From Elusimicrobiota bacterium (GTDB taxonomy: Bacteria; Elusimicrobiota; Elusimicrobia; UBA1565; UBA9628), in the NCBI GenBank assembly GCA_016207605.1, contig JACQPJ010000035.1, positions 11,345 through 75,344 on the forward strand: DNA of 64,000 nt, in the 5' to 3' direction. Made by a program: the position numbers and the translations under genes. A model generated the notes under the pieces. It made no database searches. It worked only from the letters and a program-made list of their open reading frames with translations, and had not been told where the DNA came from. Positions 1-64,000 of this stretch are shown in pieces (within the stretch, counting starts at the first letter, position 1; each line of letters starts with the position of its first letter).

Positions 1-995
1 TGGGTCAGCTCGGCTACGCCGAGCGCGCCGAGCGCGAGCGCGAGGCCTCCCGGCTCTGGCGCGAGGCCCGCGATTTGGAGTTCGAGATATCCCGCCGACT
101 GGTGGCCTCCGCGCAGGTGGTGCTGGCCACCCACGCCGGCGTCTCCCCGCGTTTGGTGCGCGGCGCCTTCGACCTGGTCGTCCTCGACGAGGCCTCGCAG
201 GCCGTCGAGCCCCTCTCCTGGATCTCCGTCGCGCTGGGGCGCAAGGTCGTGCTGGCGGGCGACGCCAACCAGCTTCCGCCCACCCTCCATTCCAAGGAGG
301 CGGCCGAGGGAGGGCTGGCCAGCACCCTCTTCGATCGCCTGAAGGACGTCCTGCCCCCGACGTCCCAGACCCTCCTGCGCGTCCAGTACCGCATGCACGA
401 GGACATCATGCGCTTCCCCTCGGAGCAGTTCTACGAGGGCAAGCTCATCGCCGACGACTCCGTCGCCCGCCACCTGGCCGCGGAACTGCCCGCTGTCGCG
501 GCAACGCCGCTGACCTCCCGGCCCGTGACCTTCGTCGACACCGCCGGCGCGGGCTTCGACGAGGCCTGGAACGAGCTCCTGGAGAGCCGCGAGAACCGCG
601 GCGAGGCGGAACTGGCCGTCAAGATCATTTACGAGCTGCTTGGATCAGGCTTGAAGGCCAAAGACTGCGCGATATTAACCCCATACGTCGCCCAGGCCAA
701 GCTCCTCAAGACCTTGGGGCGCGAGCCCGGCCTGGAGATCGGCTCCGTGGACGGCTTCCAAGGCCGCGAAAAAGAGGCGGTCGTGGTCAGCTTGGTGCGC
801 TCCAACCCCGCCGGCCAGATCGGCTTCCTGGGCGACCTGCGCCGCCTCAACGTCGCCCTGACCCGCGCGCGCCGCTGCCTCATCGTCATCGGCGACTCCA
901 CGACCATCGCCCGCCACCCCGTCTACCGCGCCTTCGTCGAGCATGCCGACGCCCTGGACTCCCACCGCTCGTCCTACGAGTGGACGCACGCCTAA
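1..995 (+). CDS. SF1B (Upf1/IGHMBP2-like) DNA/RNA helicase, C-terminal portion; 5' end outside window
   Basis: Frame is open from the window edge. Helicase motifs LVVLDEASQ (II), VLAGDANQLPP (III), VQYRMH, VDGFQGREKEAVVVS (V), LNVALTRARR (VI). Confidence 0.85.
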   Translation, partial: GQLGYAERAEREREASRLWREARDLEFEISRRLVASAQVVLATHAGVSPRLVRGAFDLVVLDEASQAVEPLSWISVALGRKVVLAGDANQLPPTLHSKEAAEGGLASTLFDRLKDVLPPTSQTLLRVQYRMHEDIMRFPSEQFYEGKLIADDSVARHLAAELPAVAATPLTSRPVTFVDTAGAGFDEAWNELLESRENRGEAELAVKIIYELLGSGLKAKDCAILTPYVAQAKLLKTLGREPGLEIGSVDGFQGREKEAVVVSLVRSNPAGQIGFLGDLRRLNVALTRARRCLIVIGDSTTIARHPVYRAFVEHADALDSHRSSYEWTHA

Positions 996-1122
996 GTTAT
1001 TGACCGAGTGGGACCGGTCCTAGGACCTGGGGCCTAGGCGGCCTAGGACTAAAGACCCTTCTCCTTCGGCGCGGATCAAGGCTAGAATCGCGTCGCAGAC
1101 TCATATAGAGGAAGGGGGAATC

Positions 1123-2232
1123 ATGAAACGCTCCATTTTCGTTCTCGCCGCGGTCTTTTTGGGCTTGTCCGCGCGCGCTCACGACGGACCTGAGAAAGTC
1201 CCGCCGCACGCTTCGATGCCGGCCGCTTCGGATCCCGAGACCGCGACGATGCAGGCGGCCTTGCGGAAGGTGATCCCTTTGCTCCCGGCGGATCAGACGG
1301 CCGAGCTGGCGGAGGGTCTGCCATTCGTGGTCCCGCGCCTGGAAACCTTGACCAGCAAGGTTCTTGGCTATGCCCCGGAGGACGACCCCGAGTACAAATA
1401 TCCCGACCAATCCTATTACCCGAGCGGGACCATCAAGGGCAATATCTCACTGAGGACGGTGGAGGCCCTGAACGTGGCCGACAACCCCAAGGTTCCGTCC
1501 CAGGTCCGGGCGACCCTGTACAACCTCTTCTTCCGGGTCGTGGTGCATGAGATCGAGCACTGCATGCAGTACAGGCGCAAGCCGGTGTTCCCGCTGAGCA
1601 AGGCCGAGGAGTGCCCCAAGGGCCTCTGCGATCCGGCCCGCATCGAGCAGACGCGGCTGAGGACCGAATACGAGTTCGCCGCCTTGGCGCGAGACTTCAA
1701 GGAGGCGCGGTCGCGCCGGCTCGTGGAGACCGCGGACGGCGGCTTCCGCTTCGACGACGAGAACGCCACGCGGAACAAGCAGGACTTCCTCGACGCGGCC
1801 AAATACCTGGATCAGCATCCCGAGCTGCTGACAAGCCGCATCAAGAACTTCCCGGACCGGTTGCGGCTGGCCGCCGTGGAGACGGAGCAGATCATCTCGG
1901 AGACGCATCGGATCATGTACGAGTCCGCCTACATGATCCCGCTGTTGGGGCGGGAGTACTTGCTGGCCCAACGGATGTACAGTTCCGTTGAGGCCGGCGT
2001 GCGCGACGCCGGGGACCCGCTCGGAGTGCCCCTTGGGCGGGAGCATTCCTTTTCGAATGTCAGGCAGGAGGAGATACGCCGCAAGCTGCTGTTTTATCTC
2101 GACTTCGACTGCGGACGCAACGCTTTGAAAGAACCGGACATCATCCGCGGCGACTACCGGCACGTGGTGCCCGTCTTCGAGGCCGTGCTGGGGACCTCGA
2201 AATGCGGGCCTGTGATGGAGTCCGGCGCCTGA
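1123..2232 (+). CDS. Hypothetical exported protein with HExxH metallopeptidase-like motif
   Basis: 369-aa ORF with signal-like N-terminus MKRSIFVLAAVFLGLSARA and a single VVHEIEHCMQY motif. No family recognised. Confidence 0.5.
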   Translation: MKRSIFVLAAVFLGLSARAHDGPEKVPPHASMPAASDPETATMQAALRKVIPLLPADQTAELAEGLPFVVPRLETLTSKVLGYAPEDDPEYKYPDQSYYPSGTIKGNISLRTVEALNVADNPKVPSQVRATLYNLFFRVVVHEIEHCMQYRRKPVFPLSKAEECPKGLCDPARIEQTRLRTEYEFAALARDFKEARSRRLVETADGGFRFDDENATRNKQDFLDAAKYLDQHPELLTSRIKNFPDRLRLAAVETEQIISETHRIMYESAYMIPLLGREYLLAQRMYSSVEAGVRDAGDPLGVPLGREHSFSNVRQEEIRRKLLFYLDFDCGRNALKEPDIIRGDYRHVVPVFEAVLGTSKCGPVMESGA

Positions 2233-2341
2233 TTTTAGAGCAGCTCGGGCAATCCCTCCGCTGACCCATTTTTGCCGGGAACTTTTTCGGGGGGGTCCGC
2301 GTATACCTAGGGACGTTCAATCCACGACCTAGGGAGGACGC

Positions 2342-2650
2342 ATGGACGCGACGCTGCCGAAGCTGGAGGGACGGGTCAGGCTGTACCAGGACGCGACGGA
2401 CCGGCCGACGAAATTGCTGGCCTTCGCGGAGCTCGTGATCGCGGACGCCTTCGTCATCAAGGGCATCCGGGTCCTGCAGAAGCGTGCGGCGGGGGAGGAG
2501 GAGCCCTTCGTCTCCTTCCCGGCCGAGCGGGGCAAGGGCGAGGCGCAGGAGCGCTGGTTCGACCTCGCGCATCCCGTCACCGCCGAGGCCCGCGCCGCCG
2601 CGACCGCGGTGGTACTGGAACGCTACCGCCAGGCCTGCTCCAAGTCCTAA
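2342..2650 (+). CDS. spoVG: SpoVG family protein
   Basis: 102 aa. KLLAFAELVIADAFVIKGIRVL...PFVSFPAER...DLAHPVTAEAR matches the SpoVG core pattern. Confidence 0.7.
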   Translation: MDATLPKLEGRVRLYQDATDRPTKLLAFAELVIADAFVIKGIRVLQKRAAGEEEPFVSFPAERGKGEAQERWFDLAHPVTAEARAAATAVVLERYRQACSKS

Positions 2651-2703
2651 CACTTGATGTGTATTAGAGTGTGTATTATAATATTCACATGCTCTATAAA
2701 CGC

Positions 2704-2934
2704 ATGAACATCACCTTGCCTCAGCCGATCGCCAAGAAGTTGGAGAAGGTTTCCAACAAGAGCGCCTTCATCGCCCGGGCCGTCGCCGAGCGCATGGCGG
2801 CGCTGGAGAAAGCGGAGTTCAAGCGCCGGCTGATCAAGGACTACAAGGAAGCGGCCAACGATCCCGATGACATTGCGGAGATGAAGATATGGGACGAGGC
2901 CGTCGGCGACGGTCTCGAGGAGGATGATTGGTGA
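2704..2934 (+). CDS. Ribbon-helix-helix (CopG/MazE-like) antitoxin
   Basis: MNITLPQPIAKKLEKVSNKSAFIARAVAERM is a typical RHH N-terminus. It overlaps the downstream toxin gene by 7 nt. I chose the 2704 start because the track start at 2671 lies inside the putative promoter. Confidence 0.7.
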   Translation: MNITLPQPIAKKLEKVSNKSAFIARAVAERMAALEKAEFKRRLIKDYKEAANDPDDIAEMKIWDEAVGDGLEEDDW

Positions 2935-3266
2935 TCTCCCGCGGAAGCATTTACTGGGTTTCGTTCGAAGGAGCGGTCGGAGCCGAGATCCAGAAAACTC
3001 GTCCTGCCGTCGTCATCTCAAACAACGCGTGCAACTTCTATCTGAGAACGGTGACCGTCGTGCCGTTGACTTCGCGGGCTCAGCGCGTCTTCAGCTTCGA
3101 AGTCGCGGTGCCGGAAAAGGTCGTCGGCGACGGCCGTCCCTGCAAAGCGAGAACCCATCAATTGAAGGCGGTTGATAAATCGCGACTTCGCGCGCGCATG
3201 GGGCAAATGCCGGAGGAGGTGATGCGAAAAATCGACGAATCTTTAAGAACGCACTTGGGGCTTTGA
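2928..3266 (+). CDS. mazF: MazF/PemK family type II toxin endoribonuclease
   Basis: 112 aa. RGSIYWVSF...GAEIQKTRPAVVISNN...VTVVPLTS is a hallmark PemK/MazF pattern, and the gene is paired with the upstream RHH gene. Confidence 0.85.
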   Translation: MVISRGSIYWVSFEGAVGAEIQKTRPAVVISNNACNFYLRTVTVVPLTSRAQRVFSFEVAVPEKVVGDGRPCKARTHQLKAVDKSRLRARMGQMPEEVMRKIDESLRTHLGL

Positions 3267-3872
3267 CGCCGCGCGGCGGTGGCGCCGCCACTCCCAGGCG
3301 CCGGGCAGCAGCGAGAGGATCACCACGACGACGATGACTTCGTGGATGCGCCGCTCGATGTTCGGGACCAGGGCGGCCAGAAAGTAGCCGCCCAGCACGG
3401 TGCTCAGCACCCAGAGGAGCCCGCCGGCGACGTTGTAGAAGACGAAGGTCGCGTAGTCCATGCGCGCCACGCCCGCCACGGCGGGCGCGAAAGTGCGCAC
3501 GATGGGCACGAAGCGGGCCAGGACGATGGTCTTGGCGCCGTAGCGTTCGTAGAAGTCGTGCGCGCGCCGGAGGTGGGTCTTCTTGAAGAACGGCCCGTCG
3601 GGCCGCGCGTAGAGCGCCTCGCCGGCCTTGCGGCCGATCAGGTAGCCGACCTGGTCGCCGGCGATGGCGCAGAGGGGAAGAAGCGTCAGCAGCCAGAACA
3701 GCGAGAGGTGCCCCGTGCGCGCGAAGATGCCGGCCGTGACGAGCAGGGAGTCGCCGGGGAGGAAGAAGCCGACGAAGAGCCCGGTCTCGACGAAGACAAT
3801 GGCCGAGACCAAAGTCAGCCCGCCCCAGGAGATGAGCGCCTGGACGTCGTAGATTTTCCTGAGGAGGTCCAC
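3243..3872 (-). CDS. DedA family inner-membrane protein
   Basis: VFVETGLFVGFFLPGDSLLV...GDQVGYLIGRKAG...RFVPIVRTFAPAVAGV is the DedA/SNARE-associated signature. The start was moved to the in-frame GTG at 3872 because the longer track ORF overlaps rnhA. Confidence 0.8.
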   Translation of the reverse strand: MDLLRKIYDVQALISWGGLTLVSAIVFVETGLFVGFFLPGDSLLVTAGIFARTGHLSLFWLLTLLPLCAIAGDQVGYLIGRKAGEALYARPDGPFFKKTHLRRAHDFYERYGAKTIVLARFVPIVRTFAPAVAGVARMDYATFVFYNVAGGLLWVLSTVLGGYFLAALVPNIERRIHEVIVVVVILSLLPGAWEWRRHRRAASKPQVRS

Positions 3873-3924
3873 GGGGCCGTCATGGTAGCAGATTGAACCG
3901 GAAACGGCTATAATCGCGCCGGTT

Positions 3925-4644
3925 TTGAAGCGCCTTCTCGCGCTGTTCACCGACGGAGCCTGCTCCGGCAACCCCGGCCCGGGGGGCTGGGCCTTCGTCG
4001 CGGCCCTCCCCGACGGCCGGGTCAAGGAAGGCGCCGGCCGCGTCGAGGCGACGACCAACAACCGCATGGAGATGACTGCCGTCATTCGGGCTTTGGCCGT
4101 GGTCCAAGGCATATCCGCCGTTGCCGTTGTTCACACCGACTCGACCTACGTGCTGGGCGGCGTCACGGGTTGGCTCTCAAACTGGAAGCGCCGCGGCTGG
4201 CGCACGGCGGAGGGCAATCCCGTCAAGAACGAGGACCTCTGGCGGTCCCTCGACGCGGCCGTCGCCGCGCGCGGGCCGGGGGGCGTCGAGTGGCGCTGGG
4301 TGCGCGGCCACGACGGCCACGACGCCAACGAGCGCTGCGACGCCTTGGCCGTCGCCATGTCCCGCCGCCGCCGCGTAGAGCTTTACGACGGTCCTTTCAA
4401 CGCCTATCCCTATGGCTCGCTGGCCCCGTCGCCGCAGGCGCCCGCCGCGCCGCGTCCGCACTTGCGCTGCGCGCCCGCCGTCGGCGGCCCCGTCGTCTAC
4501 CTCAGCCTGCTGGACGGCCGGCTGGAGCGCCACGCGTCCTGGAAGGAGTGTGAGGCGCGCGTGAAGGGCCGTCCCGCCCGCTTCAAGAAGGTCCGCACTC
4601 CGGGGGAAGAGGCGGCCGTGCGCCGCGCCTGGGGGCTGGATTAG
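3925..4644 (+). CDS. rnhA: Ribonuclease HI with C-terminal hybrid-binding (Cauli_VI-like) domain
   Basis: FTDGACSGNPGPGGWA, TTNNRMEMTAVIRAL, VHTDSTYV and VRGHDGHDANERCDALA give the RNase H DEDD core. The C-terminal ASWKECEARVKGRPARFKKVRTPGEEAA resembles the RNase H1 HBD. Confidence 0.85.
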   Translation: MKRLLALFTDGACSGNPGPGGWAFVAALPDGRVKEGAGRVEATTNNRMEMTAVIRALAVVQGISAVAVVHTDSTYVLGGVTGWLSNWKRRGWRTAEGNPVKNEDLWRSLDAAVAARGPGGVEWRWVRGHDGHDANERCDALAVAMSRRRRVELYDGPFNAYPYGSLAPSPQAPAAPRPHLRCAPAVGGPVVYLSLLDGRLERHASWKECEARVKGRPARFKKVRTPGEEAAVRRAWGLD

Positions 4645-4693
4645 GCGGCCTGGGAGCTGGGCCTAGACGAGAGGCAACTGCTAACATCGGTTC

Positions 4694-5773
4694 GTGGCGA
4701 ACGTCGTTTATTACGTGTCGGGACACGGGTACGGGCACGCGACGCGCTCGGCGCTGATCCTGGAGGCGCTGGCCGCGGAGCTGCCGGGCTTGCACGCGGC
4801 GGCGCGCACGTCGGCGCCGGCGGCGCTCTTTAGCGCGGGGGTGGAGGTCTCCGTCGGGGCCGAGGAGCCCATGCCCGTCCAGCGCGACCCCTGGACTGCG
4901 GACTGGGAGGCGACCTTGGCCGCGCACCGGGACGCCTCGGCCCGCCGCGCCCGGGACGTTGCGGCGGAGGCGGAATTCCTCAGGCGCTTCGGAGCGGACC
5001 TGGTCCTCACGGATGTCCCGTCCCTGGCCTGCGAGGCGGCGGCCGCGGCCGGGCTCCCGGCGTGGATCGTCTCCAATTTCACCTGGGACTGGATTTACGC
5101 CGAGAAGGCGGCGGAGGACCCGCGTTGGGCGCCGGTCGCCGACCTCCTGTCGCGGGGCTACGCCCAAGCGGCGGGCGCTCTGCGCCTGCCCATGTCGGGG
5201 GGCTTCTCCTGTGTGGCGCGCGTCGAGGACGTCGGGCTGGTCGCCCGCCGCTCGCGGCGCTCGCGCGCCGAGGCGCGCGCGGCGCTAGGCGTCCCGGACG
5301 ACGGCCGGCCGCTGGTGCTGGTCTCCTTCGGGGGCGTGCCGCCGGACCGTCTGCGCGTTTCCGGGGACCTCTCCGCCTGGCGCTTCGCGGGTCTGGGCCC
5401 GGCGCCCGAGGGCTTGTCCGCGCCGTGGACCGCGCTGGGCCGCGGCGGGGCTCCCCACGCCGAGGCGGTGGCGGCCTGCGACGCGCTTCTCGGCAAGCCC
5501 GGCTACGGCACCTTTTCCGAGGCCGCGGCGCACGGCGTCCGCGTGCTCTACGTGGACCGCCCCGCCTACGCGGAGTCCCGCGCGCTCACGAGCTGGATCC
5601 GCGCCAACGCCCGCGCGGCCGAGCTGCCGCGGCCGGACTACGAGGCGGGGGACTGGGGGCCCGCGCTCGCCGCTCTCTTCGCCCGTCCGTCCCGACCGCC
5701 CGTCCCGTCCGGCGGCGCCGCGCAAATCGCCCGCCGCCTGCGGGCCCTGATCGAAGAGAGCGTCCGAAACTGA
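4694..5773 (+). CDS. GT-B fold glycosyltransferase-like protein (GT1/GT28-like)
   Basis: GTG start. N-terminal [14 protein letters not shown] and C-terminal [13 protein letters not shown] resemble MurG/UDP-glycosyltransferase-type folds. Sits next to glycogen genes. Confidence 0.5.
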
Positions 5774-5812
5774 TAACATCGGCGAAGGCGAAGCATTCAG
5801 GCACGAATTATT

Positions 5813-7186
5813 TTGATGCCAGATCGAGTGACGTTGAAGCGCCGCGCCGGCGGGGTGCTCCTGCACCCGACTTCCCTGCCGGGGGGCGGCCTGGGGCCGG
5901 AGGCGTTCGCCTTCGCGGACTGGCTGGCCCAGGCCGGCCAATCGTGGTGGCAGATGCTGCCCATCGTGCCGCCCGACGAGCTCGGCTCCCCGTACGCCTC
6001 GCCTTCCGCGTTCGCGGGCGATCCCGGCCTGCTGGGTCCGGGAGCGGCCGAGGAGCCGCCGAGCCGGACGGACCGCGGAGAGTTCGAAGCTTTCCGCGCG
6101 CGCGAGGCGGGCTGGCTCGACGATCACGCGCTGTTCCTGGCGCTCAAGGACGCTCATCGCGGCAGACCCTGGACCGACTGGGACGAGCCCCTGCGCTGCC
6201 GCGACCCCGAGGCCCTCGACGAGGCCCGGCGCGGCCTCGAGGAGCCCGTCTTGCGCCACGCTCTGGCGCAATGGCGCTTCGCGCGGCGCTGGGCGGAGCT
6301 GAGGGCGCACGCGGCCGGCCGCGGCTTGGGCCTGCTGGGGGACGTTCCTCTTTACGTGCGCCACGACAGCGCGGACGTCTGGGCGCACCAGGAGCTTTTC
6401 CTTCTGGACGCGGCCGGCCGGCCGACCGCGGTCGCGGGGGTCCCGCCGGACTACTTCTCGGCCGCGGGACAGCTTTGGGGCAACCCGCTCTACCGCTGGG
6501 AGCGGCACGCCGAGACGGGGTTTTCCTGGTGGATCGCCCGGCTCAAGGCCTGCGCGGAGCGCTTCGACGCCGTGCGCCTGGACCACTTCATCGGCCTGCG
6601 CCGCTACTGGGAGATCCCCGCGGGCGAGGCCACGGCGGTCCATGGACGCTGGGTGGACGCGCCCGGGGCGGCCCTGCTCGCGGCGGTTCGCGCGGCGGTC
6701 CCCGAGCTCGAGATCCTGGCCGAGGACCTGGGCTGTCTGACGCCCGCGGTCGCGGCCCTGCGCGACGCCTTCGGCCTGCCCGGCATGCGCGTGGCGCAGT
6801 TCTCCTTCGGCGACGGGGAGGCCGACCGGCCTCGGAACTGGCCCGAGAACTGCGCGGGCTACACGGGCACGCACGACAACGACACGGCGCGCGGCTGGTG
6901 GGAGGCCGGCGCCGCCCCCGCCGAGCGCGAGGCTTTCCGCCGCGCCGCGGGCGGGACCGAGCCGGCCTCCTGGGCCATGACGCGCCTGGTCTGGCAGTCC
7001 CCGGCGCGCCTGGCCTGCGCGCCCCTGCAGGACCTGCTCGACCTGCCCTCCTCGGCGCGCATGAACCGCCCCGGCACGGCGTCGGGCAACTGGCGCTGGC
7101 GCCTGGAACCGGGCGCCCTCGGCCCGGATTTGGCCGCGCGTCTGGCCGAGTTGACGCGCGCCTGCGGCCGCGCGCCGCGCGCATGA
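5813..7186 (+). CDS. malQ: 4-alpha-glucanotransferase (amylomaltase, GH77)
   Basis: [40 protein letters not shown] and TGTHDNDT motifs. Confidence 0.9.
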
Positions 7187-9102
7187 AGGCCGCGGCCGTC
7201 GAGGCCGCGTCCAGCCCGCTCACGGACCTCGACCTTCACCTCTTCAACGAGGGCACGCACGCCCGTCTCTACGAGAAGCTCGGCGCGCGCCCGGCCGCGC
7301 GCGGCGGCGTCGATGGGGTCTATTTCGCGGTTTGGGCGCCGTCGGCCCGCCGCGTGCACGTGATGGGGGACTTCAACGGCTGGTCCAAGAGCCGGCACCC
7401 GCTTCAGCCCCGCGGCTCGTCCGGGATCTGGGAGGGCTTCATTCCGGGCCCGGGCCCGGGAGCCCTCTACAAGTATTGGGTCCAAGGCCGGGACCACGGC
7501 TTCAAGCTCGAGAAAGCCGATCCCTTCGGAGTCCGGCACGAGGAGCCGCCGCGCACCGCCTCGGTGGTCTGGGACCTGGCCTACGATTGGGGCGACGGGG
7601 AGTGGATGGCGGCGCGCCGCGCCCGCGCCGCGCTCGACGCTCCCGTGTCCATCTACGAGGTCCACCTCGGCTCCTGGCGCCGCGTGCCCGAGGAGGGGGA
7701 GCGCTGGCTCTCCTACCGCGAGCTGGCGCCCCGCCTGGCCGCGCACGTCAAGCGCCTGGGCTTCACGCACGTGGAGTTCCTGCCGGTCATGGAGCACCCC
7801 TTCTACGGCTCCTGGGGCTACCAGACCTCGGGCTATTTCGCCCCGACGTCCCGCTACGGGACGCCTCAGGACCTCATGTTCCTGATCGACCATCTCCATC
7901 GGGAGGGGATCGGCGTGATCCTGGACTGGGTGCCGTCGCATTTCCCGACCGACCCGCACGGCCTGGCGCTCTTCGACGGGACCCACCTCTACGAGCACGC
8001 CGACCCGCGCCAGGGCTTCCATCCGGATTGGAAGAGCGCGATCTACAACTACGGGCGCAACGAGGTGCGCGCCTTCCTCCTTTCCAACGCCCTCTTCTGG
8101 CTCGACAAGTTCCACGCCGACGGCCTGCGCGTGGACGCGGTCGCCTCCATGCTCTACCTCGACTACTCGCGGCGCGAGGGCGAGTGGATCCCCAACAAGC
8201 TCGGGGGGCGCGAGAACCTCGAGGCGGCCTCCTTCCTCCGCCAGCTCAACGAGACGGTCTACCGGGAGTATCCGGACGCGCAGACCTTCGCCGAGGAGTC
8301 CACCGCCTGGCCGGGGGTGTCCAAGCCGGCCTACGCGGGCGGGCTGGGCTTCGGGCTCAAGTGGGACATGGGCTGGATGCACGACACGCTGCGCTACCTG
8401 CGCCGGGACCCCGTGCACCGGCGCCATCACCAGGGCGAGCTGACCTTCCGCGCCCTCTACCAGTTCCACGAGAACTTCGTCCTGCCGCTCTCCCACGACG
8501 AAACCGTGCACGGCAAGGGCGCCCTCCTCGAGCAGATGCCCGGCGACGACTGGCAGAAGTTCGCCAACCTGCGCCTGCTCCACGCTTGGCAGTGGGCCCA
8601 GCCGGGCAAGAAGCTCCTCTTCATGGGCGGGGAGTTCGCCCAGCGCCGCGAGTGGAGCCACGACCGCTCCCTGGACTGGCACCTGCTCGACCTGGCGCCG
8701 CACCGCGGCGTGGCGCGCTGGGTCGAGCGCCTCAACCGCCTCTACCGCGCCGAGCCGGCCCTTCACCGCCGAGACTGCGATCCCGCCGGCTTCGAGTGGG
8801 TGGACGCCGCCGACGCCGACAGCTCCGTGCTGTCCTTCCTGCGCCGGAGCGGCGACCCGGCCGAGGACGTGCTCTGCGTCTTTCACTTCACGCCGGTGCC
8901 ACGCCTCGGCTACCGCGTCGGCGTCCCGGCGGGCGGCTGGTGGGACGTGCTCGCCGACTCCCACGCCGCGGAGTTCGGCGGCGGTTCAGGGCCCTCCGTC
9001 TGGGGCGCCGCGGCGGAGGTCTCGCCCTGGCACGGCCGCCCCTTCTCCCTGCGCCTGGACCTGCCCCCGTTGGGGGCGCTGTTCCTGAGGAGGCCGCGCT
9101 GA
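7183..9102 (+). CDS. glgB: 1,4-alpha-glucan branching enzyme (GH13)
   Basis: Start ATG overlaps the malQ stop (ATGA). Motifs: [68 protein letters not shown]. Confidence 0.9.
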
Positions 9103-9283
9103 TTGTCCGGACCCCGGCCTGCCCGGGGAGCACAAATCCTCCGGGCTTTCCGCCGATGCATTTGTGGGCGGAGCGGCTTTTTCGTTTATTCCATGAATGT
9201 CGCCTATAATTTTTAGGGCGCGGACAAGAGCTTTGCGTCCTCACGGGCAGCCGTGGCCGTTTCGTTGCTTAGATAAAGACCGC

Positions 9284-10357
9284 ATGGATATGTCTCGGAC
9301 AAGGGGACTGTTCCAAATCGGGATCAGTCATCTCTTGGCGCCGATCGCGTCCCGGGAGCGCGTCGCGGTGGCGGCGCAGGACGTTGAGGGCGTTCTCCGC
9401 GGGCTCAAGAGCGCCTTAGGGCTGGGCGAGGCGGTTCTGCTTTCGACCTGCAGCCGCTTGGAGCTCTACGGGACGGCGTCCGACCCGGAGCGCGTCCGCG
9501 CGCCGGCCCGCGCCTGGTTCATCGGCCGCGCCGGCGTCGAGATCGAGACGGCGCTCGTGGCGCGCGGCGGCGGCGCGGTCTTGACCCATCTTTTCCGCGT
9601 GGCGGCCGGCCTGGATTCCTGGATCGTCGGCGAATCGGAGATTCTCGGGCAGGTCAAGCGCGCCTACGAGACCGCGCGGGGGGCTTGCGCCACGGGGCCC
9701 GTGCTCAACCGCGCCTTCCAGAGCGCCTTGGCCGCGGGCAAGGCCGCGCGCACCCAGACGGGAATCCAGAATGGCGTGCACTCCATCGGCGGCGCGGCCG
9801 CGATGCTGGCGCGCGGCATCTTCGGCCTGCGCGACGGTGGCGGCATCGTCGTCTTCGGCGCCGGGGACGCCGCGGAGGCCGCGGTCCGGCATTTGGCCGC
9901 GAAGAATTTTCGCCGCATTTGCGTGGCCAACCGCACCGCGGGCAAGGCGGAGGCGCTGGCGGCCCGCGTGGGGGGGCGCGGGGTTTCGGTCGAGCTCGGC
10001 CTGGCCCTGCTGACCGAGGTCGAGGTCGCGATCTTCTCGACGGCGAGTCCCGCGGCTTTGTTGGAGCCCGCCGCCCTCGCCGACGTCATGCGCCGCCGCC
10101 GCGGCCGCCCGCTCTTTATCGTGGATCTCGGCCTGCCGCGCAACGTGGACCCGGCCTGCGCCGCTATCGGGGGCGTTTTTCTGTATGATCTCGAGAGCTT
10201 GAGGGGAGTCGTGGCGCGCAGCGTCGCCGGCAAGGCCGGCGAGACGGAGAAGGCGGAGGCCCTGGTCGCGCGCGCGGCCTCGGCCTGCGCGGCGGAGATC
10301 GACAAGGCGGCCGCCCTGCGCGTGCCGCGGGAGGCGGCGGCATGCGCGGCATCCTAA
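9284..10357 (+). CDS. hemA: Glutamyl-tRNA reductase
   Basis: LLSTCSRLELYG, GESEILGQVKRAY and the NAD-binding VVFGAGDAAEAAV motif. Start chosen at MDMSRTRG. Confidence 0.85.
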   Translation: MDMSRTRGLFQIGISHLLAPIASRERVAVAAQDVEGVLRGLKSALGLGEAVLLSTCSRLELYGTASDPERVRAPARAWFIGRAGVEIETALVARGGGAVLTHLFRVAAGLDSWIVGESEILGQVKRAYETARGACATGPVLNRAFQSALAAGKAARTQTGIQNGVHSIGGAAAMLARGIFGLRDGGGIVVFGAGDAAEAAVRHLAAKNFRRICVANRTAGKAEALAARVGGRGVSVELGLALLTEVEVAIFSTASPAALLEPAALADVMRRRRGRPLFIVDLGLPRNVDPACAAIGGVFLYDLESLRGVVARSVAGKAGETEKAEALVARAASACAAEIDKAAALRVPREAAACAAS

Positions 10358-10827
10358 GACTCGCGGCCGGCGTTCTTTTGGCGTCCGCGGCGTGGGCGGG
10401 CGGGCGCTTCACCGCCAAGCAGCTTGCGGCGCGGTTCTATTACGATCTTGGGCCCGAGGAGATCGACGTCTCCGGCTATCCGAAAGCCCAGCGGGAGAAC
10501 TACGCGGCCTTCGCCGCGACCTGCGCCCGCTGCCACACCTTGGCGCGCCCGATCAATGCGCCCATCGCCGCGCGGCGGGATTGGGAGCGCTACGTCGCGC
10601 GCATGCGCGTGCGCACCAAGGTCGCCGCCGACAAGAGCTTCACCCGCGAACAGGCCAAAAAGGTCGTTGATTTCCTGGCCTATGACTCCCAAATCCGCAA
10701 GGTGCGGGGCCGCGCCGCCTTCGAGGCGCAGACGCGGCAGTTGAAAGTCCGGTTCGCGGAGGTCGCCGCCGAGCGCGCGCGTTTGCGCATCGAGGGCGAC
10801 CGGCGCAAGGCCCATCGGAGAATTTAG
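10342..10827 (+). CDS. Monohaem cytochrome c-like protein
   Basis: Signal-like N-terminus and a single CARCH haem-c motif. Lies immediately upstream of the Rieske/cytochrome b genes. Confidence 0.6.
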   Translation: MRGILRLAAGVLLASAAWAGGRFTAKQLAARFYYDLGPEEIDVSGYPKAQRENYAAFAATCARCHTLARPINAPIAARRDWERYVARMRVRTKVAADKSFTREQAKKVVDFLAYDSQIRKVRGRAAFEAQTRQLKVRFAEVAAERARLRIEGDRRKAHRRI

Positions 10828-10843
10828 GAGGAACGATGAACGC

Positions 10844-11374
10844 ATGGATGACGCTGCCATGACCTGCGGCCGCGGCGTCGAGCCGGAAGGCGAGGTGATG
10901 GGGCGCCGCTCGTTTCTCGCGCGGTGCGCGGCCGTCCTCGGCGCGGCGATCGCCGCCGTTCTCGGCTCGACCGGGCTGTCCTACTTCATCTCGCCCGCCT
11001 TTAAGAAGGACGAAGAGGACTGGGTTGACGTGGGTGGGACAAAGGACATCAGGCCCGGAGCGCCGGTCAAGGTGGATTTCGTCGCGCGCAAGCGCGACGC
11101 CTGGGCCGTGACCGAGAAGCGCTCCTCGGCCTGGGTCGCGACCAAGGACGGGCGCGAGTTCACGGCCTTCGACCCGCGCTGCACGCACCTCGGCTGTCCC
11201 TATCGCTGGGACCAGGCCAAGGAGCAGTTCCTGTGCCCGTGCCACGCGGCCATCTTCGACGCCGGCGGCGCCGTCGTGTCGGGGCCGCCGCCTCGTCCGC
11301 TCGACCGCTACGACGCCAAGGTCGTCAACGGACGCCTGCTGATCCAGCCGATCCCTCGCCGGAGGGCCGCATGA
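10844..11374 (+). CDS. Rieske [2Fe-2S] subunit of a cytochrome bc-type complex
   Basis: CTHLGCP...CPCHAAIF cluster-binding boxes and a Tat-like RRSFL. The true start may be the internal ATG at 10898. Confidence 0.85.
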   Translation: MDDAAMTCGRGVEPEGEVMGRRSFLARCAAVLGAAIAAVLGSTGLSYFISPAFKKDEEDWVDVGGTKDIRPGAPVKVDFVARKRDAWAVTEKRSSAWVATKDGREFTAFDPRCTHLGCPYRWDQAKEQFLCPCHAAIFDAGGAVVSGPPPRPLDRYDAKVVNGRLLIQPIPRRRAA

Positions 11375-12069
11375 AAAATGCCTTGATCCTCGCGCGCGAT
11401 TGGATCGTCGAGCGCACGGGCTTCGACCGCGTCTGGGAGGTCCTCTTTGAGCGCCATGTCCCGGAGGCCAAGGGGCCCGCGGCGTGGCTGTACACGCTGG
11501 GCAGCGCGTCGCTGTTCGTATTCCTCGTCCAGGTCGTCACGGGCTCCTTGCTCGCGATGAACTACGTCCCGTCGCCCGACCACGCCTACGACTCCGTGCG
11601 CTTCATCGGCGAGAAGGTGCTCTGCGGCTCCTTTATCCGCGGCCTGCATCATTGGGGCGCCAGCTTCATGGTCGTGCTGGTTGTCGCGCACATGCTGCGC
11701 ATCTACTTCATGGGTTCCTATAAATACCCGCGCGAAGGCACCTGGATGGTTGGCGTCGTCTTGCTCCTGCTGGTGGTCGGCCTCGGCTTCACCGGCTACC
11801 TGCTGCCGTGGGATCAGAAGGCGTATTGGGCGACGGCCGTCGGCACGAATATCGCGGAGCAGACCCCGTTCATCGGCCCGCTGGTCGCGAAAGTTCTTAA
11901 AGGAAGTTCCGAGCTGGGCGCGGCGACCTTGCCACGTTTTTATGCGCTGCACGTCCTCGTCCTCCCCGCGGCGATGCTCCTCGGGCTTGGCGTCCATCTT
12001 TTCTTGGTCGTTTGGCACGGGATCTCCGAGCCGCCGGAGCGCGCGCGCAGGCCCGGGGAGGCGCCGTGA
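11371..12069 (+). CDS. Cytochrome b (b6-like N-terminal four-helix part)
   Basis: ATGA overlap with the Rieske gene. Motifs: FLVQVVTGSLLAMNY, GLHHWGASFMVVLVVAHMLR, GYLLPWDQKAYWA. Confidence 0.85.
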   Translation: MKNALILARDWIVERTGFDRVWEVLFERHVPEAKGPAAWLYTLGSASLFVFLVQVVTGSLLAMNYVPSPDHAYDSVRFIGEKVLCGSFIRGLHHWGASFMVVLVVAHMLRIYFMGSYKYPREGTWMVGVVLLLLVVGLGFTGYLLPWDQKAYWATAVGTNIAEQTPFIGPLVAKVLKGSSELGAATLPRFYALHVLVLPAAMLLGLGVHLFLVVWHGISEPPERARRPGEAP

Positions 12070-13022
12070 GTCCCTGGCACGAGGAGTATCGGCGGCGCTA
12101 CGCCCGGCTCAAGGGGGCGGGCAAGTCCTTCTTTCCGCACGCCGTCTTCAAGGACGCGCTCGTCGCGTTCTTGATCTTCGCGGCGCTCTCGCTGCTGGCC
12201 TGGAAGTTCGGCGCCGGGCTCGAGAGCCTGGCCGACCCCACGGACGCCACCTACAACCCGCGGCCGGAATGGTATTTCCTGTTCCTCTTCCAGGCGCTCA
12301 AGGCCTTTCCCGGCAGCCTGGAGTCCGTGGCGGCGGTCGTGCTTCCGGGCGCCGCGGTTCTCGGCCTTCTGCTGCTGCCGCTGATCGACCGCGGCCCTGA
12401 GCGGCATCCGTTCGACCGGCCCCTGCTGACCGGCCTGGGCATCCTGGGACTGATCGTCGTCGGCTCGTTGACCGTGGCGGGGCTGCGCAGTCCGCTCGTC
12501 AATCCCATCGAGGAAAAAGATCCGCTGGTCGCCGCCGGACGCCGCGTCTACCAGGACATGAACTGCGCGTACTGCCACAAGATCCGCGGCAAGGGCGGCG
12601 TCGTCGGGCCCGAGCTCGACAAGGTCGTCGGCGGCGAGTCGGTCGAGTGGCTCGAAAAGCATTTCCGCGACCCAAAATCGGTCGTGCCCGGCTCGGCGAT
12701 GCCCCAGCTGCATCTCCTGGACGACGAGATCGCGGCGCTTGCGGCCTACATGAAATCCATCGGCGACGAGCCGTTCACGAAGGAGGCGCCCAGGCTGTTT
12801 TCCGAGCATTGCGCCGCCTGCCACAAGATCGGCCGGGAGGGGGGCGAGTCCGGGCCGGACCTTTCGCTGATCGGGTCGGCGCGCGACAAGGCCGCGCTCA
12901 AGCGCGCCATCGCCGATCCGACGTCCTTGAACCCGGCGGCGGCGATGCCGGCCTTCAAGGACCAGCTGACCGACGTGCAGATCGAAGACCTGGCCCGCTA
13001 CCTGTCGAGCCTGGGCCGCTAG
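12066..13022 (+). CDS. Cytochrome b C-terminal (subunit IV-like) domain fused to dihaem cytochrome c
   Basis: GTGA overlap with cytochrome b. PEWYFLFLFQALK is the subunit IV motif. Two CxxCH motifs follow (CAYCH, CAACH). Confidence 0.8.
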   Translation: MSPWHEEYRRRYARLKGAGKSFFPHAVFKDALVAFLIFAALSLLAWKFGAGLESLADPTDATYNPRPEWYFLFLFQALKAFPGSLESVAAVVLPGAAVLGLLLLPLIDRGPERHPFDRPLLTGLGILGLIVVGSLTVAGLRSPLVNPIEEKDPLVAAGRRVYQDMNCAYCHKIRGKGGVVGPELDKVVGGESVEWLEKHFRDPKSVVPGSAMPQLHLLDDEIAALAAYMKSIGDEPFTKEAPRLFSEHCAACHKIGREGGESGPDLSLIGSARDKAALKRAIADPTSLNPAAAMPAFKDQLTDVQIEDLARYLSSLGR

Positions 13023-13078
13023 ATGCTATGAGCCTCTCCTCAGCGCATCTGTGCCGAGCCCGAAGGGTCGAGGCCTAG
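13021..13078. repeat. REP-like 58-nt intergenic element, copy A
   Basis: AGATGCTATGAGCCTCTCCTCAGCGCATCTGTGCCGAGCCCGAAGGGTCGAGGCCTAG. It starts inside the stop codon of the upstream gene and contains two hairpins. Confidence 0.8.
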
Positions 13079-13134
13079 ATACTATAAGCCTTTCCTCAGC
13101 GCATCTGTGCCGCGTCCGAAGGATCGCGGCCTAG
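13077..13134. repeat. REP-like 58-nt intergenic element, copy B (tandem to A)
   Basis: AGATACTATAAGCCTTTCCTCAGCGCATCTGTGCCGCGTCCGAAGGATCGCGGCCTAG. It shares 2 nt with copy A and has compensatory changes in the second hairpin. Confidence 0.8.
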
Positions 13135-13285
13135 GTCCCGGGCCCAAATTAGAGAGGCCGATGATCTATAATCGGTCCATGACCGAGCCTAAGCGAGGAA
13201 ATGGGTGTGACCGAGCCCTACGGCGAGGGAATGCCGCCTCCGCACGATGTTGCGGAGTGGCCATCCATCGCCGTAGGAGGCAACC

Positions 13286-14344
13286 ATGGTGAGTTTCGGC
13301 ATTATTTTGTCCATGACGTTTTTCGGCAACTCGGTCGGCCGATACGCCGCCGCGGCCGCGGTCTTCCTCGTCTGCGCCGAGGCGCTTCAGCTTCTGCAGC
13401 CTCGTCTGCTCTCCTTCCTGCGGGCTCAGGCCGCCCGGACCCGGGGGGATTTCGACGACGTGTTCGTCGCCGCCCTTTCTCAAGTCGGGAATTCGGAGCG
13501 CGTCGTGGTTGCATTGTACGTCGCGACGCGCCTGCTGGTCCTGGGGCCGGGGGCGGCCAGGTTCATCCACCTCGCGCTGGTCGCGGTCCTTTCCCTGCGC
13601 GCGACCGCCGTCGTCCAGGAGGTCGTCGTCTATCTGATCAGCCGGAGCTCGGCCTTCGCCGGGGAGGACCCGAATTCCTCCTCCGTCCTGCAGAACCTTC
13701 GCCTGGCCGTCAAGGCGCTGGTCTGGACCGGCGGCGCGCTCTTCGTCCTGGACAACGCCGGAGTGCACGTCGGCACCGCGGTGGCCGGGCTGGGCATCGG
13801 CGGCGTGGCCGTGGCCATGGCCGGCCAGCAGGTCCTGGGAGACTTGTTCAGCTCCTTGGCGATCTTCATGGACAAGCCCTTCCGCGTCGGCGACGCCATC
13901 GTCGTAGACGATCTCGTGGGCACGGTCGAGCGCATCGGCATCAAGACCAGCCGCGTGCGCGGCCTGGGCGGGGAGATGCTGATCTTCTCCAACTCGGACC
14001 TGACCCGCTCGCGGGTGCGCAACTACCGGCTCATGAAGGAGCGCCGCGTGGTCTTCTCCTTCGGCGTGACCTACGGCACTCCCTGCGAGAAGGTCGCCGC
14101 GATCCCGGGCATCGCGCGCGCGATCATCGCGCAGACGCCCAAGACGCGCTTCGACCGCGCGCACTTCAAGGGCTTCGGCGATTCCAGCCTCGATTTCGAG
14201 GCGGTCTATTACGTGCTGACCGGCGACTACAACGTCTACATGGACGTGCGGCAGAGCGTCAGCCTGGAGCTGATGCGGCGCTTCCAGGGAGAGGGCATCG
14301 AGTTCGCCTTCCCGACGCGGACGGTCTACCTGGCCAAGCCATAA
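13286..14344 (+). CDS. MscS-family mechanosensitive ion channel
   Basis: GIGGVAVAMAGQQVLGDLFSSLAIFMDKPFRVGDAIVVDDLVGTVERIGIKTSRVR is the canonical MscS TM3/beta-domain signature. Confidence 0.85.
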   Translation: MVSFGIILSMTFFGNSVGRYAAAAAVFLVCAEALQLLQPRLLSFLRAQAARTRGDFDDVFVAALSQVGNSERVVVALYVATRLLVLGPGAARFIHLALVAVLSLRATAVVQEVVVYLISRSSAFAGEDPNSSSVLQNLRLAVKALVWTGGALFVLDNAGVHVGTAVAGLGIGGVAVAMAGQQVLGDLFSSLAIFMDKPFRVGDAIVVDDLVGTVERIGIKTSRVRGLGGEMLIFSNSDLTRSRVRNYRLMKERRVVFSFGVTYGTPCEKVAAIPGIARAIIAQTPKTRFDRAHFKGFGDSSLDFEAVYYVLTGDYNVYMDVRQSVSLELMRRFQGEGIEFAFPTRTVYLAKP

Positions 14345-15505
14345 ATGCACGAGATCAACGTCGCCGGCTTCCTGGCCAACCTCCTGGTGATCCTCCTGAG
14401 CGCCAAGCTCTTCGGGGAGCTGGCCGAGCGCTGGGGCCAGCCGCCCGTCCTGGGCGAGCTGCTGGGCGGCGTCGTGCTGGGCTTGGGCCTGTTCGGCTTT
14501 CGCCCGGGGGACCCGGCGCTGGCGCTGATGGCCGAGTTCGGGGTGATCCTTCTTCTTTTCGAGACGGGGATCCACTGCGACCTGGAGCGCCTGCTCGCGG
14601 CGGGGCCGGCCTCCCTGGCGGTGGCCGCGGTGGGCGTGGCCCTGCCCTTCGCGTTGGGCTGGGCGTTCATGTCGGCGTTGGGCCGCGGCGGGATGCAGGC
14701 CGTGTTCGTCGGCGCCGCCCTCACCGCGACCAGCGTGGGCATCACCGCGCGCGTCCTCGCCGACATGGGCCGGCTCGACGCGCCCGAAGCCCAGATCGTC
14801 TTGGGCGCGGCCGTCATCGACGACATCCTGGGGATCGTCATCCTCTCGGCGGTCCAGGGGGTCGCGGAGAGCGGCGCGCTGTCCTGGGCGTCCGTGGCGC
14901 GCACCGCCCTGCTGGCCGCGGGCTTTCTGGCCGCGGCGCTGTGGCTGGGACCGCGCGTCTCGCGGTCCCTGGTGGGCGTGGTGCGGGGCATGCGGGTTCG
15001 CGGGGTGCTGATCGTCTCCGCCGTGGCCTTCGCCTTCGCGCTGGCTCTTTTGGCCCACGCCGTGGGCACCGCGCTGATCGTGGGCGCCTTCACCGCCGGG
15101 GTCCTGCTGGCCGGGACCGACCGGCGCGAGGACATTGACGGCGCCCTGCGGCCCTTGGCGGACGTCTTCGTGCCGATCTTCTTCGTCATGGTGGGGGCCC
15201 GGGTGAGCCTGGGCGCCTACAATCCGCTCGTCCCCGGCAACCTGGGCATGATCGCCCTCGCCCTGGGGCTGGCGGCGCTGGCCGTGCTGGGAAAGCTTGC
15301 CAGCGGCTGGGCCGTCGCGGGCCGGGGCCTCAACCGCCTGGCCGTCGGCGCGGGGATGATTCCGCGCGGCGAGGTGGGGCTGATCTTCGCCCAGATCGGG
15401 CTCTCTTCCGGCGCGATCGACGCGCCGCTCTACGCGGCGGTGGTGGGCATGGTCGTGGTCACGACTTTCCTCGCCCCGCCCATCCTGAAGAGGGCCCTGG
15501 CCTGA
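14345..15505 (+). CDS. Cation:proton antiporter (CPA2/Kef-type Na+/H+ exchanger family)
   Basis: 386-aa polytopic protein. LSAKLFGELAERWGQPPVLGELLGGVVLG and GLIFAQIG patterns match the Na_H_Exchanger family. Confidence 0.8.
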   Translation: MHEINVAGFLANLLVILLSAKLFGELAERWGQPPVLGELLGGVVLGLGLFGFRPGDPALALMAEFGVILLLFETGIHCDLERLLAAGPASLAVAAVGVALPFALGWAFMSALGRGGMQAVFVGAALTATSVGITARVLADMGRLDAPEAQIVLGAAVIDDILGIVILSAVQGVAESGALSWASVARTALLAAGFLAAALWLGPRVSRSLVGVVRGMRVRGVLIVSAVAFAFALALLAHAVGTALIVGAFTAGVLLAGTDRREDIDGALRPLADVFVPIFFVMVGARVSLGAYNPLVPGNLGMIALALGLAALAVLGKLASGWAVAGRGLNRLAVGAGMIPRGEVGLIFAQIGLSSGAIDAPLYAAVVGMVVVTTFLAPPILKRALA

Positions 15506-15512
15506 GGCCCTG

Positions 15513-17720
15513 ATGCGCATCACGCTCCGGCTCATCGCGGCGCTCCTGGTGGCGGCCTCCCTGGTGGTGGCCGTCTCCACCTACCTGCAGGTTCGAGCCG
15601 AGACCAGGAAGCTCACCGAGGACCTGGCGCGCCGCGGCTCCATGCTGGCCGACGCGCTGGGCGAGCTCGCCGCCGCCCCCCTGGCGGCGCGGGACGCCGC
15701 GGAACTCTCCCGGCTGGTCCAGACGTACGGCGGCCGGGAGGGGCTGGTCGGAGTGGCGGTCTTCGATCCCGCGGGAGTCGCCCTCGCCGCCTCCGCCTCC
15801 CTGACGCCCGACCTGCGGGCCGTCCAGCTCCTGGCTCCGCGGGCGCTGGGGCCGGAGGGGCGCGTCTCGCGCTTGGTCCGGGACCGCTACATCTACGCCG
15901 TGCCGGTCAGGGACGAGGGGACGCTCGTCGGCGTCCTGGCCGTCGTCCGCGACGCGGCCGCCATCCGCACCACGCTGTCGCGGATGTGGCGGCACAACTT
16001 CCTGCGCCTGCTCTCCCACGCCGTCCTCATCTCCTTGGTCAGCCTGCTCATCATCCGCTGGAACATCCTGGCGCCCATCGACCAGATGACGGGCTGGATG
16101 AAGCAGATCCGCTCGGGGGAGACGTCCGCCGCGCCGCCGGTCGCGCGCGGGCTTTTCGAGCCGTTGGCCTCCGAGGCGACGCAGATGGCGCGCAGCCTCG
16201 CCGCGGCCCGGGCCGCGGCGGAGGAGGAGGCCCGGCTGCGCCAGCAGGGCCAGTCCCTGTGGACGCCCGAGCGCCTCAAGGAGCACGTCAAGGAGAAGCT
16301 GGAGGGCCGCCCGCTGTTCGTGGTCGCCAACCGCGAGCCCTACGTGCACGCGCGGCAGGGCAAGAAGGTCCAGGTGATCGTCCCGGCCAGCGGCCTGGTC
16401 ACCGGCATCGAGCCCATTCTGCTGGCCTGCGGGGGCACTTGGGTCGCCCACGGCTCGGGCGACGCCGATCGCGAAATGGCCGACGCCGCCGGCCGCCTGC
16501 CCGTGCCTCCGGAGGAGCCGCGCTACACCCTCAAGCGCGTCTGGCTCACGCCGGAGGAGGAGGAGGGCTACTACTATGGCTTCTCCAACGAGGGCCTCTG
16601 GCCCCTCTGCCACATCGCCCACACGCGCCCCATCTTCCGCGAGGAGGACTGGAGGCACTACCAGGCGGCCAACAAGAAGTTCGCCGATGCCCTCCTGGAG
16701 GAGATGGGGGACGTGCGCGACCCCGTCGTGCTGGTCCAGGACTACCATTTCGCCCTGCTCCCCGCGCTCATCAAGCGGCGCCGTCCCGACGCCCGGGTCG
16801 CCCTGTTTTGGCACATCCCCTGGCCCAACCCGGAGGCCTTCGGCATCTGCCCCTGGCAGCGCGAGCTCCTGGCCGGCATGCTGGGCGCCGACCTTGTCGG
16901 CTTCCACATCCAGTTTCACTGCAACAATTTCCTGGAGACCGTGGACCAGGCCCTGGAGTGCCGCATTGACGGGGAGCGCTTCGCGGTCCAGCGCGCGGGC
17001 CATCTCACGTTGGTCAAGCCGTTTCCCATCAGCATCGCCTTCTCGGAGCCGCCCGTCCGTTCGCAGGCCGAGCCGTCCCAGGAGGCCCTGCGCAAAGCGC
17101 TGGGCGCGACGGCGCGCTACCTTGGGGTGGGGGTGGACCGGGTGGACTACACCAAGGGCATCGTGGAGCGCTTCCGCGGCGTCGAGCGCTGCCTGGAGAA
17201 GCACCCCGAGTACCAGGGCCAGCTCGTCTTCGTCGAGCTGGGAGCGCCCAGCCGCACCCACATCAAGCGCTACCAGGAGCACATGAACGAGGTCGAGGCC
17301 GAGGCCGCGCGCATCAACGCCCGGTTCCAGTCCAAGGACTACAAGCCCATCGTCTTCCTCAACCGGCATCACTCCCACGCCGAGATCGAGCCCTACTACA
17401 AGGCGGCCGACTTCTGCATGGTCACGTCCCTGGCCGATGGAATGAACCTGGTGGCCAAGGAGTTCGTCTCCGCGCGCGCCGACGAGTGCGGCGTCCTGAT
17501 CCTGAGCCGCTTCACGGGCGCGGCCCGGGAGCTGCACGACGCCGTCGTCGTCAATCCTTACGACACCGGCCAGACCGCCGACGCGATCCGCTACGCCCTG
17601 GAGATGTCGCCCGACGAGCAGGGCCGCCGCATGGCCGGGATGCGCGCCCAGCTCAAGGAGAACAACATCTATCGCTGGGCCTCCCGCCTCATTACCGAGC
17701 TGGCCGCCATCCGCTTATAG
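15513..17720 (+). CDS. otsA: Trehalose-6-phosphate synthase (GT20) with N-terminal TM-sensor-TM-HAMP-like module
   Basis: The C-terminal ~480 aa carry VVANREPY, LWPLCH, VLVQDYHFALLP, LFWHIPWP, GADLVGFH, VGVDRVDYTKG and DGMNLVAKEF. The N-terminal ~250 aa has two hydrophobic helices flanking ~150 aa, then a HAMP-like IIRWNILAPIDQMTGWMKQI. Confidence 0.85.
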   Translation: MRITLRLIAALLVAASLVVAVSTYLQVRAETRKLTEDLARRGSMLADALGELAAAPLAARDAAELSRLVQTYGGREGLVGVAVFDPAGVALAASASLTPDLRAVQLLAPRALGPEGRVSRLVRDRYIYAVPVRDEGTLVGVLAVVRDAAAIRTTLSRMWRHNFLRLLSHAVLISLVSLLIIRWNILAPIDQMTGWMKQIRSGETSAAPPVARGLFEPLASEATQMARSLAAARAAAEEEARLRQQGQSLWTPERLKEHVKEKLEGRPLFVVANREPYVHARQGKKVQVIVPASGLVTGIEPILLACGGTWVAHGSGDADREMADAAGRLPVPPEEPRYTLKRVWLTPEEEEGYYYGFSNEGLWPLCHIAHTRPIFREEDWRHYQAANKKFADALLEEMGDVRDPVVLVQDYHFALLPALIKRRRPDARVALFWHIPWPNPEAFGICPWQRELLAGMLGADLVGFHIQFHCNNFLETVDQALECRIDGERFAVQRAGHLTLVKPFPISIAFSEPPVRSQAEPSQEALRKALGATARYLGVGVDRVDYTKGIVERFRGVERCLEKHPEYQGQLVFVELGAPSRTHIKRYQEHMNEVEAEAARINARFQSKDYKPIVFLNRHHSHAEIEPYYKAADFCMVTSLADGMNLVAKEFVSARADECGVLILSRFTGAARELHDAVVVNPYDTGQTADAIRYALEMSPDEQGRRMAGMRAQLKENNIYRWASRLITELAAIRL

Positions 17721-18938
17721 CCGGATAAAGTCCGAGCCGCGGTTCTCCGCGGACAGGAACAGGAGCAGGTAGTCGCGCAGGTGGCGCGTGAGCAGGAAGT
17801 TGCGCCGCACGTGCTCGCGGCCGTTCTGTCCCAGCCGGCGGGCGAAGTCGGGCTGCTGGAGGAGCTGCCGCATCCAGTAGGCGGCTCCCTCGATGGAGTG
17901 GACCAGGACGCCGGAGCGCCGGTGCATGATCTGCTGGGGGATGCCGCCCACGGCCCCCGCGATGACGGGCTTGCCCTTCCAGAGCGCCTCGGACACGGTC
18001 AGGCCGAAGCCTTCCCGGAGCGACTTCTGCAGGATGACGGCGGAAGCTCTTTGGATGGCGTTGATCTCGAGGTGACTGGTGGGAGGAAGGGACAGGACCA
18101 GGATGTCCTCGTCGCTCCCGGCCGCATCGAGCGCCTCCCGGTAGACCTGGGCCCCCTCCGGGTCGTCGTCGGCCGACCCGCCGACCAGGAGCAAGCGGGC
18201 GCGGACGGACTTCTGTATGCTTCGGAAGGCCCGGATGACGCCCAGAGGGTCCTTGAGGCGGTCGAAGCGCGACACCTGCGTGACCAAGGGCTTGTCCAGG
18301 GGGATCTTCAGCCGCTCCAGAATAAGGCGGACCTCGGCGTCGTCGAGGTCCCGGTTCTTGTCGCTCAAGGGGTCGATGGAGGGGGCGACGAGCATCTGCG
18401 GGATGGACAACGTCTGGGCGAAGGCGGGCGAGGAGATCACGCAGGCGTCGTAGCGCTCCACGTAGGGTCTCAGGAAGCCCCACACCCCCGGGTCCGCGTG
18501 GGAGAGATCGATATGGCAGCGCCACAGCCAGCGGTTCTTGAGCTCGCCGCGCTTCTTGACCAAGGCCGCGGGCTGGGGGTCGTGGATGAAGACGAAGTCG
18601 GAGTCCAGCGCCAGGCCCTTAAGGTTTTCGTCGGTGGCCTCTTCGTAGGCCTGGAAGTCGCGAGGGGAGGCGCCGTGGGGGTCGCCGTGCAGGGCGTTGT
18701 GGAATTTCTTGGTCGCGGCGTAGAACTCCTCGCCGCCCTTCATCACCTCCCAGCGGGCGGGCATCTCCAGCTCGTTGAAGAGGGGCACCATGCGGTTGAG
18801 GATCTCGGCCACCCCGCCGCCCACGGCGGTGGAGTTGACGTGCAGGAGGGTTCGGCCCCGCAGGCGTTGGGCGAGCAGGCGCAGCTCGTCGACCGCGTCG
18901 GCGCCGGCGAAATCCTTGTAGTCCTCGAGGCTAGCCAC
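17715..18938 (-). CDS. treT: Trehalose glycosyltransferring synthase TreT (GT4)
   Basis: Near-colinear match, from memory, to archaeal TreT: LEDYK, HVNSTAVGGGVAEIL, TKKFHNALHG, IHDPQPAAL, WLWRCHIDLS, APSIDPLSDKN, TQVSRFD, LLLVGGSADDDPEG, REGFGLTVSEALWKGKPVI. Confidence 0.85.
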   Translation of the reverse strand: MASLEDYKDFAGADAVDELRLLAQRLRGRTLLHVNSTAVGGGVAEILNRMVPLFNELEMPARWEVMKGGEEFYAATKKFHNALHGDPHGASPRDFQAYEEATDENLKGLALDSDFVFIHDPQPAALVKKRGELKNRWLWRCHIDLSHADPGVWGFLRPYVERYDACVISSPAFAQTLSIPQMLVAPSIDPLSDKNRDLDDAEVRLILERLKIPLDKPLVTQVSRFDRLKDPLGVIRAFRSIQKSVRARLLLVGGSADDDPEGAQVYREALDAAGSDEDILVLSLPPTSHLEINAIQRASAVILQKSLREGFGLTVSEALWKGKPVIAGAVGGIPQQIMHRRSGVLVHSIEGAAYWMRQLLQQPDFARRLGQNGREHVRRNFLLTRHLRDYLLLFLSAENRGSDFIRL

Positions 18939-19617
18939 GGTCGAGCTCCCCGAGCCGGTCCGCGACCATCCTCAGGATGCCGTCCTTGAGCGCCTCGTGG
19001 GTGTGGGAGTAGGGGTCAAGGTGCGCGACCCGGTCGGCGAGCTCATCCTCGCCCAGGTCCCGCTCGAACCAGAGGGAGAAGTCGTTGACCCCCAGGGGCG
19101 GCCGCAGGCGCGCCTCGAAGACATGCAGGTAGAGGCTGGCGACGCTCACTTTGCGCAGGAGGTCGTGGAATTCCCGCAGGTCCCGGGCCTCGTAGGGTGT
19201 CGGCAGGGAGAAGCGGATGGAGCGCTGGAAGTGGAACTCCTCCCCGGGCGGGGCGGTCCGCGGCACGGGGCGCGCCTTGAGGTGGTCCTCCAGGACGGCG
19301 GTCAGAGCCTGCCGCAGCTCCCCGATCGTGCCGTAGCGGACGGTGTCGATGGCGCTCAGGCGCTCGCCCGCGAGCTCGTCCTGCAGGGCCGAGACGGCCC
19401 AGCCCGCGAAGTCGTTGGCCGGCTCGGGGACGAGGAACTGGAACTGCTGGATGAAGCGGTGGGTGTGGGTGTAGAGGACGGAGTCCGGGACGACCTTGAT
19501 CCCCTCCAGGAGTTCGCGCAGGTCCGCGGCCCTGACTCCCGCGGCCGCCGTCAGGCTGAGCCGGGTGAAGAAGCGGAACGGCTTCTTGGCGAGAGGGAGG
19601 GCCATGGGAGCCTGCAT
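18931..19617 (-). CDS. Conserved hypothetical protein coupled to treT
   Basis: 228-aa ORF. Its 3' end overlaps the treT start by 8 nt and its 5' end overlaps the otsB 3' end. No catalytic motif recognised. Confidence 0.5.
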   Translation of the reverse strand: MQAPMALPLAKKPFRFFTRLSLTAAAGVRAADLRELLEGIKVVPDSVLYTHTHRFIQQFQFLVPEPANDFAGWAVSALQDELAGERLSAIDTVRYGTIGELRQALTAVLEDHLKARPVPRTAPPGEEFHFQRSIRFSLPTPYEARDLREFHDLLRKVSVASLYLHVFEARLRPPLGVNDFSLWFERDLGEDELADRVAHLDPYSHTHEALKDGILRMVADRLGELDRG

Positions 19618-20375
19618 AAGAATTGTAGCAGACAGTCAACGTCCCGCCGGCCTTTGAGCAGGAACCGCGCGGCGGTGCGGGAGGCCGGGCCGACCCGAAC
19701 CGTCACGGCGCGGCGCCCCAGCGCAAGAAAGCCTTCCTCGTCGGTGCGATCGTCGCCCACGAACAGGAGCCGCCCGCCCGGGCGGGCCAGGCGCGCGATC
19801 TTGAGCAAGGCATGGCCCTTGTTCCAGCGCGCCTTGGGCCGCGCCTCCCAGGTCTTCTTGCCCGCCGCCAGCCGCAGGCTCCGGGCGAAGGGGCGCAGGG
19901 CGCGCGTCACGGCCGCGTGGAGGGCGGGCTCCAGGCGGGGGGCCATGCCGCGGTAGTGGACGCTCAGCGTCGGGCCCTTGTTCTCCACGTGGGTTCTCGG
20001 GAAGTCCCGCAGTGGGCGCTCGAGGCGCCGCGCCAGGGCCCGCACGTCGGCCGCGGCGGCCCGCGTCCGGGGATGGCGCCAGCAGAAACCGGGGCCGAGG
20101 ATTTGCAGGCCGTGGTTTCCCGCGTAGTGGACGCCCTTGAGACCGACGAGCCTCCTCACGTCGGCGAGGCCGCGGCCGCTGACGATGGCCAGCCGCACCC
20201 GCGGGCGACGCGCCAGGCGGGCGAGCAGGCGGCGGGTCTTGGCCGGCAGGCGCGCCAGGGACGGATGGGGGGCCAAGGGGGCAAGCGTACCGTCGAAGTC
20301 CAGTCCGACGACCAGCCCCCGCGGATCGGAGCGTCCGCGCTTGATCTCGCGCTCCAGCTGGCGCCAGCCCTTCAT
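19551..20375 (-). CDS. otsB: Trehalose-6-phosphate phosphatase (HAD family)
   Basis: VGLDFDGTLAP (HAD motif I), IVSGR (motif II) and FVGDDRTDEEGF (motif IV). Start chosen at MKGWRQLE. Confidence 0.8.
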   Translation of the reverse strand: MKGWRQLEREIKRGRSDPRGLVVGLDFDGTLAPLAPHPSLARLPAKTRRLLARLARRPRVRLAIVSGRGLADVRRLVGLKGVHYAGNHGLQILGPGFCWRHPRTRAAAADVRALARRLERPLRDFPRTHVENKGPTLSVHYRGMAPRLEPALHAAVTRALRPFARSLRLAAGKKTWEARPKARWNKGHALLKIARLARPGGRLLFVGDDRTDEEGFLALGRRAVTVRVGPASRTAARFLLKGRRDVDCLLQFLCRLPWPSLSPRSRSASSPGSA

Positions 20376-20385
20376 GGCCGCGTCC

Positions 20386-21111
20386 TCACCGGAACGCCGC
20401 GTCCGCGGCGACGGGCAGATGGTCGGAGGCAAAGCGCGCCGCCTTGGGCCGCGTCCGCGGCGAGGGGGCGAGATGCACGTCCCCACGGGCGTAGACGGCG
20501 TCCAAGGCGCGCAGGGGCGCCACGGCCGGGAAGGTGGGCCGGCGGCGCGGCAGGCCGCGGAAGCCGGCCGGCTCCAGGATCGCGCGGCCCAGGGTCCCCC
20601 AGACGTCGTTGAAGTCGCCGCCCAGCAGGATCGGGGTGCGGGCGTGCAGGCCGGCGAAAGGATGGCTGGCCAGGAAGCGCCGCAGCTGGATGCGGCGCTC
20701 GATGCCGGAGAGGCCCAGGTGGAGGTTGTAGACGTGCAGGGTCCGCACGCGGCCGGGGGACAGGCGCAGGCGCAGGCGCGCGTGGAGCGCGCCGCGCCGC
20801 TTCTTCCAGGAGACGGTGAGGTCGATGCGGCTGGCGCCCGCGATGGGGTGGCGGCTCAAGACGGCGTTGCCGTAGCGGCCGCCGCCCCGGCAGGCCGCCT
20901 CGGGGACGAAGACGCGGTGCCGGTAGCCGAGCAGGTCCCCCAGGAGGGCGACCTGGTCGCTCTGGCCCTCGCGCGGCCCGCCGACCACGGCCTCCTGGAG
21001 AAGCGCGACGTCGGGGTCGTAGTGGGCGATGGCCTCGGCCACGCGCGAGGGGGAGAGCCGGCGGTCCACGCCGCCGACGCACTTATGGACGTTGTAGCTC
21101 AGGACCCGCAT
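20386..21111 (-). CDS. Endonuclease/exonuclease/phosphatase (EEP) family protein
   Basis: MRVLSYNVHKC..., DVALLQEA, GGDFND and SDHLPV are typical EEP motifs. Confidence 0.75.
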   Translation of the reverse strand: MRVLSYNVHKCVGGVDRRLSPSRVAEAIAHYDPDVALLQEAVVGGPREGQSDQVALLGDLLGYRHRVFVPEAACRGGGRYGNAVLSRHPIAGASRIDLTVSWKKRRGALHARLRLRLSPGRVRTLHVYNLHLGLSGIERRIQLRRFLASHPFAGLHARTPILLGGDFNDVWGTLGRAILEPAGFRGLPRRRPTFPAVAPLRALDAVYARGDVHLAPSPRTRPKAARFASDHLPVAADAAFR

Positions 21112-22432
21112 GGGGGAAGAAGCGCTCATGCAGGGCGCGCACGGCGGCCTCGACGGCGTCGTCATCCACGACGAAGGCCACGTTGTTCTTCGAGGCGCCC
21201 TGCGAGATCATGCGCACGTTGACTCCGGCCGCGCCCACGGCCGCGAAGACGTCGGCGGCCACGCCGGGCCGCGACTGGATGCCGTCGCCGACGGCGCAGA
21301 TCACGGCCTGGCCGCGCTCGACGTCCACCGCGAACTCGGGGGCCAGCTCGGCGGCGAGGCGCTCGACGTGGCGCTCGCTGCCGGTCGTCGCGGAGACGGA
21401 GACCTCGGAGGTGGCCACCATGTCCACGTCGATCTCGTGGCGCGCGAAGGCCGCGAAGATTCGGGCCAGGAAGCCCGGGCCGGAGATCATGCGCGGGCTC
21501 GATGCGCTCACGATGAGCTGATGGCGCTTGAAGGCGATGGACTTGAGGATCCCGCCGCCCGCGGACTTGGCGGGGTGCGCCAGGATGCGCGTGCCCGGGT
21601 GCTCCGGCTTGAAGGTGTTGAGCACGCGCACGGGGATGTCCTTGCGCATCGCGGGGACCAGCGTGTGCGGGTGCAGGACCTTGCCGCCGTAGTAGGCGAG
21701 CTCGCAGGCCTCGGCGAAACTCAGCACCTCCAAGGGGCGGGCCGCGGGCACCAGGCGCGGGTCAGCGGTCATGATCCCGTCCGTGTCGGACCATATCTCG
21801 ATCTCCTCGGCGCTCAGCGCCGCGCCCAGGATGGTCGCGGAGTAGTCGCTGCCGTTGCGGCCCAGCGTGGTGATCTCGCCCGCCCGGGTGCGGCCGACGT
21901 AGCCCGTGACGACCGGGAGCTCCCGGATCGCGGCGAAGGCGCGGCGCAGTTCCTCGTCGGCCTCCGGAAGGGGCGCGGCGCCGCCGAAGCGGTCGTCGGT
22001 GACGAGGCCCGCCGCGAAGGCGTCCACGGCCCGCGCCGGCATGCCCGCCTTGCAGAAGGCGGCCGCGATCAGGCGCGCCGAGAGGCGCTCGCCGAAGCTG
22101 GCGGCCCGGTCCAGCGTGCGCGGCGTAAGCTCCTGGAGGAGGGCGATGCCGCGCGCCAGCGCGCGCAGCTCCTCAAAGAGCGGCTCCAGGGGCTTGGCGT
22201 CGACTCCCAGCTCCCCGGCGGTCCTGCGGTGACGCTCCGCCAGCGGGTCCAGGCGCGAGAGGTTTCCGTCCAGCGCCTCGCGCGCCAGCGCGAGCAGGTC
22301 GTCGGTGACCCCGCGCAAGGCCGAGACCACGACCAGGGGCCGGCGCGCCAGCCGCCCGCGCACGATCCCGGTCACGCGCGCGATGCGGCCCGCGTCCGCC
22401 ACGCTCGAACCGCCGAACTTCATCACGATCAT
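21083..22432 (-). CDS. lysC: Aspartate kinase
   Basis: MIVMKFGGSSVAD, VVVSALRGVTD, GRNGSDYSA and C-terminal ACT repeats (AVICAVGDG, VRMISQGAS). Confidence 0.9.
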   Translation of the reverse strand: MIVMKFGGSSVADAGRIARVTGIVRGRLARRPLVVVSALRGVTDDLLALAREALDGNLSRLDPLAERHRRTAGELGVDAKPLEPLFEELRALARGIALLQELTPRTLDRAASFGERLSARLIAAAFCKAGMPARAVDAFAAGLVTDDRFGGAAPLPEADEELRRAFAAIRELPVVTGYVGRTRAGEITTLGRNGSDYSATILGAALSAEEIEIWSDTDGIMTADPRLVPAARPLEVLSFAEACELAYYGGKVLHPHTLVPAMRKDIPVRVLNTFKPEHPGTRILAHPAKSAGGGILKSIAFKRHQLIVSASSPRMISGPGFLARIFAAFARHEIDVDMVATSEVSVSATTGSERHVERLAAELAPEFAVDVERGQAVICAVGDGIQSRPGVAADVFAAVGAAGVNVRMISQGASKNNVAFVVDDDAVEAAVRALHERFFPHAGPELQRP

Positions 22433-22446
22433 ATCGCTGGGGTCCT

Positions 22447-22520
22447 GGAAACACAAAACCCCCGGGCTTGACTCGCCCGAGGGCCGGTCCCGACATTTCT
22501 CGTTACGGGTTCGAAAGCGT
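22447..22520 (-). promoter_or_regulatory. Conserved leader/sRNA-like element ending in an intrinsic terminator (copy 1, upstream of lysC)
   Basis: Minus-strand reading: TCGAACCCGTAACGAGAAATGTCGGGACCGGCC (22514..22482), then a 9-bp hairpin (22483..22459), then GTTTTGTGTTTCC. A TATAAT box lies just upstream. The 33-nt block is identical to 38040..38072. Confidence 0.45.
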
Positions 22521-22565
22521 CGAAGGGATTATAGCGCATTCCCGCGCGGGGCGCAAGAGAATTCT

Positions 22566-23096
22566 TCAGTAGACCGAGTTCCAGTCCCGCGTGGTCACGC
22601 GGAACTCGACGCGGCGGTTCTTGGCGCGGCCCGCGTCCGTCTCGTTGTCGGCGATCGGGGCCGACTCCCCGAATCCCTTGAAGAACATGGTGGGAGGGGG
22701 GACGCCTCTTTTGGCCAGATAGGTCTTCACGGACTTGGCTCGCCTCTCCGAGAGGTCCAGGTTGTAGGCGTCCGTCCCGACGGCGTCGGCGTGCGCGCGG
22801 ATGAAGAGCTTGAGGCGGTCGTCGCTGCGCAGGATCAGGGCGATCTGGTCGAGGGTGGGGTAGGACTCCGGGAGGATCGCGTCCTTGTCGAACTCGAACC
22901 GGATCTGGGGCAGTTCGCCGCGATCGACCTTCTCCTGGACGGCCCTCAGCGCCTCCTGCGCCTGCCGCTGCGCGGCGGAGTCGGAGAGGCGCGGGAAGCG
23001 CCGCAGGTCGTTGTCGACCAGCACGGCCTGACGCGGCCCCCCGCAGGCGCAGGCGCCCGCGGCCAGCCCGACGAGAAGGAGCCGTCGCATCGGCAT
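22566..23096 (-). CDS. OmpA-family peptidoglycan-associated lipoprotein (Pal-like)
   Basis: Lipoprotein signal MPMRRLLLVGLAAGACAC. OmpA_C motifs: FEFDKDAILPES, IRAHADAVGTDAYNLDLSERRA, NRRVEF. Confidence 0.85.
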   Translation of the reverse strand: MPMRRLLLVGLAAGACACGGPRQAVLVDNDLRRFPRLSDSAAQRQAQEALRAVQEKVDRGELPQIRFEFDKDAILPESYPTLDQIALILRSDDRLKLFIRAHADAVGTDAYNLDLSERRAKSVKTYLAKRGVPPPTMFFKGFGESAPIADNETDAGRAKNRRVEFRVTTRDWNSVY

Positions 23097-23178
23097 GATT
23101 GTAGCCCGTCCGGCGCCCGCGCGCAAGCCCGCTGCGCGCGTCAAGTCCTCGGGGCGGCGCGTAAGGGGTTGCCTCTAA

Positions 23179-23769
23179 ATGCGACAATGCCTGATGAGAT
23201 TTCTTCCCGCCGCGAGCATGTGCCTGCTGGCCTTGGCGGCGCCCGGCGGCGCCGCGGCGTATGACGGCGGCGACGCTTCGGGCGCGGGCGCGCACGGCGC
23301 CACCTCCATCGGCCCCCGGGCCGTTTTCTACCGCCCGACCGACGCCGATCGCGGCGTTTGGGCTCCGGGGGCGCAGCTCCGTCTGCACCTGACGCCCGCC
23401 TACGTCCTCGAGGGGTCGGTGGACTTTCCCCGCTACGCGTCCAGCGGCGCGGCCGTGCGCGCGACCGTCATCCAGACGACGCTGGTCGGCTATTTCTACC
23501 CGGAGACGACCTCCTCGCCTTACCTGCTCATTGGCGGGGGCTGGTATCCGGTCCGCGCGGACGCCCGCTACGTCAACCCGTACCGCCGCTTCGGCCCGCA
23601 CGTCGGCGCCGGGCTGGAGCTGATCCTGGGCGGCAGCCTCTCTCTCGACGGCTCCTACCGCTACCTGTGGACCCAGGACGTCGGCTGGTCGAAGCTCGGC
23701 CACCTTTTCGGCCGCGATTACGCCAAGAGGGGATTCATGTACACCCTCAGCCTCAACTACCGCCTTTAA
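23179..23769 (+). CDS. Putative outer-membrane beta-barrel protein
   Basis: Signal peptide, alternating hydrophobic beta-strand pattern, and a C-terminal aromatic-rich FMYTLSLNYRL. Confidence 0.5.
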   Translation: MRQCLMRFLPAASMCLLALAAPGGAAAYDGGDASGAGAHGATSIGPRAVFYRPTDADRGVWAPGAQLRLHLTPAYVLEGSVDFPRYASSGAAVRATVIQTTLVGYFYPETTSSPYLLIGGGWYPVRADARYVNPYRRFGPHVGAGLELILGGSLSLDGSYRYLWTQDVGWSKLGHLFGRDYAKRGFMYTLSLNYRL

Positions 23770-23776
23770 GTTTCGA

Positions 23777-23977
23777 TCAGCGGGCGGCGGCCGGCGCCGA
23801 CGTCGCGGCCGGCAGAGGGCACATCTTGCCGCCGAGGCAGCCGCGGCCGATGGCGAAGCCGATCCCGCCGCCGATGAGCAGCAGCGCCGCCGCCTTGACC
23901 GCCTTGCAGGCGCAGCAGCCGCAGCGTAGCCCGCAGCCGCCCTTGCCGCACGTCCCGTCGTCTTTCTTGTCTTCCAT
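23777..23977 (-). CDS. Small cysteine/glycine-rich membrane protein (hypothetical)
   Basis: 66 aa. CGKGGCGLRCGCCAC, then the hydrophobic AAALLLIGGGIGFAIG, then CLGGKMC. Coding status uncertain. Confidence 0.35.
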   Translation of the reverse strand: MEDKKDDGTCGKGGCGLRCGCCACKAVKAAALLLIGGGIGFAIGRGCLGGKMCPLPAATSAPAAAR

Positions 23978-24065
23978 GAGATTGTCTCCTTGAGGGCGTC
24001 CGTTAAAAACATGATATCAGTTCTCCGGTGCGCTGTGCGGCGGGAAGTGATAGGATTGCGCCCGC

Positions 24066-24824
24066 ATGATCCGGCTCGAGGGCGCGTCGGTCGAGTTTCC
24101 CGGAGGGGTGCGCGCCCTGGACGGCGTGAGCCTGGAGTTCGCCCACGGGCAGACCACCTGCCTGGTCGGCGCCAGCGGCTCGGGCAAGAGCACGCTCCTG
24201 CGCCTGGTCAACCGCCTGGTCGAGCCCACGGCCGGCCGCGTGCTCTTGGACGGCCGCGACGCGCGCTCCCTCGACCCGATCGCGCTGCGCCGCGGGATGG
24301 GCTACGCGATGCAGCGGGGCGGCCTCCTGCCGCACCTGACCGTGACGCAGAACGCGGAGCTGGTGCCGCGCCTGCTGGGCTGGCCCCCGCGCCGGGCCGC
24401 CGAGGCCGCCGCGCGCACGCTCAGCCTGGTCCGCCTCGACCCCGTGCGCTACGGCCCGCGCCGCCCCGGGACGCTCTCCGGCGGCGAGCGCGAGCGCGCC
24501 TCCATCGCCCGCGCGCTGGCCGCCGACCCCGCGGTGCTGCTGCTCGACGAGCCGCTTGGCGCCCTGGACCAGCATCTGCGCGAGACCCTGCAGGACGAGC
24601 TGCGCGACCTCTTCGCCCGCCTGGGCAAGACCGTCGTGTGCGTGACCCACGACATGCACGTGGCCGTGGGCCTGGCCCACCGCGTCGCGGTGCTCTCCGG
24701 CGGCCGCCTGGCCCAGTTCGGCACGCCGCGCCAGGTGGTGCGCGAGCCGGCCGACGAGCGCGTGCTCGCCCTGCTCGGCCGCCGGCGCGAGGCCCTGCTC
24801 CGCGAGGCGGGGGAGGGCGCGTGA
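24066..24824 (+). CDS. ABC transporter ATP-binding protein, osmoprotectant (OpuB/OpuC-type) importer
   Basis: Walker A GASGSGKST, signature LSGGERERASIARAL, Walker B LLLDEP. Confidence 0.9.
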   Translation: MIRLEGASVEFPGGVRALDGVSLEFAHGQTTCLVGASGSGKSTLLRLVNRLVEPTAGRVLLDGRDARSLDPIALRRGMGYAMQRGGLLPHLTVTQNAELVPRLLGWPPRRAAEAAARTLSLVRLDPVRYGPRRPGTLSGGERERASIARALAADPAVLLLDEPLGALDQHLRETLQDELRDLFARLGKTVVCVTHDMHVAVGLAHRVAVLSGGRLAQFGTPRQVVREPADERVLALLGRRREALLREAGEGA

Positions 24825-25453
24825 TCGCCTACTTCCTGGCCAACCGGGCCGAGATCGGCGCCCTGACCCTCCAGCACCTGGGCCTCTCCGGCGCGGCCCT
24901 GGGCCTGGCCGTCCTGGCCGGCTTTCCCCTGGGCGTCCTGCTCACGCGCCGCCGCCGCCTGGCGCCGTGGGTCCTGGGCGGCGCCGCCGCGGTCCAGACC
25001 ATCCCCAGCGTGGCCCTGCTCGGCCTCCTCCTGCTCCTGCCCGCGGTGGGGGGCATCGGCGCGCGTCCCGCGGTGACCGCTCTTTTTCTATACTCCCTGA
25101 TGACCGTGGTGGAGAGCGTGTACGCGGGCGTCGTCTCGGTGGACCCGGCCCTGGTGGACGCGGGGCGCGGCCTGGGCATGACCGAGCGGCAGATCCTGCG
25201 CCTCGTCGAGCTGCCGCTGGCCCTGCCCGTCCTGGTCTCCGGCCTGCGCATGTCGGCCGTCCTCTGCCTGGGCACGGCGACCGCGGCGTCCTACATCGGC
25301 GCGGGCGGCCTGGGCGATCTGATTTTTCGCGGCGTGGGCCGCGGCAACCCGTACATGGTCGCCTGGGGCGCCCTGCCCGCCACGCTGATGGCCGTCGGCG
25401 TCCACCTGGCCCTCGTCGCCTGGGAGCGCCGCCTGGCGCGGGAAGTCCGGTGA
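24821..25453 (+). CDS. ABC transporter permease (OpuBB/OpuCB-type)
   Basis: GTGA overlap with the ATPase gene. 210-aa polytopic protein with an EAA-like loop DPALVDAGRGLGMTERQILRLVELPLALP. Confidence 0.85.
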   Translation: MIAYFLANRAEIGALTLQHLGLSGAALGLAVLAGFPLGVLLTRRRRLAPWVLGGAAAVQTIPSVALLGLLLLLPAVGGIGARPAVTALFLYSLMTVVESVYAGVVSVDPALVDAGRGLGMTERQILRLVELPLALPVLVSGLRMSAVLCLGTATAASYIGAGGLGDLIFRGVGRGNPYMVAWGALPATLMAVGVHLALVAWERRLAREVR

Positions 25454-26334
25454 GGCGCCTGGCCGCCGCCGCCCTGCTGGCCCTGGCCGCCTGCGGCCGC
25501 CCCGCCGCGCCCCTGCGCGTCGGCTCCAAGCCCTTCACCGAGTCCGAGATCGTCGGCGAGCTCGTCGCCCAGCTCGCCGAGGCCGACGGCGCCAAGGTCG
25601 AGCGCCGCTTCTTTTTGGGCGGCACCGTCTGCTTCGAGGCTCTAAAGACCGGCGACTTGGACGTTTATGTGGAATACACCGGCACCGGCCTGGTCAACCT
25701 CCTGCAGGAGCCCCCGAATCCCGACCCCGCCGCCGTCTACGCCCGCGTCCAGACGGAGTTCGCGCGCCGCTGGGGCCTGACCTGGGGCCCGCCGCTGGGC
25801 TTCGACAACACCTACGCTTTGGTCGTGCGCGGCGCCGACGCCAGCCAGTCCGGCCTCTCTCGGATCTCCGACCTGCGCCGCCTGGGCCCCGCCTTCTCCT
25901 GCGCCTTCGACCTGGAGTTCGCCGACCGCCCCGACGGCTGGAAGGGCTTGAAGTCCGCCTACGCCCTGGACTCCTGCCGCCGCGTCCGCCAGATGAACCC
26001 CGGCCTCCTCTACGACGCCCTGGCCCGCGGCCAGGCCGACCTCATCAGCGGCTACTCCACCGACGGCCGCATCAAGACCCTCGGCCTGCGCGCGCTGGCC
26101 GACGATCGCCGCTTCTTCCCGCCCTACCAGGCCGCCCCGCTCCTGGGCTCCAAGGCCTTCGCCAAGGCCCCCGGCCTGCGCGCCCGCCTCGAAGCGCTGG
26201 CCGGCAAGATCTCCGACGACGATATGCGCGCCATGAACGCCGCCGTGGACTCCGACAAGCGCTCCGCCCGCGACGTCGCCCGCGACTTCCTCCAGCGCAA
26301 AGGCCTCCTGCAGCGCAAAGGCCTCCTGAACTAA
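25450..26334 (+). CDS. Osmoprotectant (glycine betaine/choline family) substrate-binding lipoprotein
   Basis: GTGA overlap with the permease gene. Lipobox LLALAAC. VGSKPFTESEIVGELV and DVYVEYTGTGL are typical of OpuBC/OpuCC. Confidence 0.85.
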   Translation: MRRLAAAALLALAACGRPAAPLRVGSKPFTESEIVGELVAQLAEADGAKVERRFFLGGTVCFEALKTGDLDVYVEYTGTGLVNLLQEPPNPDPAAVYARVQTEFARRWGLTWGPPLGFDNTYALVVRGADASQSGLSRISDLRRLGPAFSCAFDLEFADRPDGWKGLKSAYALDSCRRVRQMNPGLLYDALARGQADLISGYSTDGRIKTLGLRALADDRRFFPPYQAAPLLGSKAFAKAPGLRARLEALAGKISDDDMRAMNAAVDSDKRSARDVARDFLQRKGLLQRKGLLN

Positions 26335-26339
26335 AGTCC

Positions 26340-26537
26340 TTACGGGCCCCAGTGCTCGACGGGCGGCTGGGGCTCGAACTGGGGGCAAGGCTCGCGGTAG
26401 ATGAGGCCGTAGGATAGCCGTTGGCGCTTGCGGGTGCAGTAATAGTAGCTGCCGCGCTTCAGGTCCAACGTCAGGTCGAAGCACCGGCAGTCGATGCAGT
26501 GCGGGATCGCCATCGCGTGCCTCCGTTGCGTCATCAT
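26340..26537 (-). CDS. Small cysteine-rich protein translationally coupled to porB (hypothetical)
   Basis: 65 aa. CIDCRC...C...C pattern. ATGATGA overlap with the porB stop. Confidence 0.4.
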   Translation of the reverse strand: MMTQRRHAMAIPHCIDCRCFDLTLDLKRGSYYYCTRKRQRLSYGLIYREPCPQFEPQPPVEHWGP

Positions 26538-27397
26538 GCCGCCCAGGCCTCCCAGCGCCGCTCGACGTCCTGCTGGATCGCCCGGCGCTGGTCCGGCGTC
26601 AGCTTCTTGAAGCGCCCTTGCGGAGCGAGGAACTCCTCCACGGGCTTGAGCTTGGCCGGGCGCATGTTCAGGCGCAAGCGCTCGTCTTCCACCTCGTAGA
26701 GGGGGAATATTCCCGTCTGCACGGCCAGGCGCGAGAGCGAGACGGTCTCCCCGGGGTCGTATTTCCAGCCCGGGGGGCAGGGCGAGAGCACGTGGATGAA
26801 CCGGAAACCCTTGATCGCGCGCGCCTTCTGGAACTTGCGCACCATGTCCTCGCTGAAGGCGGGCGTGGCCGTCGCGAAATAGGCGGGGCGGTGCGCCCGG
26901 ACGATCGCGCCGATGTCTTTGGGCGGCCTTTGGCTGCCTGGCGCGTCGGGCGTGGTCATGGTCCAAGCGCCCCGCGGCGTGGCGCCGCTGCGCTGGATCC
27001 CGGTATTCATGTAGGCCTCGTTGTCGTAGCAGGCGTAGAGGATGTCCTCTCCGCGGTCCGCCGCCCCCGACCAGGCCTGCAGGCCGATGTCGTAGGTGCT
27101 GCCGTCGCCGGCCCAGACCATGACCTGGGTCTCGAGGTCGCCTTTCTGGACCAGCGCTTGCTTGACGCCCGTCGCCGTGGCCGCGGCGGCGGCGAACGGG
27201 CTGTGCAGAAGCGGCACGCCCACCGAACTGCGGGGCGCGGAGCCCGCGATGACCGTCCAGCAGCAGGCGGGCACGACCAGGATCGTCTTGGGTCCCAGGC
27301 CCTTGAGGGCGTAGCGCATCGCGATGGTCGCGCCGCAGCCCTGGCAGGCCTGATGGCCCGGGCGGAGCAGTTCCTCGGCGGGGATGGAGGGTTTCAC
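26534..27397 (-). CDS. porB: 2-oxoacid (pyruvate):ferredoxin oxidoreductase beta subunit (TPP-binding)
   Basis: GHQACQGCG, VWAGDGSTYDIG and CYDNEAYMNTG. GTGA overlap with porA. Confidence 0.85.
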   Translation of the reverse strand: MKPSIPAEELLRPGHQACQGCGATIAMRYALKGLGPKTILVVPACCWTVIAGSAPRSSVGVPLLHSPFAAAAATATGVKQALVQKGDLETQVMVWAGDGSTYDIGLQAWSGAADRGEDILYACYDNEAYMNTGIQRSGATPRGAWTMTTPDAPGSQRPPKDIGAIVRAHRPAYFATATPAFSEDMVRKFQKARAIKGFRFIHVLSPCPPGWKYDPGETVSLSRLAVQTGIFPLYEVEDERLRLNMRPAKLKPVEEFLAPQGRFKKLTPDQRRAIQQDVERRWEAWAA

Positions 27398-28542
27398 CGC
27401 GCGTCCTCCACCCACGCCGGGTCGTCGGCCACGGCGCGTCCGGCATCGGCGTCGCGCCAGATGTCGCGCAGGAACTCGACGGTGATGTCGCCGCCGCCCA
27501 GGCCCGCCACGTAGCCCGCGATCTCGCGGCGCGATGGATACAGCGCGGCCTTGATCTCCTGGAAGAAGATGCCCGAGGCGCCGGGGGAATAGCTGCGGTC
27601 CACCACGGCCAGGCGCGCGCGCGGCGGCAGGCAGGCGCGCAGAGCCTGCGTCGGAAACGGCCGGAACACGCGCAGGCGCAGGCAGCCGGCGCGCAGCCCC
27701 TCGGCCCGCAGGGAATCGACGGCCTCCTGCGCCGTCGAGCCGACGGCCCCCGCGGTCACGAGGATTGTCGCGGCGTCCTCGCAGCGGTAGTCCTCCACCA
27801 GGCCGCAGCCCCGGCCGAACTGGGTTTGGAAGTCGCGGCCGGCCGCGGCGATCTCGCCCAGCGCGCGCCGCATGTCGTGGTCGATGCGCCGCCGCAGCCG
27901 GAAGTATTCCTTGGGCATGGTCAGGCCGCCCAGCGATATCGGCCGGGCGGGGTCGAGGATGTCCGGGGGCTGGTAGGGCGGCAGGAAGGCGTCGGCGGCG
28001 GCCTGGGAGGGGACGTCGACGGGCTCGTAGGTGTGCGACAGCGTGAAGCCGTCCAGCACGACCATGGCGGGAAGCCGGACGCGTTCGGCGACGCGGTAGG
28101 CCTGGAGCACCGTGTCGAGCACCTCCTGGCTGGTCGCGCAGTAGAACTGCATCCAGCCCGTGTCGCGCTGGGACAGGGAGTCGGTCTGGTCGGTCCAGAG
28201 GTTCCAGGGCGCGGCCAGCGCGCGGTTGACCTCGACCATGACCACGGGCAGGCGGGCCCCGGCCACCCAATGCAGGAGCTCGTGCATGTAGGCCAAGCCG
28301 TGAGAGGACGTGGACGTGAACGTGCGCGCGCCGACCGAGGCGGCGCCGAGCAGGATTGACATCGCCGAATGCTCGGAGTCGGCCAGCACGAAGCGGCCCT
28401 TGAAGTCGCCCTTGGCCGCAAGCTCGGCGAGCAGCTCCACCGACTGGGTCTGGGGCGTGATGGGGTAGGCCGCCGCGACGTCCACCCGGGCCAGCGCCGC
28501 GCCCAGGGCGGCGGCGTGATTGCCCATGAGGACCTTCTTCAC
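27394..28542 (-). CDS. porA: 2-oxoacid (pyruvate):ferredoxin oxidoreductase alpha subunit
   Basis: MGNHAAALGA...AAYPITPQT and SEHSAMS. GTGA overlap with porD. Confidence 0.85.
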   Translation of the reverse strand: MKKVLMGNHAAALGAALARVDVAAAYPITPQTQSVELLAELAAKGDFKGRFVLADSEHSAMSILLGAASVGARTFTSTSSHGLAYMHELLHWVAGARLPVVMVEVNRALAAPWNLWTDQTDSLSQRDTGWMQFYCATSQEVLDTVLQAYRVAERVRLPAMVVLDGFTLSHTYEPVDVPSQAAADAFLPPYQPPDILDPARPISLGGLTMPKEYFRLRRRIDHDMRRALGEIAAAGRDFQTQFGRGCGLVEDYRCEDAATILVTAGAVGSTAQEAVDSLRAEGLRAGCLRLRVFRPFPTQALRACLPPRARLAVVDRSYSPGASGIFFQEIKAALYPSRREIAGYVAGLGGGDITVEFLRDIWRDADAGRAVADDPAWVEDAR

Positions 28543-28817
28543 GCGGCCTCCTCGGGCTGCATCGCCACGCAGTCTCGCGGGCATTCGGCCGCGCAGATCG
28601 CACAGCCTTTGCAGTAGTCCATCAGGATGACGGGGACCTTGTCCGTCCTTGTCACGCAGGCTTCGGGGCAGTACTTCCAGCAGATCAGGCAGCCGGTGCA
28701 GCGGGCCGCGTCGATGACGGGCCGCTGGCTGCGCCAGTCGCCCGTGCGGTTCTCGGACGTCGGCTGGTCGCCGACCAACTGGACCGGCAGGGCGTCGGTC
28801 GCCTCAACGCGCCGCAC
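28539..28817 (-). CDS. porD: 2-oxoacid:ferredoxin oxidoreductase delta subunit (2x[4Fe-4S] ferredoxin)
   Basis: CTGCLICWKYCP and CKGCAICAAECP cluster motifs. Confidence 0.85.
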   Translation of the reverse strand: MRRVEATDALPVQLVGDQPTSENRTGDWRSQRPVIDAARCTGCLICWKYCPEACVTRTDKVPVILMDYCKGCAICAAECPRDCVAMQPEEAA

Positions 28818-29376
28818 GCGCCGCCTCCCGGAAGACTTCGAACGCCTCCCTAGTCGCGGCCAGGTTGCGCTCCACGGCGGCCGGGACGGCCTCCCGGACC
28901 GCCTGCTCCAGGGCGGGCCAATCGGCCAGGGATAGGATCGCGCAGAGCGCGCCGCAGATGGCCGTGTTGACCAGGGGGCTTGCCGGCGTGCCCAGCCCGT
29001 GCGTCAGCGCGATGCGCCGGGCCGGCACGGCGATCACGCGCCGGCCGGGCCAGCGCGCGGCCAGCGTCTCGCGCGGCAGTTCCGAGTTGACGATGACCAG
29101 CCCGTCGGGCTTGAGGCCTGCCGTCACGGCCGGGCTTGCGGCGAATGCGGGGTCCAGGAGCACCACGGCGTCGGGCTCGTAGATGCGGCTGCGCACGCGG
29201 ATGGGCTTTTCAGAGATGCGGGCGTAGGCCAGGACCGGGGCGCCGCGCCGCTCGACGCCGAACTCGGGAATGGCCAGGCACTGCCCGCGCCCGGAGTTCA
29301 GCACCGCCTCGGCGATGATCTTGGCCGCGACCACGGTGCCCTGCCCGCCGCGGCCATGAAACCGAATTTCGAGCAC
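28804..29376 (-). CDS. porG: 2-oxoacid:ferredoxin oxidoreductase gamma subunit
   Basis: IRFHGRGGQGTVVAAKIIAEA and FGVERRGAP. Confidence 0.85.
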   Translation of the reverse strand: MLEIRFHGRGGQGTVVAAKIIAEAVLNSGRGQCLAIPEFGVERRGAPVLAYARISEKPIRVRSRIYEPDAVVLLDPAFAASPAVTAGLKPDGLVIVNSELPRETLAARWPGRRVIAVPARRIALTHGLGTPASPLVNTAICGALCAILSLADWPALEQAVREAVPAAVERNLAATREAFEVFREAARAAR

Positions 29377-29420
29377 GCCCTGTCGCGAAGCAACAGAACA
29401 GCCTCGGACAGGCTTCTGGT

Positions 29421-29876
29421 TTAAGACCGAAAGGGGCCGATCTCTCCCGGTTTGCGCAGCATCTTGTTGACCTCGTCGAGGTGCAGCTCCTCGCCGACGA
29501 TCATCTCGCGCGCGTACTCCTCCAGGAGCACGGATTTCCCCTCGGAGGCCTTCAGCAGTTCGCGGTAGGCCCGGATCGCGGCGTTCTCGTGCTCGAGGCT
29601 CTCGCGCAGGATGTCGCCGATGTCGTGCTTCTCGGTCTCGAGCAAGGGCCCGATCTTCAGGGACGGATGCCCGCCGAACAAGGTCACGAGCTCGCCCGCC
29701 TTATGGGCGTGGAGCAGGCTCTCGTCGGCGTTGCCCTTGAGCCAGGAGACGATCGGGAGGCGGTTGTAGCCGTAGACCATCAGCGAGTAGTGCGTATAGC
29801 GCACGACGCCCGCCAGCTCCAGCTCCATGATCCGGTTGAGGATGGCGACGACTTTTCTCTTGGCTTGATCGTTCAT
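29421..29876 (-). CDS. bfr: Bacterioferritin-like (ferritin-like di-iron) protein
   Basis: 151 aa. LNRIMELELAGVVRYTHY, ESLEHENAAIRAY and EEYAREMIVGEELHLDE. Start chosen at MNDQAK. Confidence 0.75.
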   Translation of the reverse strand: MNDQAKRKVVAILNRIMELELAGVVRYTHYSLMVYGYNRLPIVSWLKGNADESLLHAHKAGELVTLFGGHPSLKIGPLLETEKHDIGDILRESLEHENAAIRAYRELLKASEGKSVLLEEYAREMIVGEELHLDEVNKMLRKPGEIGPFRS

Positions 29877-29935
29877 AGGGGATCCTCCGGGAGGTCGTTT
29901 CACGAGGGGGAGTCTATCACTTTGCGGCGGGCCAG

Positions 29936-31741
<1,806 letters not shown>

Positions 31742-31834
31742 GAGGGGGGATGCGGACGGAAAGTATAGCCTATCGCTTGTCCCGACGGAGAATGCAAAAT
31801 GCGGGAACTTTTTGGCACCCCCAAGCGTATATAA

Positions 31835-32479
31835 GTGGAAGCCCCGGAACCGGAGCGGGCATATGATAATATCGCCTTCACATCCGCTATGACCCTGGAA
31901 TTAATCCCGGAACATCTCCGTAAGCTCTACGAGGTTCACGAATGGAAGCATGCCTGCGCCATTCTGAAGAACGATTTCCTGTCGGAGTGGAATGACATCC
32001 TTGAGGTGCTTGCCGCCTTCCGGCTCCACAAGACGGACATCAAGACGCCCGGCGGCGGGAAATCTCCGATCTCCAATAAGCTGGATGGGGAGTTTCTCAG
32101 GCGGGGCTGGATTGAAAAGGCCTTCGACACGAAAGTCGTCGTCGACAAAAAAGCCCGCGAAAATCCTGCGCATAAAATCGACTGCTACAAGAACCAGATC
32201 GCCTTGGAAATCGAATGGAACAACAAGGATCCATTCTATGATCGCGATTTGAACAATTTCCGTATTCTCTTCGAACTTCGGGCCATCAGCGTCGGTGTCA
32301 TCGTCACGCGCTGCGATGCGCTTCAAGGCATTTTTGATCGCCTAGGCAAGGGCGATTCCTACGGAAACTCAACCACGCACATGAGCAAATTGCTGCCTCG
32401 CATCGAGGGCGGCGGAGGCGGCGGATGCCCCATCGTGGTGTTCGGAATCACGGACAAGCTGTATCTGGACGGCAAATGA
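31835..32479 (+). CDS. Type II restriction endonuclease, BamHI/BglII-like fold
   Basis: KIDCYKNQIALEIEWNN gives the D-x8-E-x-E catalytic spacing seen in BamHI/BglII (DIDFGKRDTLVEVQF). ATGA overlap with the downstream methyltransferase. Confidence 0.6.
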   Translation: MEAPEPERAYDNIAFTSAMTLELIPEHLRKLYEVHEWKHACAILKNDFLSEWNDILEVLAAFRLHKTDIKTPGGGKSPISNKLDGEFLRRGWIEKAFDTKVVVDKKARENPAHKIDCYKNQIALEIEWNNKDPFYDRDLNNFRILFELRAISVGVIVTRCDALQGIFDRLGKGDSYGNSTTHMSKLLPRIEGGGGGGCPIVVFGITDKLYLDGK

Positions 32480-33225
32480 ACGCGCGTCGAAAAGCCGGCT
32501 CAACGCATTCCATCGTTGCCGAGGATCTTCTCTCCCTTGGGATGGAGAAATTCGGCACCATTCTCGCCGACCCGCCTTGGCAGTTCGCCAACCGCACCGG
32601 AAAGATGGCTCCCGAGCACAAGCGCCTCTCCCGCTACTCAACCATGACCCACCAAGAGATCATGGAGCTCCCCATCCCGCAAATGGCCCTGCCCAAGTGC
32701 CACCTGTATTTGTGGGTCCCCAACGCCCTCATCCTCGAAGGCCTGGAAGTCATGCGCCGCTGGGGCTTCCAGTATAAGACGAACATCGTCTGGTACAAAA
32801 TCCGGAAGGACGGCGGTCCCGACGGCCGCGGAGTCGGCTTCTACTTTCGCAACGTCACGGAGCTCATCCTTTTCGGCGTGCGCGGCTCCATGCGCACGTT
32901 GAATCCGGGCCGCACCCAAGTCAACCTTCTCAGCACCCGCAAGCGCGAACACTCCCGCAAGCCCGATGAGCTCTACGACATCATCGAGCGCTGCAGCCCC
33001 GGCCCCTACCTGGAACTATTCGCCCGCCATTCCCGCCCCAAATGGTCCCAATGGGGCAACGAGATCGGCACCGACGCCGTCCGCCAGCCCTACGCCAGCA
33101 CGTATTCACGGCCTATGTCGCAGGAGATTCTTCTCTTGGATAAGGCCAATGGCGACCATTGCAACGGTGGCGGGCATGGGGTTATCCAGGCGCGCCGCAA
33201 GTTGGTGGGAGCCGCCTCGAAGTAG
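32476..33225 (+). CDS. MT-A70 family DNA methyltransferase (DPPW motif)
   Basis: ILADPPWQF, LYLWVPN, NIVWYK, FGVRG, HSRKPDELYDIIE. Confidence 0.85.
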   Translation: MNARRKAGSTHSIVAEDLLSLGMEKFGTILADPPWQFANRTGKMAPEHKRLSRYSTMTHQEIMELPIPQMALPKCHLYLWVPNALILEGLEVMRRWGFQYKTNIVWYKIRKDGGPDGRGVGFYFRNVTELILFGVRGSMRTLNPGRTQVNLLSTRKREHSRKPDELYDIIERCSPGPYLELFARHSRPKWSQWGNEIGTDAVRQPYASTYSRPMSQEILLLDKANGDHCNGGGHGVIQARRKLVGAASK

Positions 33226-33249
33226 AATAGGAATGTTCAGCTTCGAGTC

Positions 33250-33738
33250 TTAGATGTTCGCTGGAGGCGGAAACATCTGCCGCATAGCACTAGACGCAGT
33301 GTCTCTTATTTCATTCGCAAGACTCGTCAGATCTGTGATGCTGAACTCTTCGAATCCATGGTGCAATCCCTTCTTCTGTTTAGCGGTTGTCTTTATTCGG
33401 AAGAGTTTTGGAGCGGCCTCAGCTTTCCTGTCCATCGACCAAAGTGAGTGTGTAACCAAATTTCTACGCATCTCAAGATTCTCGCATTTTAGAATGAGTG
33501 CATCCAGGGACGTTGGTTTAATATGCGGAGGTACGGCCGGCAGTTTATTCCAGTGCTTCACTAAGGAGCTAAGCAATTTCAATTTCTGACGGAACGACTG
33601 TTCGGATGTAACCATTAGGCCGACGTCTATATGAACTTTCATGAGCTCGATAATGATTATCCCGATATAGAAATCGAGGCTCGCGAAATTTGTGGTGACG
33701 CGGCCAACCTCCTTTAAAACTTCATCGCTCAGTGCCAT
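33250..33738 (-). CDS. Hypothetical all-helical protein with HEPN-like R-N-x3-H motif
   Basis: 162-aa ORF, among the longest in the A+T-rich segment. ENLEMRRNLVTHSLW fits the HEPN Rx4-6H signature. Confidence 0.5.
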   Translation of the reverse strand: MALSDEVLKEVGRVTTNFASLDFYIGIIIIELMKVHIDVGLMVTSEQSFRQKLKLLSSLVKHWNKLPAVPPHIKPTSLDALILKCENLEMRRNLVTHSLWSMDRKAEAAPKLFRIKTTAKQKKGLHHGFEEFSITDLTSLANEIRDTASSAMRQMFPPPANI

Positions 33739-33829
33739 GCATATCTCTTATGGCCATCTCAGCCGCCGCAACTTCAATTCTCCATCCAGGACTTATCCCT
33801 CTTCGCAAAAGGCTCTTAAAACGAGCCTT

Positions 33830-34459
33830 TTATTGATCTGTTTGCGGATCGCCTGGAAAAGCTATTTCGTGACGAGTCCGTTTCCCAATGGCATCCCGTC
33901 GGGCTCTTTCTTTTATGATGCTGATAGATGGTTTGAAAGAGAATTGCTCCATTGTGCAAGTTGGCGTTGGGCACTGCGCCCACTCTTCCGATGCAGTATA
34001 AGTTTTTGGAAGTTCAAGCAATGGAGCCTCACATTTTGGACAGCGAGGGTCGCCAAGTTGAATATATCTATTCCCCTGTTGATCGGCATACAAAACCGGG
34101 ATCCACTCAGCAGGTTCATGAAAAAATTTTGGCCCCGGAAACATTTTGGGGTATTCATCTAATGAAGGACATTTATGCTTTCGTAGTTTCCTCAGTTCCA
34201 TATCTTGCCGCCACGCAATTACTAACAGCGTTATGGTGGATACTACGATTACCAGAACGGCAAAAAGAGAAATACGAGCCCATGTCGCGTTTAGCGGCAT
34301 GGGAGTTTGGGGGCTATTCCATGCTGCTATGATTATACGTTTTAGTACTGGCAAAAGAGCGAGTGCTGCCGTGCCCCATGCTGCTGATACTAACGAGTTC
34401 CATCCGCCTTCTACTACAGAGCCGATTAGCCAGGAGCCCTTTTTCTTTATTGTCATCAC
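33830..34459 (-). CDS. Hypothetical 2-TM protein with C-terminal zinc-ribbon-like domain
   Basis: 209 aa. Hydrophobic helices LVSAAWGTAALALLPVL and ISLFAVLVIVVSTITLLVIAW, plus CPKC...CPTPTC. Confidence 0.5.
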   Translation of the reverse strand: MMTIKKKGSWLIGSVVEGGWNSLVSAAWGTAALALLPVLKRIIIAAWNSPQTPMPLNATWARISLFAVLVIVVSTITLLVIAWRQDMELRKLRKHKCPSLDEYPKMFPGPKFFHEPAEWIPVLYADQQGNRYIQLGDPRCPKCEAPLLELPKTYTASEEWAQCPTPTCTMEQFSFKPSISIIKERARRDAIGKRTRHEIAFPGDPQTDQ

Positions 34460-34575
34460 GAGATTCTACAAATCCACTCAGCAAGGTGTAATACAAAGTG
34501 AAGCCCTTTGGTAGACCCATATTGGAGGGCTGGACTTTGCCGCCCGTCTTTAAGGTGGAGCTCTCCTCCTTTTGA

Positions 34576-36423
34576 CTATTTCGGGCGGCGTTTAAACGCC
34601 AGCTTTTTGCGGGGGAATTTGCGGCGGGCGGTGTCTTGGAGGGCTAAGCGCTTGGCGAGGGCGGTGTTGGCGGCGATTTGGAGTTGGACGGAGGGGTTGT
34701 GGGGGGAGAGGGCTTGGGCGCGGGAGGCGAGGCGGCGGGCTTGGAGGAGGTCGCCGGAGGCGCGGGAGGCTTGGGTCCAGGCGATGAGGTTTTGGAGGTC
34801 GAGGGGGGTTAGGGCGTTTTGGAGTTCGCGCTCTTGGGCGGCGGCGGGCCAGTCTTGGAGGGCGGCGTAGGCTTGGGCGCGGTGGGCGTGGAGGGCGGGG
34901 AAGCCGGGGGAGACGCGCTCAAGGCGGGCGTAGGCGGCGAGGGCTTCTTGGGGTTTGTTTTGGTCGAAGAGGATTTGGCCGCGCAGGTCCAGGGCGGCGG
35001 GGTAGGCGGCGCTGCCGGGCCAGACGCGGGTGGCTTGGGCGAGGGCGCTGCCCAAGTCGCCGGCGCGGGCCGCGGCCAGGGCTTGGCCGTAGCGGACGTC
35101 GGAGACAAGCCAGAGGCCGGGCGCGGCGGCCAGGAGGGCGATGAGGGCGAGGGCGGGGGCGCGCAGGCGGCAGCGGGTCGCCTCATCGAAAGGCAAGGGG
35201 AGGGCGAGGACGGCGGCGCGGGGCTGGGCGAGGCTTCCCATGCCGGCGGCAATACCGGCGGCGGCCCAGGCCAGCCAGGCGCCCGCGCCGGAGGGCGGGG
35301 TGAGGCCCAGCGCGCGGGAGAGGGCCCAGGCCGAGAAGGCGGCGGCGAAGGCGGCGGCGTAGCCGGCCTCGGCCAAGGCGCCGCGGCGGCGCAGGCTCCA
35401 GGCCGCGCCGAAGCCGCAGGCGGCGGCGGCCAGGGCGGTCCAGGCGAGCAGGACGAGGCTTGCAGGATTCAGGGTGGAGCTTTGCAGGAGCGCGTCTTGC
35501 GCCTGGGGGGCGGCGATGGCGGCCAGGGCCGCGCTGGCGAGGGCGAGCAGCGCGGCGCGGCGGGCGGCTTGGCCGCGCAGGATCGCGGTGCTGGCGGCGG
35601 CGAAGAGTACGGCCGAGAGGGCGAAGGCGGCCAGGCCGGCGCCGCTGCGCGCGGCGAGCAAGGCGAGGGCGGCGGCGGCCGCGGCGGAGAGCAGGCGGCT
35701 TGCGCGCGAGGCTTCCGGGTCCAATTGGGCGGCGAGGGCGATGGGAAGTGCTGCGGCCGCGAAAGAGGGGAACGGTTCTTTTATGAGCGCGGCCGCGGGC
35801 AGGGCCGCGGCGGCGGTCCAAAAAGACAGGCGGGCGGCGGAGCGCGCGCCGCCGAACTCCAGGAGCGCGGCGGCGTAGACGACGCCGGCCGACAGGGCCG
35901 GGACCAGGTCGGGCAGCAGGGCTGTTTTTGAAGGCGCGGCGGCGAAGCGCGCCAGCGTCCAGGCGGCCAGCGCCAGCAGGGGGAGCAGCGCCGCTTTGGC
36001 GGCGGCGGGGGCCTCCCAACGCCCGCGCTCCAGTCCCTTGAGCAGCCAGGCGGCGGCCAGGGCCAGGGCGCAGATCTCCAGGAGCGCGGCGTCGGGCGCG
36101 GCGGGGGCGAAGGCGCGCACGGCGGCCAGCAGGGGCGCCAGGAAGACGAGGGCGAGCAGGGCCTTCTCGCCGAGGGACGGCCGGTCGAAGCCTTGGGCGG
36201 GGGCCGGCACGGGCGTTGGGGCGGCGGCCTTGGCGGCGGCGAGGAGTTTTTCTTTTAGGGAGTCCGGAGCGCGCGGGGCGGGCGCGGGGGCCGGCGCGGG
36301 CTTGGCGAGGGCGCGGCAGTTCGGGCAGGCGGCGAGATGCGCCTGCGCGGCCTTCCTGAGGCTTGGCGAGAGGCGGTTTTCTGCGTGCAAATCTTGGACG
36401 TTGATGAAGGCATGGCAGTTCAT
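34576..36423 (-). CDS. Anti-sigma factor (zf-HC2) fused to polytopic Ala/Leu-rich membrane domain and C-terminal TPR repeats
   Basis: ATGA overlap with the sigma gene. The N-terminus MNCHAF...H-x3-C-x2-C (HLAACPNC) is followed by many hydrophobic segments and a TPR-like C-terminus. The track ORF extension to 36768 is rejected. Confidence 0.7.
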   Translation of the reverse strand: MNCHAFINVQDLHAENRLSPSLRKAAQAHLAACPNCRALAKPAPAPAPAPRAPDSLKEKLLAAAKAAAPTPVPAPAQGFDRPSLGEKALLALVFLAPLLAAVRAFAPAAPDAALLEICALALAAAWLLKGLERGRWEAPAAAKAALLPLLALAAWTLARFAAAPSKTALLPDLVPALSAGVVYAAALLEFGGARSAARLSFWTAAAALPAAALIKEPFPSFAAAALPIALAAQLDPEASRASRLLSAAAAAALALLAARSGAGLAAFALSAVLFAAASTAILRGQAARRAALLALASAALAAIAAPQAQDALLQSSTLNPASLVLLAWTALAAAACGFGAAWSLRRRGALAEAGYAAAFAAAFSAWALSRALGLTPPSGAGAWLAWAAAGIAAGMGSLAQPRAAVLALPLPFDEATRCRLRAPALALIALLAAAPGLWLVSDVRYGQALAAARAGDLGSALAQATRVWPGSAAYPAALDLRGQILFDQNKPQEALAAYARLERVSPGFPALHAHRAQAYAALQDWPAAAQERELQNALTPLDLQNLIAWTQASRASGDLLQARRLASRAQALSPHNPSVQLQIAANTALAKRLALQDTARRKFPRKKLAFKRRPK

Positions 36424-36935
36424 GAGAGCAGCTCCTTGAGTCGTCCCCGTCCGCGGTGCAGCCTGACGTCCAGCGCCGAGAGCGAGCAGCCCAGCGCGGC
36501 GGCGGCGTCCTCGCGCGGGGAGCCTTCCAGGTCCACCATCGCCACGGCCAGGCGCAGGGGCGGGCTTAGGCGGGCGAGCGCGCATTGCACGCGGTCGGCG
36601 TCTTCGCCCTGCTCGGCGCGGCGCTCGGGGCCGGGGGCGGCGTCGGCCAGGGCGTCCTCCAGGGAGCCGGCGTCCTCGCCGTCCCTGGCGGAGAGCGGGA
36701 CCGAGCGGCGCGCGGCTTCCTTGCGCAGGGAGCTCAGGTAGACGTTGCGCAGGATTTGGCTCAGCCACGCCTCGAAAGGCAGGCCGGGGTCGTAGGTCGC
36801 GAAGTATTTCATGGCGCGCAGGAACGCCTCCTGGACGACGTCGCCCGCGTCCGCCGGGCTGCCGGTCAGGCGCAGGGCCACGGCGTAGGCCTTGTCGGCG
36901 TGCAGGGCGATCAGGCGGTCGAGCTCGACGTCCAC
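36420..36935 (-). CDS. ECF (sigma-70 family group 4) RNA polymerase sigma factor
   Basis: Region 2: DAGDVVQEAFLRAMKYF...FEAWLSQILRNV. Region 4: LRLAVAMVDLEGSPREDAAAALGCSLSALDVRLHRGR. Confidence 0.85.
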   Translation of the reverse strand: MDVELDRLIALHADKAYAVALRLTGSPADAGDVVQEAFLRAMKYFATYDPGLPFEAWLSQILRNVYLSSLRKEAARRSVPLSARDGEDAGSLEDALADAAPGPERRAEQGEDADRVQCALARLSPPLRLAVAMVDLEGSPREDAAAALGCSLSALDVRLHRGRGRLKELLS

Positions 36936-37047
36936 CGTGTCTCTTATACCTGGGAGGGGGCCGGAAACTTACAGTCCGGGGGCCCCGGATTATAACAAGG
37001 AGCCCCCCGCGTGCGGCGGGGGACTCCCGGTTGTCTGATCGCCGCGT

Positions 37048-37920
37048 CTACTGCAGGCTGGCCTTCTTCTCGGAAAGGAGGCCGCGAAGGCTCTCCAAGC
37101 CACCCGTCAACTCGGCGACGAGCACCGGCTCCTTCTCCACTTGGAGGCGTCCGGCCAGCAGAGCCTCGCCCTGCGCGGCGTCTATGACCTTGGCGAGAGC
37201 CGCTTTTCTCACGGCGACGGCCGCCAGGCGGCGGGTCTGCGCGTCGGGGCTCTCCAAGCCCTTGCGCAAGTGTTCGATCCTCGCCAGGCGGGGGCGCGCC
37301 GCCATCGCCGCCAGGCCGCGGCGAAACTGAGCGTTATCGGCCGTTTTCATATGCGCGTTAAGGAGCGGCGCGCTGATCCAGGGCAACTTGGCGTTGGACT
37401 CCAGGAGCCCGGCCTGCTCCAGGTTCTCCAAGATGAGGCCCAAGACGTCCGGGTCCTTGTAGTCCTGCAGAGCGACGGCGCAGCCGGCGATGAGCCGGGC
37501 GTTGTCGGTGGACTTGAGCAGGGTCGTGATGGCGTCGCGCGCCTTGAGGCCGCCGGCGCGGCGGAGGGCCTGGGGAAGGAGCGCATCGGGGATCATCCCC
37601 TTGTCGGCGAGCTCCAGCACTTTCGCGTACACCTCCGGGCCGCGCGCGCCGCCCGTGCCCAGGCGGGCGAGAATCTCCTCGCGCAATTCGCTCGGGCCCT
37701 CCTCGAGAATCCGCAGGACGTCGGCCTTGTCCCGCGGCGCGGGCGCCTTGGCGACGGGATCGGGCGCCGAGACGGGCGAGGCTTCGGCGGCGGGCAGGAG
37801 CTTCCCGGTTTTGACCGGGTCCGGCGTTTGCGCCAGCCGACTCAGTTCCAGGTACTTATGGCCGGCTCCTGCGGCGGCGACGACCGCGACGATTCCCGCG
37901 GCGGCTTTGAGGCGATTCAT
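37048..37920 (-). CDS. Hypothetical exported/anchored helical-repeat (HEAT-like) protein
   Basis: 290 aa. N-terminal hydrophobic anchor, then repetitive helical segments. First gene of the sigma/anti-sigma operon. Confidence 0.5.
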   Translation of the reverse strand: MNRLKAAAGIVAVVAAAGAGHKYLELSRLAQTPDPVKTGKLLPAAEASPVSAPDPVAKAPAPRDKADVLRILEEGPSELREEILARLGTGGARGPEVYAKVLELADKGMIPDALLPQALRRAGGLKARDAITTLLKSTDNARLIAGCAVALQDYKDPDVLGLILENLEQAGLLESNAKLPWISAPLLNAHMKTADNAQFRRGLAAMAARPRLARIEHLRKGLESPDAQTRRLAAVAVRKAALAKVIDAAQGEALLAGRLQVEKEPVLVAELTGGLESLRGLLSEKKASLQ

Positions 37921-38013
37921 ATGGTTTCTCCGGGCGGGTTTCGGAGCCTCTGATGCGAAGCGGGCTCCGCGCCCATCCGTGATACGCGGACGGGCCGGAA
38001 AAACTTACAGACC

Positions 38014-38078
38014 GGAAACACAAAACCCACCTTTCGGTGGGCCGGTCCCGACATTTCTCGTTACGGGTTCGAGCGTCC
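38014..38078 (-). promoter_or_regulatory. Conserved leader/sRNA-like element ending in an intrinsic terminator (copy 2, upstream of the HEAT/ECF-sigma operon)
   Basis: Same 33-nt block (38040..38072) as copy 1. Followed by the hairpin CCCACC-GAAA-GGTGGG (38026..38041, minus-strand reading) and GTTTTGTGTTTCC. Confidence 0.45.
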
Positions 38079-38124
38079 AACCTTGTGGCCACGGGGAGCA
38101 TAGCATACACGCGGCAAGCCGCGG

Positions 38125-38970
38125 TTATTTCAACTCGGCCAGAAACGCGCGAAATGTTTGGAAGGACTGTCTCCGCATCTCCGCGGCATCGCGGTTCGTG
38201 TATTGCAGGGCGGTCCAGACCGGACCCGAGGAATTCTCCGTCGTGAAAGCCTCTTCCAGATTGCGCTTGAACTTGCGGTACCATGGGGCGGGGTGCTTGG
38301 CCGCCGTTTCCGCCATGCCTTCGACGACCCTCTTTCGCCATTCAGGCTTGAGCAAAACCTCGTAGATGTAGGCCAGGTCCTTGCCTTTCTTCTCGATGAT
38401 CGGCCGCCGCGTGAAGATCAGCCCCTTGGTCAGGACAAAGGCCGGCAGCGTCGGCACTTTGAACCTTGAACGAATCCTTTCGCCTTTGAGCGTTTCGCCT
38501 TCGAGAGAGACTGTCTCTGTGTGGGCCAGCAGAATGTCCGTGTACCGGAGGGCGGGCACGATCAGTCCGCTTTGGATCAGAGTGGAAGTATCCTCGCCGC
38601 TTCCAAACAAGGGAGTGATGAACTCGAACGGCACCGCGACCTTGCCCTTGCGATAGAAAAATCGGGTGGAAGGTTTTGATTTCTTCCCGAACGCCGTAAG
38701 ACCGAATCCCGAATCGGAGGATTCCACTATAAAGTCGGCGGCCTGCAGCGAGGCGACGATGCCTTTTTCTCCGCGCAGCGGAATTCGGGCCTCGATAGCC
38801 GCGTCCACATCGTTGGAGTGCACCGCGATCTCCGGCGACTCTTCCTTCCAGGCATATATTTGCGGCACCCATCCGCCGACGATGACGATGTCCGACAGAT
38901 AATCGCGCAGCGCGTCCAGCGCCGTGAAGAGAACCTTCTTGACGACTTCCGGCGAGGCTTCAGCGGGCAT
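38125..38970 (-). CDS. Nucleotidyltransferase-fold protein, AbiEii-like toxin of a type IV TA/abortive-infection pair
   Basis: IVIVGGWVPQ...SNDVDAAI is a G-G...D-x-D NTase signature. Overlaps the upstream AbiEi-like gene by 11 nt. Confidence 0.55.
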   Translation of the reverse strand: MPAEASPEVVKKVLFTALDALRDYLSDIVIVGGWVPQIYAWKEESPEIAVHSNDVDAAIEARIPLRGEKGIVASLQAADFIVESSDSGFGLTAFGKKSKPSTRFFYRKGKVAVPFEFITPLFGSGEDTSTLIQSGLIVPALRYTDILLAHTETVSLEGETLKGERIRSRFKVPTLPAFVLTKGLIFTRRPIIEKKGKDLAYIYEVLLKPEWRKRVVEGMAETAAKHPAPWYRKFKRNLEEAFTTENSSGPVWTALQYTNRDAAEMRRQSFQTFRAFLAELK

Positions 38971-39655
38971 CGCGCCACCTCGGCATTAGAACCCGGGAGA
39001 GGATGTGCTCGGCCTGCTCCCGGCCCCGGACCGGATAGCGGTAGCAGTCGAGATAGAGTTGGACCGCGGAGACGACAGGCAGCTTGCGGATCACCTGGGC
39101 CCCATGGAGGCCGGAGTCCGCGTAGTAGGGCTCGATCAAATGGATCGGCCCCAGGTTGTCCGGCTGCAGGCGCAGAACGTCCTGCCACGAGCGTTTCAGT
39201 TTCCCCGCATTGGGCAAATGGACATGGACCTCCTTGAAAGTCGCGAACGGCGCGACGAGAGAAGCTCCGGCCATGCAGGTCAGAGCCCAGGGACCCGGAA
39301 GGTGGGGGAGAGATTTGGATATCCGATTGAGGATGGCGTTCGCATCGGCGGCGCCGTCAATCGAGAATCGATAATACTTGACCGGCTTCATGGCGTACCA
39401 CGCCGCCCAATCGCGCAAGAGCTGGACCGGATCAAGAAACCGCGCCTCCGTGGGACTTTCCCGCGAGGCGAGCCCGATACGCTGCAGTTGGCGCAGGCTC
39501 AGGATCGCCAGGGCGGGGCTCGTTCCCGCCATTCTTGAGAGCTCTCGGATTCCCCAGACTTCGGCCGGAGCGGCTAAGGCGGTCCTCAACAGCATGGACG
39601 CGCTGTCGGCGAACGGATTCCGTTCTTGGGACGGCGGCGTTTTAAGGAGCTTCAT
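38960..39655 (-). CDS. AbiEi-like antitoxin/transcriptional regulator
   Basis: 231 aa. N-terminal wHTH-like GIRELSRMAGTSPALAILSLRQLQRIGL. The C-terminal domain ending LYLDCYRYPVRGREQAEHIL resembles AbiEi. Confidence 0.5.
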   Translation of the reverse strand: MKLLKTPPSQERNPFADSASMLLRTALAAPAEVWGIRELSRMAGTSPALAILSLRQLQRIGLASRESPTEARFLDPVQLLRDWAAWYAMKPVKYYRFSIDGAADANAILNRISKSLPHLPGPWALTCMAGASLVAPFATFKEVHVHLPNAGKLKRSWQDVLRLQPDNLGPIHLIEPYYADSGLHGAQVIRKLPVVSAVQLYLDCYRYPVRGREQAEHILSRVLMPRWRDAR

Positions 39656-39677
39656 TTACAAGATTGTAAACAGTATA
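39652..39677. promoter_or_regulatory. Palindromic operator-like site 1 (TTTACAA-GA-TTGTAAA) at the abiEi-like start
   Basis: TCATTTACAAGATTGTAAACAGTATA. A 26-nt near-identical copy lies 79 bp upstream. Confidence 0.45.
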
Positions 39678-39730
39678 TATTTCAGAACAATATCTTATAC
39701 TTAGAGTAATTCGTAGGTTCATTGTAGCAG

Positions 39731-39756
39731 TCATTTACAACTTTGTAAACAGTAAA
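39731..39756. promoter_or_regulatory. Palindromic operator-like site 2 (TTTACAA-CT-TTGTAAA)
   Basis: TCATTTACAACTTTGTAAACAGTAAA, in the A+T-rich region upstream of the abiEi-like gene. Confidence 0.45.
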
Positions 39757-40036
39757 TACTAATCAGCCCGCCTCAGTCGAAGATCAAGTTGGAGTCGACC
39801 ATCTCCTCTATGGCGTGGGTTTGGCATACACCAAACAAGTGAGCTTAGAATATTTTTCCCATCCCACATTTTTAGAAGCCACCCAGAAAAGAAGGTAGCC
39901 CAAGGTCAGCCTGGCAATCCCTTTTAGGACTACGGCCAAAGCAGAAGCTCCGGAATTCGGCTGGTCGGGCTACAGGAATAGTATAACGCATATCCCAATT
40001 ACCGCGAATGCTTTGTGTCAGTATTTTTATAAAAAT

Positions 40037-40466
40037 TCATGCACATGGTTGATCCATGCGTGCGCGATGACCGGCCAGAAACTCCATCGGCGAAAACTTC
40101 TTGTGCTGCTCGGCCACGTCCCGCCGCGCCAGGTGGACGTAGCGCCGGGTCATCTCCAGCGTGGAGTGCCCAAGGATTTCCTGCAGGCTGAACGAGTCGC
40201 CGCCGCTGCGGACGTAGAGCACGGCGAAGGTATGGCGCAGCGTGTGGGGGGACACTCGCACGCCCTCGATGCCTGCCTGGCGGCCGTAGCCTGCCACGAT
40301 TTTGCGCGCATCGCTGCGGTGGATCGGCCGGCCGCGCGGCCCGAGAAAGAACTGCGCGGCCTGGACGCGGCCTTGAGCCCGGGCGCGCGTAGTCCATCAT
40401 CGCCTGGCAGGTCCGCGCGGAGAACGGGACGCTGCGCTCCTTGCGGTCCTTGCCCATCACGGTCAA
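40037..40466 (-). pseudogene. Tyrosine recombinase pseudogene (N-terminally truncated, frameshifted)
   Basis: Two frames carry IDWLNGSLTVMGKDRKERSVPFSART and GIEGVRVSPHTLRHTFAVLYVRSGGDSFSLQEILGHSTLEMTRRYVH. Both are closely similar to the C-terminal half of the integrase at 43765..44748. The N-terminal ~200 aa are missing. Confidence 0.8.
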
Positions 40467-40519
40467 GGAGCCGTTGAGCCAATCAATTTAACCTTGTGGT
40501 GTTTCGGGCCCGGGGCAAG

Positions 40520-40550
40520 AAAAAACCCGGCCGTTTCGGGCCGGGTTTTT
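40520..40550 (-). terminator. Intrinsic (bidirectional) terminator hairpin next to att copy
   Basis: AAAAAA-CCCGGCC-GTTTCG-GGCCGGG-TTTTT. Confidence 0.6.
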
Positions 40551-40570
40551 ATCGCTTCTACCGTCGGAGA

Positions 40571-40616
40571 TGGTTGCGGGGGCTGGATTTGAACCAGCGA
40601 CCTCAAGGTTATGAGC
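40571..40616 (-). repeat. att site: 46-nt duplicate of the 3' half of tRNA-Met
   Basis: Identical to 58241..58286 (CCA end through to the anticodon loop). Diverges immediately after ATGAGC. Confidence 0.85.
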
Positions 40617-40681
40617 TTCACCCGTTTACGCGGAAGCTCTCTCCGTCGAGGACCAGCCCCAACTCCACGCGGTTTCAACGA

Positions 40682-41554
40682 CTAACCTTGTGGTCCTGCT
40701 GTGAGTATAGCAAATTGCCGGAGCGACTTGAGAATCGCTTCTCGTGACTGGAGGTTCATTTTGTAGAGGCTCTTGGACAGGAGGGTCACCGCCCGCAAAT
40801 CGAGATGGCACGCCAGGATGATTCGGGACGTGGCGAAACCCTGGAGTTCAGGGTCCTTGACGAAGAATTTCAGCCGGGTGAACGCCATTTCGTAACGGGC
40901 GACCAATGCCATCGCGTAAACGAATGGCAGGAACAAGAGCGCCAGGACGATGGGGAGTAGAAGTTCCAGGAGCGTCCCGAGCGTTGCAAACTTGCCGAAG
41001 TCGGCGCGGATCCGATAGCAAACAAACGCAAAGAGGCCGAAGCCAAGGATCGCCATTATGGTGCCCAGGGGCTTTCTCACGCTGGCGAACTCAGGCTTCA
41101 TCTCCGCTACCGCCAGCATCACGCCTATCAGGGTCGCAAATGGGATGAGAATCATTTCCAGTGGGAAGCTGAGCACGTGCAGGTTCATCAGAAAGTCGAG
41201 CAGCACGGCGATTTTGATGGTCTCCGCTGCTGCCTTCCGCAGAGAGAACCCTTCATCTGTCACGGCATTGAAGAACACCGGAAGGGCGGTCAGATACCAG
41301 AGCAGGGTGATTTTCAATCTCGACTGGTCCCACAGGCCCACCGCGCGAAGCCCGGCGACCATGCCCACGACATAGAGTCCCATCAACACCAGCGGAGTTG
41401 AGACCTTCCACTCCAGGAAGCTTCGAAGGACTTGGATCAGCGATTCCCGAATCTCGCGCATAGAACAGACCCAAAGCGCAAATACCGCCAACCATACCAA
41501 GCTGGCGGCCTCCCTATTATCCAGGTAACTGAACAGGAGCTTAAGACTCATCAT
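40682..41554 (-). CDS. Hypothetical polytopic membrane protein (last gene of extended hipBA operon)
   Basis: 290 aa with about 6-7 hydrophobic segments. ATGATGA overlap with the upstream gene. Confidence 0.6.
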   Translation of the reverse strand: MMSLKLLFSYLDNREAASLVWLAVFALWVCSMREIRESLIQVLRSFLEWKVSTPLVLMGLYVVGMVAGLRAVGLWDQSRLKITLLWYLTALPVFFNAVTDEGFSLRKAAAETIKIAVLLDFLMNLHVLSFPLEMILIPFATLIGVMLAVAEMKPEFASVRKPLGTIMAILGFGLFAFVCYRIRADFGKFATLGTLLELLLPIVLALLFLPFVYAMALVARYEMAFTRLKFFVKDPELQGFATSRIILACHLDLRAVTLLSKSLYKMNLQSREAILKSLRQFAILTAGPQG

Positions 41555-42084
41555 AGGCGAAAGCGCGAGAGCTTTTTGTTCAACGCGGCAAGATCGAACG
41601 CCTCCGGGTCATACTTGCCGCCAAGCCATTCAAGGCGTGCTTCATGTTCGGGATGCTTCGGATCGGCGATGATCTCAAGCGTCTCCTCGTACCCCGGGAC
41701 TCCGCCGCAGTCCTCCGGAGGGCAGGCCCGGGCACCCTCCAGGCAGATCGGATACTTCTTGGGATCGTCGGGCGGGAGGGTCTTTTCGACGAGCAGCGTG
41801 TGCGTCCAGCCGTCGCCGAAGTCGTACTCGTAGCGCCAGACCTCGCCCTCCTTCTTGATCAGGTCGCCAAGCCGGACGGTCTTCTCCATGGACGGCTTGA
41901 GCTCGCCCTTCCGATCGGAACGAAATCTGTGCTGATGGCAATCTTTCCAGCCCATCGCGCGCTGAATGATCTTGTTCAGCGTCAGGAAGGGAATCCAGCT
42001 CGGCACGAGGATGCGCCGCCAGATGGGCGGCTCGATGCCGTCGAGCGTGATCTTGAGCTGGAGAATGCCGATTGAGAGTTGCAT
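41551..42084 (-). CDS. pRiA4b ORF-3 family protein (PRiA4_ORF3 domain, function unknown)
   Basis: LQLKITLDGIEPPIWRRILVP...IIQRAMGWKDCHQHRF is the family hallmark. ATGA overlap with the hipA stop. Confidence 0.8.
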   Translation of the reverse strand: MQLSIGILQLKITLDGIEPPIWRRILVPSWIPFLTLNKIIQRAMGWKDCHQHRFRSDRKGELKPSMEKTVRLGDLIKKEGEVWRYEYDFGDGWTHTLLVEKTLPPDDPKKYPICLEGARACPPEDCGGVPGYEETLEIIADPKHPEHEARLEWLGGKYDPEAFDLAALNKKLSRFRL

Positions 42085-43331
42085 CAGGACTTGAGCACTT
42101 CCAGCATCTTCTTTGATCCGTCCGAGACGCTCTTCGTGATCTTGGCGATCGTCGCTCCAGCGCCGTGCGCCTTGGCGAACTCGCCGGCGGCCTTCTCCGC
42201 CATAGCCGGAGCGGTCTCGCCCAACTCGCGGCACGAGTCAAAGACCGCCTTCGAGGCGACTCCCGCCTCTTCCGCGAGCTTTTCCCAGTGCTCCTTGTGG
42301 ACCCACTCCGAACGGTATTGGCCGCCGACGCGCATGGCGAACTTGGCGGACAGGCGTCCGTAGACCCGCGTCGAGAGCAGGTCGTAAAGCGGAGTGAGCC
42401 GATAGTCGCCGCGCTTGATCAGCATGGAGAGGTTCTTGGCGTGCGCGTCGCAGTTGCCGATCAGGTAGTTGAAGATGACCCAGCGGATCATGATCATCTT
42501 GTCGAGGGCGGGCTGGGTGCTCTGATCTTCGACCAGGCCGAAGCAGGCTTTGAGTCCGGGGCCGCCGTCGGACTCGTACTTTTTCCCGTAGGGATAGCCG
42601 AGCGCCTGGAGAAAGTCCTCCTGATGGATTCGGCGCAGCTTGCCGTCGTCGCCGCGGAGCCGGTCGTAACGCTCGATCAGATAAAAGGGGTACTTGCCGC
42701 CGATGACGATCGAGATTGGCGCCGGCAGGCCGAGCCGGCGCGCCAGCTCCATGCAGTAGGCCTCGTTCTCGACGATATCGGGGAGATCGGGGATCGCGGG
42801 CTTGATGATGTGCGAGCTGGGATGAGAGCCGCGGGGCAGGAAGAACTTCCCGTCCTCGTAGAAAACGGGGATCTTCTGCTGCGCGCCCGCGAGCGACAGC
42901 CGCAGGTCTCCGTTGGCCAGCAGCAGCGGGTTCTGCGGCATCTCCTCGATCATGCGGTCGAGGTCCTTGCGGGCCAGCGGCTCGTAGCTGCCGGAGTCGT
43001 TCGTCTGCTGGCCCTCAGGCAGGATGGACAGCGCGCCCGCGCACTCGCCGCCGAGGGCTTCGAGCAGCTTGAAGTCGTTCGATTCGGAGATGCCGAGCTT
43101 GCCGGTGATCAGCCGCCGCGTAGGCCCTTCCGGAAGAAGGTTGCCGAAGAAGACGCGGCAGGTATTCTCATCGAACGACTCGGGCCGCAGGGGAAGGCGG
43201 ACGGAGATGGGCATCGCCTCCGGATCGGCCAGCCAGCCCGATTCGTACTGGAACTCGAAGTGCCCGCGATCGTCCTCGCGCAGGCGGCCGGCGAGCTTCG
43301 TCCCCCAATAGACGTTGAGGACGCCGCTCAC
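42084..43331 (-). CDS. hipA: HipA-family serine/threonine kinase toxin
   Basis: N-terminal LNVYWGTKLAGRL...FEFQY, FFGNLLPEG and LAGAQQK, with the kinase core GNCDAHAKNLSML. GTGA overlap with hipB. Confidence 0.85.
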   Translation of the reverse strand: MSGVLNVYWGTKLAGRLREDDRGHFEFQYESGWLADPEAMPISVRLPLRPESFDENTCRVFFGNLLPEGPTRRLITGKLGISESNDFKLLEALGGECAGALSILPEGQQTNDSGSYEPLARKDLDRMIEEMPQNPLLLANGDLRLSLAGAQQKIPVFYEDGKFFLPRGSHPSSHIIKPAIPDLPDIVENEAYCMELARRLGLPAPISIVIGGKYPFYLIERYDRLRGDDGKLRRIHQEDFLQALGYPYGKKYESDGGPGLKACFGLVEDQSTQPALDKMIMIRWVIFNYLIGNCDAHAKNLSMLIKRGDYRLTPLYDLLSTRVYGRLSAKFAMRVGGQYRSEWVHKEHWEKLAEEAGVASKAVFDSCRELGETAPAMAEKAAGEFAKAHGAGATIAKITKSVSDGSKKMLEVLKS

Positions 43332-43570
43332 TCGCCGAACTCCTTGCGCTTGATGAGGACGTTCAAGCCGAACCCGTGCAGGACCTTGAGGACCTTGCCC
43401 AGATGGAGCGTGGGTTTTCCATTCTCCAAGTCCGACAGGAATCGCGTCCCGACGCCGCAGAGGGCCGCTGCTTGGGCCTGCTTGAGGCCGGCGTCCTTGC
43501 GCGCCTGCCGGACGATCTCGCCGATGTCCTCGGCGCTCTTCGCAATCGTCCGCTGTGTAGTCGTGTTCAT
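43328..43570 (-). CDS. hipB: HipB-like XRE-family HTH antitoxin
   Basis: 80 aa. IGEIVRQARKDAGLKQAQAAALCGVGTRFLSDLENGKP. Confidence 0.8.
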   Translation of the reverse strand: MNTTTQRTIAKSAEDIGEIVRQARKDAGLKQAQAAALCGVGTRFLSDLENGKPTLHLGKVLKVLHGFGLNVLIKRKEFGE

Positions 43571-43620
43571 TTTCCCGCTCGGTAATATTTTTGCAGTTAT
43601 CCGCCTTATTTGAGATAATT

Positions 43621-43634
43621 TTCCCGAACGGGAA
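43621..43634. promoter_or_regulatory. Perfect palindrome TTCCCGAACGGGAA, putative HipB operator 1
   Basis: Lies 51 nt upstream of the hipB start and is repeated exactly 50 bp further upstream. Confidence 0.5.
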
Positions 43635-43670
43635 TATTATACCCGTCCGGGGCGATTTACGCAAGGGATA

Positions 43671-43684
43671 TTCCCGAACGGGAA
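43671..43684. promoter_or_regulatory. Perfect palindrome TTCCCGAACGGGAA, putative HipB operator 2
   Basis: Identical to 43621..43634. A degenerate third copy, TTCCCGCTCGGTAA, is at 43572..43585. Confidence 0.5.
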
Positions 43685-43764
43685 AATACGCCCTCAAAAC
43701 GGTCATTTTATACCCGATCGCGCCTTTTTTTGCGCCTCCGGAAAGCGGGGTAGGGTAGTACCCC

Positions 43765-44748
43765 TTATTGAACCGGCGGTGTCCAGCTTGGTACGCTCAG
43801 AGGCGTAGCGCTCGAGCGTACCAAGCTGGAGCGGCCCGCTCGCGCGTCCTGCGCCAGCGCCTCCATCGGTGAGAACTTCCTGTGCTGCTCGGCCACGTCC
43901 CGCCGCGCCAGGTTCACGTACTGCCGGGTCATCTCCAGCGTCGAGTGCCCGAGGATTTCCTGCAGGCTGAACGAGTCGCCGCCGTTGCGGACGTAGAGCA
44001 CAGCGAAGGTGTGCCTGAGCGTATGCGGCGATAGCCGCACGCCATCGATCCCGGCTTCCCGGCCGTAGCGGACGATGAGCTTACGCATCTTGCTGCGGCA
44101 GATCGGCTTGCCGGTCCGGCCCAGGAAGAACTGCCCGCCTTTGATCGGCCGCTGGCTGCGGGCGCGCGCGTACTCGAGCAGCGCCTGCGCCGTGCGCGCG
44201 CTGAAGGGCACGGAGCGCTCCTTGCGGCCCTTGCCCATGACCACGGCCGCGCAGTTGACCCAATCCACGCGCGCCGCCTCCAGGGACAGGACCTCGGAGA
44301 TCCGCAGACCCGAGTCGAGCATGACCATCATCATTGCGCGGTCCCTGACGCCTTCCCAGCTCCGCGTGTCGGGGGCCTCAAGTAGCTGGGCTGCCTGCTC
44401 CGGGCTCATGGGCCGGATCAGCGCGCGCTCGCGCCGCGGCCGCTCGACCAGTTCCATCGGGTTGCGGGCGAGCATGCCCTCGCGCGTCCAGAACCGGAAG
44501 GCGCAGCGGATGCCGCCGTAGGTCCGGAAGACGGTCTCGGAGGAATGCCCCTTGGCCCGCAGCGCGGCCAGGTGCTCGCGCAGCAGAGCGGGCGTGACGA
44601 GCGCCAACTCCCTCGCGCCGCGCCGGGCCAGGGAGGCCTCCAGATCGCGGAGGATATGCCGGTACCAGACCACGCTGCCGGCGGCCAGGTTCAGGGCCGT
44701 GCAGCGCGCGAGGAAGGCCTCTCGGGCGGCTTCCAGGGAGCCGTTCAT
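43765..44748 (-). CDS. Tyrosine recombinase/integrase (XerC/D-like)
   Basis: SGLRISE, GKGRKERSVPF, HTLRHTFA and LGHSTLEMTRQY give the R..HxxR..Y catalytic set. ATGA overlap with the upstream gene. Confidence 0.85.
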   Translation of the reverse strand: MNGSLEAAREAFLARCTALNLAAGSVVWYRHILRDLEASLARRGARELALVTPALLREHLAALRAKGHSSETVFRTYGGIRCAFRFWTREGMLARNPMELVERPRRERALIRPMSPEQAAQLLEAPDTRSWEGVRDRAMMMVMLDSGLRISEVLSLEAARVDWVNCAAVVMGKGRKERSVPFSARTAQALLEYARARSQRPIKGGQFFLGRTGKPICRSKMRKLIVRYGREAGIDGVRLSPHTLRHTFAVLYVRNGGDSFSLQEILGHSTLEMTRQYVNLARRDVAEQHRKFSPMEALAQDARAGRSSLVRSSATPLSVPSWTPPVQ

Positions 44749-45563
44749 GCCGCCGCCTCCGCTGGCGCGCCAGCCGGGGGTATCGTGAATACCTGAACGG
44801 ATTCGAGGCTGCCGCGGCGAATGAATCGGCACTGTCTTGGCGCCGTCCTGAACTCGGCCAAGCCGGCCGCGTAGACGTTCGTTCGCTGCACCGTCGTCGC
44901 GAGATGGACGATGTGCTCGACTCCGGTGGGCCAGCCGGTCAAATAGAGAACCTTGCCGTCAAAGGTCTGCCGTGCGCCCTCGGTGAACATGGCCCGATAG
45001 TGCTCGCGCGACTTGGACGTGAGCTCCACCTCCACCTGATGCGCGACGCCCGCCGCATCGGCGATGCGCAGATCCGGCAGTCTCAGCTTGGTGAAGCCGC
45101 GCTTGATTCGACCGCGGCGGTACAGGTCATCCCAGGTCCGCCGCGCCGTTTGGACCTTGAGGCCGAGCAGTTCGGCCAGGGTCAACCCCACGCCGCAGAC
45201 CGCGATCTCGTGCCGTAGATACGCTTCTCCCACGCCGCGACTCGGATGGTTGAAGACTGCCAATTGATGCCGCTTGAGTTGCTCATGGCCCCGGCCTGTC
45301 AGCAGGTAAACCTGCCAGTAATTCGTCGGCCTCCAGGTCCGGATCAGCCCCGCGCCGGCCAGCGCGCTCAGCCGTTTGTAGGCTCCGCCCCAGTGGTCCT
45401 CGCGCCGCAAGTCGTTGAAAAACAGCCTGATCCGCTCCGGCTCCGGAAGCTCCGTCCTGAAGAAAACCCCGTCGATTTGTCCCAGTCCCATCACGCCCCA
45501 TTTCTCGATCGCCGCCAAGATATTTAAGTCTCGTTTGGTCAGTTCCATTCTCCTCCTCTTCAT
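44745..45563 (-). CDS. Replication-relaxation family protein (wHTH plus PD-(D/E)xK-like), putative
   Basis: MELTKRDLNILAAIEKWGVMGLGQI, YLRHEIAV and LPDLRI...VEVEL. Start at 45563 or 45548. Confidence 0.55.
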   Translation of the reverse strand: MKRRRMELTKRDLNILAAIEKWGVMGLGQIDGVFFRTELPEPERIRLFFNDLRREDHWGGAYKRLSALAGAGLIRTWRPTNYWQVYLLTGRGHEQLKRHQLAVFNHPSRGVGEAYLRHEIAVCGVGLTLAELLGLKVQTARRTWDDLYRRGRIKRGFTKLRLPDLRIADAAGVAHQVEVELTSKSREHYRAMFTEGARQTFDGKVLYLTGWPTGVEHIVHLATTVQRTNVYAAGLAEFRTAPRQCRFIRRGSLESVQVFTIPPAGAPAEAAA

Positions 45564-45596
45564 CTCCAAAATTATTTGCTGCCCCTCGCCCACCGC

Positions 45597-45653
45597 CTTC
45601 CCGACCCCTCTACCACAACCAATCTGCATGGTTGGGGGAGAGGGGTCGGGAAG
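45597..45653. repeat. 57-nt inverted repeat (15-bp perfect arms) upstream of the replication-relaxation gene
   Basis: CTTCCCGACCCCTCT...AGAGGGGTCGGGAAG, with partially complementary inner arms ACCACAACC/GGTTGGGGG. Confidence 0.7.
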
Positions 45654-45782
45654 CGTCATCGGCCTCAACGATGACGAGGTGGGCGATCTTGGCCAGCAAA
45701 TATCGATAGTTTTTGATTGGGAGCTCTCCGAGCACCCCCGCCAACACGTTGGCGGACCTGTTGGTGGACTCTTCGCCCTGCT

Positions 45783-45915
45783 ATTACTATTCCGGCCGAA
45801 AAGCAAAACCCGCACACGGCCCCCTACTTACATATCGGGCGGGAGGACCAAATCGGCACAGACCTCCCACTTACTATTCCGGCGAGAGAGCCAAATCAGC
45901 ACATGGCCCTACACT
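45783..45915. repeat. Iteron-like degenerate direct repeats
   Basis: ACTATTCCGGC-N-GCAAAACCCGCACACGGCCC and ACTATTCCGGC-N-CCAAATCAGCACATGGCCC lie 86 nt apart. An intervening CCAAATCGGCACA sits inside the GGGAGG...CCTCCC hairpin. Confidence 0.5.
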
Positions 45916-46149
45916 CTGTAATGCAATCCAGCCGCGGCGTTTCCTACCACTTGGGGCGATCCCAGAATGAAACGGGTCAAAAACGATGCCATGACGAGTC
46001 CCAGGTGCGCGGAAAACTCTGCGCCGAAAACGGTGAAACCCCTGCGGCCGCAGAGGATAACCTGCCTTGGGACACTGATAAGCAACGCGGGGGGCTTCCG
46101 TGTCTATTCCCGTGAAACGAGGGAATCTGCACACCCGCAGACGCGAATT

Positions 46150-46488
46150 TTAGGCTTTGGTAGGTCGCGAACAAGCGATATGCTTCGCTCGCGTCGCGTG
46201 GCTTTGGGGCAGGTAGGCGTTCATGAAGCTCTTGAAGAGAGCCCCATGATTGGGGATAAGCAAATGGAGCAACTCGTGGGCGATGACCTGGTCCTGGAAG
46301 GAGACGGGCTGGGACAACAGGTCGGCGCTGAAATAAACTCGGCCAGCGGTGGAGCACGAGGCCCATTTATTGCGCATAGCCTGGACGTAAACCCGCTTAG
46401 GTTGGACACCGATCTTAGTCGCCCAGCGGCCCACCCGCTGCTTGAACAGTGGCCTAGGGACCGGCTTGCCTCGTGGTGTCGAGATCAT
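46150..46488 (-). CDS. DUF45/YgjP-like (M48/SprT-like) zinc metallopeptidase-fold protein
   Basis: NKWASCSTAGRVYFSADLL...VIAHELLHLLIPNHG (HExxH). ATGA overlap with the hsdR stop. Confidence 0.7.
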   Translation of the reverse strand: MISTPRGKPVPRPLFKQRVGRWATKIGVQPKRVYVQAMRNKWASCSTAGRVYFSADLLSQPVSFQDQVIAHELLHLLIPNHGALFKSFMNAYLPQSHATRAKHIACSRPTKA

Positions 46489-49370
46489 TTGCTGCGCAGC
46501 TTGATGATCTGCTCGGCCATTTCTTTCATGCGTTCCAGGCCGACGGCCGGGCGCAGCAGCTTATAGAGTTCGGCTTTCAGTTGGCGGAACTCCTCCGCGT
46601 TCGCCGCGAAGTGGGGCAAACGCACGAACAGGGCGTCCACCTCCCGAGCGATGGCCTCAGCCTTAGCCGAGCCTGCACGGTCGAGCAGCCAGAAGGCCGC
46701 GAACGCCTCGGGAGAGAGTCCGGTCTTCTCGGCCTTGCGCCGGGCTTCATCGTACTCCCGCACGAGCTCCTCGAGCTCCTGGAGGGCGTCCTCCGTCGTC
46801 GTCTGGCGGTCTTCGTAGTTGCGAAGAATAGTTTCGGCGCGCTCGCCGATAGGGATCAGGAAGGGCTGGCGCGCGCCCTGCGAGTGAGCAAGCCCTGCCA
46901 GGGTGCGGACCAAGTTGATGATCTTGGCCGCCGGCGGAGCCTGCTTCTTCTTAAGAGCTTCCAGGGTTTCCTCGTTGATCGCCACGGTCTTGGTCACCGT
47001 GTCGAGCCCGAAAGCCTGGGCATGCTCGCGAACGATGCTCTCGGTCTTCTTCATGAGGTCCGAGTAGAATCCGCGGTGAGGGTTCACTGCGGCCCGGATC
47101 ACCTGATAAAGCCTGCAGAGCTTGGCGTAGTCGTCCATGAACGGCCGCATCATGGGGTCGGGCGAGATGATCTCGTAGAGGTTCTCAAGCTTCTTGAAGA
47201 AGTCGAAGAACCCGTCGCGTTTGGCGATCTCCGCGAGCGCCGCCACGGCCCGCTCCACGGCCTTGTCGTCCATGCGCCCGCGGCAGAGGGCCAGGTAGGG
47301 CGCGGCCTCTTCGTTCATCATGCGCACAAAGAGGGCCTTCAGCGCGTCGATGTTCTTGATGACGCTCTGCACCACATCCGAGTCGAAGGAGAGCGCCTTC
47401 TCCATGCGTTCGAAGATACCCACGAAGTCCACGACCAAGCCCGCGGGTTTCTTGATCCCGTCATCCTCGTAGGGCCGATTGACGCGCGCGATCGCCTGGA
47501 GCAAGGTATGGTCGCGCATAGGCTTGTCCAGGTACATGCAGTAAAGGATCGGTGCGTCGAAGCCTGTGAGCAGCTTCTCGGTGACGATCAGAATCTTGGG
47601 TTTCTCGCCCGGCTTGGTGAAAGCCTTGCGGACGTGCTTTTCCTGGTCGTCCTTGAGCTTGAACTTGGCCAGCGCCGGCGGATCGTTGTGGGCGGAGGTG
47701 TAGACGACGGTGGAATAATCCTCCGGCAGGACACGGTCGAGCTCCTTCTTGTAAAGGGCGCAGGCTTCCCGGTCCACGCCGACTAAGAACGCCTTATAGC
47801 CCAGCGGCTCGATGTTTTCTTTGAAATGCTTGGCGACGAACTCCGCGACCTGGCGGACCCGGTCCTTGGACTTGAGGAACGCCTTAAGCGTGACGGCGCG
47901 CTCAAGGATGTGGTTGAGCTCCTCGATGTCGCTGATGCCTTCAGTCTCGGCCAATGCCCAGAACTCCTTTTCAAGCATCTCCCGGGGAACGCGGATCTCG
48001 TTAGGTGCCAGGGCGTAGTGCAGCTCCAACGTCGTCCCGTCTGCGATCGATTCCTGGATGGAATATTTATCCAGGTAGCCCTGGGCGTCGTCCTTGCCGA
48101 ACACCTTGAAGGTGCCCTTGCCGTAGGCGATCTGGTCGATGGGCGTCCCGGTAAAGCCGATAAACGTCGCTTTCGGAAGGGCTGCCTGGAGATAGTTCCC
48201 GAGGTCGCTACCGGTGGAGCGGTGGGCCTCGTCCACCAAGACAAAGATGCTGTCGCGAGTGCAGAGGTCCTTGTCGGCTTTCTCGAACTTGTGGATCATC
48301 GAGACGATGAGCCCGCGGTAGTCGGTCCGCAGAAGCTCTTTGAGGTGCTTCTTGCTCTGGACGATCTCGGCCTTGCCCTCGCCCAAGATGCTGGTGATCC
48401 AGCCCGAGAGTTGGCCTTCCAGCTCGTTTCTATCGACCAGCATCAGGACTGTCGTTTTCCCAAAAGAGGGATTCTCCAGCAGTTGCCGCGCTGCCGTGAT
48501 CATCGTGAAGGTCTTGCCTGATCCCTGGGTGTGCCAGATAAGGCCGGTCTTCTTAACGGGGTCGAGCGCCCGTTCCACGATTTTCTCGACGGCTCGGGAC
48601 TGGTGCTGGCGCAGGACGGCCTTCTGGAGCTCGTCGTCCTTCAGGAAGAAAATGATCCAGTCGCGCAGGAGCTTGAGGAACCGCTCGCGCCCGAAGAAGC
48701 GCTTCACCTTCGCCTCGAAGTTGCCGGGCTCCTCTTCCTTCCAGTTGAAGATGCTCTTTCGGTCGAGGTTCCAAGTGACGCCGTAGTGAAAATCGAGCAG
48801 TTGGGTCGCCTCGAAGACTTGGGGGGAGACCATCAGCTCCGGCGTCTCCTCGTGGTAGCGCCTCAGCTGTACCACGGCGCGGTCGATTCCATCCGCATAC
48901 TTGGCTGACTTGGTTTCGGCTATGGCGACTGGGATGCCGTTAATCAGGAAAACGACGTCGGCGCGGTTGCCCTTCTGGCCATTGGTGTATTCCCACTCAT
49001 CGGTGACGTGAAAGACATTGTTTCCGGGGCGCTCGAAGTCCACCACATTGACATTGCGCCGGCGCTTCTCGCCCTCGGAATGAATCGAGTGGTCGCCGCG
49101 CAGCCACTTGAGAATTTCGGCGTTGCCCTCAATCGTGCACCGGACGTTCTCGATACGGGCGATGATGTCGTCCGCGTTCTTCCCGTCCACCACCCCGGGG
49201 TTTAGGGCATTCAGCTTCTCGCGCAACACCTGATAGAGCAGCCATCCGCCGGCACCGCGTCTGAGTCGAAGGACCTCATCGGCAGGGAGATAGGTCCAAC
49301 CGATCTCCTCGGCATAACCGATGAGGGGGTTCTGGACCGCGTCGCGTTCACCGCCGAGCTGTGGAGGCAT
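46485..49370 (-). CDS. hsdR: Type I restriction enzyme R subunit
   Basis: N-terminal PD-(D/E)xK (RADVVFLINGIPVAIAETK). SF2 motifs TQGSGKTFT, VDEAHRS, FTGTP, TEKLLTGFDAP and QAIARVNR. Confidence 0.9.
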   Translation of the reverse strand: MPPQLGGERDAVQNPLIGYAEEIGWTYLPADEVLRLRRGAGGWLLYQVLREKLNALNPGVVDGKNADDIIARIENVRCTIEGNAEILKWLRGDHSIHSEGEKRRRNVNVVDFERPGNNVFHVTDEWEYTNGQKGNRADVVFLINGIPVAIAETKSAKYADGIDRAVVQLRRYHEETPELMVSPQVFEATQLLDFHYGVTWNLDRKSIFNWKEEEPGNFEAKVKRFFGRERFLKLLRDWIIFFLKDDELQKAVLRQHQSRAVEKIVERALDPVKKTGLIWHTQGSGKTFTMITAARQLLENPSFGKTTVLMLVDRNELEGQLSGWITSILGEGKAEIVQSKKHLKELLRTDYRGLIVSMIHKFEKADKDLCTRDSIFVLVDEAHRSTGSDLGNYLQAALPKATFIGFTGTPIDQIAYGKGTFKVFGKDDAQGYLDKYSIQESIADGTTLELHYALAPNEIRVPREMLEKEFWALAETEGISDIEELNHILERAVTLKAFLKSKDRVRQVAEFVAKHFKENIEPLGYKAFLVGVDREACALYKKELDRVLPEDYSTVVYTSAHNDPPALAKFKLKDDQEKHVRKAFTKPGEKPKILIVTEKLLTGFDAPILYCMYLDKPMRDHTLLQAIARVNRPYEDDGIKKPAGLVVDFVGIFERMEKALSFDSDVVQSVIKNIDALKALFVRMMNEEAAPYLALCRGRMDDKAVERAVAALAEIAKRDGFFDFFKKLENLYEIISPDPMMRPFMDDYAKLCRLYQVIRAAVNPHRGFYSDLMKKTESIVREHAQAFGLDTVTKTVAINEETLEALKKKQAPPAAKIINLVRTLAGLAHSQGARQPFLIPIGERAETILRNYEDRQTTTEDALQELEELVREYDEARRKAEKTGLSPEAFAAFWLLDRAGSAKAEAIAREVDALFVRLPHFAANAEEFRQLKAELYKLLRPAVGLERMKEMAEQIIKLRSK

Positions 49371-49373
49371 GGC

Positions 49374-50630
49374 CTATTTCGCTTTGGTCAGGTTCTTCAG
49401 GACAGACGACATGAGTTCGAACAGGGCATGCTTCGAAACAGCCTCCTCCTTCTCCTTCGGTTCTTCTCGTCCAAAGAACTTCTCCGTAAGCCTCGCTTTG
49501 ATCTCGTTGCGCTGAGCTTCAGGCAGCAGAACGAGGTAGGCGTCGATGGATGCGAGTTCCAGGTGCGTTTTCCTGAGTGCGTTCTCCCGATCGCGATGTT
49601 TTGACGATTCCTGGGCAGCGTAGATCGCAGGAATCGCGATCACTACCGCCGTTCCTAGTCTGAACGCGAAAGTATGCCAGCTCACATCGTGGAAGATGCT
49701 GAAGAAGAACGCGATACCTGCGACCACGATCATTGCGCCCATTAGCCACAGGGCCGCGGTGCGGAGCCAATCAGCAGTGGAGCGCTCGGTATCGGCCGTG
49801 GTCTTGAAGTGTCCCGCGAATGAGGCGGAGCCGATGGCGCCAAAAATCTTATCGACCTCCGCTTCCCGAGTCTTCAGATTCTGGAGGTGCTGGTCGCTCT
49901 TCTTTTGTAGGTCCTTGAAGAACTCGTCGCCGCGCGTCTTCTGGGCCTCCTGGAACTTCTTGGCATCTTCTTCCCGGGCTTTCAGCAGCTGTTGAAATTC
50001 GGCGGCGCGTTTCGCAGCGTCAGCCGCATAGGTATTCGTACGGGTGGTCTCGGCGCTCGTAAATTGCTGCTGGTACGCGGCAATGGACTGGTCCAGCCGG
50101 CCCTTCTGCTGCTCGATTAAGGCTGCCAATCCGTCAAGCCGGGCTTTCTCGGCGTCGATGGACTTGGTAATCGCGGCTACAGCGGCTTTTTCATCAGTAA
50201 CGCCCTTGCGTATCTGAAGGAGCTCCTCGGATATTTTCGACTGGAAGGCCTTGGCCGCCTCGGTAACCGTCGCTACGACTGTCCCTGCGTCCTGCCGCTC
50301 GCTAGGGCGCAAAAACGCCAACAACTCGTCAGCCATCGAGTTCGCATTGTTGATAGCTCCAGCGTTGGGGTTTTGAGAAAAGGCGGTGGCGTAGTTCTGA
50401 AGGTTGTTCGACCAGGTCCCGATATTCGCCCACGCGTTCGGATGATAGAGCTCTGGGTCGAGGTTCTGTAGGCAGGCCAGAACGGCCTTAACGGCCTTCA
50501 GGAGGCGCGCGTAATTGGGAAGATCGTCCCCGGTCAGCTTGTCCGTCTTTGCTGATTCAAGGAGGCGCAGGGCCTCCTTTACCCGCTCGATCGGCTGCTG
50601 TGCGTTAAAGACATCATGCCATCGCGACAT
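49374..50630 (-). CDS. Hypothetical coiled-coil protein with C-terminal 2-TM module (cassette gene X3)
   Basis: 418 aa. Long A/K/E/Q-rich helical region, then AALWLMGAMIVVAGIAFFFSIF and FAFRLGTAVVIAIPAIYAA, then a charged tail. Ends 3 nt before hsdR. Confidence 0.6.
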   Translation of the reverse strand: MSRWHDVFNAQQPIERVKEALRLLESAKTDKLTGDDLPNYARLLKAVKAVLACLQNLDPELYHPNAWANIGTWSNNLQNYATAFSQNPNAGAINNANSMADELLAFLRPSERQDAGTVVATVTEAAKAFQSKISEELLQIRKGVTDEKAAVAAITKSIDAEKARLDGLAALIEQQKGRLDQSIAAYQQQFTSAETTRTNTYAADAAKRAAEFQQLLKAREEDAKKFQEAQKTRGDEFFKDLQKKSDQHLQNLKTREAEVDKIFGAIGSASFAGHFKTTADTERSTADWLRTAALWLMGAMIVVAGIAFFFSIFHDVSWHTFAFRLGTAVVIAIPAIYAAQESSKHRDRENALRKTHLELASIDAYLVLLPEAQRNEIKARLTEKFFGREEPKEKEEAVSKHALFELMSSVLKNLTKAK

Positions 50631-50656
50631 GGTTCCCTCTCATCCCCAGACTTGCT

Positions 50657-50956
50657 TCATTGCGCTCTCGCAATAATAACCTGCATCCTTGAATCGTTTG
50701 GATTGTAGCCTGGGCGCGTCTTCGGATAGATGTCGCCAGTTACGGAGAGATTTCGAATCTCCGAAAGCAAATAGAGTCGCCAGCCCGGCAGTTCGCCTGA
50801 GTGGCTGAAGCCCGCCGTTTGGAAACAGGAAAGGACTTCGTGGCCAGTATCCTTGTGCAGGCCATAGGTGTGCGGTTCAGCCGTCCCAACGAGCCCGTTG
50901 TACCAGAAGGTGATGATTCGGCGGTGGCTTACTGCGGCAGTCAGTTCTGAACCCAT
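50657..50956 (-). CDS. Small WYL/Sm-SH3-like beta-barrel protein (cassette gene X2), tentative
   Basis: 99 aa. RRIITFWYNG...AEPHTYGL...LSCFQTAG...WRLYLLSEIRNLSV resembles the WYL-domain pattern. Confidence 0.45.
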   Translation of the reverse strand: MGSELTAAVSHRRIITFWYNGLVGTAEPHTYGLHKDTGHEVLSCFQTAGFSHSGELPGWRLYLLSEIRNLSVTGDIYPKTRPGYNPNDSRMQVIIARAQ

Positions 50957-50968
50957 ATTGTGATCCTC

Positions 50969-52549
50969 TTAGCTAGCGGTCTTCCCGTATTGGATCTTGC
51001 AGAGCGCGACTCTGAATCCGAGCCCCTGAATTAGCTTCACATGAGTTAGAAGATGGATTTTGCTGAACAAAAACATATCCGTGGCGGCCGAGGCCTTCCC
51101 CCGCATGGGCAAGGCGAAGACGAAGCAGGCCTTCCGCGTGGGCGTCTCGATGAGATGGCCGGACCATTTCTTTGTGAGTATACCCGCGACCTTGGCACGG
51201 TAGGTGTCATCGCCGCGCAGGAGCTGGGCAGAGACGCTGCCTTGCGCGAAGAGGTGGCTCAAAGTGGCCGAGTCGCGCATACGTTTGACCGCGATGAAGT
51301 ACCCCTCGTGCGTGGCAAGGTCGCAGACCTCGATCCTGTTGTGTCCTTCGACATGAACGAGCTTCTTGTCGAGGAGGAGCCAGTCCTTCTGCTTGGCCGC
51401 GCGCTCATTGTAGTCGCCTTCCTTCTCGCCCTCGTTCATGCGTGGCATCTTAAGCCGGGCCGTGATGTCTTCAAGAGCGCCGATTTGGCGCTTTATTCGT
51501 TCTACGAACGAGCGCCGCGCGTGGAACCACTGGCCAAAAGTCAGGGTATAGGTGTCCTGGCTATAGGTGACCTCACAGACCAGGCACTCTCGCAGTGAAA
51601 GTCTCTCCGTGGCGGGATTGCCGTCAGAGTCGAGGCCTACGACCCAGGTCTTATCGGGATCGGGCTGGACGTCAGGGTAGGCGTCGTAGAAGTCGTAAAC
51701 CGCGCCGATGTGGAGGTCGTGGACTTGGACGTTCTTGTGGCCCGAACTGATCTGGAACTGCTCGACTCGAGTCTCGTCGATGAAGTTCGGGAAGGCGGCC
51801 ACGATGTGCCCGCGCTTGCGCTTGGCCAACTGCTCGGCCAGCTCAGAGTCGAGCGTGGTAAGTACGGGGTCGGAGGATTTAACCGTTTCGAAGCTGTCGG
51901 CAAATCCGAAGTGTTCCTTGTATTTATCGGATTTGTACTCCTTGAGTAGTTCCTCGCACTTCTTCCCGAGTTGAGGAAGAGAAACATCGCAGGTGATGTG
52001 CATTGAGTCGGAGCCGCTGACGTTGCTAGCGACATCCTTGTCCTTGGGTTTGCCGGAGACGTAGCGCACCAGGTCGATCTGGGGGTCGAGGCCGAAATCC
52101 GAGACGGCGCTTTCCACGCTGACATGGGTTCGCTTCTGCTTGACGACCTGCTCCAGGTTCCGGGTATCGACTGTCCGGAGCTTGGCGGGATCCATGATAT
52201 TGAAGGCGCCCATGAGCCCGAATCGCGGCTCTATCTTAGACCGGTCCAGTGCCAGGAAGCCGTAGCCGAATGTGACGGCGAAGACCCGCCCACCAGCTTT
52301 CAATAGAAGGACAAAGGCACTGCTCGCGGTGTGGATGCGCAGGCCGCCGGTATCGAAGTGATCGCCGAGGAATCCAAGCCACTTTGGGGGCTTGAATCGA
52401 GTGGTCTGCACGAAGGCCTTACAGGGGTAGGGCAGCTGCGAGGCGCCCTTGAGTTCCTTGTAGGCATTCGGGCCGGCCAAGCTCTCCGGCTTGATCAGGT
52501 CGTCGAAACCCTTGACGCTGTCTCGGAATAGGTGAATCGAGAGTCTCAT
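50969..52549 (-). CDS. TIGR04141/DUF6119-like sporadically distributed protein (cassette gene X1), tentative
   Basis: 526 aa. N-terminal MRLSIHLFRD...FVLLLKAGGRVFAVTFGYG and C-terminal IEVCDLATHEGYFIAVKRM (nuclease-like). ATGA overlap with the hsdS stop. Confidence 0.5.
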   Translation of the reverse strand: MRLSIHLFRDSVKGFDDLIKPESLAGPNAYKELKGASQLPYPCKAFVQTTRFKPPKWLGFLGDHFDTGGLRIHTASSAFVLLLKAGGRVFAVTFGYGFLALDRSKIEPRFGLMGAFNIMDPAKLRTVDTRNLEQVVKQKRTHVSVESAVSDFGLDPQIDLVRYVSGKPKDKDVASNVSGSDSMHITCDVSLPQLGKKCEELLKEYKSDKYKEHFGFADSFETVKSSDPVLTTLDSELAEQLAKRKRGHIVAAFPNFIDETRVEQFQISSGHKNVQVHDLHIGAVYDFYDAYPDVQPDPDKTWVVGLDSDGNPATERLSLRECLVCEVTYSQDTYTLTFGQWFHARRSFVERIKRQIGALEDITARLKMPRMNEGEKEGDYNERAAKQKDWLLLDKKLVHVEGHNRIEVCDLATHEGYFIAVKRMRDSATLSHLFAQGSVSAQLLRGDDTYRAKVAGILTKKWSGHLIETPTRKACFVFALPMRGKASAATDMFLFSKIHLLTHVKLIQGLGFRVALCKIQYGKTAS

Positions 52550-53820
52550 GGGGCTATGCGGACCTTCCCTGTCATAAGCTGATGGAGCATCGAGGCAAAG
52601 AGAGAATTAAGCTCATTCTCTTTCGCCGTGGCGGTCAGGGTGCTCTGGTCAATCGCACTCAGAGTATCGGCCACTTTTTGCTGCTGGTTCAGAGGCAGAA
52701 GCGGGACCTTCTGGCGACGCACGTCCGTATCCGTGACCGCTGGGTAGCTAGCGCCATGCTGCACGCGTCCCAGGGCCTCGAAGAACTCAGGACGCTGGAC
52801 CGCGTAGTAAAGAAATTGTGGCAATAGCTGGTCGCGATCGGCTCGTAAAACACAGAATGCGGTAGAGCAGAATTGCCCGTCCAATTTGTGAGGGACCAGC
52901 GCAACCCGCTTCAGCGTCGGACGAACAGTCGCAACAATAACATCGCCGCTCATAATTGGCTTGCGCGCCCTGCTTGGGGCCGATTCAGGTGTATGCGCTG
53001 CCGTTGAGGTTATGCAGTAGTCCTCATTTGAGACGGCGGACACGTCTACGTACTCGAATTCTTTTTCTGGAGAAGCCATTCGGACTTTGAGGCAGATCTT
53101 GTCAAGATGGCCCCACGAATATTTTGAATCAGACTCTTGTGGGAAAACCTCGCGTAGAGTTGCGGCCTTTAGCTCTCTTAGGGCTGCTATTGTCTTGCTT
53201 TGAGTTTCAACGGCCGCCTCGACTTTCGCAAGTACCGTCGAGATAGCGCGCTGCTCATCCAGTTGAGGAAGAGGAATGGCGAATTCCTTTAGTCGCGCAG
53301 ATGAGAGATTGGGGATGGTCGTCCTGTTTGCGGCACCTTCATAGACCTTTCGATGAAGAATCACTTCTTGGAGCCAGTACATGGCAAATCGGGGCTCGAT
53401 ATGGGGGACAATTCGTCTAAGCCGATGAATATGGTTTTGATACAGACAATCGGGCAGTTCGTTGCTCCAGATCGCTGTCCGCCCAACTTCTCCGCCCTCG
53501 CAGACCAAAAGATCTCCGAGTTGAAGTTCCAGTTTTTTGGATTCCGCATCCGTGAAGTGCATGCGATCTACAGAGGAGAGGTTAATCTTGCCCCAGAGGA
53601 CATTGGAAGTTCGCAAAAACGGTCTGGGGGACGGACCACCACGACTCTCGGCTGACATAGCCTTCCCTTGTTGAACATCGAAAAGGCTGCCAAGGGAAGC
53701 GAGTCGCCAGTCACGCGGAATCTGACCGACTTCAGTCATATGAGATTGAGATCGCTCGCTATCGGTTTGCACAGCACCCTGAAGTATTTTGCGTCGGGAA
53801 GTCGATGAGGTGGTGGCCAT
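52546..53820 (-). CDS. hsdS: Type I restriction-modification specificity subunit
   Basis: Two target-recognition halves. Conserved spacer LPQLDEQRAISTVLAKVEAA and C-terminal LNSLFASMLHQLMTGKVR. Confidence 0.85.
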   Translation of the reverse strand: MATTSSTSRRKILQGAVQTDSERSQSHMTEVGQIPRDWRLASLGSLFDVQQGKAMSAESRGGPSPRPFLRTSNVLWGKINLSSVDRMHFTDAESKKLELQLGDLLVCEGGEVGRTAIWSNELPDCLYQNHIHRLRRIVPHIEPRFAMYWLQEVILHRKVYEGAANRTTIPNLSSARLKEFAIPLPQLDEQRAISTVLAKVEAAVETQSKTIAALRELKAATLREVFPQESDSKYSWGHLDKICLKVRMASPEKEFEYVDVSAVSNEDYCITSTAAHTPESAPSRARKPIMSGDVIVATVRPTLKRVALVPHKLDGQFCSTAFCVLRADRDQLLPQFLYYAVQRPEFFEALGRVQHGASYPAVTDTDVRRQKVPLLPLNQQQKVADTLSAIDQSTLTATAKENELNSLFASMLHQLMTGKVRIAP

Positions 53821-55715
53821 TAGCTGTATTCGTATCCGAGGCCCGTGAAAATCTCTTCAAGTTCCTTATCCTGACGCGAGGCTGTGCCCTTGAGCTTCGC
53901 CAGATCGGCGAGTATGTCCTGGATGTCCCTATGCTCGGTGGCACCGGTTGTCTCGATGTAGCGCGCCGGCGAGAGGTTGAAATCGTTCTTGTCCCCGATT
54001 TTCTCCGCCGGTAGGAGCTTGGCAAAGCGCTCGGCGTCCTTTCCGGTGCGGACGGCCGCCGCGATCTTGTCGATAGCAGCCTCGGTCAGGAAGTTCTTGG
54101 GCCGTCCCTTCTCGAATTCGGCCCCGGCATTGATCATCAGCACCTTGCTCATTCGCTCCTTGGGCTTGGCGTTGTTGAGGACGACGATGATGCCAGCGGC
54201 CGTGGTGTTGTAGAAGAGGTTGTCGGGAAGCAGAATCACCGCCTCGACGAGATCCTTCTGGATGAACCACTTCCGGATGGCCTTCTCCTTGTTGTCGCCC
54301 TGGCTGCCGCTGCCGCGGCTGGCGGCGCCAGTGTCGAGGACGATGGCTGCGCGGCCCGTATCCTTGAGGGAGGCATGGATGTGTTGGAGCCAGGCCCAGT
54401 CGGCGCTTTGCCGGGGGGCGAAGCCTCCTCGGCCAGAGAAGCGGTCCAGGGGGTCTTTCTCGTAAGTCTCTTCCGGGGAGAAATTATCTTGGTTCCACAT
54501 GGGGTTGGTAACCACAATGTCGAAGCGCTTGAGACGGCCGCCCTCCCGGAACTTCGGGTTCGTCATGGTGTTGCCGCGGACGATCTCGCCCTCCATGTCG
54601 TGGATGACCATGTTCATCCGGGCGATGGCGAAGCTGGCTCCCGTCAGTTCCTGGCCGTAGAGCTTAAGGGGCTTGGCTACGCGCCCCTCGCGCTCGGCGA
54701 GATCCAGCTCGCACTTGACCAGGAGGCCGCCGGAGCCGCAGCAGGGATCGTAGGCTTCCTCGCCCTGCTTGGGGCGAAGAATCTTGGCGATCAGGCGGCC
54801 GACTTCGCGCGGCGTGAAAAACTCGCCGGCGCTCTGGCCCTGGCCCTCGGCGAACTTGCGCAGGAGGTACTCGTAGGCGCGGCCGAGAAAGTCCGGCTCC
54901 ACGTCGTTGAGGCCCAGGCGATGCTTACTCAAGATCTCGATGAGGCGGGCCAGGGCGTTGTCGCTCAGCTCTCGCTCGCCGTTGCGCGTCTCGTTGTAGT
55001 CCACGATATCGATGACGCCTTGGAGCGACTCGTTGGCTTTGGCCACGGCGCGGATAGCGCTGGTCACCTGCTCACCGAGCGTCTTGGGGGCGCGGCCGCC
55101 GGGCCAGGTGTGCTTCTTTCTTCCACTTATAACGGGCCAGCGGGCCTCGGCGGGGATGTAGAAGCGTACCAGGCTGTGGTCGGCCTCCACGTTCTCGAGC
55201 GCCATGACCTCGTTGCCGAAGGTCTTGATGAGGCGGGTGATCTCGTCCTCGAACACGTCGGAAAGGCGTTTGACAAAAATGAGCGGGAGGATGTAGTCCT
55301 TGAACTTCGGAGCGTCCTTCTCGCCGCGGATGGAGCAGGCGGCTTGCCAGAGCAGCGCCTCCATTGATTTGAGGTCGAGCATGGCGATGGGGCGGCGGAG
55401 ATGAAGGGGTTCATCGGAGGCGGTTTCTTCGTCCGGCTCCTCCAAAGTCATGGGTGGGCGGCGGACGGAAATCGGCTCGTCGCCAGGCTCGGCCTCCGGG
55501 AAGAAATCAGCTATAATGTCAGCGCACTCGTTCCGCTTGCTGAGCACGAAGTGGCGGATCAGGTTGAGCACGGCGGTCGTGGGCTTCGTCTTGCCGTTCT
55601 CCCAGCGGTTGATCGTCGGGTAGGACACGTGAAGTTCTCGGGCGAGATCGGCTTGGCGCAGTTCCAGGCGGTCTCGGATGGCCTTGAGCAGCTTGGGGAG
55701 TTCTTTTTTATTCAT
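53820..55715 (-). CDS. hsdM: Type I R-M N6-adenine methyltransferase subunit with N-terminal XRE-type HTH
   Basis: HTH: LRQADLARELHVSYPTINRWENGKTKP. HsdM_N: LLWQAACSIRG. Motif I: DPCCGSGGLLV. Motif IV: VVTNPMWN. Confidence 0.9.
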   Translation of the reverse strand: MNKKELPKLLKAIRDRLELRQADLARELHVSYPTINRWENGKTKPTTAVLNLIRHFVLSKRNECADIIADFFPEAEPGDEPISVRRPPMTLEEPDEETASDEPLHLRRPIAMLDLKSMEALLWQAACSIRGEKDAPKFKDYILPLIFVKRLSDVFEDEITRLIKTFGNEVMALENVEADHSLVRFYIPAEARWPVISGRKKHTWPGGRAPKTLGEQVTSAIRAVAKANESLQGVIDIVDYNETRNGERELSDNALARLIEILSKHRLGLNDVEPDFLGRAYEYLLRKFAEGQGQSAGEFFTPREVGRLIAKILRPKQGEEAYDPCCGSGGLLVKCELDLAEREGRVAKPLKLYGQELTGASFAIARMNMVIHDMEGEIVRGNTMTNPKFREGGRLKRFDIVVTNPMWNQDNFSPEETYEKDPLDRFSGRGGFAPRQSADWAWLQHIHASLKDTGRAAIVLDTGAASRGSGSQGDNKEKAIRKWFIQKDLVEAVILLPDNLFYNTTAAGIIVVLNNAKPKERMSKVLMINAGAEFEKGRPKNFLTEAAIDKIAAAVRTGKDAERFAKLLPAEKIGDKNDFNLSPARYIETTGATEHRDIQDILADLAKLKGTASRQDKELEEIFTGLGYEYS

Positions 55716-55811
55716 GTATCAGGTGATAGTCTAACTGATACTTTTTGATCAGTCAAGGCCCATGGCGCCTTTTGTCAAGGCGCCTTTCGGCCGCGCCTTC
55801 ACTCGAATCCT

Positions 55812-57161
55812 ATGGGCAATGTCCTGCGTCTGGAGCCTCGCGCCAAACCTTTGCCGCCCCGGCAAGGAGACCCGGCGATGGAGCGCGCCCTCCTGGGTTT
55901 CTTCGGCGCAGCCTTGAGCCTCCTCCAGAGGGAGAAATCCCAGGCTGAGTCAATCGAAGGCAGGAACCTCCATATCCCGACCTTCGAGATCACCGATGAA
56001 CCCGGCCGGTTCGGGGTCAACACGAGCACCAAGATCGAGCTAGTTGCCGACTGGACCTGGTTCGTCCTGCGCCGCTACGAAAAACTGCGCGAGCTGACGG
56101 AGCTGAAGACCGGGCTCGGCGCGCTCTCCAAGCATGTCGAGGTCGAGAAGTTCTACGGCTGCGACCAGTCTTACTTTTTCCACCCTGTCATCGAGTTGAT
56201 CGAGACGAGCAAGGGCTTGGATGTCCCGATTGAGATGCAGACGGCGGCAGCCAAGAGCCTGGCCGAGCAGATCGTGGATGGCCGCTACCAGGTCGAGACG
56301 ACCTCCGTGCTCATGGGGTTTCAGAGCGCCGTCAGTCCGATTCTATTCGGCGACTTCGAAATCCGAAACTACACGCAGGAGGAGTGCCGGGCGCTTTGGG
56401 AGGCCGATGGGAAGTCGGCCGAAGACGGCAACTCGCTTAACCCCAGCGACTTCGTGGTTAAGGTCTTTGGCATCGCGGACTCCAAGAAGCACGGCAAAGA
56501 ATATTGGGAGTTCCTGCGCCAGATTCAAAAAGTGGTCTTTTGTCTGCGCCTATTCAAACCGGGCCGTCTTCAAATCGACAATCGGCCCTCGATGGGCAAG
56601 CTCGGCTGGGCCTACGGCATGCCGGCGACGCAGCGCCTTCGCTCGCCTTGGCCCAAGGGCAAGACATACCGCCTCTCCGCCGAGGAGATCGAGGACTTCA
56701 AAGATCTTTGGGCGCGTCATGCCAGTGCTTTTGATTCCAAGGATCGGCGCCTGAGTCTGGCCATCAAGCGCTTCAATGGCTACTACGACCGTGAAACACC
56801 CGAAGACGGCATTATCGACACTTTTATCGGGTTCGAGGCGCTGCTCACCGAAAACAACCATGAGATCACCTACAAGCTGAGCCTGCGAGCCGCGAACCTC
56901 ATCGGCGAATCGGCTCAGGAACGTGAAACTATCTTCAACGACATCAAGGCAGGCTACAAGCTGCGCAGCCTGATCGTTCACGGCGACGAACTCAAGAAGC
57001 AGTTCGATCTGCCCTCAAGGCAGGCTAAGGTAAACCTCAAAGACTTCGGCGAGGCGATGAGCCGCTATCTGGCCAAGGCTATCCTGCGCGTCAGCGCCTT
57101 GGGGCTGGCTAAGCCCGAAACTGAACTCCTGCCCTACCTAGACAAGCTTGCGCTGAAATAG
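55812..57161 (+). CDS. ApeA-like HEPN-domain protein (putative abortive-infection RNase)
   Basis: 449 aa. C-terminal helical domain IIDTFIGFEALLTE...KLSLRAANLIG...IKAGYKLRSLIVHGDE carries the Rx4H HEPN motif in an Apea-type context. Divergent from hsdM. Confidence 0.55.
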   Translation: MGNVLRLEPRAKPLPPRQGDPAMERALLGFFGAALSLLQREKSQAESIEGRNLHIPTFEITDEPGRFGVNTSTKIELVADWTWFVLRRYEKLRELTELKTGLGALSKHVEVEKFYGCDQSYFFHPVIELIETSKGLDVPIEMQTAAAKSLAEQIVDGRYQVETTSVLMGFQSAVSPILFGDFEIRNYTQEECRALWEADGKSAEDGNSLNPSDFVVKVFGIADSKKHGKEYWEFLRQIQKVVFCLRLFKPGRLQIDNRPSMGKLGWAYGMPATQRLRSPWPKGKTYRLSAEEIEDFKDLWARHASAFDSKDRRLSLAIKRFNGYYDRETPEDGIIDTFIGFEALLTENNHEITYKLSLRAANLIGESAQERETIFNDIKAGYKLRSLIVHGDELKKQFDLPSRQAKVNLKDFGEAMSRYLAKAILRVSALGLAKPETELLPYLDKLALK

Positions 57162-57164
57162 TCC

Positions 57165-58133
57165 TCAGCGCACGAGTATGCGGCGCCTCCCGCCTGGCAC
57201 GAGACCAAGACGGTCCATCGGACTGAACTTCTGATGGAGCAACGCCACGTCACGGTTCGCCAGCCCGACATAGACCTTCACCATGTCGAGCGTCGAATGC
57301 CCGAGGATTTGCTGTAGGCTGAACGCGTCGCCGCCGTTCAGGATGTACTGAGTCGCGAAGGTGTGGCGCAGGGTGTGCGGCGAGACGCGGACGCCTTGGA
57401 TGCCGGCCTGCTGGCCGATGCGGCGAAACTCCTTGCCGAACAGGTAGCGGCAACCGCGGCCGCCGTAGCGGCTCACGAAGAACAGGTCCTGGCCGGGGAC
57501 GTCGCCGCGGCGGGCCGCGTAGTTCCAGAGCACGCGCTTGGTGTTGATGCCGAAGGGGACTTGGCGTTCCTTGCCGCCTTTGCCCATGACGCGCAGGACG
57601 CCGGCGCCGAAATCGATCGCGTCCTTGCGCAAGTTGATGACCTCCGAGATGCGCAGGCCGGTGTCGAGGATCAGGACCATCACGGTCCAGAGCCGATGCT
57701 CGTCGTAGCGCTTCTGGTTGCATTGGGCGAGCAAGATGCGCACTTGGTCCATCGAGAGCGGCCGGATGAGCTTGCGCTCGACGCGGGGCTTCTCGACGAG
57801 CTGGATGGGGTTCTGGGGGATGAGGCGCTCGCGGGAGAGGAAGCTGAAAAAGCAGCGCAGGCCGCCATAGGCGCGCTCGACGGTCACGGTGCTGTTGCCG
57901 CGCTCGCGCATGGCTTCGAGGTACTGGCGCAGGAGCGTGGGCGTGACCTCTCGGACGGTCGTGACGCCGCGCTCCTCGAGGAACCGGCCGAAGAGCTTGA
58001 GCAACTGCTTGTACCAGCCGAGCGTTCCGGCGCTCAGGTTCTGCGCCTGACAGCGCAGGCGAAATGCCTCCGAGGCCGAGCCTAGCGTCACTTCGAATTG
58101 TCCGGCGGGGCGGAAGGCGAGCGTTTTTCTCAT
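57165..58133 (-). CDS. Tyrosine integrase adjacent to tRNA-Met
   Basis: TGLRISE, GKGGKERQVPF, HTLRHTFA and LGHSTLDMVKVY. Confidence 0.9.
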   Translation of the reverse strand: MRKTLAFRPAGQFEVTLGSASEAFRLRCQAQNLSAGTLGWYKQLLKLFGRFLEERGVTTVREVTPTLLRQYLEAMRERGNSTVTVERAYGGLRCFFSFLSRERLIPQNPIQLVEKPRVERKLIRPLSMDQVRILLAQCNQKRYDEHRLWTVMVLILDTGLRISEVINLRKDAIDFGAGVLRVMGKGGKERQVPFGINTKRVLWNYAARRGDVPGQDLFFVSRYGGRGCRYLFGKEFRRIGQQAGIQGVRVSPHTLRHTFATQYILNGGDAFSLQQILGHSTLDMVKVYVGLANRDVALLHQKFSPMDRLGLVPGGRRRILVR

Positions 58134-58181
58134 CGTTGGACCCTCACTAACCTTGTGGTCTGGCGAGGGTTTAGAAACAAG

Positions 58182-58209
58182 AAACCCTGGCCTTTTCGGA
58201 CCAGGGTTT
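58182..58209 (-). terminator. Intrinsic terminator downstream of tRNA-Met
   Basis: AAA-CCCTGGCC-TTTT-CGGACCAGGG-TTT on the plus strand. On the minus strand the hairpin is followed by TTTCTTGTTT. Confidence 0.6.
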
Positions 58210-58240
58210 CGTTTGTTTCTCGACGAGAAACGCCGCTAAA

Positions 58241-58317
58241 TGGTTGCGGGGGCTGGATTTGAACCAGCGACCTCAAGGTTATGAGCCTTGCGAGCTACCG
58301 GGCTGCTCTACCCCGCA
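58241..58317 (-). tRNA. tRNA-Met (anticodon CAT), CCA encoded
   Basis: Cloverleaf by hand: acceptor TGCGGGG/CCCCGCA, D arm GAGC/GCTC, anticodon stem CAAGG/CCTTG with loop CTCATAA, T arm GCTGG-TTCAAAT-CCAGC, discriminator A, CCA. It lacks the initiator 3xG-C stem. An Ile2 (lysidine) identity cannot be excluded. Confidence 0.9.
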
Positions 58318-58365
58318 GGGACAGTGTAACACAAGTGAGGAGGCAACGCAAACAAAAAGTCCGGT

Positions 58366-58872
58366 TTATCGCGCCCCGGCTTGACGAAGAAAGGCCGCGA
58401 TGCGGCGCCAGCGCGCGGCCTTGCGCGCGTACGGGATCGACGCGGCGGCCGGACTGCTCGACGGAAGCCTCTCGACGCGCACGCCTTGCGGCAGGCGCGG
58501 CGCGATGAGGCGGCGGAACAGCGCGTCGGCCTTGCCGCCGTTGAGAAAGACCGCCTTGACGCCGGAGCGCTCCAGAAGCTCGGCGACGGGGTTGGGCTTT
58601 TCGCCGCTGATCGCGGAGTCGAGGCTGCCCTCGCGGCGGCAGGACTCCAGGACGTCCCAGAGCGCGACGCCGCGGCGCTTCAGCGCGGCCAAGCGCCGCC
58701 GGTAGGGCAGCCCGTGCAGCTCCTCGTCGAGCGCGGCGCCGAGCAGTCGCCAGAACTGGTTGCGGGGGTGGGCATAGTAGCGGCGCGCGCGCAGGGAGGC
58801 CTCGCTCGGCATCGAGCCGAGCATCAAGACCCGCGGCGAGCGTCCGACCACCGGCGCGAAGGAGCGCGGCAT
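58366..58872 (-). CDS. DNA-deoxyinosine (hypoxanthine) glycosylase, UDG superfamily
   Basis: PRVLMLGSMPSEASL...YYAHPRNQFW, NGGKA and LPSSSPA. Start chosen at MPRSFAP. Confidence 0.7.
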   Translation of the reverse strand: MPRSFAPVVGRSPRVLMLGSMPSEASLRARRYYAHPRNQFWRLLGAALDEELHGLPYRRRLAALKRRGVALWDVLESCRREGSLDSAISGEKPNPVAELLERSGVKAVFLNGGKADALFRRLIAPRLPQGVRVERLPSSSPAAASIPYARKAARWRRIAAFLRQAGAR

Positions 58873-58957
58873 GCGGGGATTGTGGCGCTTCGCGGCGGGG
58901 CAGTCAAGCGGGGCGGGCGAAGTAGACGGGCGGTTGGTGATCGCGCCGGGGGGCGCT

Positions 58958-59377
58958 TCAGCTCGGGGCGTGGTCGGCGGAGAAGGCGCAGCGGGCCAGG
59001 CAGCCGCAGCTCCCGGGGCCGCCGCCATAGAGGGGCTCGGCGCAGGGGACCTCGAAGGAGCCCTCCGCGAGGGTCCTGCCCAAGGCGTCGGCGAGCTGGG
59101 GGGCGAAGTCCACGGAGCCGGAGCCGCAGCGGCCGGGGCAGTCAGCCTCGAACTGGAAGGGGTCGCCGGGCTTGAGGGTGGTTTCGGAGGACTCCAGGAC
59201 CGCGCCCTGGGGGCTGACGAAGGACAGGGTCACGCGCAGGGCGCGCACCGAGGGAAAGCGGGAGGCGAGGGTGCCGGCGGCGCTGGTTTCGGCCAGGGCC
59301 TCGCGGGCGCGCTGGACTTTTTCCTCGTTCTTGCTGGGGCCCGTTTTGCGGCGCTTCTTGCGGTAGAAACCGGCCAT
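58958..59377 (-). CDS. Hypothetical Cys-containing protein
   Basis: 139-aa ORF with a basic N-terminus. CPGRCGSG...CAEP...GSCGCLARC. No family recognised. Confidence 0.4.
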   Translation of the reverse strand: MAGFYRKKRRKTGPSKNEEKVQRAREALAETSAAGTLASRFPSVRALRVTLSFVSPQGAVLESSETTLKPGDPFQFEADCPGRCGSGSVDFAPQLADALGRTLAEGSFEVPCAEPLYGGGPGSCGCLARCAFSADHAPS

Positions 59378-59452
59378 TCAAGCCTCCTGGCCCCTTGGGG
59401 CGGTGGGAGTTTAGCATATCGCCGCGAGGCGGCCGTTCGCTATACTGGGCGC

Positions 59453-60094
59453 ATGGCGGAGTCCGTCGTGCCCGTGGTGTTCGAGGATGAGCGCGTCCTG
59501 GCCGTTTGCAAGCCCGCGGGGCGGCCGGTGATCCCGGGGCGGGGCGAGATCGGCGAGCCGGTCCGCGCCGAGCTGGAGGAGCGGCTGGGCCGGAAGCTCT
59601 TCGTGGCGCACCGCCTCGACCGCGAGGCCAGCGGGCTCCTGATCTTCGCCAAGGACGCGCAGACGCACCGGCTGCTCTGCGCGGAGTTCGAGGCCCGCCG
59701 CGCGGCCAAGGCCTATCTGGCGGCGGTCGCGGGCGTCCTGAACGGGGCGGGGGTCTGCGACCAGCCCCTGCGGGAGTTCGGCTCGGGGCGGGTGGCGCCC
59801 GATCCGCGGGGCAAGCGCGCCCGGACCCGCTGGCGGGCGGAGCGCGCCCTGCGCGGGGCGACCCTCCTGCGCGTGGAGCCGATCACCGGCCGTCGGCACC
59901 AGATCCGCGCGCACCTCTGCGCCCTGGGCCACCCCATCCTGGGCGATCCCCGCTACGGCCCGCCCCCGCGGCCGGTGGGGGGCGCGCCGCGCCTCATGCT
60001 TCACGCCCTGTCCCTGCGCGTGAAGGCGGGCGCGGTCTACGACCTGCAGGCCGCCCCGCCGGCGGACTTCATTGCCGTCCTGGCCGGGATCTAG
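59453..60094 (+). CDS. RluA-family pseudouridine synthase
   Basis: LAVCKPAG, HRLDREASGLLIFAK (catalytic Asp), GRRHQIRAH, LHA. Confidence 0.85.
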   Translation: MAESVVPVVFEDERVLAVCKPAGRPVIPGRGEIGEPVRAELEERLGRKLFVAHRLDREASGLLIFAKDAQTHRLLCAEFEARRAAKAYLAAVAGVLNGAGVCDQPLREFGSGRVAPDPRGKRARTRWRAERALRGATLLRVEPITGRRHQIRAHLCALGHPILGDPRYGPPPRPVGGAPRLMLHALSLRVKAGAVYDLQAAPPADFIAVLAGI

Positions 60095-60150
60095 ATGCTA
60101 TGAGCCTTTCCTTGACGCATCTGTGCCGAGCCCGCAGGGTCGAGGCCTAA
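60093..60150. repeat. REP-like 58-nt element, copy C, filling the gap between convergent genes
   Basis: AGATGCTATGAGCCTTTCCTTGACGCATCTGTGCCGAGCCCGCAGGGTCGAGGCCTAA. It overlaps the stop codons of both flanking genes. Confidence 0.8.
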
Positions 60151-60701
60151 AAGGGGTTGTCGGCGTCGGCCAGCAGGGGGAGGGCGGCGTCCTTGGCGGT
60201 GAGAACGGCCTCGGCGGGCCGGACGGGCCAGGGGATGGCCAGGGCGGGGTCGTTCCAGCGGATGCCGCGGTCCACGTCCGCCGACCAGACGCCGCTGACC
60301 TTGTAGGCCACGTCGGCCGTCTCGGCGAGGGCGCAGAAGCCGTGCGCGAAGCCCGGCGGGACCCAGAACATGCGGTTGCCGGCATCGTCGAGCTCCACGG
60401 CCGCGTGGCGGCCGTAGGTCGGCGAGCGGCGGCGCAGGTCCACGGCCACGTCGAAGACGCGGCCGCGGGTGCAGCGCACGAGCTTGCCCACGGGCCGGGG
60501 GGGGACCTGGTAATGGAGGCCGCGCACCACGCCCCTGCGGGAGCGCGAGAAGTTGTCCTGGACCAGGCGGGGCAGGCCGGCCTTCTCCCACTCGTCGGCG
60601 CGGAAGGACTCGAAGAAGAAGCCGCGGTCGTCGGCGAAGAAAGGGCCCTCGACCAGGAGGAGGCCGTCGAGGCCCCCGTAGGGAGTCAGCGTGAGGGCCA
60701 T
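60147..60701 (-). CDS. rmlC: dTDP-4-dehydrorhamnose 3,5-epimerase-like cupin
   Basis: FADDRGFFFESF, RGLHYQ, KLVRCTRGRVFDVAVDLR, FWVPPGFAHGF. ATGA overlap with the kamA stop. Confidence 0.8.
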   Translation of the reverse strand: MALTLTPYGGLDGLLLVEGPFFADDRGFFFESFRADEWEKAGLPRLVQDNFSRSRRGVVRGLHYQVPPRPVGKLVRCTRGRVFDVAVDLRRRSPTYGRHAAVELDDAGNRMFWVPPGFAHGFCALAETADVAYKVSGVWSADVDRGIRWNDPALAIPWPVRPAEAVLTAKDAALPLLADADNPF

Positions 60702-62068
60702 CAGGCGCGCCTTGCCGCGGCCGCGGCGGCCAGCCGCCAGTGCTCGCGGCCTTCCGGCGGGAGAGCGTAGACCGGGTCGTAGTACTCGTAGCGGCGGGTC
60801 AGCGCGTGGGGATCGTCGCTCTCGATGCCGGTGCGGTAGTTCTTGGTCCAGTAGGAGATGCCGTGGGCGCGGTCGTAGTCGGCGAGCTGGTGGATCCAGC
60901 GCTTGCCGACGTAGGGGACGTCGACGACGACGCGCGGGGTGGCGAAGCCGGGCAGGTAGCCCATGACGTCGTGCTGGAGCTTGAGGCCCTCGGCGACGGA
61001 GAGGCGCCAGTGCTCGGAGTTGGGGATCATGTCGGCCATGTAGAAATAGTAGGGCATGATCTTGGCGTGGTCGAGGAGCATGAAGCAGAGCTCCAGGATG
61101 TCCTGGGACGTGCCGTTGACCCCGCGCAGGAGCACGCCCTGGTTGCGCACGTCGCGGTAGCCCATTTCCAAGAGCTTGCGCGCGGCTTTCCCGACCAGGG
61201 GCGTCACCTGGGCGGCATGGTTGGCGTGGGTGTGCACGGCGATGTCCACGCCGCGCTCCCAGGCCTTCTTGGCCAGGCGCTCCAGGGCCTTCAAGACCTC
61301 GTCCTGCAGGAAGTGCTGGGGCAGGGCCTGGAGGGACTTGCTGGCCAGGCGTATGTCGCGGATGTTGGGGAGGTCGAGCAGGGCCGAGACGAAGGCCTCG
61401 AGCTGGGCGATGGGGACGTTGGCCACGTCCCCGCCCGAGACGACCACGTCGCGCACCGAGGGGGTCTTGCGCAGGTAGTCGAGCATGCGCGCCCAGCGCT
61501 CCTGCGGCCCCAGCTCGAATTTGTGTTTGGCCACCTGCGGCGTGGAGTTGCCGACCAGGTCCATGCGCGTGCAGTGGCCGCAGTACTGGGGGCAAGTGGA
61601 GATCATCTCGGCCAGCACCTTGGTCGGGTAGCGGTGGGTGAGGCCCTCGACGGCCCACATCTCGGACTCGTGCAGGCTGTCGCGGGCGGCCTTGGGATGG
61701 TTGGGCCACTCCGGGTGGCGGTCGCAGGCCATGGGGATCATGTAGCGGCGGACCGGGTCGTTCCTCAAGTCCCGCTCGTTGATGCAGTTGAGCATCTGCG
61801 GGGGGATGAGCAGGGACATGGTCGCGCTCTGCCTCTGGTCCCGGACGATCTCCTCGGCCAGGTCCTCGGTCAGAAAGCGCCCCAGGGCGTCCTTGAGCTC
61901 GCGGACGTTCTTGACCGAATGCTGGCGCTGCCAAAGCGCGTTCTCCCATTGCTCCCGCGAGACGTTTTTATACCCGGGCAGCCGCCGCCAGTCCGGCTCG
62001 GCGTAGGCGCGGCGCAAGGGATAGACGAAGGGCTGGTGCGCGGGGTTCGCCCGGACGGCTTTGGCCAT
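60701..62068 (-). CDS. kamA: Lysine 2,3-aminomutase (KamA family radical SAM/PLP enzyme)
   Basis: Radical SAM CPQYCGHCTRM, VVVSGGD and NQGVLLRGVN. N-terminal WENALWQRQHSV is typical of KamA. Confidence 0.85.
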   Translation of the reverse strand: MAKAVRANPAHQPFVYPLRRAYAEPDWRRLPGYKNVSREQWENALWQRQHSVKNVRELKDALGRFLTEDLAEEIVRDQRQSATMSLLIPPQMLNCINERDLRNDPVRRYMIPMACDRHPEWPNHPKAARDSLHESEMWAVEGLTHRYPTKVLAEMISTCPQYCGHCTRMDLVGNSTPQVAKHKFELGPQERWARMLDYLRKTPSVRDVVVSGGDVANVPIAQLEAFVSALLDLPNIRDIRLASKSLQALPQHFLQDEVLKALERLAKKAWERGVDIAVHTHANHAAQVTPLVGKAARKLLEMGYRDVRNQGVLLRGVNGTSQDILELCFMLLDHAKIMPYYFYMADMIPNSEHWRLSVAEGLKLQHDVMGYLPGFATPRVVVDVPYVGKRWIHQLADYDRAHGISYWTKNYRTGIESDDPHALTRRYEYYDPVYALPPEGREHWRLAAAAAARRA

Positions 62069-62103
62069 TCCTCGATTTTATATCAATTTGATAGACTGGC
62101 GGC

Positions 62104-62961
62104 GTGACGATCCGGCGGGTCTGCGTGGTGGGCGGGGGGACGATGGGAAGCGGCATCGCCCACGTCTTCGCCCAGCGCGGCCTCGAGGCGGTCTTGGTGG
62201 AGTCCTCCTCGGCGCTCGCCGACAAGGCCCTGGCCTCCATCGTGCGCAACATGGACCGCCAGGCCGCCAAGGGGACGCTCTCGGCCGCGGACAAGGAGGC
62301 CGCGCTCAAGCGCCTGAGCGTCGTCACGTCCATCGAGAAGGCTGCCGGTTTTTCTTTTGCCGTTGAAGCCGTTCCCGAGAATCTGGAGCTTAAGAAGAAA
62401 ATTTTTTGCGAACTTGAGATTCATGCCGCCGCGGGGGCTATCCTTGCCACCAACACGTCGTCGCTGTCCGTGACCGAGATCGCCTCCGCCGTCAAGGACC
62501 CCTCGCGCGCCGTCGGCATGCACTTCATGAATCCGGTGCCGGTCATGGCGCTCGTCGAGATCATCCGCGGCCTGCAGACCTCCGACGAAACGCACCGCAC
62601 GGTCTGCGAGCTGGCGGTCCGGCTCGGCAAGACCCCGGCCTCGGCGCGGGACTTCCCCGGCTTCGTCTCCAACCGCGTGCTCATGCCCATGCTCAACGAG
62701 GCCATCGAGTGCCTGCGCGAGGGCGTGTCCTCGCGCGAGGACATCGACACGATCATGAGGCTGGGCATGGCGCACCCCATGGGGCCGCTTCAGCTCGCCG
62801 ATTACATCGGCCTGGACGTGTGCCTGGCCATCATGGAGGTCCTGCACCAGGGCTTCGGCGACTCCAAGTACCGTCCCTCGCCGCTTCTGCGCCAGATGGT
62901 CCGGGCCGGCCGCCTGGGCGTCAAGTCCGGCCGCGGCTTTTACGACTACCCGAAGAAATAA
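62104..62961 (+). CDS. hbd: 3-hydroxybutyryl-CoA dehydrogenase
   Basis: VVGGGTMGSGIAHVFA, NTSSLS, HFMNPVPVM, GFVSNR, GMAHPMGPLQLADYIGLD. Confidence 0.9.
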   Translation: MTIRRVCVVGGGTMGSGIAHVFAQRGLEAVLVESSSALADKALASIVRNMDRQAAKGTLSAADKEAALKRLSVVTSIEKAAGFSFAVEAVPENLELKKKIFCELEIHAAAGAILATNTSSLSVTEIASAVKDPSRAVGMHFMNPVPVMALVEIIRGLQTSDETHRTVCELAVRLGKTPASARDFPGFVSNRVLMPMLNEAIECLREGVSSREDIDTIMRLGMAHPMGPLQLADYIGLDVCLAIMEVLHQGFGDSKYRPSPLLRQMVRAGRLGVKSGRGFYDYPKK

Positions 62962-64000
62962 TGGACTTTACGCCCACCGAGTCCATGCGCCTCCTGCGCG
63001 ACTCCGCGCGGGAGTTCGCCGAGAAGCGCCTCAAACCCGGCGCCCAGGAGTGGGACGAGGCGGAGGCCGTCCCGGAGGCGGTTTACAAGGAAGCCGCGGA
63101 GCTGGGCTTCTTTGGCTTGCTCGTGCCCGAGGAGTTCGGCGGCCTGGGCGTGGACCCGCTGGCCTACGCCGCGGCGATGGAGGAGCTCGCGCGCGGCTCG
63201 GCGGCCTTTCAGGTCTGCGTGACCGTGCACAACTCCTTGGTCGCCTCCGCGATCGCCAAGCACGGCACGGCCGAGCAGAAGAAAAAATACCTTCCCAAGC
63301 TCGCCTCGGGCGAGTGGATCGCGGCCTACGCCCTCTCCGAGCCGGGGGCGGGCACGGACGCGGGGTCGCTGTCCGCCTCCGCGGTGGACAAGGGCGATCA
63401 CTATCTCGTCAACGGGACGAAGTCCTGGGTCACCAGCGGCGGTTTCGCGAAACTATTTTTAGTTTTCGTCTCGACGAACAAAACGGCCGGCGCGCGGGGC
63501 ATCACGTGCCTGCTGGTCGAAAAGGACGCGCCTGGATTTTCGGTCGGCAAGAAAGAAAAGAAGATGGGCCTGCGCGCCTCCGATACGCGCGAGCTGAACT
63601 TCCAAGACGCCCGCGTGCCCAAGGAGGCGTTGCTCGGCGCCGCCGGCGGGGGCTTCAAGATCGCGATGAGCCAGCTCGACGCGGGGCGCGTCGGCATCGC
63701 GGCCCAGGCCGTGGGCCTGGCGCAGGCCGCCTTCGAGGAGGCCGTCGCCTACGCCAAGCAGCGCCGCCAGTTCGGAAAGGCCTTGGCCGAGTTCCAGCTC
63801 ACCCAGGCCAAGCTCGCCGACATGGCCACCAACATCGACGCCGCCCGCCTTCTCGTCTGGCGCGTCGCGGCCAAGCTCACGGCGGGGGAGAAGTGCGCCA
63901 AGGAGGCCTCGATGGCCAAGTCCTTCGCCTCCCGCATCGCCAACAAGGCCTGCTTCGACGCCGTGCAGATCCACGGCGGCAACGGCTTCGTCCGAGAGTT
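62961..64000 (+). CDS. Acyl-CoA (butyryl-CoA-type) dehydrogenase, 3' end outside window
   Basis: Not in the ORF track because no stop codon lies inside the window. MDFTPTE..., AYALSEPGAGTDAGS, KSWVTSGG, QRRQFGK, QIHGGNGF. The start shares 1 nt with the hbd stop (TAATG). Confidence 0.9.
   Translation, partial: MDFTPTESMRLLRDSAREFAEKRLKPGAQEWDEAEAVPEAVYKEAAELGFFGLLVPEEFGGLGVDPLAYAAAMEELARGSAAFQVCVTVHNSLVASAIAKHGTAEQKKKYLPKLASGEWIAAYALSEPGAGTDAGSLSASAVDKGDHYLVNGTKSWVTSGGFAKLFLVFVSTNKTAGARGITCLLVEKDAPGFSVGKKEKKMGLRASDTRELNFQDARVPKEALLGAAGGGFKIAMSQLDAGRVGIAAQAVGLAQAAFEEAVAYAKQRRQFGKALAEFQLTQAKLADMATNIDAARLLVWRVAAKLTAGEKCAKEASMAKSFASRIANKACFDAVQIHGGNGFVRE

Follow-up and report, generated by a model that had tools for sequence, protein, structure and literature searches.

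Do two adjacent genes in a small A+T-rich islet beside a restriction-modification (R-M) system form one defence module, or do they act independently of each other? The question was raised by the analysed window, a stretch of 64,000 nucleotides from an Elusimicrobiota bacterium, in which the islet (33226..34575, 46% G+C) extends from the stop codon of an MT-A70 methylase gene to the stop codon of an anti-sigma gene. As the initial annotation had noted, the islet carries two minus-strand open reading frames (33250-33738 and 33830-34459) separated by 91 nt, and it contains exactly these two genes. One encodes a 162-aa HEPN-like protein (P0001, 33250..33738, minus strand); the other, upstream of it, encodes a 208-aa membrane zinc-ribbon protein (P0003, 33830..34456, minus strand; hereafter TM-ZnR), for which an alternative GTG start at 34459 would give 209 aa, the database form starting at the ATG at 34456. 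From these features a compact membrane-sensor plus RNase system, either a defence or a toxin-antitoxin pair, had been proposed.

The composition profile bore out the abrupt change to A+T-rich DNA between the R-M pair and the anti-sigma gene: G+C was 44-49% across 33250-34450, compared with 61-66% for the methylase gene on one side and 70-80% for the anti-sigma gene on the other. With 46.4% G+C against 68.6% for the genome (background of 1.44 Mb on 60 contigs), the islet is matched by only 0.15% of the 1.21-kb windows of that genome, and the GC3 values of its two genes (53% and 39%) lie far from those of the flanking host genes (83-92%), supporting foreign DNA. No islet-like DNA was found among 30 same-genus genomes, and the islet was not found among 400 genomes of the phylum. 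The insert is flanked here by the ABC-F gene and the sigma/anti-sigma operon, which are not adjacent to each other in relatives, and therefore no empty site could be defined. Neither convincing flanking repeats (att) nor mobility genes were found around the islet, no attC-type site was present on either strand of 33100-34700, and an Rfam scan of the islet and the related loci gave no match. Since the two genes share the strand, the 91-nt spacing and the extreme composition, they probably arrived together. Horizontal acquisition of the islet, jointly with the reading of two independent genes developed below, is in our judgement the most likely explanation, held at slightly better than even confidence.

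The 162-aa protein proved to be a member of a large unannotated family. P0001 itself had no match in Pfam, NCBIfam, PADLOC or PHROGs, a word-indexed search with it returned one relative only, and tblastn searches of cultured phages and plasmids with P0001 and with the family consensus gave no match. An exhaustive HMMER search with a two-sequence profile recovered 962 cluster representatives at E<=1e-3 (263 at E<=1e-10), and nearly all family members are 150-200 aa long. A profile search of the named collection found 63 proteins, all of them 'hypothetical' or unnamed and none with a Pfam domain. The R-N-x3-H form of the HEPN signature, to which the initial annotation had drawn attention, was present within the segment ENLEMRRNLVTHSLW (Rx4H motif R92-N93-L-V-T-H97, codons at 33448..33465, minus strand), and an alignment of 189 relatives showed its residues to be near-invariant: R92 in 188, N93 in 185, H97 in all 189 and the following S98 in 188. 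W100 was conserved in 168 of the 189, giving an active-site-type motif of the form E-x2-R-N-x3-H-S-x-W. Beyond this motif the family has a signature of its own, a basic sheet with the pattern R-x-K-x-T-A-K-x-K-K-G (R114 in 184/189, K116 in 188/189, G124 in 184/189), and a conserved N-terminal helix, IGR-x3-NF-x3-E (G12 in 187/189, E/D22 in 183/189). S48 (175/189) and F49 (183/189) were also conserved, as were, to a lesser degree, E46 (145/189, 77%) and R/K50 (135/189, 71%), which together make up an E-x3-[KR] motif at the start of the helix of residues 49-64. Single members carry extra N-terminal parts, a Cys-rich module in P0041 and a transmembrane (TM) helix in P0132.

To what extent this family is HEPN was judged from a structural model and from profile comparisons. 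An AlphaFold2 model built on a 61-sequence alignment reached pLDDT 93 and pTM 0.85, with all five models at 91.5 or above; it replaced a first model from a 2-sequence alignment (pLDDT 74), with which the Foldseek result was meaningless. The modelled protein has helices at residues 5-33, 37-45, 49-64, 75-96 and 134-155 and strands at 99-103, 111-120 and 124-132, so that the earlier description of it as all-helical has to be abandoned. The RNxxxH motif lies at the C-terminal end of the third long helix (75-96) and is followed by the basic three-stranded sheet, a family-specific insert (codons 99-132 at 33343..33444, minus strand) on whose basic face R114, K116, T118, K120 and G124 are conserved. 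The HEPN core has been described as a four-helix up-down bundle with the motif at the end of helix-3, a polar residue after its R, and a second acidic residue, in Ex3[KR], in helix-2 (Anantharaman et al. 2013, PMC3710099). R92-N93-L-V-T-H97 accords with the spacing Rx4-6H and with a polar residue (N/D/H) after R, the order of helix 75-96, strands 99-132 and helix 134-155 accords with the position of the motif, and E46-x3-R50 accords with Ex3[KR] in helix-2.

In a Pfam scan of 60 members HEPN_Cthe2314 was the commonest match (8/60, best E 0.005), and among 77 more distant members, none of them in the first set, it again came first (6/77, best E 1.9e-4), in both cases below threshold; it was the only Pfam family recurring across both sets (14/137). 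HEPN_RiboL-PSP appeared in two members and Csm6_HEPN in one of the 77-member set, likewise below threshold, and none of the 137 members scanned reached the Pfam threshold of any HEPN model. The family consensus matched no HEPN model in Pfam and returned coiled-coil noise only. Alignment with 11 AbiU2 sequences by hhalign brought only E-x2-RN into register with the AbiU2 RN motif (P 0.28), and the 400 genomes of the phylum held no HEPN_Cthe2314 members above the cut-off for a profile-profile test. Sequence searches of the PDB with profiles A1, A3 and A5 gave noise only. Foldseek with the pLDDT-93 model found no relative in the PDB (best E 0.3, TM<0.26) and, in BFVD, one unnamed phage protein only (E 2.7e-4, TM 0.60). 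Thus the part of the earlier HEPN-like assignment that concerns the motif, its conservation and its position stands, but profile and structure searches did not confirm the fold. Because the Pfam matches are sub-threshold and Foldseek returned no match in the PDB, we regard HEPN as probable rather than shown: we take membership of the superfamily to be a good deal likelier than not, and the family probably represents a new, so far unannotated clade of HEPN-type RNases.

The closest known counterparts are the solitary HEPN proteins of abortive infection and defence (AbiU2, PF18734; Cthe_2314-like, PF18730; AbiD/F; AbiJ; AbiV). Like these, the 162-aa protein is small and stand-alone, with Rx4H at the end of helix 3, N after R and Ex3[KR] in helix 2, and HEPN_Cthe2314 is the only recurrent weak Pfam match of its family. 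The two also resemble each other in their mobile and defence contexts and in their occurrence as single-gene integron cassettes (Esos and V. mimicus HNPBCG_15845 among the solitary HEPN proteins). The 162-aa family differs in falling below the threshold of every HEPN model, in having no structural match in the PDB, in the basic three-stranded sheet that separates the motif from the last helix, and in the conserved N-terminal IGR-x3-NF-x3-E helix. Strands directly after the motif recall Csx1, in which a beta-hairpin directly follows Rx4-6H (PMC3710099), but the 162-aa protein has neither a CARF domain nor a CRISPR context, and no sequence or Foldseek similarity to Csx1 was detectable.

Ten other genomic contexts of the HEPN-like family were examined. 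The gene for the closest homologue of P0001 (46% identity, L001) overlaps a downstream lipoprotein gene by ATGA. Elsewhere the HEPN-like gene is cargo of a Tn7-like element, adjoining Ros/MucR (L014); shares an island with an OLD-family nuclease and DUF6602 (L016); follows a peptidase gene (L018), a Sel1-repeat protein gene near an N6_N4 methylase (L021) or an SMC-like ATPase gene with HicAB nearby (L022); stands between an ABC ATPase and an acetyltransferase (L020) or between housekeeping genes (L055, L056); or is found near HicA (L057). At L016, homologous GCCTAAC...GTTAGGC sites with paired ends follow each of the genes for DUF6602, an 86-aa membrane protein and the HEPN-like protein, and at L022 a 66-nt site of the GCCTAAC...GTTAGGC form comes after the HEPN-like gene. 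The sites at these two loci are of attC type, so that the HEPN-like gene travels there as a single-gene integron cassette, which argues for a solo function. Single HEPN cassettes have been reported to protect against phages, as in Esos (10.1101/2024.07.02.601686), and the same has been reported for an AbiU2-domain cassette of V. mimicus and for a small transmembrane cassette protein (bioRxiv 10.64898/2026.03.17.712381).

The TM-ZnR protein matched nothing in Pfam, NCBIfam, PADLOC or PHROG. The two hydrophobic helices and the zinc ribbon ascribed to it were recognised again, one hydrophobic segment being strong (residues ~60-82, Kyte-Doolittle values up to 2.9) and the other weaker (~20-47, 1.4-1.6); the codons of both lie at 34211..34399 (minus strand). 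Hydropathy and charge counts, with basic residues before TM1 and after TM2 (positive-inside rule), predict an N-in/C-in topology with the C-terminal 126 residues in the cytoplasm. The CPKC...CPTPTC pattern provides the four cysteines of a C4 zinc ribbon (C139-x2-C142...C162-x4-C167), which is followed by a conserved KE-ARRDAIG helix (33956..34042, minus strand; alignments A2 and A5). C139, C142 and C162 are invariant in six of six family members compared, and the fourth Cys moves by 1-2 positions; the two conserved Cys knuckles, about 20 residues apart, identify a zinc ribbon at the level of sequence. Zinc-ribbon matches in Pfam were confined to weak ones in a TM-ZnR paralogue, none of them above threshold. 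A sigma-70-like promoter match, ATTACA-18-TAGAAT (34463..34492, minus strand), ends 7 nt before the ATG; the consensus scan found this one site against 1.6 expected in shuffled sequences, and hence the match is no evidence alone. An anti-sigma role of the ZAS type, considered on account of the anti-sigma gene next door, was rejected, since homology is lacking, the genes differ in composition and the TM-ZnR relatives have no sigma-factor neighbour.

The TM-ZnR family is very rare. Its known relatives are the metagenomic P0004 and P0005 (43-46% identity) and the protein at locus L038, together with three paralogues in one same-family genome (G090, Elusimicrobia MAG UBA9628); no others were found in 400 genomes of the phylum, the GTDB species genomes, the JGI metagenomes or IMG/VR. 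The family is linked to phages and cassettes: two of the three UBA9628 copies are on IMG/VR viral contigs, one adjoining RecT and a nuclease and the other between a prohead protease and a DNA methylase.

If the islet encoded a two-gene system, the two families would be expected to occur together in different genomes. They did so in none of the ten other HEPN-like contexts, where a TM-ZnR relative was absent throughout. Conversely, no HEPN gene was found downstream of the closest TM-ZnR relatives (L002, L038) or as a neighbour at L008/L023 and L013, and a comparison across loci showed the neighbours of the different TM-ZnR copies to be mutually unrelated. The one further adjacency is in a UBA9628 prophage (L012/L024), where a 158-aa TM-ZnR paralogue is encoded 120 nt upstream of an AbiU2 HEPN gene whose product passes the Pfam threshold (E 1.8e-9, 37.8 bits). 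There the TM-ZnR gene is followed on its 3' side by a 105-nt GCTTAAC...GTTAGGC hairpin (-56 kcal/mol), and the AbiU2 gene by an RYYYAAC...GTTRRRY site, the weaker of the two, with its ends unpaired in the predicted fold. Since the TM-ZnR and AbiU2 genes have separate attC-type sites, their adjacency at L012 is best read as cassette stacking; among the 11 AbiU2 loci in the class, only that at L012 has a TM-ZnR neighbour. In the islet itself, folding of the spacer RNA revealed a terminator-like hairpin, AAAAGGCUC-7 nt-GAGCCUUUU (33807..33831, minus strand), which begins inside the TM-ZnR stop codon and has a weak U tract; a consensus terminator scan did not call it. The compact membrane-sensor plus RNase or toxin-antitoxin system is thus not supported. 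The initial annotation had itself held that failure of the two genes to co-occur elsewhere would speak against it, and this is essentially the situation encountered, the only other TM-ZnR/HEPN adjacency consisting of two attC-bounded cassettes. We therefore favour, with a little more belief than doubt, two accessory functions that are independent of each other, each supplied by a single gene and both most likely directed against phages. The main product of the locus is then the HEPN-like family, not the pair: about 960 representatives with a near-invariant HEPN-type motif, unannotated in Pfam, NCBIfam, PADLOC and PHROGs, and mobile as single-gene integron cassettes and Tn7-like cargo. A caution also follows, in that a zinc-ribbon or membrane gene adjoining a HEPN gene may reflect cassette stacking and no functional coupling.

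A real two-component abortive-infection module, in which TM-ZnR would detect at the inner membrane either the entry of a phage or one of its proteins and, by way of its cytoplasmic zinc ribbon, release or activate the HEPN-like RNase, or in a variant serve as its antitoxin or tether, seems to us unlikely. The same strand, the 91-nt gap, the shared atypical G+C and an islet of exactly two genes agree with it, as do the TM-ZnR paralogue directly upstream of the bona fide AbiU2 gene in the prophage and the presence of P0041, with its Cys-rich N-terminus, and P0132, with its N-terminal TM helix, within the HEPN-like family. Moreover, the literature lists a HEPN domain in fusion with two TMs and a zinc ribbon (Plim_2023), as well as one fused only to a zinc ribbon (Npun_R5629) (Anantharaman et al. 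2013, PMC3710099). By their published description these fusions resemble the islet in combining two TMs, a zinc ribbon and the HEPN motif, but here the parts are split between two genes that are not conserved as a pair, and the fused HEPN domains belong to the Swt1-like group. Against a module stand the finding of the pair nowhere else, the lack of a downstream HEPN gene in the closest TM-ZnR relatives, the two separate attC sites at the AbiU2 adjacency, the relatives of both genes known as single-gene cassettes, the terminator-like hairpin between the two genes and their unequal GC3 (39% vs 53%). The islet likewise resembles HEPN-MNT toxin-antitoxin systems (type II/VII) in placing a small HEPN-type putative toxin next to another small gene, but the neighbour is a membrane protein with no nucleotidyltransferase domain according to Pfam, NCBIfam and PADLOC, and neither the gene order nor the 91-nt gap, with its hairpin, resembles that of tightly coupled toxin-antitoxin operons. 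Coupling also agrees with the observation that each TM-ZnR gene examined adjoins a different, possibly effector-like gene, encoding a HEPN protein of one of two types or one of three membrane proteins unrelated to each other. The same observation would suit a modular two-gene defence system in which TM-ZnR is the constant sensor or adaptor and the partner (HEPN-like, AbiU2 or an unrelated membrane protein) is swappable. In that case the 162-aa family would be a HEPN clade that had so far escaped recognition, one that has a beta-sheet insert for RNA binding and can be connected to sensors of this kind; we hold this to be rather unlikely.

On the preferred reading of two independent genes, the 162-aa protein would act as follows. 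[quoted passage not shown] On the model of solitary HEPN proteins of abortive infection, the protein may dimerise and stay inactive until a phage cue, upon which the dimer would cut RNA without metal and the infected cell would be arrested. TM-ZnR, whose C4 zinc ribbon would project from the inner membrane into the cytoplasm, would probably work solo at the membrane, for example in superinfection exclusion. Should the HEPN-like family prove to cleave RNA and to block phages, the known defence families would gain a compact single-gene member, and defence-finder tools a structurally unusual HEPN variant bearing a basic beta-sheet insert. Both genes could instead be non-defence passengers of a decayed mobile element, the 162-aa protein being a non-catalytic helical protein of a nucleic-acid-binding or regulatory kind whose R/N/H/S motif has another role and TM-ZnR a phage moron acting in lysis, lysogeny or the envelope. 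The lack of a significant match to any HEPN model or structure and of any PADLOC or PHROG match, and the several HEPN-like members between housekeeping genes with no defence genes nearby, are consistent with such passengers. We nevertheless consider them improbable: the almost invariant R, N, H and S, which match HEPN exactly in both spacing and position, argue for catalysis, HEPN families are the only recurrent weak matches, and other members reside in an integron array beside an OLD-family nuclease, as Tn7-like cargo, by HicAB and near methylases.

The remaining alternative concerns the R-M genes that adjoin the islet (31835..33225, plus strand). Their earlier identification as an R-M system was confirmed: the endonuclease is of the BglII type (PF09195, E 6.5e-45) and the methylase is an MT-A70 protein (Pfam, E 1.9e-33; PADLOC MTase_II, E 3e-91), and the two make up a Type II pair that lies outside the islet. 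The HEPN-like gene is convergent with the MT-A70 gene, their stop codons being 24 nt apart, combinations of HEPN and R-M are a recurrent theme (PMC3710099), and one HEPN-like relative lies near an N6_N4 methylase. The HEPN-like protein might accordingly be tied to the R-M system as a second line resembling PrrC and RloC, which would fire once a phage disables restriction. We regard this as very unlikely. As in the anticodon nucleases PrrC and RloC, a candidate nuclease with a HEPN motif adjoins R-M genes, but the 162-aa protein has no ATPase or sensor domain like theirs, and the R-M system here is Type II, not Type I. Most members of the HEPN-like family have no R-M neighbour, and the R-M genes differ from the islet in composition (54-61% vs 46% G+C). 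Homologues of the R-M pair, with 69-76% identity, occur in three of the 30 same-genus genomes, where they lie on other contigs and without the islet.

The R-M pair and the adjoining A+T-rich islet are flanked in the window by an ABC-F gene (29936-31741) and by a sigma/anti-sigma/HEAT operon (34576-37920). Since these two flanking loci are widely separated in complete or near-complete genomes of the same genus (e.g. G406 and G327), the insert, consisting of the R-M pair and the islet, is located at a synteny break. Elsewhere in the source genome, only two loci matched the low G+C content of the islet, one on contig C55 (about 15.6-17.8 kb) and the other on contig C45 (about 45-48 kb), both with 41-47% G+C in 1.2-kb windows; these are probably further foreign inserts. 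Within the islet, at 34456-34492, the sole sigma-70-like match 5' of the gene for the membrane zinc-ribbon protein (TM-ZnR) ends 7 nt ahead of the ATG. A real promoter at this position would give an mRNA with no leader or almost none.

Relatives of both islet genes were found in cassette-like settings. In locus L012 (G090:C15, IMG/VR UViG_3300009031_000648), a TM-ZnR paralogue gene and the AbiU2 HEPN gene downstream of it are each followed on the 3' side by an attC-type site (RYYYAAC...GTTRRRY; 1776-1880 and 2476-2589), the first of which forms a 105-nt hairpin (-56 kcal/mol). The two genes lie within a prophage of the Elusimicrobia MAG UBA9628, with a prohead protease on one side and a DNA methylase on the other, and this phage genome therefore hosts integron-style cassettes. 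An integron-like array of three cassettes (L016 4384-6700; ENA ERZ27276616 k141_4889503), encoding DUF6602, an 86-aa membrane protein and a HEPN-like protein and divided by homologous GCCTAACC...CGTTAGGC sites, is situated immediately 3' of genes for an OLD-family (AAA_15/21 + TOPRIM) nuclease and an RHS protein.

In locus L001 (564-1166), the nearest homologue of the 162-aa HEPN-like protein, P0002 (46% identity), is encoded by a gene with an ATGA overlap with the downstream gene for a 200-aa lipoprotein (signal peptide and Cys); this neighbour is membrane-associated, of another kind. Among other members of the HEPN-like family, P0132 has the domain fused to an N-terminal TM helix, P0041 is extended at its N-terminus by a Cys-rich stretch (C-x2-C ... 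C ... C-x-C), and P0057 and P0062 have an additional N-terminal domain of about 100 aa. In another AbiU2 locus (L040 604-1419; G399:C17), a gene for a 271-aa protein stands ahead of the AbiU2 gene. This protein bears an R-D-x3-H motif of its own (WRDYAAHG), and the arrangement is possibly the one that Anantharaman et al. 2013 (PMC3710099) list as 'Bxe_C0808 in operon with AbiU2'.

Follow-up and report, generated by a model that had tools for sequence, protein, structure and literature searches.

The four overlapping genes at 40682-43570 of the window (the whole stretch of 64,000 nt from an Elusimicrobiota bacterium analysed here) are best read as an ordinary hipBA pair followed by two unrelated passengers, a PRiA4_ORF3 gene and a gene for a polytopic membrane protein, which would sit in the variable cargo slot of a tRNA-Met island and outside the toxin-antitoxin mechanism; we give this reading a probability of roughly 0.7. 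The evidence points to modular island cargo, and the hipBA part is thus routine. The first-pass annotation had proposed an accessory pair belonging to hipBA; this is not supported, as the membrane gene is found behind hipA in none of eight informative relatives and the same cassette lies behind AbiE at another locus (L001). Its view that the architecture was undescribed agrees with the literature, in which no paper on this arrangement was found.

All four reading frames are present on the minus strand as annotated; they are contiguous, co-oriented and overlapping. hipB (43328-43570) encodes an 80-aa HTH protein, the antitoxin and repressor (HTH_3, E=4.9e-9; 75.7 bits against TIGR03070 couple_hipB, cut-off 71.65), and hipA (42084-43331) a Ser/Thr kinase toxin of the HipA family, full length at 415 aa (Couple_hipA, E=7e-26; HipA_C, E=2.4e-50); the PRiA4_ORF3 (MM3350-like) gene (41551-42084) encodes 177 aa (PF07929, E=7.7e-63) and forms an apparently promoterless passenger abutting the hipA stop codon, and the membrane gene (40682-41554) encodes a 290-aa polytopic protein with a conserved LDNRE motif in its N-terminal part, from a family that is large and unnamed. 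Read directly from the sequence, two of the three junctions are as first described: the hipB stop codon overlaps the GTG start of hipA by 4 nt (GTGA), and PRiA4 and the membrane gene meet at ctATGATGAgt, where the overlap is 4 nt if the first ATG is the start and 1 nt if it is the second. The third is not the ATGA reported for it; hipA and PRiA4 meet at tccTGATGcaa, with a 1-nt overlap (TGATG), which the coordinates of the earlier reading already implied. Consensus scans, which are weak evidence, predict no sigma-70-like promoter or terminator between the four genes, and an Rfam scan of 40000-44000 gave no match above chance; the first terminator-like element 3' of the genes is a hairpin with a T-run at 40524..40542 (minus strand), matching the hairpin after the real tRNA-Met. 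Given that stop and start codons overlap and that no internal promoter or terminator is predicted, the four genes probably form one transcript, and expression of the tail genes would therefore be tied to hipBA autoregulation. GC3 falls across the junction, from 0.86 in hipB and 0.88 in hipA to 0.80 in PRiA4 and 0.72 in the membrane gene.

The toxin-antitoxin part shows the features of the HipA family sensu Gerdes et al. (2021): a HipA_C core with its motifs, an N-terminal subdomain and an adjacent upstream gene for an HTH antitoxin. The kinase-core motif noted at the outset (GNCDAHAKNLSML) is present in the translated sequence, and alignment to E. coli HipA structures (E=9e-48) shows that HipA keeps the P-loop Ser (RLSLAGAQQK), the catalytic D-x-H-x-K-N (CDAHAKN) and the Mg-binding YDLLS, with LAGAQQK, CDAHAKN and YDLLS matching in 2wiu/3tpd. 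Couple_hipA covers residues 5-103, placing the N-terminal subdomain in the same polypeptide and leaving the kinase unsplit. HipA has ~8,000 homologues, the closest from Elusimicrobia, and only short, weak PDC-M03A matches in PADLOC. The control region (43572..43684, minus strand) carries three operator-like palindromes, TTCCCG-N2-CGGGAA, at 43572-43585, 43621-43634 and 43671-43684 (spacing 49-50 bp); they flank a predicted sigma-70-like promoter, its hexamers read from the sequence (-35 TTGCGT, 43664-43659; 17-nt spacer; -10 TATAAT, 43641-43636). Palindromes in this arrangement occur only upstream of hipB, where their number and spacing are kept in every relative whose upstream sequence is long enough; by analogy to E. 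coli hipBA, we infer that HipB binds them. hipBA would make up a complete type II toxin-antitoxin module that works autonomously, in which the HTH repressor HipB, bound to the palindromes bracketing the promoter, also neutralises HipA, and HipA, if it acts as in E. coli, phosphorylates an aminoacyl-tRNA synthetase and so halts translation; the payoff may be island stabilisation, abortive phage defence, or both.

The surroundings had been described as an island beside R-M and HEPN genes; the island and a type I R-M system are there, and the HEPN gene finds no confirmation in family searches, its sole trace being a PADLOC match to CARF_HEPN (E=0.0085) at 38960-39655. The island array has integrated at tRNA-Met (CAT; 58241..58317, minus strand; ARAGORN), the 3' end of which forms an exact 47-nt direct repeat (40570-40616 and 58240-58286). 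The tandem array has three integrase genes or remnants: one adjoins tRNA-Met (57165-58133), the second, a tyrosine integrase, lies directly upstream of hipBA (43765..44832, minus strand; Phage_integrase, E=2e-37), and a remnant belonging to the next array element (40037..40466, minus strand) is 79% identical in DNA to 43853-44241; related integrase sequence flanks loci L006, L008 and L012. GC is 0.60 inside the island against 0.70 in the flanks. An integrase by the tRNA, a repeat marking the distant boundary and an unusual composition, the features of a tRNA-integrated island, are thus all present; a third att copy between the first and second integrase-bearing elements was not found. The island ends in a conserved terminus (40570..40715, minus strand) that reads TGCTATACT...CCACAAGGTT...CCTCGACGGAGAG, followed by the att repeat, and the last ~10 codons of the membrane gene fall inside it. 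Regardless of their cargo, L001, L007, L008 and L012 keep the whole terminus, and L006 shares the part of it nearest the tRNA. The locus can be read as a head-to-tail series of separable units in a tRNA-Met integrative island, at its att-distal end, and within this series PRiA4 and the membrane gene would occupy a variable cargo slot (~42083-40716) between hipBA and the 145-nt conserved terminus.

The PRiA4 protein bears the hallmark first noted (LQLKITLDGIEPPIWRRILVP...MGWKDCHQHRF) and matches PF07929 over its full length (211.7 bits; cut-off 26.6); it aligns to PDB entry 2i1s (MM3350) at E=3.8e-37, and its AF2 model (pLDDT 93) superposes on 2i1s with a TM of 0.81. Among PDB folds, the model otherwise shows only a weak ubiquitin-like beta-grasp similarity over ~80 residues, and in a viral structure library it finds only uncharacterised giant-virus proteins; there is no match in PHROG, PADLOC-DB v2 (E<=0.01) or NCBIfam, and a literature search for PRiA4_ORF3, pRiA4b ORF-3, MM3350 or PF07929 found no functional study. 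The N-terminal half appears beta-grasp-like, and a CPPEDCGG motif is conserved. The family is carried by 2,760 plasmids, and three of four that were sampled have it near Tn3/IS transposases or resolvases, the fourth among DNA-repair and ATPase genes. On viral contigs (80 loci), it lies among terminase, head-tail, capsid and IS66 genes; within 5 kb, no gene of HipA, HipB, AbiE or the membrane family occurs at any of these loci, and at none does a multi-TM protein directly follow PRiA4. Our best guess for PRiA4_ORF3 is a small, soluble protein that mobile elements carry as a passenger and that probably binds a protein or ligand. As one of the commonest uncharacterised passengers of plasmids and prophages, it gains from its toxin-antitoxin linkage here a handle on its function.

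For the membrane protein, the size and the lack of a family match given in the first-pass annotation stand (no match in Pfam, NCBIfam, PADLOC at E<=0.01, or PHROG), and the ~6-7 hydrophobic segments become 5-7 by hydropathy; the AF2 model (pLDDT 76) is all-helical, with 6-7 long helices, and has no meaningful match among PDB folds (best E=0.41, TM 0.2). A word-indexed search, with six relatives, suggested an orphan; an exhaustive profile search overturned this, finding 4,225 representative clusters at 50% identity. The family is absent from phage records and nearly so from plasmids (3-4 of 72,556 records); a Salmonella copy has no E. coli counterpart. Its neighbours elsewhere repeatedly include TIR, AAA_13, AbiE and Thoeris genes. 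At a guess, which is our best one, the protein would be a stand-alone defence-island protein, an effector of the abortive-infection or exclusion type; a family of this size that has defence genes as neighbours and no model in Pfam, NCBIfam or PADLOC is a reasonable candidate for a defence screen.

The two passengers occur together a second time, in L001, where the same cassette stands behind an AbiE–metallophosphatase operon with 87% DNA identity; the similarity starts at 42081, at most 10 nt from the PRiA4 start codon, and spans PRiA4, the membrane gene and the att region. Judged by sequence, the cassette thus moves independently of hipBA. The window's own AbiE-like pair (38125-39655) was considered as a local source for the recombination and bears no resemblance to the AbiE of L001 or L006. 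The pair might be a two-gene module of its own merely lying beside hipBA, with PRiA4 as soluble regulator, sensor or antitoxin-like partner of a membrane-damaging effector; its co-inheritance in the window and L001 with overlap or close spacing would fit, as would the small or regulatory genes that precede other family members (CopG-like in L106; 73-78-aa ORFs in L004 and L105) and the defence-type enzymes that others follow (TIR_2/PDC-S66 in L102; AAA_13/PDC-S06 in L109). However, the window and L001 count as one evolutionary event because of the 87% identity across the cassette, and the partners are otherwise found apart: PRiA4 is without the membrane family in L006, L007 (in both, the product of the next gene is soluble and not related to the membrane protein), L111 and the 80 viral loci, and among ten distinct membrane-family loci, with mutually unrelated neighbours, PRiA4 is present only in L001 and HipA in none. 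In L001, moreover, PRiA4 is apparently frame-shifted at the C-terminus and the membrane gene is intact. We consider a dedicated module unlikely.

The position of PRiA4 bears on a further possibility. Its closest relatives, in L001 (79%) and L006 (70%), both lie 3' of DUF6088-AbiEii-Metallophos, and each of the four cases in this clade has PRiA4 directly at the stop codon of a toxin-antitoxin operon, at a distance of -1 to +4 nt; on a Xanthomonas plasmid, the order is PemIK, two small ORFs, PRiA4. The PRiA4 genes of this clade could be 'tail' cassettes without promoters, inserted at the 3' ends of toxin-antitoxin operons (HipBA, AbiE-metallophosphatase, perhaps PemIK) and expressed only on de-repression of the operon's promoter, the tail here delivering a second effector of the membrane family; the toxin-antitoxin promoter would then serve as an infection or stress sensor for unrelated cargo. 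We regard this as an improbable, speculative extension. The recurrence of PRiA4 beside such operons could also mean a functional affinity instead of a shared island scaffold.

The hipBA relatives bear on a true four-component system, in which PRiA4 and the membrane protein would be a sensor/effector pair that modulates HipA or is triggered by it, making hipBA a defence module. The unit from the three operators to the hipA stop codon recurs in nine related Elusimicrobia loci at 75–82% DNA identity. The similarity runs from ~43730 to 42124-42081, ending at the hipA stop codon or within ~40 nt of it, in L008-L010, L012 and L111, and ends inside hipA in L013-L015; the exception is L011, in which it extends 73 nt further, into a PRiA4 stump. 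The informative sample is a small one, comprising eight close relatives (77-91% HipA identity) with sequence 3' of hipA. There, hipA is followed by nothing (two loci), by a Schlafen-AlbA_2 gene (SLFN_AlbA_2 / PDC-S50, with a 4-nt overlap, in L016; HipA 91%), by a 436-aa HEAT/SEC-C gene and then the island terminus (L008; 80%), by two small uncharacterised genes of 151 and 203 aa and then the island terminus (L012; 77%), by a 521-aa SEC-C gene and a distant PRiA4 gene, 45% identical to that of the window (L111; 81%), or by the first 28 PRiA4 codons and then a host gene (L011; 80%); in L017 (84%), nothing but convergent genes is found 3' of hipA, and in L010 (82%) a chromosomal gene, a 378-aa ORF. 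The conservation beside hipA that an accessory role calls for is thus largely lacking, the membrane gene being present in 0/8 and PRiA4-family sequence in 2/8 (the L011 stump and the L111 copy behind the SEC-C gene). The L111 copy is, by its sequence, an independent acquisition. Counted with the window, PRiA4-family genes lie 3' of this hipBA clade in 3/9 loci and belong to two lineages (window/L011 and L111).

The overlapping codons without predicted internal signals, PRiA4 or its remnant behind related hipBA in L011 and L111, the island setting with its type I R-M system, and the TIR, AAA_13 and AbiE neighbours of the membrane family all speak for four components. Nevertheless, hipBA is intact both with a truncated PRiA4 (L011) and with none (L008, L010, L012, L016, L017), the shared cassette follows AbiE in L001, the link is seen neither in the 80 PRiA4 loci nor in 22 viral HipA loci (none with a PRiA4 or membrane-family gene), and the ten Hip operon organisations of Gerdes et al. 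include none with PRiA4 or membrane genes (PMC8262856). Anti-phage activity has already been validated for HipA-family systems of two genes (PMC13092281), so a defence role of the HipA family does not need the extra genes. A four-component HipA system, which would have widened the known Hip operon types, is thus a very unlikely reading. An assembly chimera, with hipBA and the cassette neighbours in no real genome, might be suspected from the composition steps at the junction and from a window apparently taken from a metagenome-assembled genome, with the PRiA4 protein recorded on a single 97.6-kb contig and the closest relatives in Elusimicrobia MAGs, but is rejected as having next to no probability because L011 (an independent assembly with the same hipA-to-PRiA4 junction, 76% DNA identity, 73 nt into PRiA4) and L001 (the order PRiA4, membrane gene, att) independently support both junctions, and a frame-precise 1-nt overlap is itself unlikely for a chimera.

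Under the preferred reading of an ordinary hipBA with two island passengers, PRiA4 and the membrane gene would each come from a broad mobile-element or island family that keeps changing neighbours, and would have arrived through recombination at the hipA stop codon; with no predicted promoter of their own, they most likely owe their transcription to read-through from that of hipBA. The locus would offer a clean example of a mini-island scaffold, which consists of an integrase and a toxin-antitoxin module, then a slot of ~1.1–1.5 kb, and lastly a conserved terminus; cargo is exchanged with breakpoints at the stop codon, and a cargo ORF takes its last codons from the terminus.

Among known systems, the HipBA of E. 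coli K-12 and Shewanella is alike in its upstream HTH gene overlapping a full-length HipA with N-terminal Couple_hipA subdomain, in the conserved P-loop Ser, catalytic Asp/Asn and Mg-binding Asp, and in having several palindromic operators around the promoter. The window HipA is clearly diverged from that of E. coli over the aligned region. E. coli hipBA has four TATCC-N8-GGATA operator sites; the window has three TTCCCG-N2-CGGGAA sites at 49-50 bp, and two extra 3' genes that would be read through. HipBST (E. coli O127, Legionella) is likewise a Hip-kinase operon of more than two genes, but has a detached N-terminal subdomain, HipS, and a short kinase, HipT (PMC8262856), whereas HipA here is full length (415 aa) and neither extra gene resembles HipS, which sets the locus apart from HipBST. 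HipAD / DS-6 (DefensePredictor) shares a HipA-family kinase in a defence context; its partner is a DUF3037/DUF1829 protein and not HipB, and it has no PRiA4 or membrane component (PMC13092281). With MM3350 (PDB 2i1s) and PF07929 the window protein shares sequence and fold; relatives in this family include passengers annotated 'TnpR' on IS1096 and Tn3-type elements, and its typical carriers are mobile elements (plasmids and prophage-like contigs), whereas the window gene is fused onto the stop codon of a toxin-antitoxin operon. Finally, tRNA-integrating genomic (defence) islands with variable cargo share the tyrosine integrase, the tRNA 3'-end repeat, the lower GC, the R-M and toxin-antitoxin cargo and the tandem accretion at one tRNA; compared with these, the element in the window is very small, its 145-nt terminus is well conserved, and its cargo ORF reads into that terminus.

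The four consecutive minus-strand ORFs described by the first-pass annotation proved real, each in its assigned place: hipB (43328-43570; 80 aa, with an HTH_3 match and the HipB-type model TIGR03070 above cut-off), hipA (42084-43331; 415 aa, with Couple_hipA and HipA_C domains), a PRiA4_ORF3 gene (PRiA4; 41551-42084; 177 aa, PF07929 at E=7.7e-63), and a gene for a predicted all-helical polytopic membrane protein (40682-41554; 290 aa), which finds no match in Pfam, NCBIfam, PADLOC or PHROGs. HipA aligns to the E. coli HipA structures with an E-value of about 1e-47, and three motifs are all in place: RLSLAGAQQK with the P-loop serine, CDAHAKN for catalysis and YDLLS for Mg binding. Read from the sequence, the junctions are GTGA between hipB and hipA and ATGATGA between PRiA4 and the membrane gene, as annotated; the one between hipA and PRiA4 is TGATG, with a 1-nt overlap, and not ATGA. 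Neither a sigma-70-like promoter nor a terminator is predicted within the cluster, and the first terminator-like hairpin past it (40524-40542) lies beyond the att repeat. As a physical arrangement the proposed four-gene operon exists, but it amounts to a local juxtaposition rather than an architecture that is conserved.

Its first half, hipBA, appears to be a module complete in itself, controlled from a region of its own. Three palindromes of the form TTCCCG-N2-CGGGAA (43572, 43621 and 43671, spaced by 49-50 bp) lie upstream of hipB and flank a putative promoter, TTGCGT-17 nt-TATAAT, read from the sequence; the same operator triplet, identically spaced, precedes hipB in those relatives with enough upstream sequence. 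At the DNA level, nine related loci resemble the window (75-82%) from near 43730 to 42124-42081, where the similarity ends, at the hipA stop codon or within about 40 nt of it. The closest HipA homologues come almost entirely from Elusimicrobia MAGs. All the sequence features of an active type II HipBA system are present in the module, together with a conserved operator array. HipB would repress the promoter via the palindromes and neutralise HipA; free HipA would phosphorylate a translation factor and so stop growth, which may stabilise the island, abort phage infection, or both.

What follows hipA differs from relative to relative. In L016 (HipA 91%), it is a Schlafen AlbA_2 gene (PADLOC candidate PDC-S50) that overlaps the hipA stop by 4 nt; in L017 (84%), nothing lies downstream except convergent sugar-metabolism genes; in L010 (82%), there is an apparently chromosomal gene (378-aa ORF); in L008 (80%), a 436-aa HEAT/SEC-C protein and then the island terminus; and in L012 (77%), 151-aa and 203-aa unknowns and then the terminus. 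PRiA4 sequences are found in L111 (81%), where a 521-aa SEC-C protein is followed by a PRiA4 gene just 45% identical to the window's, and in L011 (80%), where the first 28 codons of a window-type PRiA4 lead into an unrelated convergent response-regulator gene. The distance of the L111 copy means that it was acquired independently, and the intact hipBA of L011, despite its PRiA4 stump, indicates that hipBA survives the loss of its tail. A profile-HMM scan of all these hipBA relatives' loci found the membrane family in none. The extra genes are not conserved beside hipA: the membrane gene is absent and the contents of the slot vary. The first-pass annotation had suggested that the PRiA4 and membrane genes may be an accessory sensor/effector pair of hipBA, and two observations speak for this: PRiA4-family genes, from two lineages, follow the hipBA clade in three of nine loci, and in the window's PRiA4 clade the gene begins, without exception, right at the stop codon that closes a toxin-antitoxin operon (at -1, -1, +1 and +4 nt). 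A real functional coupling is improbable. As had been supposed, the literature searched contains no description of the four-gene arrangement; the likeliest reason is that it does not recur as a system.

Two of these loci carry different helical-repeat proteins directly after hipA (L008 6282-7592; L111 3119-4684), both ending in a SEC-C metal-binding motif (…GRNEPCPCGSGRKYKKCCG); in L111, the SEC-C gene overlaps the PRiA4 gene by 4 nt. Directly upstream of its hipBA, L010 has a second hipB-like gene followed by a HipA-like sequence in two pieces (3210-4529 in all), an N-terminal subdomain at 3434-3727 and a kinase core at 3843-4529, which looks like a HipBST-type split system adjoining the HipBA system.

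The PRiA4 and membrane genes, for their part, seem to form a cassette that travels independently of hipBA. The closest homologue of the membrane protein (92% identity) is found in L001, in the order DUF6088(AbiEi-like)-AbiEii-Metallophos-PRiA4-membrane, and the window matches this locus at 87% DNA identity; the match sets in no more than 10 nt from the PRiA4 start codon, covers the membrane gene and continues into the att region. The next PRiA4 relative (L006, 70%) likewise stands after AbiE-Metallophos, but what comes after it is a soluble protein of 383 aa; in L007, a soluble 421-aa protein follows a truncated PRiA4 copy. The islands share a conserved 145-nt terminus (TGCTATACT...CCACAAGGTT...CCTCGACGGAGAG plus the tRNA half), and the window's membrane gene has its final ten codons inside it. 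The cassette boundaries and the shared terminus together delimit 42083-40716 as a cargo slot between the toxin-antitoxin module and the terminus. GC3 declines over the junction, from 0.86 in hipB and 0.88 in hipA to 0.80 in PRiA4 and 0.72 in the membrane gene. As judged from these locus comparisons, the two tail genes are shown to be separable from hipBA in evolution.

In L001 (2542-3077), PRiA4 shifts frame near its C-terminus, where a pair of HMM/tblastn segments in different frames overlap; either the gene is decaying beside an intact membrane gene or the assembly is in error. A 189-aa metallophosphoesterase gene (L001 1973-2542; L006 2020-2589) stands third after DUF6088-AbiEii, directly ahead of PRiA4, and the three may constitute a three-gene AbiE variant.

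PRiA4_ORF3 is typical of mobile elements. The family, with about 8,000 matches at E<1e-10 in an indexed search, occurs on 2,760 of 72,556 plasmids; in four sampled ones, the gene lies near Tn3/IS transposases or resolvases (three) or among DNA-repair/ATPase genes (one), and in one it stands behind PemIK. More than 120 prophage-like viral contigs carry it as well. In 80 of these viral loci, no HipA, HipB, AbiE or membrane-family gene lies within 5 kb of PRiA4 and no multi-TM protein comes right after it; its immediate neighbours there are terminase gpA, head-tail attachment, capsid, IS66 and GIY-YIG genes. None of 22 viral HipA loci has a PRiA4 or membrane-family gene. The AF2 model of the PRiA4 protein (pLDDT 93) superimposes on its sole solved relative, MM3350 (PDB 2i1s), with a TM of 0.81. 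Cys114, Cys121 and His50 are invariant in the family, His52 and His95 nearly so, and a CPPEDCGG motif is conserved; these residues suggest that the protein has a metal site or an active site. In its N-terminal half the model is similar to beta-grasp domains of the ubiquitin-like kind (SUMO E1 UFD, UFM1, LC3), at target-normalised TM of 0.5-0.6 but with poor E-values.

The 290-aa protein looked like an orphan in an indexed search (6 matches), a view overturned by an exhaustive profile search, which recovered 4,225 representative clusters at 50% identity, 2,231 of them at E<=1e-30. The family falls into size classes of about 285 and about 440 aa, has a conserved N-terminal LDNRE motif, and is without a model in Pfam, NCBIfam or PADLOC; its named members are all 'hypothetical' or 'membrane protein'. 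Its neighbours change from locus to locus, without mutual homology, and many are of defence type: TIR_2/PDC-S66 beside Thoeris, AbiTii and a reverse transcriptase in L102, AAA_13/PDC-S06 and DUF3800 in L109, AbiE pairs in L105 and L106 (the latter also with a CopG-like gene), and Mrr in L002.

In the window, the four-gene cluster is the last cargo of an array of integrative elements at tRNA-Met. Between the tRNA gene (58241-58317) and the att repeat (40570-40616), which duplicates the 3' end of that gene exactly over 47 nt, lie the four genes, two integrases (57165-58133 and 43765-44832) and the previously noted R-M system, which is of type I (hsdM, hsdS and hsdR; operon region 46485-55715) and whose HsdM has an N-terminal HTH_3 domain. 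GC is 0.60 across 38000-58300 against 0.70 in the flanks. Two foreign genes interrupt the R-M operon between hsdS and hsdR, DUF6119 (50969-52549) and a 418-aa gene with a weak LeoBC-like PADLOC match (49374-50630); a YgjP-like metallopeptidase fragment (46150-46488) overlaps the hsdR end. The non-coding stretch between a 356-aa ORF (44745-45815) and the R-M region contains two 39-nt direct repeats (45784-45909; 79% identical, 87 nt apart); a search of this stretch for an att copy was negative. On the far side of the att repeat, the remnant of a third integrase (40037-40466) is followed by a gene pair (38125-39655), a weakly AbiEi_2-like 231-aa protein (E=0.007) overlapping a 281-aa protein without a family match, which is probably cargo of an older, decayed element; compared with the AbiE of L001 and L006, it is unrelated. 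The 9-mer CCACAAGGT occurs four times in the window against 0.21 expected, always on the minus strand and at an element boundary: about 17-25 nt ahead of the first integrase gene (58150-58158) and of the integrase remnant (40491-40499), within the last codons of the membrane gene (40685-40693), and where the AbiE-like module meets the core genome (38080-38088). The termini of the L001, L008 and L012 islands keep it too, as does that of L007 with a single mismatch; it may be a site of integrase binding or a core site.

As there is no intergenic space, the PRiA4 and membrane genes would be read through from the hipBA promoter, and they would act on their own, speculatively as a small binding or regulatory protein and as a defence-island membrane effector or exclusion protein, respectively. 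The most useful by-products of the analysis are the cargo-slot anatomy of this mini-island family and a large unnamed membrane family associated with defence islands. The hipBA module itself adds one more member to a family that is well known. A role of HipA-family kinases in phage defence, with no accessory genes of this kind, was validated recently (PMC13092281).

Follow-up and report, generated by a model that had tools for sequence, protein, structure and literature searches.

The interval between hsdS and hsdR of a Type I restriction–modification (R-M) operon in an Elusimicrobiota bacterium (GCA_016207605.1 JACQPJ010000035.1:11345-75344) holds three further genes, here called X1, X2 and X3, which raises the question of whether these form one defence system or are separate genes that share a site. 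The preliminary description of the window, i.e. the whole 64,000-nt stretch of DNA that was analysed, had taken the former view. The distribution of the genes in other genomes points to the latter: the hsdS–hsdR interval in this lineage of operons is probably a slot for variable cargo, filled here by three accessory genes, X1, X2 and X3, that are distributed separately and are not parts of one system. That hsd operons can host embedded defence genes, as had been noted at the outset, is documented by PrrC (PMC12707154), TgvAB (PMC11411939) and the “guilt-by-embedding” study (Payne et al. 2024, bioRxiv 10.1101/2024.01.29.577857). According to that study, the variable genes found within Type I R-M, BREX, DISARM and Hma clusters frequently turn out to be defence systems in their own right, and there, as in the work on the VPI-2 T1RM locus (PMC11411939), embedded systems can function without the host system. 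The cargo of the window belongs to the same general phenomenon of variable genes nested in R-M, and is a further example of this known pattern, drawn from experimentally uncharacterised families; the terms DUF6119, WYL-only and SLATT-like do not occur in the text or the searched part of the supplements of Payne et al.

The operon consists of seven co-directional genes on the minus strand, in the order hsdM with an HTH fusion, hsdS, X1, X2, X3, hsdR and a mini-YgjP gene. In the same order, neighbouring genes overlap by 1 nt and 4 nt at the first two junctions, are 12, 26 and 3 nt apart at the next three and overlap by 4 nt again at the last; the ORF check and coordinate arithmetic reproduced the ORFs, coordinates, strand and junctions first described exactly. 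hsdM (53820–55715, minus strand) encodes a Type I methyltransferase fused to HTH_3 at its N-terminus (N6_Mtase, 2.2e-89; HsdM_N, 5e-22; HTH_3, 7.6e-11; PADLOC MTase_I, 5.8e-164), and hsdS (52546–53820, minus strand) a specificity subunit with two target-recognition domains (Methylase_S, 2.1e-26 in two stretches; PADLOC Specificity_I, 2.5e-64). On the other side of the cargo, hsdR (46485–49370, minus strand) encodes the Type I restriction subunit (TIGR00348, 1.6e-139), with HSDR_N, SWI2_SNF2, T1R_D3-like and T1RH-like_C domains. Its stop codon is overlapped by the gene for a mini YgjP/DUF45-like metallopeptidase with a HELLH motif (46150–46488, minus strand; PF01863, 3.5e-23). These assignments of the flanking genes, made by profile matching, are solid, and the matches to N6_Mtase, Methylase_S and the HsdR model TIGR00348 bear out the claim that X1–X3 lie within a Type I hsd operon.

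The only minus-strand promoter-like site that precedes a gene start lies immediately 5′ of hsdM (55728–55756, minus strand; TTGACT-17-TAGACT, 9/12 matches, a consensus match only) and is a candidate operon promoter. Inside the operon, promoter-like and terminator-like sites are as numerous as expected from shuffled sequence. Co-transcription had been deduced from a lack of room for internal promoters or terminators; the internal signals are indeed at the shuffled level, but a single transcript for the whole operon is compatible with this rather than proven by it. The cargo genes would probably be transcribed together with the hsd genes from the promoter 5′ of hsdM.

The operon is carried on a 17.7-kb island integrated at a tRNA-Met gene (58241–58317, minus strand; found by ARAGORN), which contains the right att repeat (58240–58286). 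The left att-like direct repeat at the far end of the island (40570–40616, plus strand) is a copy of the 3′ part of the tRNA-Met and matches the right repeat perfectly over 47 nt, where 0 matches are expected by chance. A tyrosine recombinase gene (57165–58133) adjoins the tRNA-Met. The island also bears a HipA-like toxin.

In orthologous operons (hsdM 74–79%, hsdR 73–76% identical), the same hsdS–hsdR slot has varying content. The hsdM orthologues in loci L113, L116 and L117 cover this 74–79% range. Loci L113, L114 and L115 (hsdM 79%, hsdR 76%, YgjP 70%) have the order hsdS, X1 (86%), a gene for a 99-aa HNH protein (HNH match, 1.4e-4) and hsdR; the small protein was also considered as a WYL protein and rejected (hhalign probability 0.1). 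In L116 (hsdM 74%, hsdR 73%), the slot holds X3 (78%) alone, and in L117 and L118 (hsdR 76%) it holds X3 (61%) together with HNH_5, a 155-aa gene, DUF3800 and a 67-aa gene. In the less closely related L014 (hsdR 64%), X2 (64%) is found with a DUF4917 gene (4.7e-63), and the order in L010 is hsdS, X2 (58%), a 199-aa gene, a 281-aa gene, hsdR and YgjP. The YgjP-like gene 3′ of hsdR is kept in L113, L116, L117, L014 and L010. X1 (86% identical) and X3 (78%) differ from their counterparts in step with hsdM and hsdR, and the ancestral operon may therefore have carried both X1 and X3. There may also be lineage-specific functional interplay between cargo genes.

X1 (50969–52549, minus strand) encodes a 526-aa protein that had been likened to the TIGR04141/DUF6119 family and is a bona fide, full-length member of it with no difference from the family. 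It matches PF19614 (1.2e-133; 447 bits, cut-off 27) with residues 3–520 on profile positions 1–524, and TIGR04141 (1.5e-125; 419.6 bits, cut-off 35), both far above the curated cut-offs. No function of DUF6119/TIGR04141 is described in the literature titles and abstracts searched. In a 61-sequence alignment, the C-terminal part has an invariant block of E377, N381, E407, D410, K422, S427, S431, H432, L433 and Q436. The motif in this region, previously given with a nine-residue spacer, reads IEVCDL-x6-FIAVKR (IEVCDL ATHEGY FIAVKR). Its suggested identity as a PD-(D/E)xK core is weakly supported: D410 and K422 of the triad are invariant, but by sequence the (D/E) position is A420, and the invariant E407 or E377 could serve as the substitute acidic residue. 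The AF2 model (pLDDT 87.5) gave weak, local Foldseek matches of the C-terminal fold to CdiA-CT nuclease toxins (4zqu_A, probability 0.69, TMt 0.43; 4g6u_A, probability 0.47; both E = 0.07), and the case for X1 as a nuclease, made from the model, is weak. The N-terminal part is possibly RdgC-like, judging from weak matches of the model in BFVD to a phage “exonuclease” (probability 1.0, E = 3.4e-4, TMt 0.41) and to three RdgC-annotated phage proteins (probability 0.25–0.72); hhalign of the family with E. coli RdgC gave a probability of 0.15, and RdgC is absent among the 50 PDB fold matches listed for X1. Searching the PDB by sequence and by profile yielded nothing above chance level, the best match being to CSK kinase (E = 0.19).

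DUF6119 genes lie near hsd genes (≤10 kb) in 10–11 of 80 loci and between hsd genes in five, including the archaeal locus L060. Their neighbours include Type I R-M, BREX (BrxL), DISARM-type, DUF1156 methylase, TIR-STAND and Type II R-M (DpnII REase) genes, and relatives of X1 are found on 25 plasmids and one phage. X1 stands alone as a gene and is met repeatedly in defence islands and on mobile elements. The C-terminal domain of its product carries an invariant E...D...K / SHLFAQ block, and the protein would be an enzyme that binds or cuts nucleic acid by itself, with no partner protein.

X2 (50657–50956, minus strand) encodes a protein of 99 aa, predicted to be a stand-alone WYL fold. The AF2 model (pLDDT 90.2) has one short helix and a β-barrel, and its best Foldseek matches in the PDB, with probabilities of 0.98–1.0, are DriD (7tzv), BrxR (7qfz), PafBC (6sj9), CapW (9c5g) and WYL1 (6oaw). 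On solved WYL domains it superimposes with a TM of 0.52–0.63 and an rmsd of mostly 2.2–3.9 Å (PafBC 6sj9: TMq 0.63, rmsd 2.2), so that X2 is, as modelled, an Sm-like β-barrel of the WYL fold. The sequence features that had suggested a WYL-type protein are present, and AF2 and Foldseek uphold the fold; the sequence models stay below threshold, with no match to Pfam WYL at E ≤ 0.1 and a sub-threshold match to PADLOC WYL (E = 0.016, 13.5 bits). Like BrxR, CapW, DriD, PafBC and WYL1, X2 occurs in defence loci. Unlike proteins of the BrxR/CapW/DriD type, it lacks an HTH/RHH DNA-binding domain and a WCX domain (no HTH was found in its 99 aa with Pfam, NCBIfam or PADLOC) and therefore cannot act as a classical transcription factor. 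In every informative context, X2 is followed at 2–45 nt by a gene on the same strand: X3 in the window, DUF4917 in L014, a 199-aa gene in L010 and a 112+-aa gene in L012. X2 probably binds a nucleic-acid or nucleotide ligand, like other WYL domains, and modulates whatever gene comes next, elsewhere DUF4917 or other unknown genes.

X3 (49374–50630, minus strand) encodes a 418-aa protein that begins with a helical domain, continues as a coiled coil and ends in a SLATT-like 2-TM module (258–418). Hydropathy peaks locate the TM helices at ~288–312 and ~320–340, and the features quoted earlier for a coiled-coil 2-TM protein are all present. After the TM helices comes a conserved amphipathic helix with an invariant ESSKHR..RE...ELASIDAYL block. 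This C-terminal arrangement resembles that of SLATT 2-TM effectors (CBASS-like, RT-associated), and SLATT domains are commonly regarded as effectors that form pores. X3 differs from these in that its module is preceded by a long conserved N-terminal domain and the coiled coil, in scoring below the curated cut-off of SLATT_1 NF033634 (18.6 bits, cut-off 41; E = 0.0014) and in the absence of SMODS/SLOG or RT partners from nine contexts, in which the partners are hsd genes. Sub-threshold matches to NF033634 were found for 15 of 66 X3-family members (best 7.6e-5) and cover exactly the 2-TM C-terminal region, and Pfam DUF4231 matches three of the 66. Members of the family are mostly 400–450 aa long (about 420 aa), and their 2-TM module is strongly conserved. 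Seven of nine independent contexts (the window and six further) lie inside Type I hsd operons, which include at least two HsdR families; in those of the EcoEI_R_C type, the order is hsdR-hsdS-X3-hsdM. X3 is the most interesting of the cargo genes: its family is large and undescribed, consists of membrane proteins and occurs mostly within Type I R-M operons.

The three-component system that was first proposed, with a WYL protein as sensor, a nuclease-like DUF6119 protein and a 2-TM suicide effector together forming a second line behind R-M, can draw on the tight co-directional packing in one operon without convincing internal signals, on gaps of 12, 26 and 3 nt that are equally expected of a true multi-gene system, and on domain types that resemble the sensor and effector parts of known systems. 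Against it stands the distribution of the genes. The 80 DUF6119 loci taken from representative genomes, whose neighbouring genes were called by a naive ORF scan, contain no relative of X2 or X3, and no conserved partner gene of DUF6119 emerged; X1 or X3 occur in none of 23 other X2 loci; and X1 or X2 occur in none of eight other X3-family contexts. Of the X2 contexts, a handful (4–5) are long enough to be informative, most contigs being short. Among the loci examined, the three genes are together at no other, the outcome that the preliminary description had named as refuting its model. Orthologous operons have either X1 or X3 with neither of the other two, and X2 has another partner in the less close operon. 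The guesses of a DUF6119 protein, a WYL fold and two TM helices were upheld; PADLOC v2.0.0 matched X1, X2 and X3 to no named system. The three-component model is largely refuted by these data and has become very improbable. A further reading is that the cargo has nothing to do with defence, and consists of selfish or addiction-type hitchhikers, or of genes with no part in conflict, kept only because the slot tolerates insertions. The mobile nature of the island, with its att repeats, integrases and HipA-like toxin, and the frequency of DUF6119 on plasmids would suit such genes; each cargo family is, however, associated with defence loci, and all three recur specifically in R-M or defence neighbourhoods across phyla, which makes this reading improbable.

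Two other readings concern parts of the cargo. X2 and X3 might form one module, with the WYL sensor gating the membrane effector and X1 standing apart; in a wider form of this reading, X2-family proteins would be ligand-sensing adaptors that can be set directly before interchangeable effectors (X3, DUF4917 in L014 and the genes in L010 and L012). This fits the variable same-strand gene that lies 3′ of X2 (2–45 nt) in every informative context and the role of WYL domains as ligand-binding regulators of defence systems (PMC4012209, PMC9122588, PMC10853764). X2, however, has no HTH or known effector-binding domain, its judgeable contexts are only 4–5 in number, and X3-family genes have no X2 neighbour in any of the eight other contexts, so X3 does not need X2; such a pairing is unlikely, if less so than the other rivals. 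X3 could instead be an accessory R-M subunit, such as a membrane tether or scaffold that keeps the Type I complex near the entry point of foreign DNA at the inner membrane, or a regulator of HsdR assembly. Its almost exclusive association with hsd operons of varied families and gene orders, its usual position immediately 3′ of hsdS and the strikingly conserved length (~418 aa) and N-terminal domain all speak for such a role. It is nevertheless unlikely, since many orthologous operons lack X3 (L113, L014, L010), which makes it dispensable for R-M; the 2-TM and amphipathic-helix module yields SLATT-type sub-threshold matches, and L001 (46% identity) and more distant members lie outside R-M loci.

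Within the reading of X1–X3 as separate accessory genes in a variable slot, we infer a defence function, and X3 would be a membrane effector coupled to R-M. It would be kept silent by the R-M complex or sense its state, and when restriction fails or is inhibited, it would permeabilise or depolarise the membrane. This logic of a latent effector triggered by countered restriction is borrowed by analogy from PrrC (PMC12707154), making X3 a PrrC-like “guard” with a membrane output in place of the tRNA nuclease output. PrrC and RloC, the anticodon nucleases of Type I EcoprrI hsd operons, are likewise accessory, co-directional genes in an hsd operon, but X1, X2 and X3 have no ABC-ATPase or anticodon-nuclease domain (Pfam, NCBIfam, PADLOC), and X3 is a membrane protein whose coupling to R-M is presumed. 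A tentative extension, for which the odds are below even, is that the X3 family, whose C-terminal module alone forms at least 3,400 clusters at 50% identity, is an undescribed, widespread Type I R-M partner. Its members would be coiled-coil membrane proteins with a SLATT-like pore module, coupled to the R-M complex either as guards that kill the cell or halt its growth once restriction is defeated, or as tethers that hold the restriction complex at the membrane, and WYL-only proteins of the X2 type would be portable ligand sensors before interchangeable effectors (X3, DUF4917). The profile of the C-terminal module found 3484 representative clusters at E ≤ 1e-3. Close relatives of X3 come mostly from MAGs and metagenomes rather than from RefSeq isolates. 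In PADLOC, X3 also gives a partial match to LeoBC (2.4e-6), which covers the coiled-coil and TM part only.

In the window, which derives from an Elusimicrobia MAG, the type I restriction–modification (R-M) operon lies on the minus strand and begins with hsdM (53820-55715; N6_Mtase, 2e-89) and hsdS (52546-53820; Methylase_S, two domains). These are followed by X1 (50969-52549, 526 aa), X2 (50657-50956, 99 aa), X3 (49374-50630, 418 aa), hsdR (46485-49370; HsdR TIGR00348, 1.6e-139) and a gene for a truncated YgjP/DUF45-like metallopeptidase of 112 aa that bears an HELLH motif (46150-46488; YgjP-like, 3.5e-23). From hsdM to the metallopeptidase gene, adjoining genes first overlap by 1 nt and by 4 nt, are then separated by 12, 26 and 3 nt, and at the last junction overlap again by 4 nt. 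An ORF scan exactly reproduces this seven-gene map and the junctions as first described, and the domain matches of the flanking R-M genes give good support to the placement of X1–X3 inside a type I operon. A single transcript is plausible, if unproven, since, on this strand, hsdM alone among the genes has a promoter-like site just upstream of its start, and promoter-like and terminator-like sites within the operon do not exceed their frequency in shuffled sequence. The N-terminal 60 residues of HsdM are a fused Xre-type HTH_3 domain (7.6e-11), which is kept in the orthologous operons of three of the loci from other genomes that were compared with the window (L113, L116 and L117) and thereby suggests that the methylase may have a built-in means of regulating its own operon. 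The YgjP/DUF45-like gene overlaps the hsdR stop codon and is kept 3' of hsdR in the orthologous operons (62-72% identity); L010 has a 245-aa version.

The preliminary description regarded X1–X2–X3 as one cassette combining a sensor, a nuclease-like protein and a membrane effector. This is not supported, as the orthologous operons differ in what they carry between hsdS and hsdR and the three genes do not occur together in any of the other loci examined. The orthologous operons share the HTH–hsdM fusion and the small YgjP gene, and their hsdM and hsdR are 73-79% identical to those of the window. In L113, L114 and L115 (hsdM 79%, hsdR 76%), the interval holds X1 (86%) and a 99-aa HNH nuclease, with neither X2 nor X3, while L116 (hsdM 74%, hsdR 73%) has X3 (78%) only. 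In L117 and L118 (hsdR 76%), X3 (61%) is accompanied by HNH_5, a 155-aa gene, DUF3800 and a 67-aa gene. L014 (hsdR 64%) carries X2 (64%) and DUF4917, and the more distant L010 (hsdR 29%) carries X2 (58%) and two unrelated genes. The 99-aa gene after X1 in L113 was considered as a cryptic WYL protein and rejected (hhalign probability 0.1); it matches HNH instead. L113 and L116 represent the same locus with different cargo, because a divergent pair of a RES-domain toxin and an Xre-type antitoxin precedes hsdM in both (L113, 372-1670; L116, 166-1467). This is direct evidence that cargo has been exchanged within one conserved locus.

Among 80 loci encoding DUF6119, the family of X1, taken from GTDB representative genomes, an HMM search found no X2-like ORF (0/80), and X3-like ORFs were equally absent (0/80). 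Neither X1 nor X3 is present in any of 23 other X2 loci. The divergence of X1 and X3 from their counterparts runs parallel to that of the hsd genes, so the simplest history suggested by these sequences would be differential gain and loss of cargo within one operon lineage, not the recent arrival of a three-gene unit. The best-supported reading takes the hsdS–hsdR interval as a variable slot for cargo, in which X1, X2 and X3 would be accessory functions that are independent of one another and expressed together with the R-M genes.

X2 is predicted to form one helix and a small β-barrel (pLDDT 90), and its best matches in the PDB are almost all WYL domains, including those of DriD, BrxR, PafBC, CapW and WYL1 (TM 0.52-0.63, rmsd mostly 2.2-3.9 Å). 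The WYL-like character noted earlier is thus borne out by the fold but not by sequence models of WYL domains, none of which matches significantly. Since X2 has no DNA-binding HTH, it is a WYL-only protein. Genes of the X2 type are followed within 2-45 nt by a different gene each time: DUF4917 in L014 (685-2123), genes for 199-aa and 281-aa proteins in L010 (10001-11752) and another in L012 (5863-6540). In every informative context, the gene directly after X2 is a candidate effector that varies from locus to locus, which hints that X2-type proteins are portable sensors placed before interchangeable effectors. For the same reason, a narrower form of the cassette, in which X2 and X3 make up a two-gene unit of WYL sensor and effector, is kept alive, although X3 clearly manages without X2 elsewhere. 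Being WYL-only, X2 would probably bind a nucleic-acid or nucleotide ligand and modulate the gene 3' of it. Outside R-M operons, relatives of X2 adjoin a DUF5131/TcmP-like pair and a Type ISP fragment, and there are no matches in IMG/VR viral contigs.

X1 is a full-length member of the DUF6119/TIGR04141 family (447 and 420 bits), as had been supposed from its N-terminal pattern. The spacing of its C-terminal motif needs correction from nine residues to six (IEVCDL-x6-FIAVKR). In an alignment of 61 sequences, about half of the 20 invariant residues fall in the C-terminal block (E377, N381, E407, D410, K422, S427, S431, H432, L433 and Q436), which argues that a putative active or ligand-binding site lies in this part. 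For the AF2 model, which is confident (pLDDT 87.5), no PDB structure is a convincing match over the whole chain, and Foldseek returns only phytochrome and β-clamp noise (TM ~0.1). Local, weak structural matches connect it to CdiA-CT nuclease toxins (probability 0.47-0.69). Among viral models (BFVD), its matches are a phage "exonuclease" (probability 1.0) and three proteins annotated as RdgC (0.25-0.72), a tentative structural hint of RdgC likeness; hhalign failed to relate X1 to E. coli RdgC (probability 0.15). A weak CSK-kinase match to the C-terminus (E=0.19) was dropped for want of HRD or DFG motifs after the VAVK-like lysine. A nuclease or DNA-binding protein is a reasonable guess, and X1 would probably act alone on nucleic acid.

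Each of the three families, taken by itself, is associated with defense loci. In 10-11 of the 80 DUF6119 loci, hsd genes are no more than 10 kb away, and the DUF6119 gene is located between hsd genes in five, one being an archaeal Methanothrix operon. Other neighbors are BrxL, DUF1156 DISARM-type methylases, a TIR-STAND protein, a dynamin-like GTPase and a DpnII REase, and the family is found on 25 plasmids and in one phage record. When ORFs within 4 kb were clustered across the 80 loci, no conserved partner emerged except hsdM, in 10 loci. The nearest relatives of X1 outside the orthologous operons (L033-L037, 43-45% identity) are followed by a family of ~1000-aa genes common to all four loci, which in L034 and L036 carries DUF1156, like DISARM-type methylases. 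In L044, the DUF6119 gene is directly 3' of brxL in a BREX system.

X3 has the coiled coil and two hydrophobic helices previously ascribed to it: a conserved N-terminal helical region, the coiled coil and two TM helices (~288-312 and 320-340) are followed by a highly conserved block, ESSKHR..RE...ELASIDAYL, with E341, S342, H345 and R346 invariant. The stretch formed by the TM helices and this block gives a sub-threshold match to SLATT_1, both for X3 itself and for 15 of 66 family members; the remaining matches are coiled-coil noise. Members are 40-88% identical and nearly all 415-422 aa long. Seven of nine independent contexts are inside type I operons, including EcoEI_R_C-type operons with the order hsdR–hsdS–X3–hsdM in Burkholderiales, other Pseudomonadota and Verrucomicrobia. 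The two remaining contexts hold a 46%-identical copy, which adjoins a DUF4268 protein, and a copy with 30% identity. When the C-terminal module was used as a search profile, 3484 representative clusters matched at E<=1e-3, mostly with the same architecture; the 150 matches listed are all family-like proteins, so this search gives no bridge to annotated SLATT proteins and speaks only to family size. X3 is absent from the plasmid collection and has only two matches, at 24% identity, in IMG/VR viral contigs. Searches of PDB sequences with X1, X2, X3 and the X1 and X3 family profiles found nothing significant.

PrrC, the product of an embedded gene, is restrained by the type I enzyme until a phage blocks restriction, whereupon it becomes active (PMC12707154). 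Given this precedent, the near-exclusive association with hsd genes and the SLATT-like pore module, X3 is favored to be an R-M-coupled membrane effector that would likewise stay latent under the type I enzyme and fire upon phage inhibition of restriction. A serious rival is a non-lethal X3 that would tether the R-M enzyme to the membrane or act as its scaffold there. If X3 is indeed coupled to the enzyme, it would stand beside PrrC as an R-M guard of a second mechanistic class.

Like PrrC and RloC, known genes nested in R-M clusters, X1–X3 are nested in a type I operon. Nesting of this kind, in type I R-M, BREX, DISARM and Hma clusters, has been described as a source of defense systems, and a "guilt-by-embedding" survey gives 145 candidates (bioRxiv 10.1101/2024.01.29.577857); TgvAB in the VPI-2 island of V. 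cholerae is another example of nested defense (PMC11411939). No mention of DUF6119, WYL-only proteins or the SLATT-like coiled-coil family was found in the available parts of the survey and its supplements (bioRxiv 10.1101/2024.01.29.577857), PADLOC v2.0.0 has no model for X1, X2 or X3, and a search of titles and abstracts found no account of DUF6119/TIGR04141. The locus is therefore a further case of a described nesting pattern, made from uncharacterized families, and not a categorically new system. Its value is in the slot, a place where candidate defense genes are swapped: closely similar type I operons that differ only between hsdS and hsdR offer a clean natural experiment, and the cargo genes lend themselves to study one at a time. 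Two of the families, DUF6119 and especially the coiled-coil/2-TM proteins of 418 aa, are large, experimentally uncharacterized and repeatedly tied to R-M, BREX or DISARM loci, and are thus good single-gene candidates for phage defense, with the X3 family most worth following up.

The whole hsd operon resides on a classical tRNA-integrated genomic island of ~17.7 kb, bounded by a perfect 47-nt direct repeat (40570-40616 and 58240-58286) that copies the 3' part of a tRNA-Met gene (58241-58317). Two paralogous tyrosine recombinases, 48% identical, are encoded inside it on the minus strand (57165-58133 and 43765-44832), and a third integrase-like fragment, also on the minus strand, lies just outside the left repeat (39999-40466), which suggests that elements integrated at this one tRNA in tandem or in succession. 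Together with the tRNA-Met repeats and recombinases, a HipA-like kinase toxin gene (42084-43706, minus strand; HipA_C 4.6e-50, Couple_hipA 1.2e-25) and a PRiA4_ORF3 gene fit a mobile defense and toxin island. Just upstream of the HipA-like gene, three near-palindromic 20-nt repeats (ATTTTCCCGAACGGGAATAT) with a spacing of 49-50 nt (43569-43687) look like putative operator sites. Divergent from hsdM is a 449-aa ORF (55812-57161, plus strand) that has no match in Pfam, NCBIfam or PADLOC and only one to phrog_28161 (1.4e-5); it may be a further defense candidate of the island, since visual inspection shows an R-x4-H motif (RSLIVH) that recalls HEPN RNases. In the 5' part of a 356-aa ORF as called (44745-45815), there is also a 25-nt inverted repeat (45597-45653) whose arms are 92% complementary and enclose a 7-nt loop.
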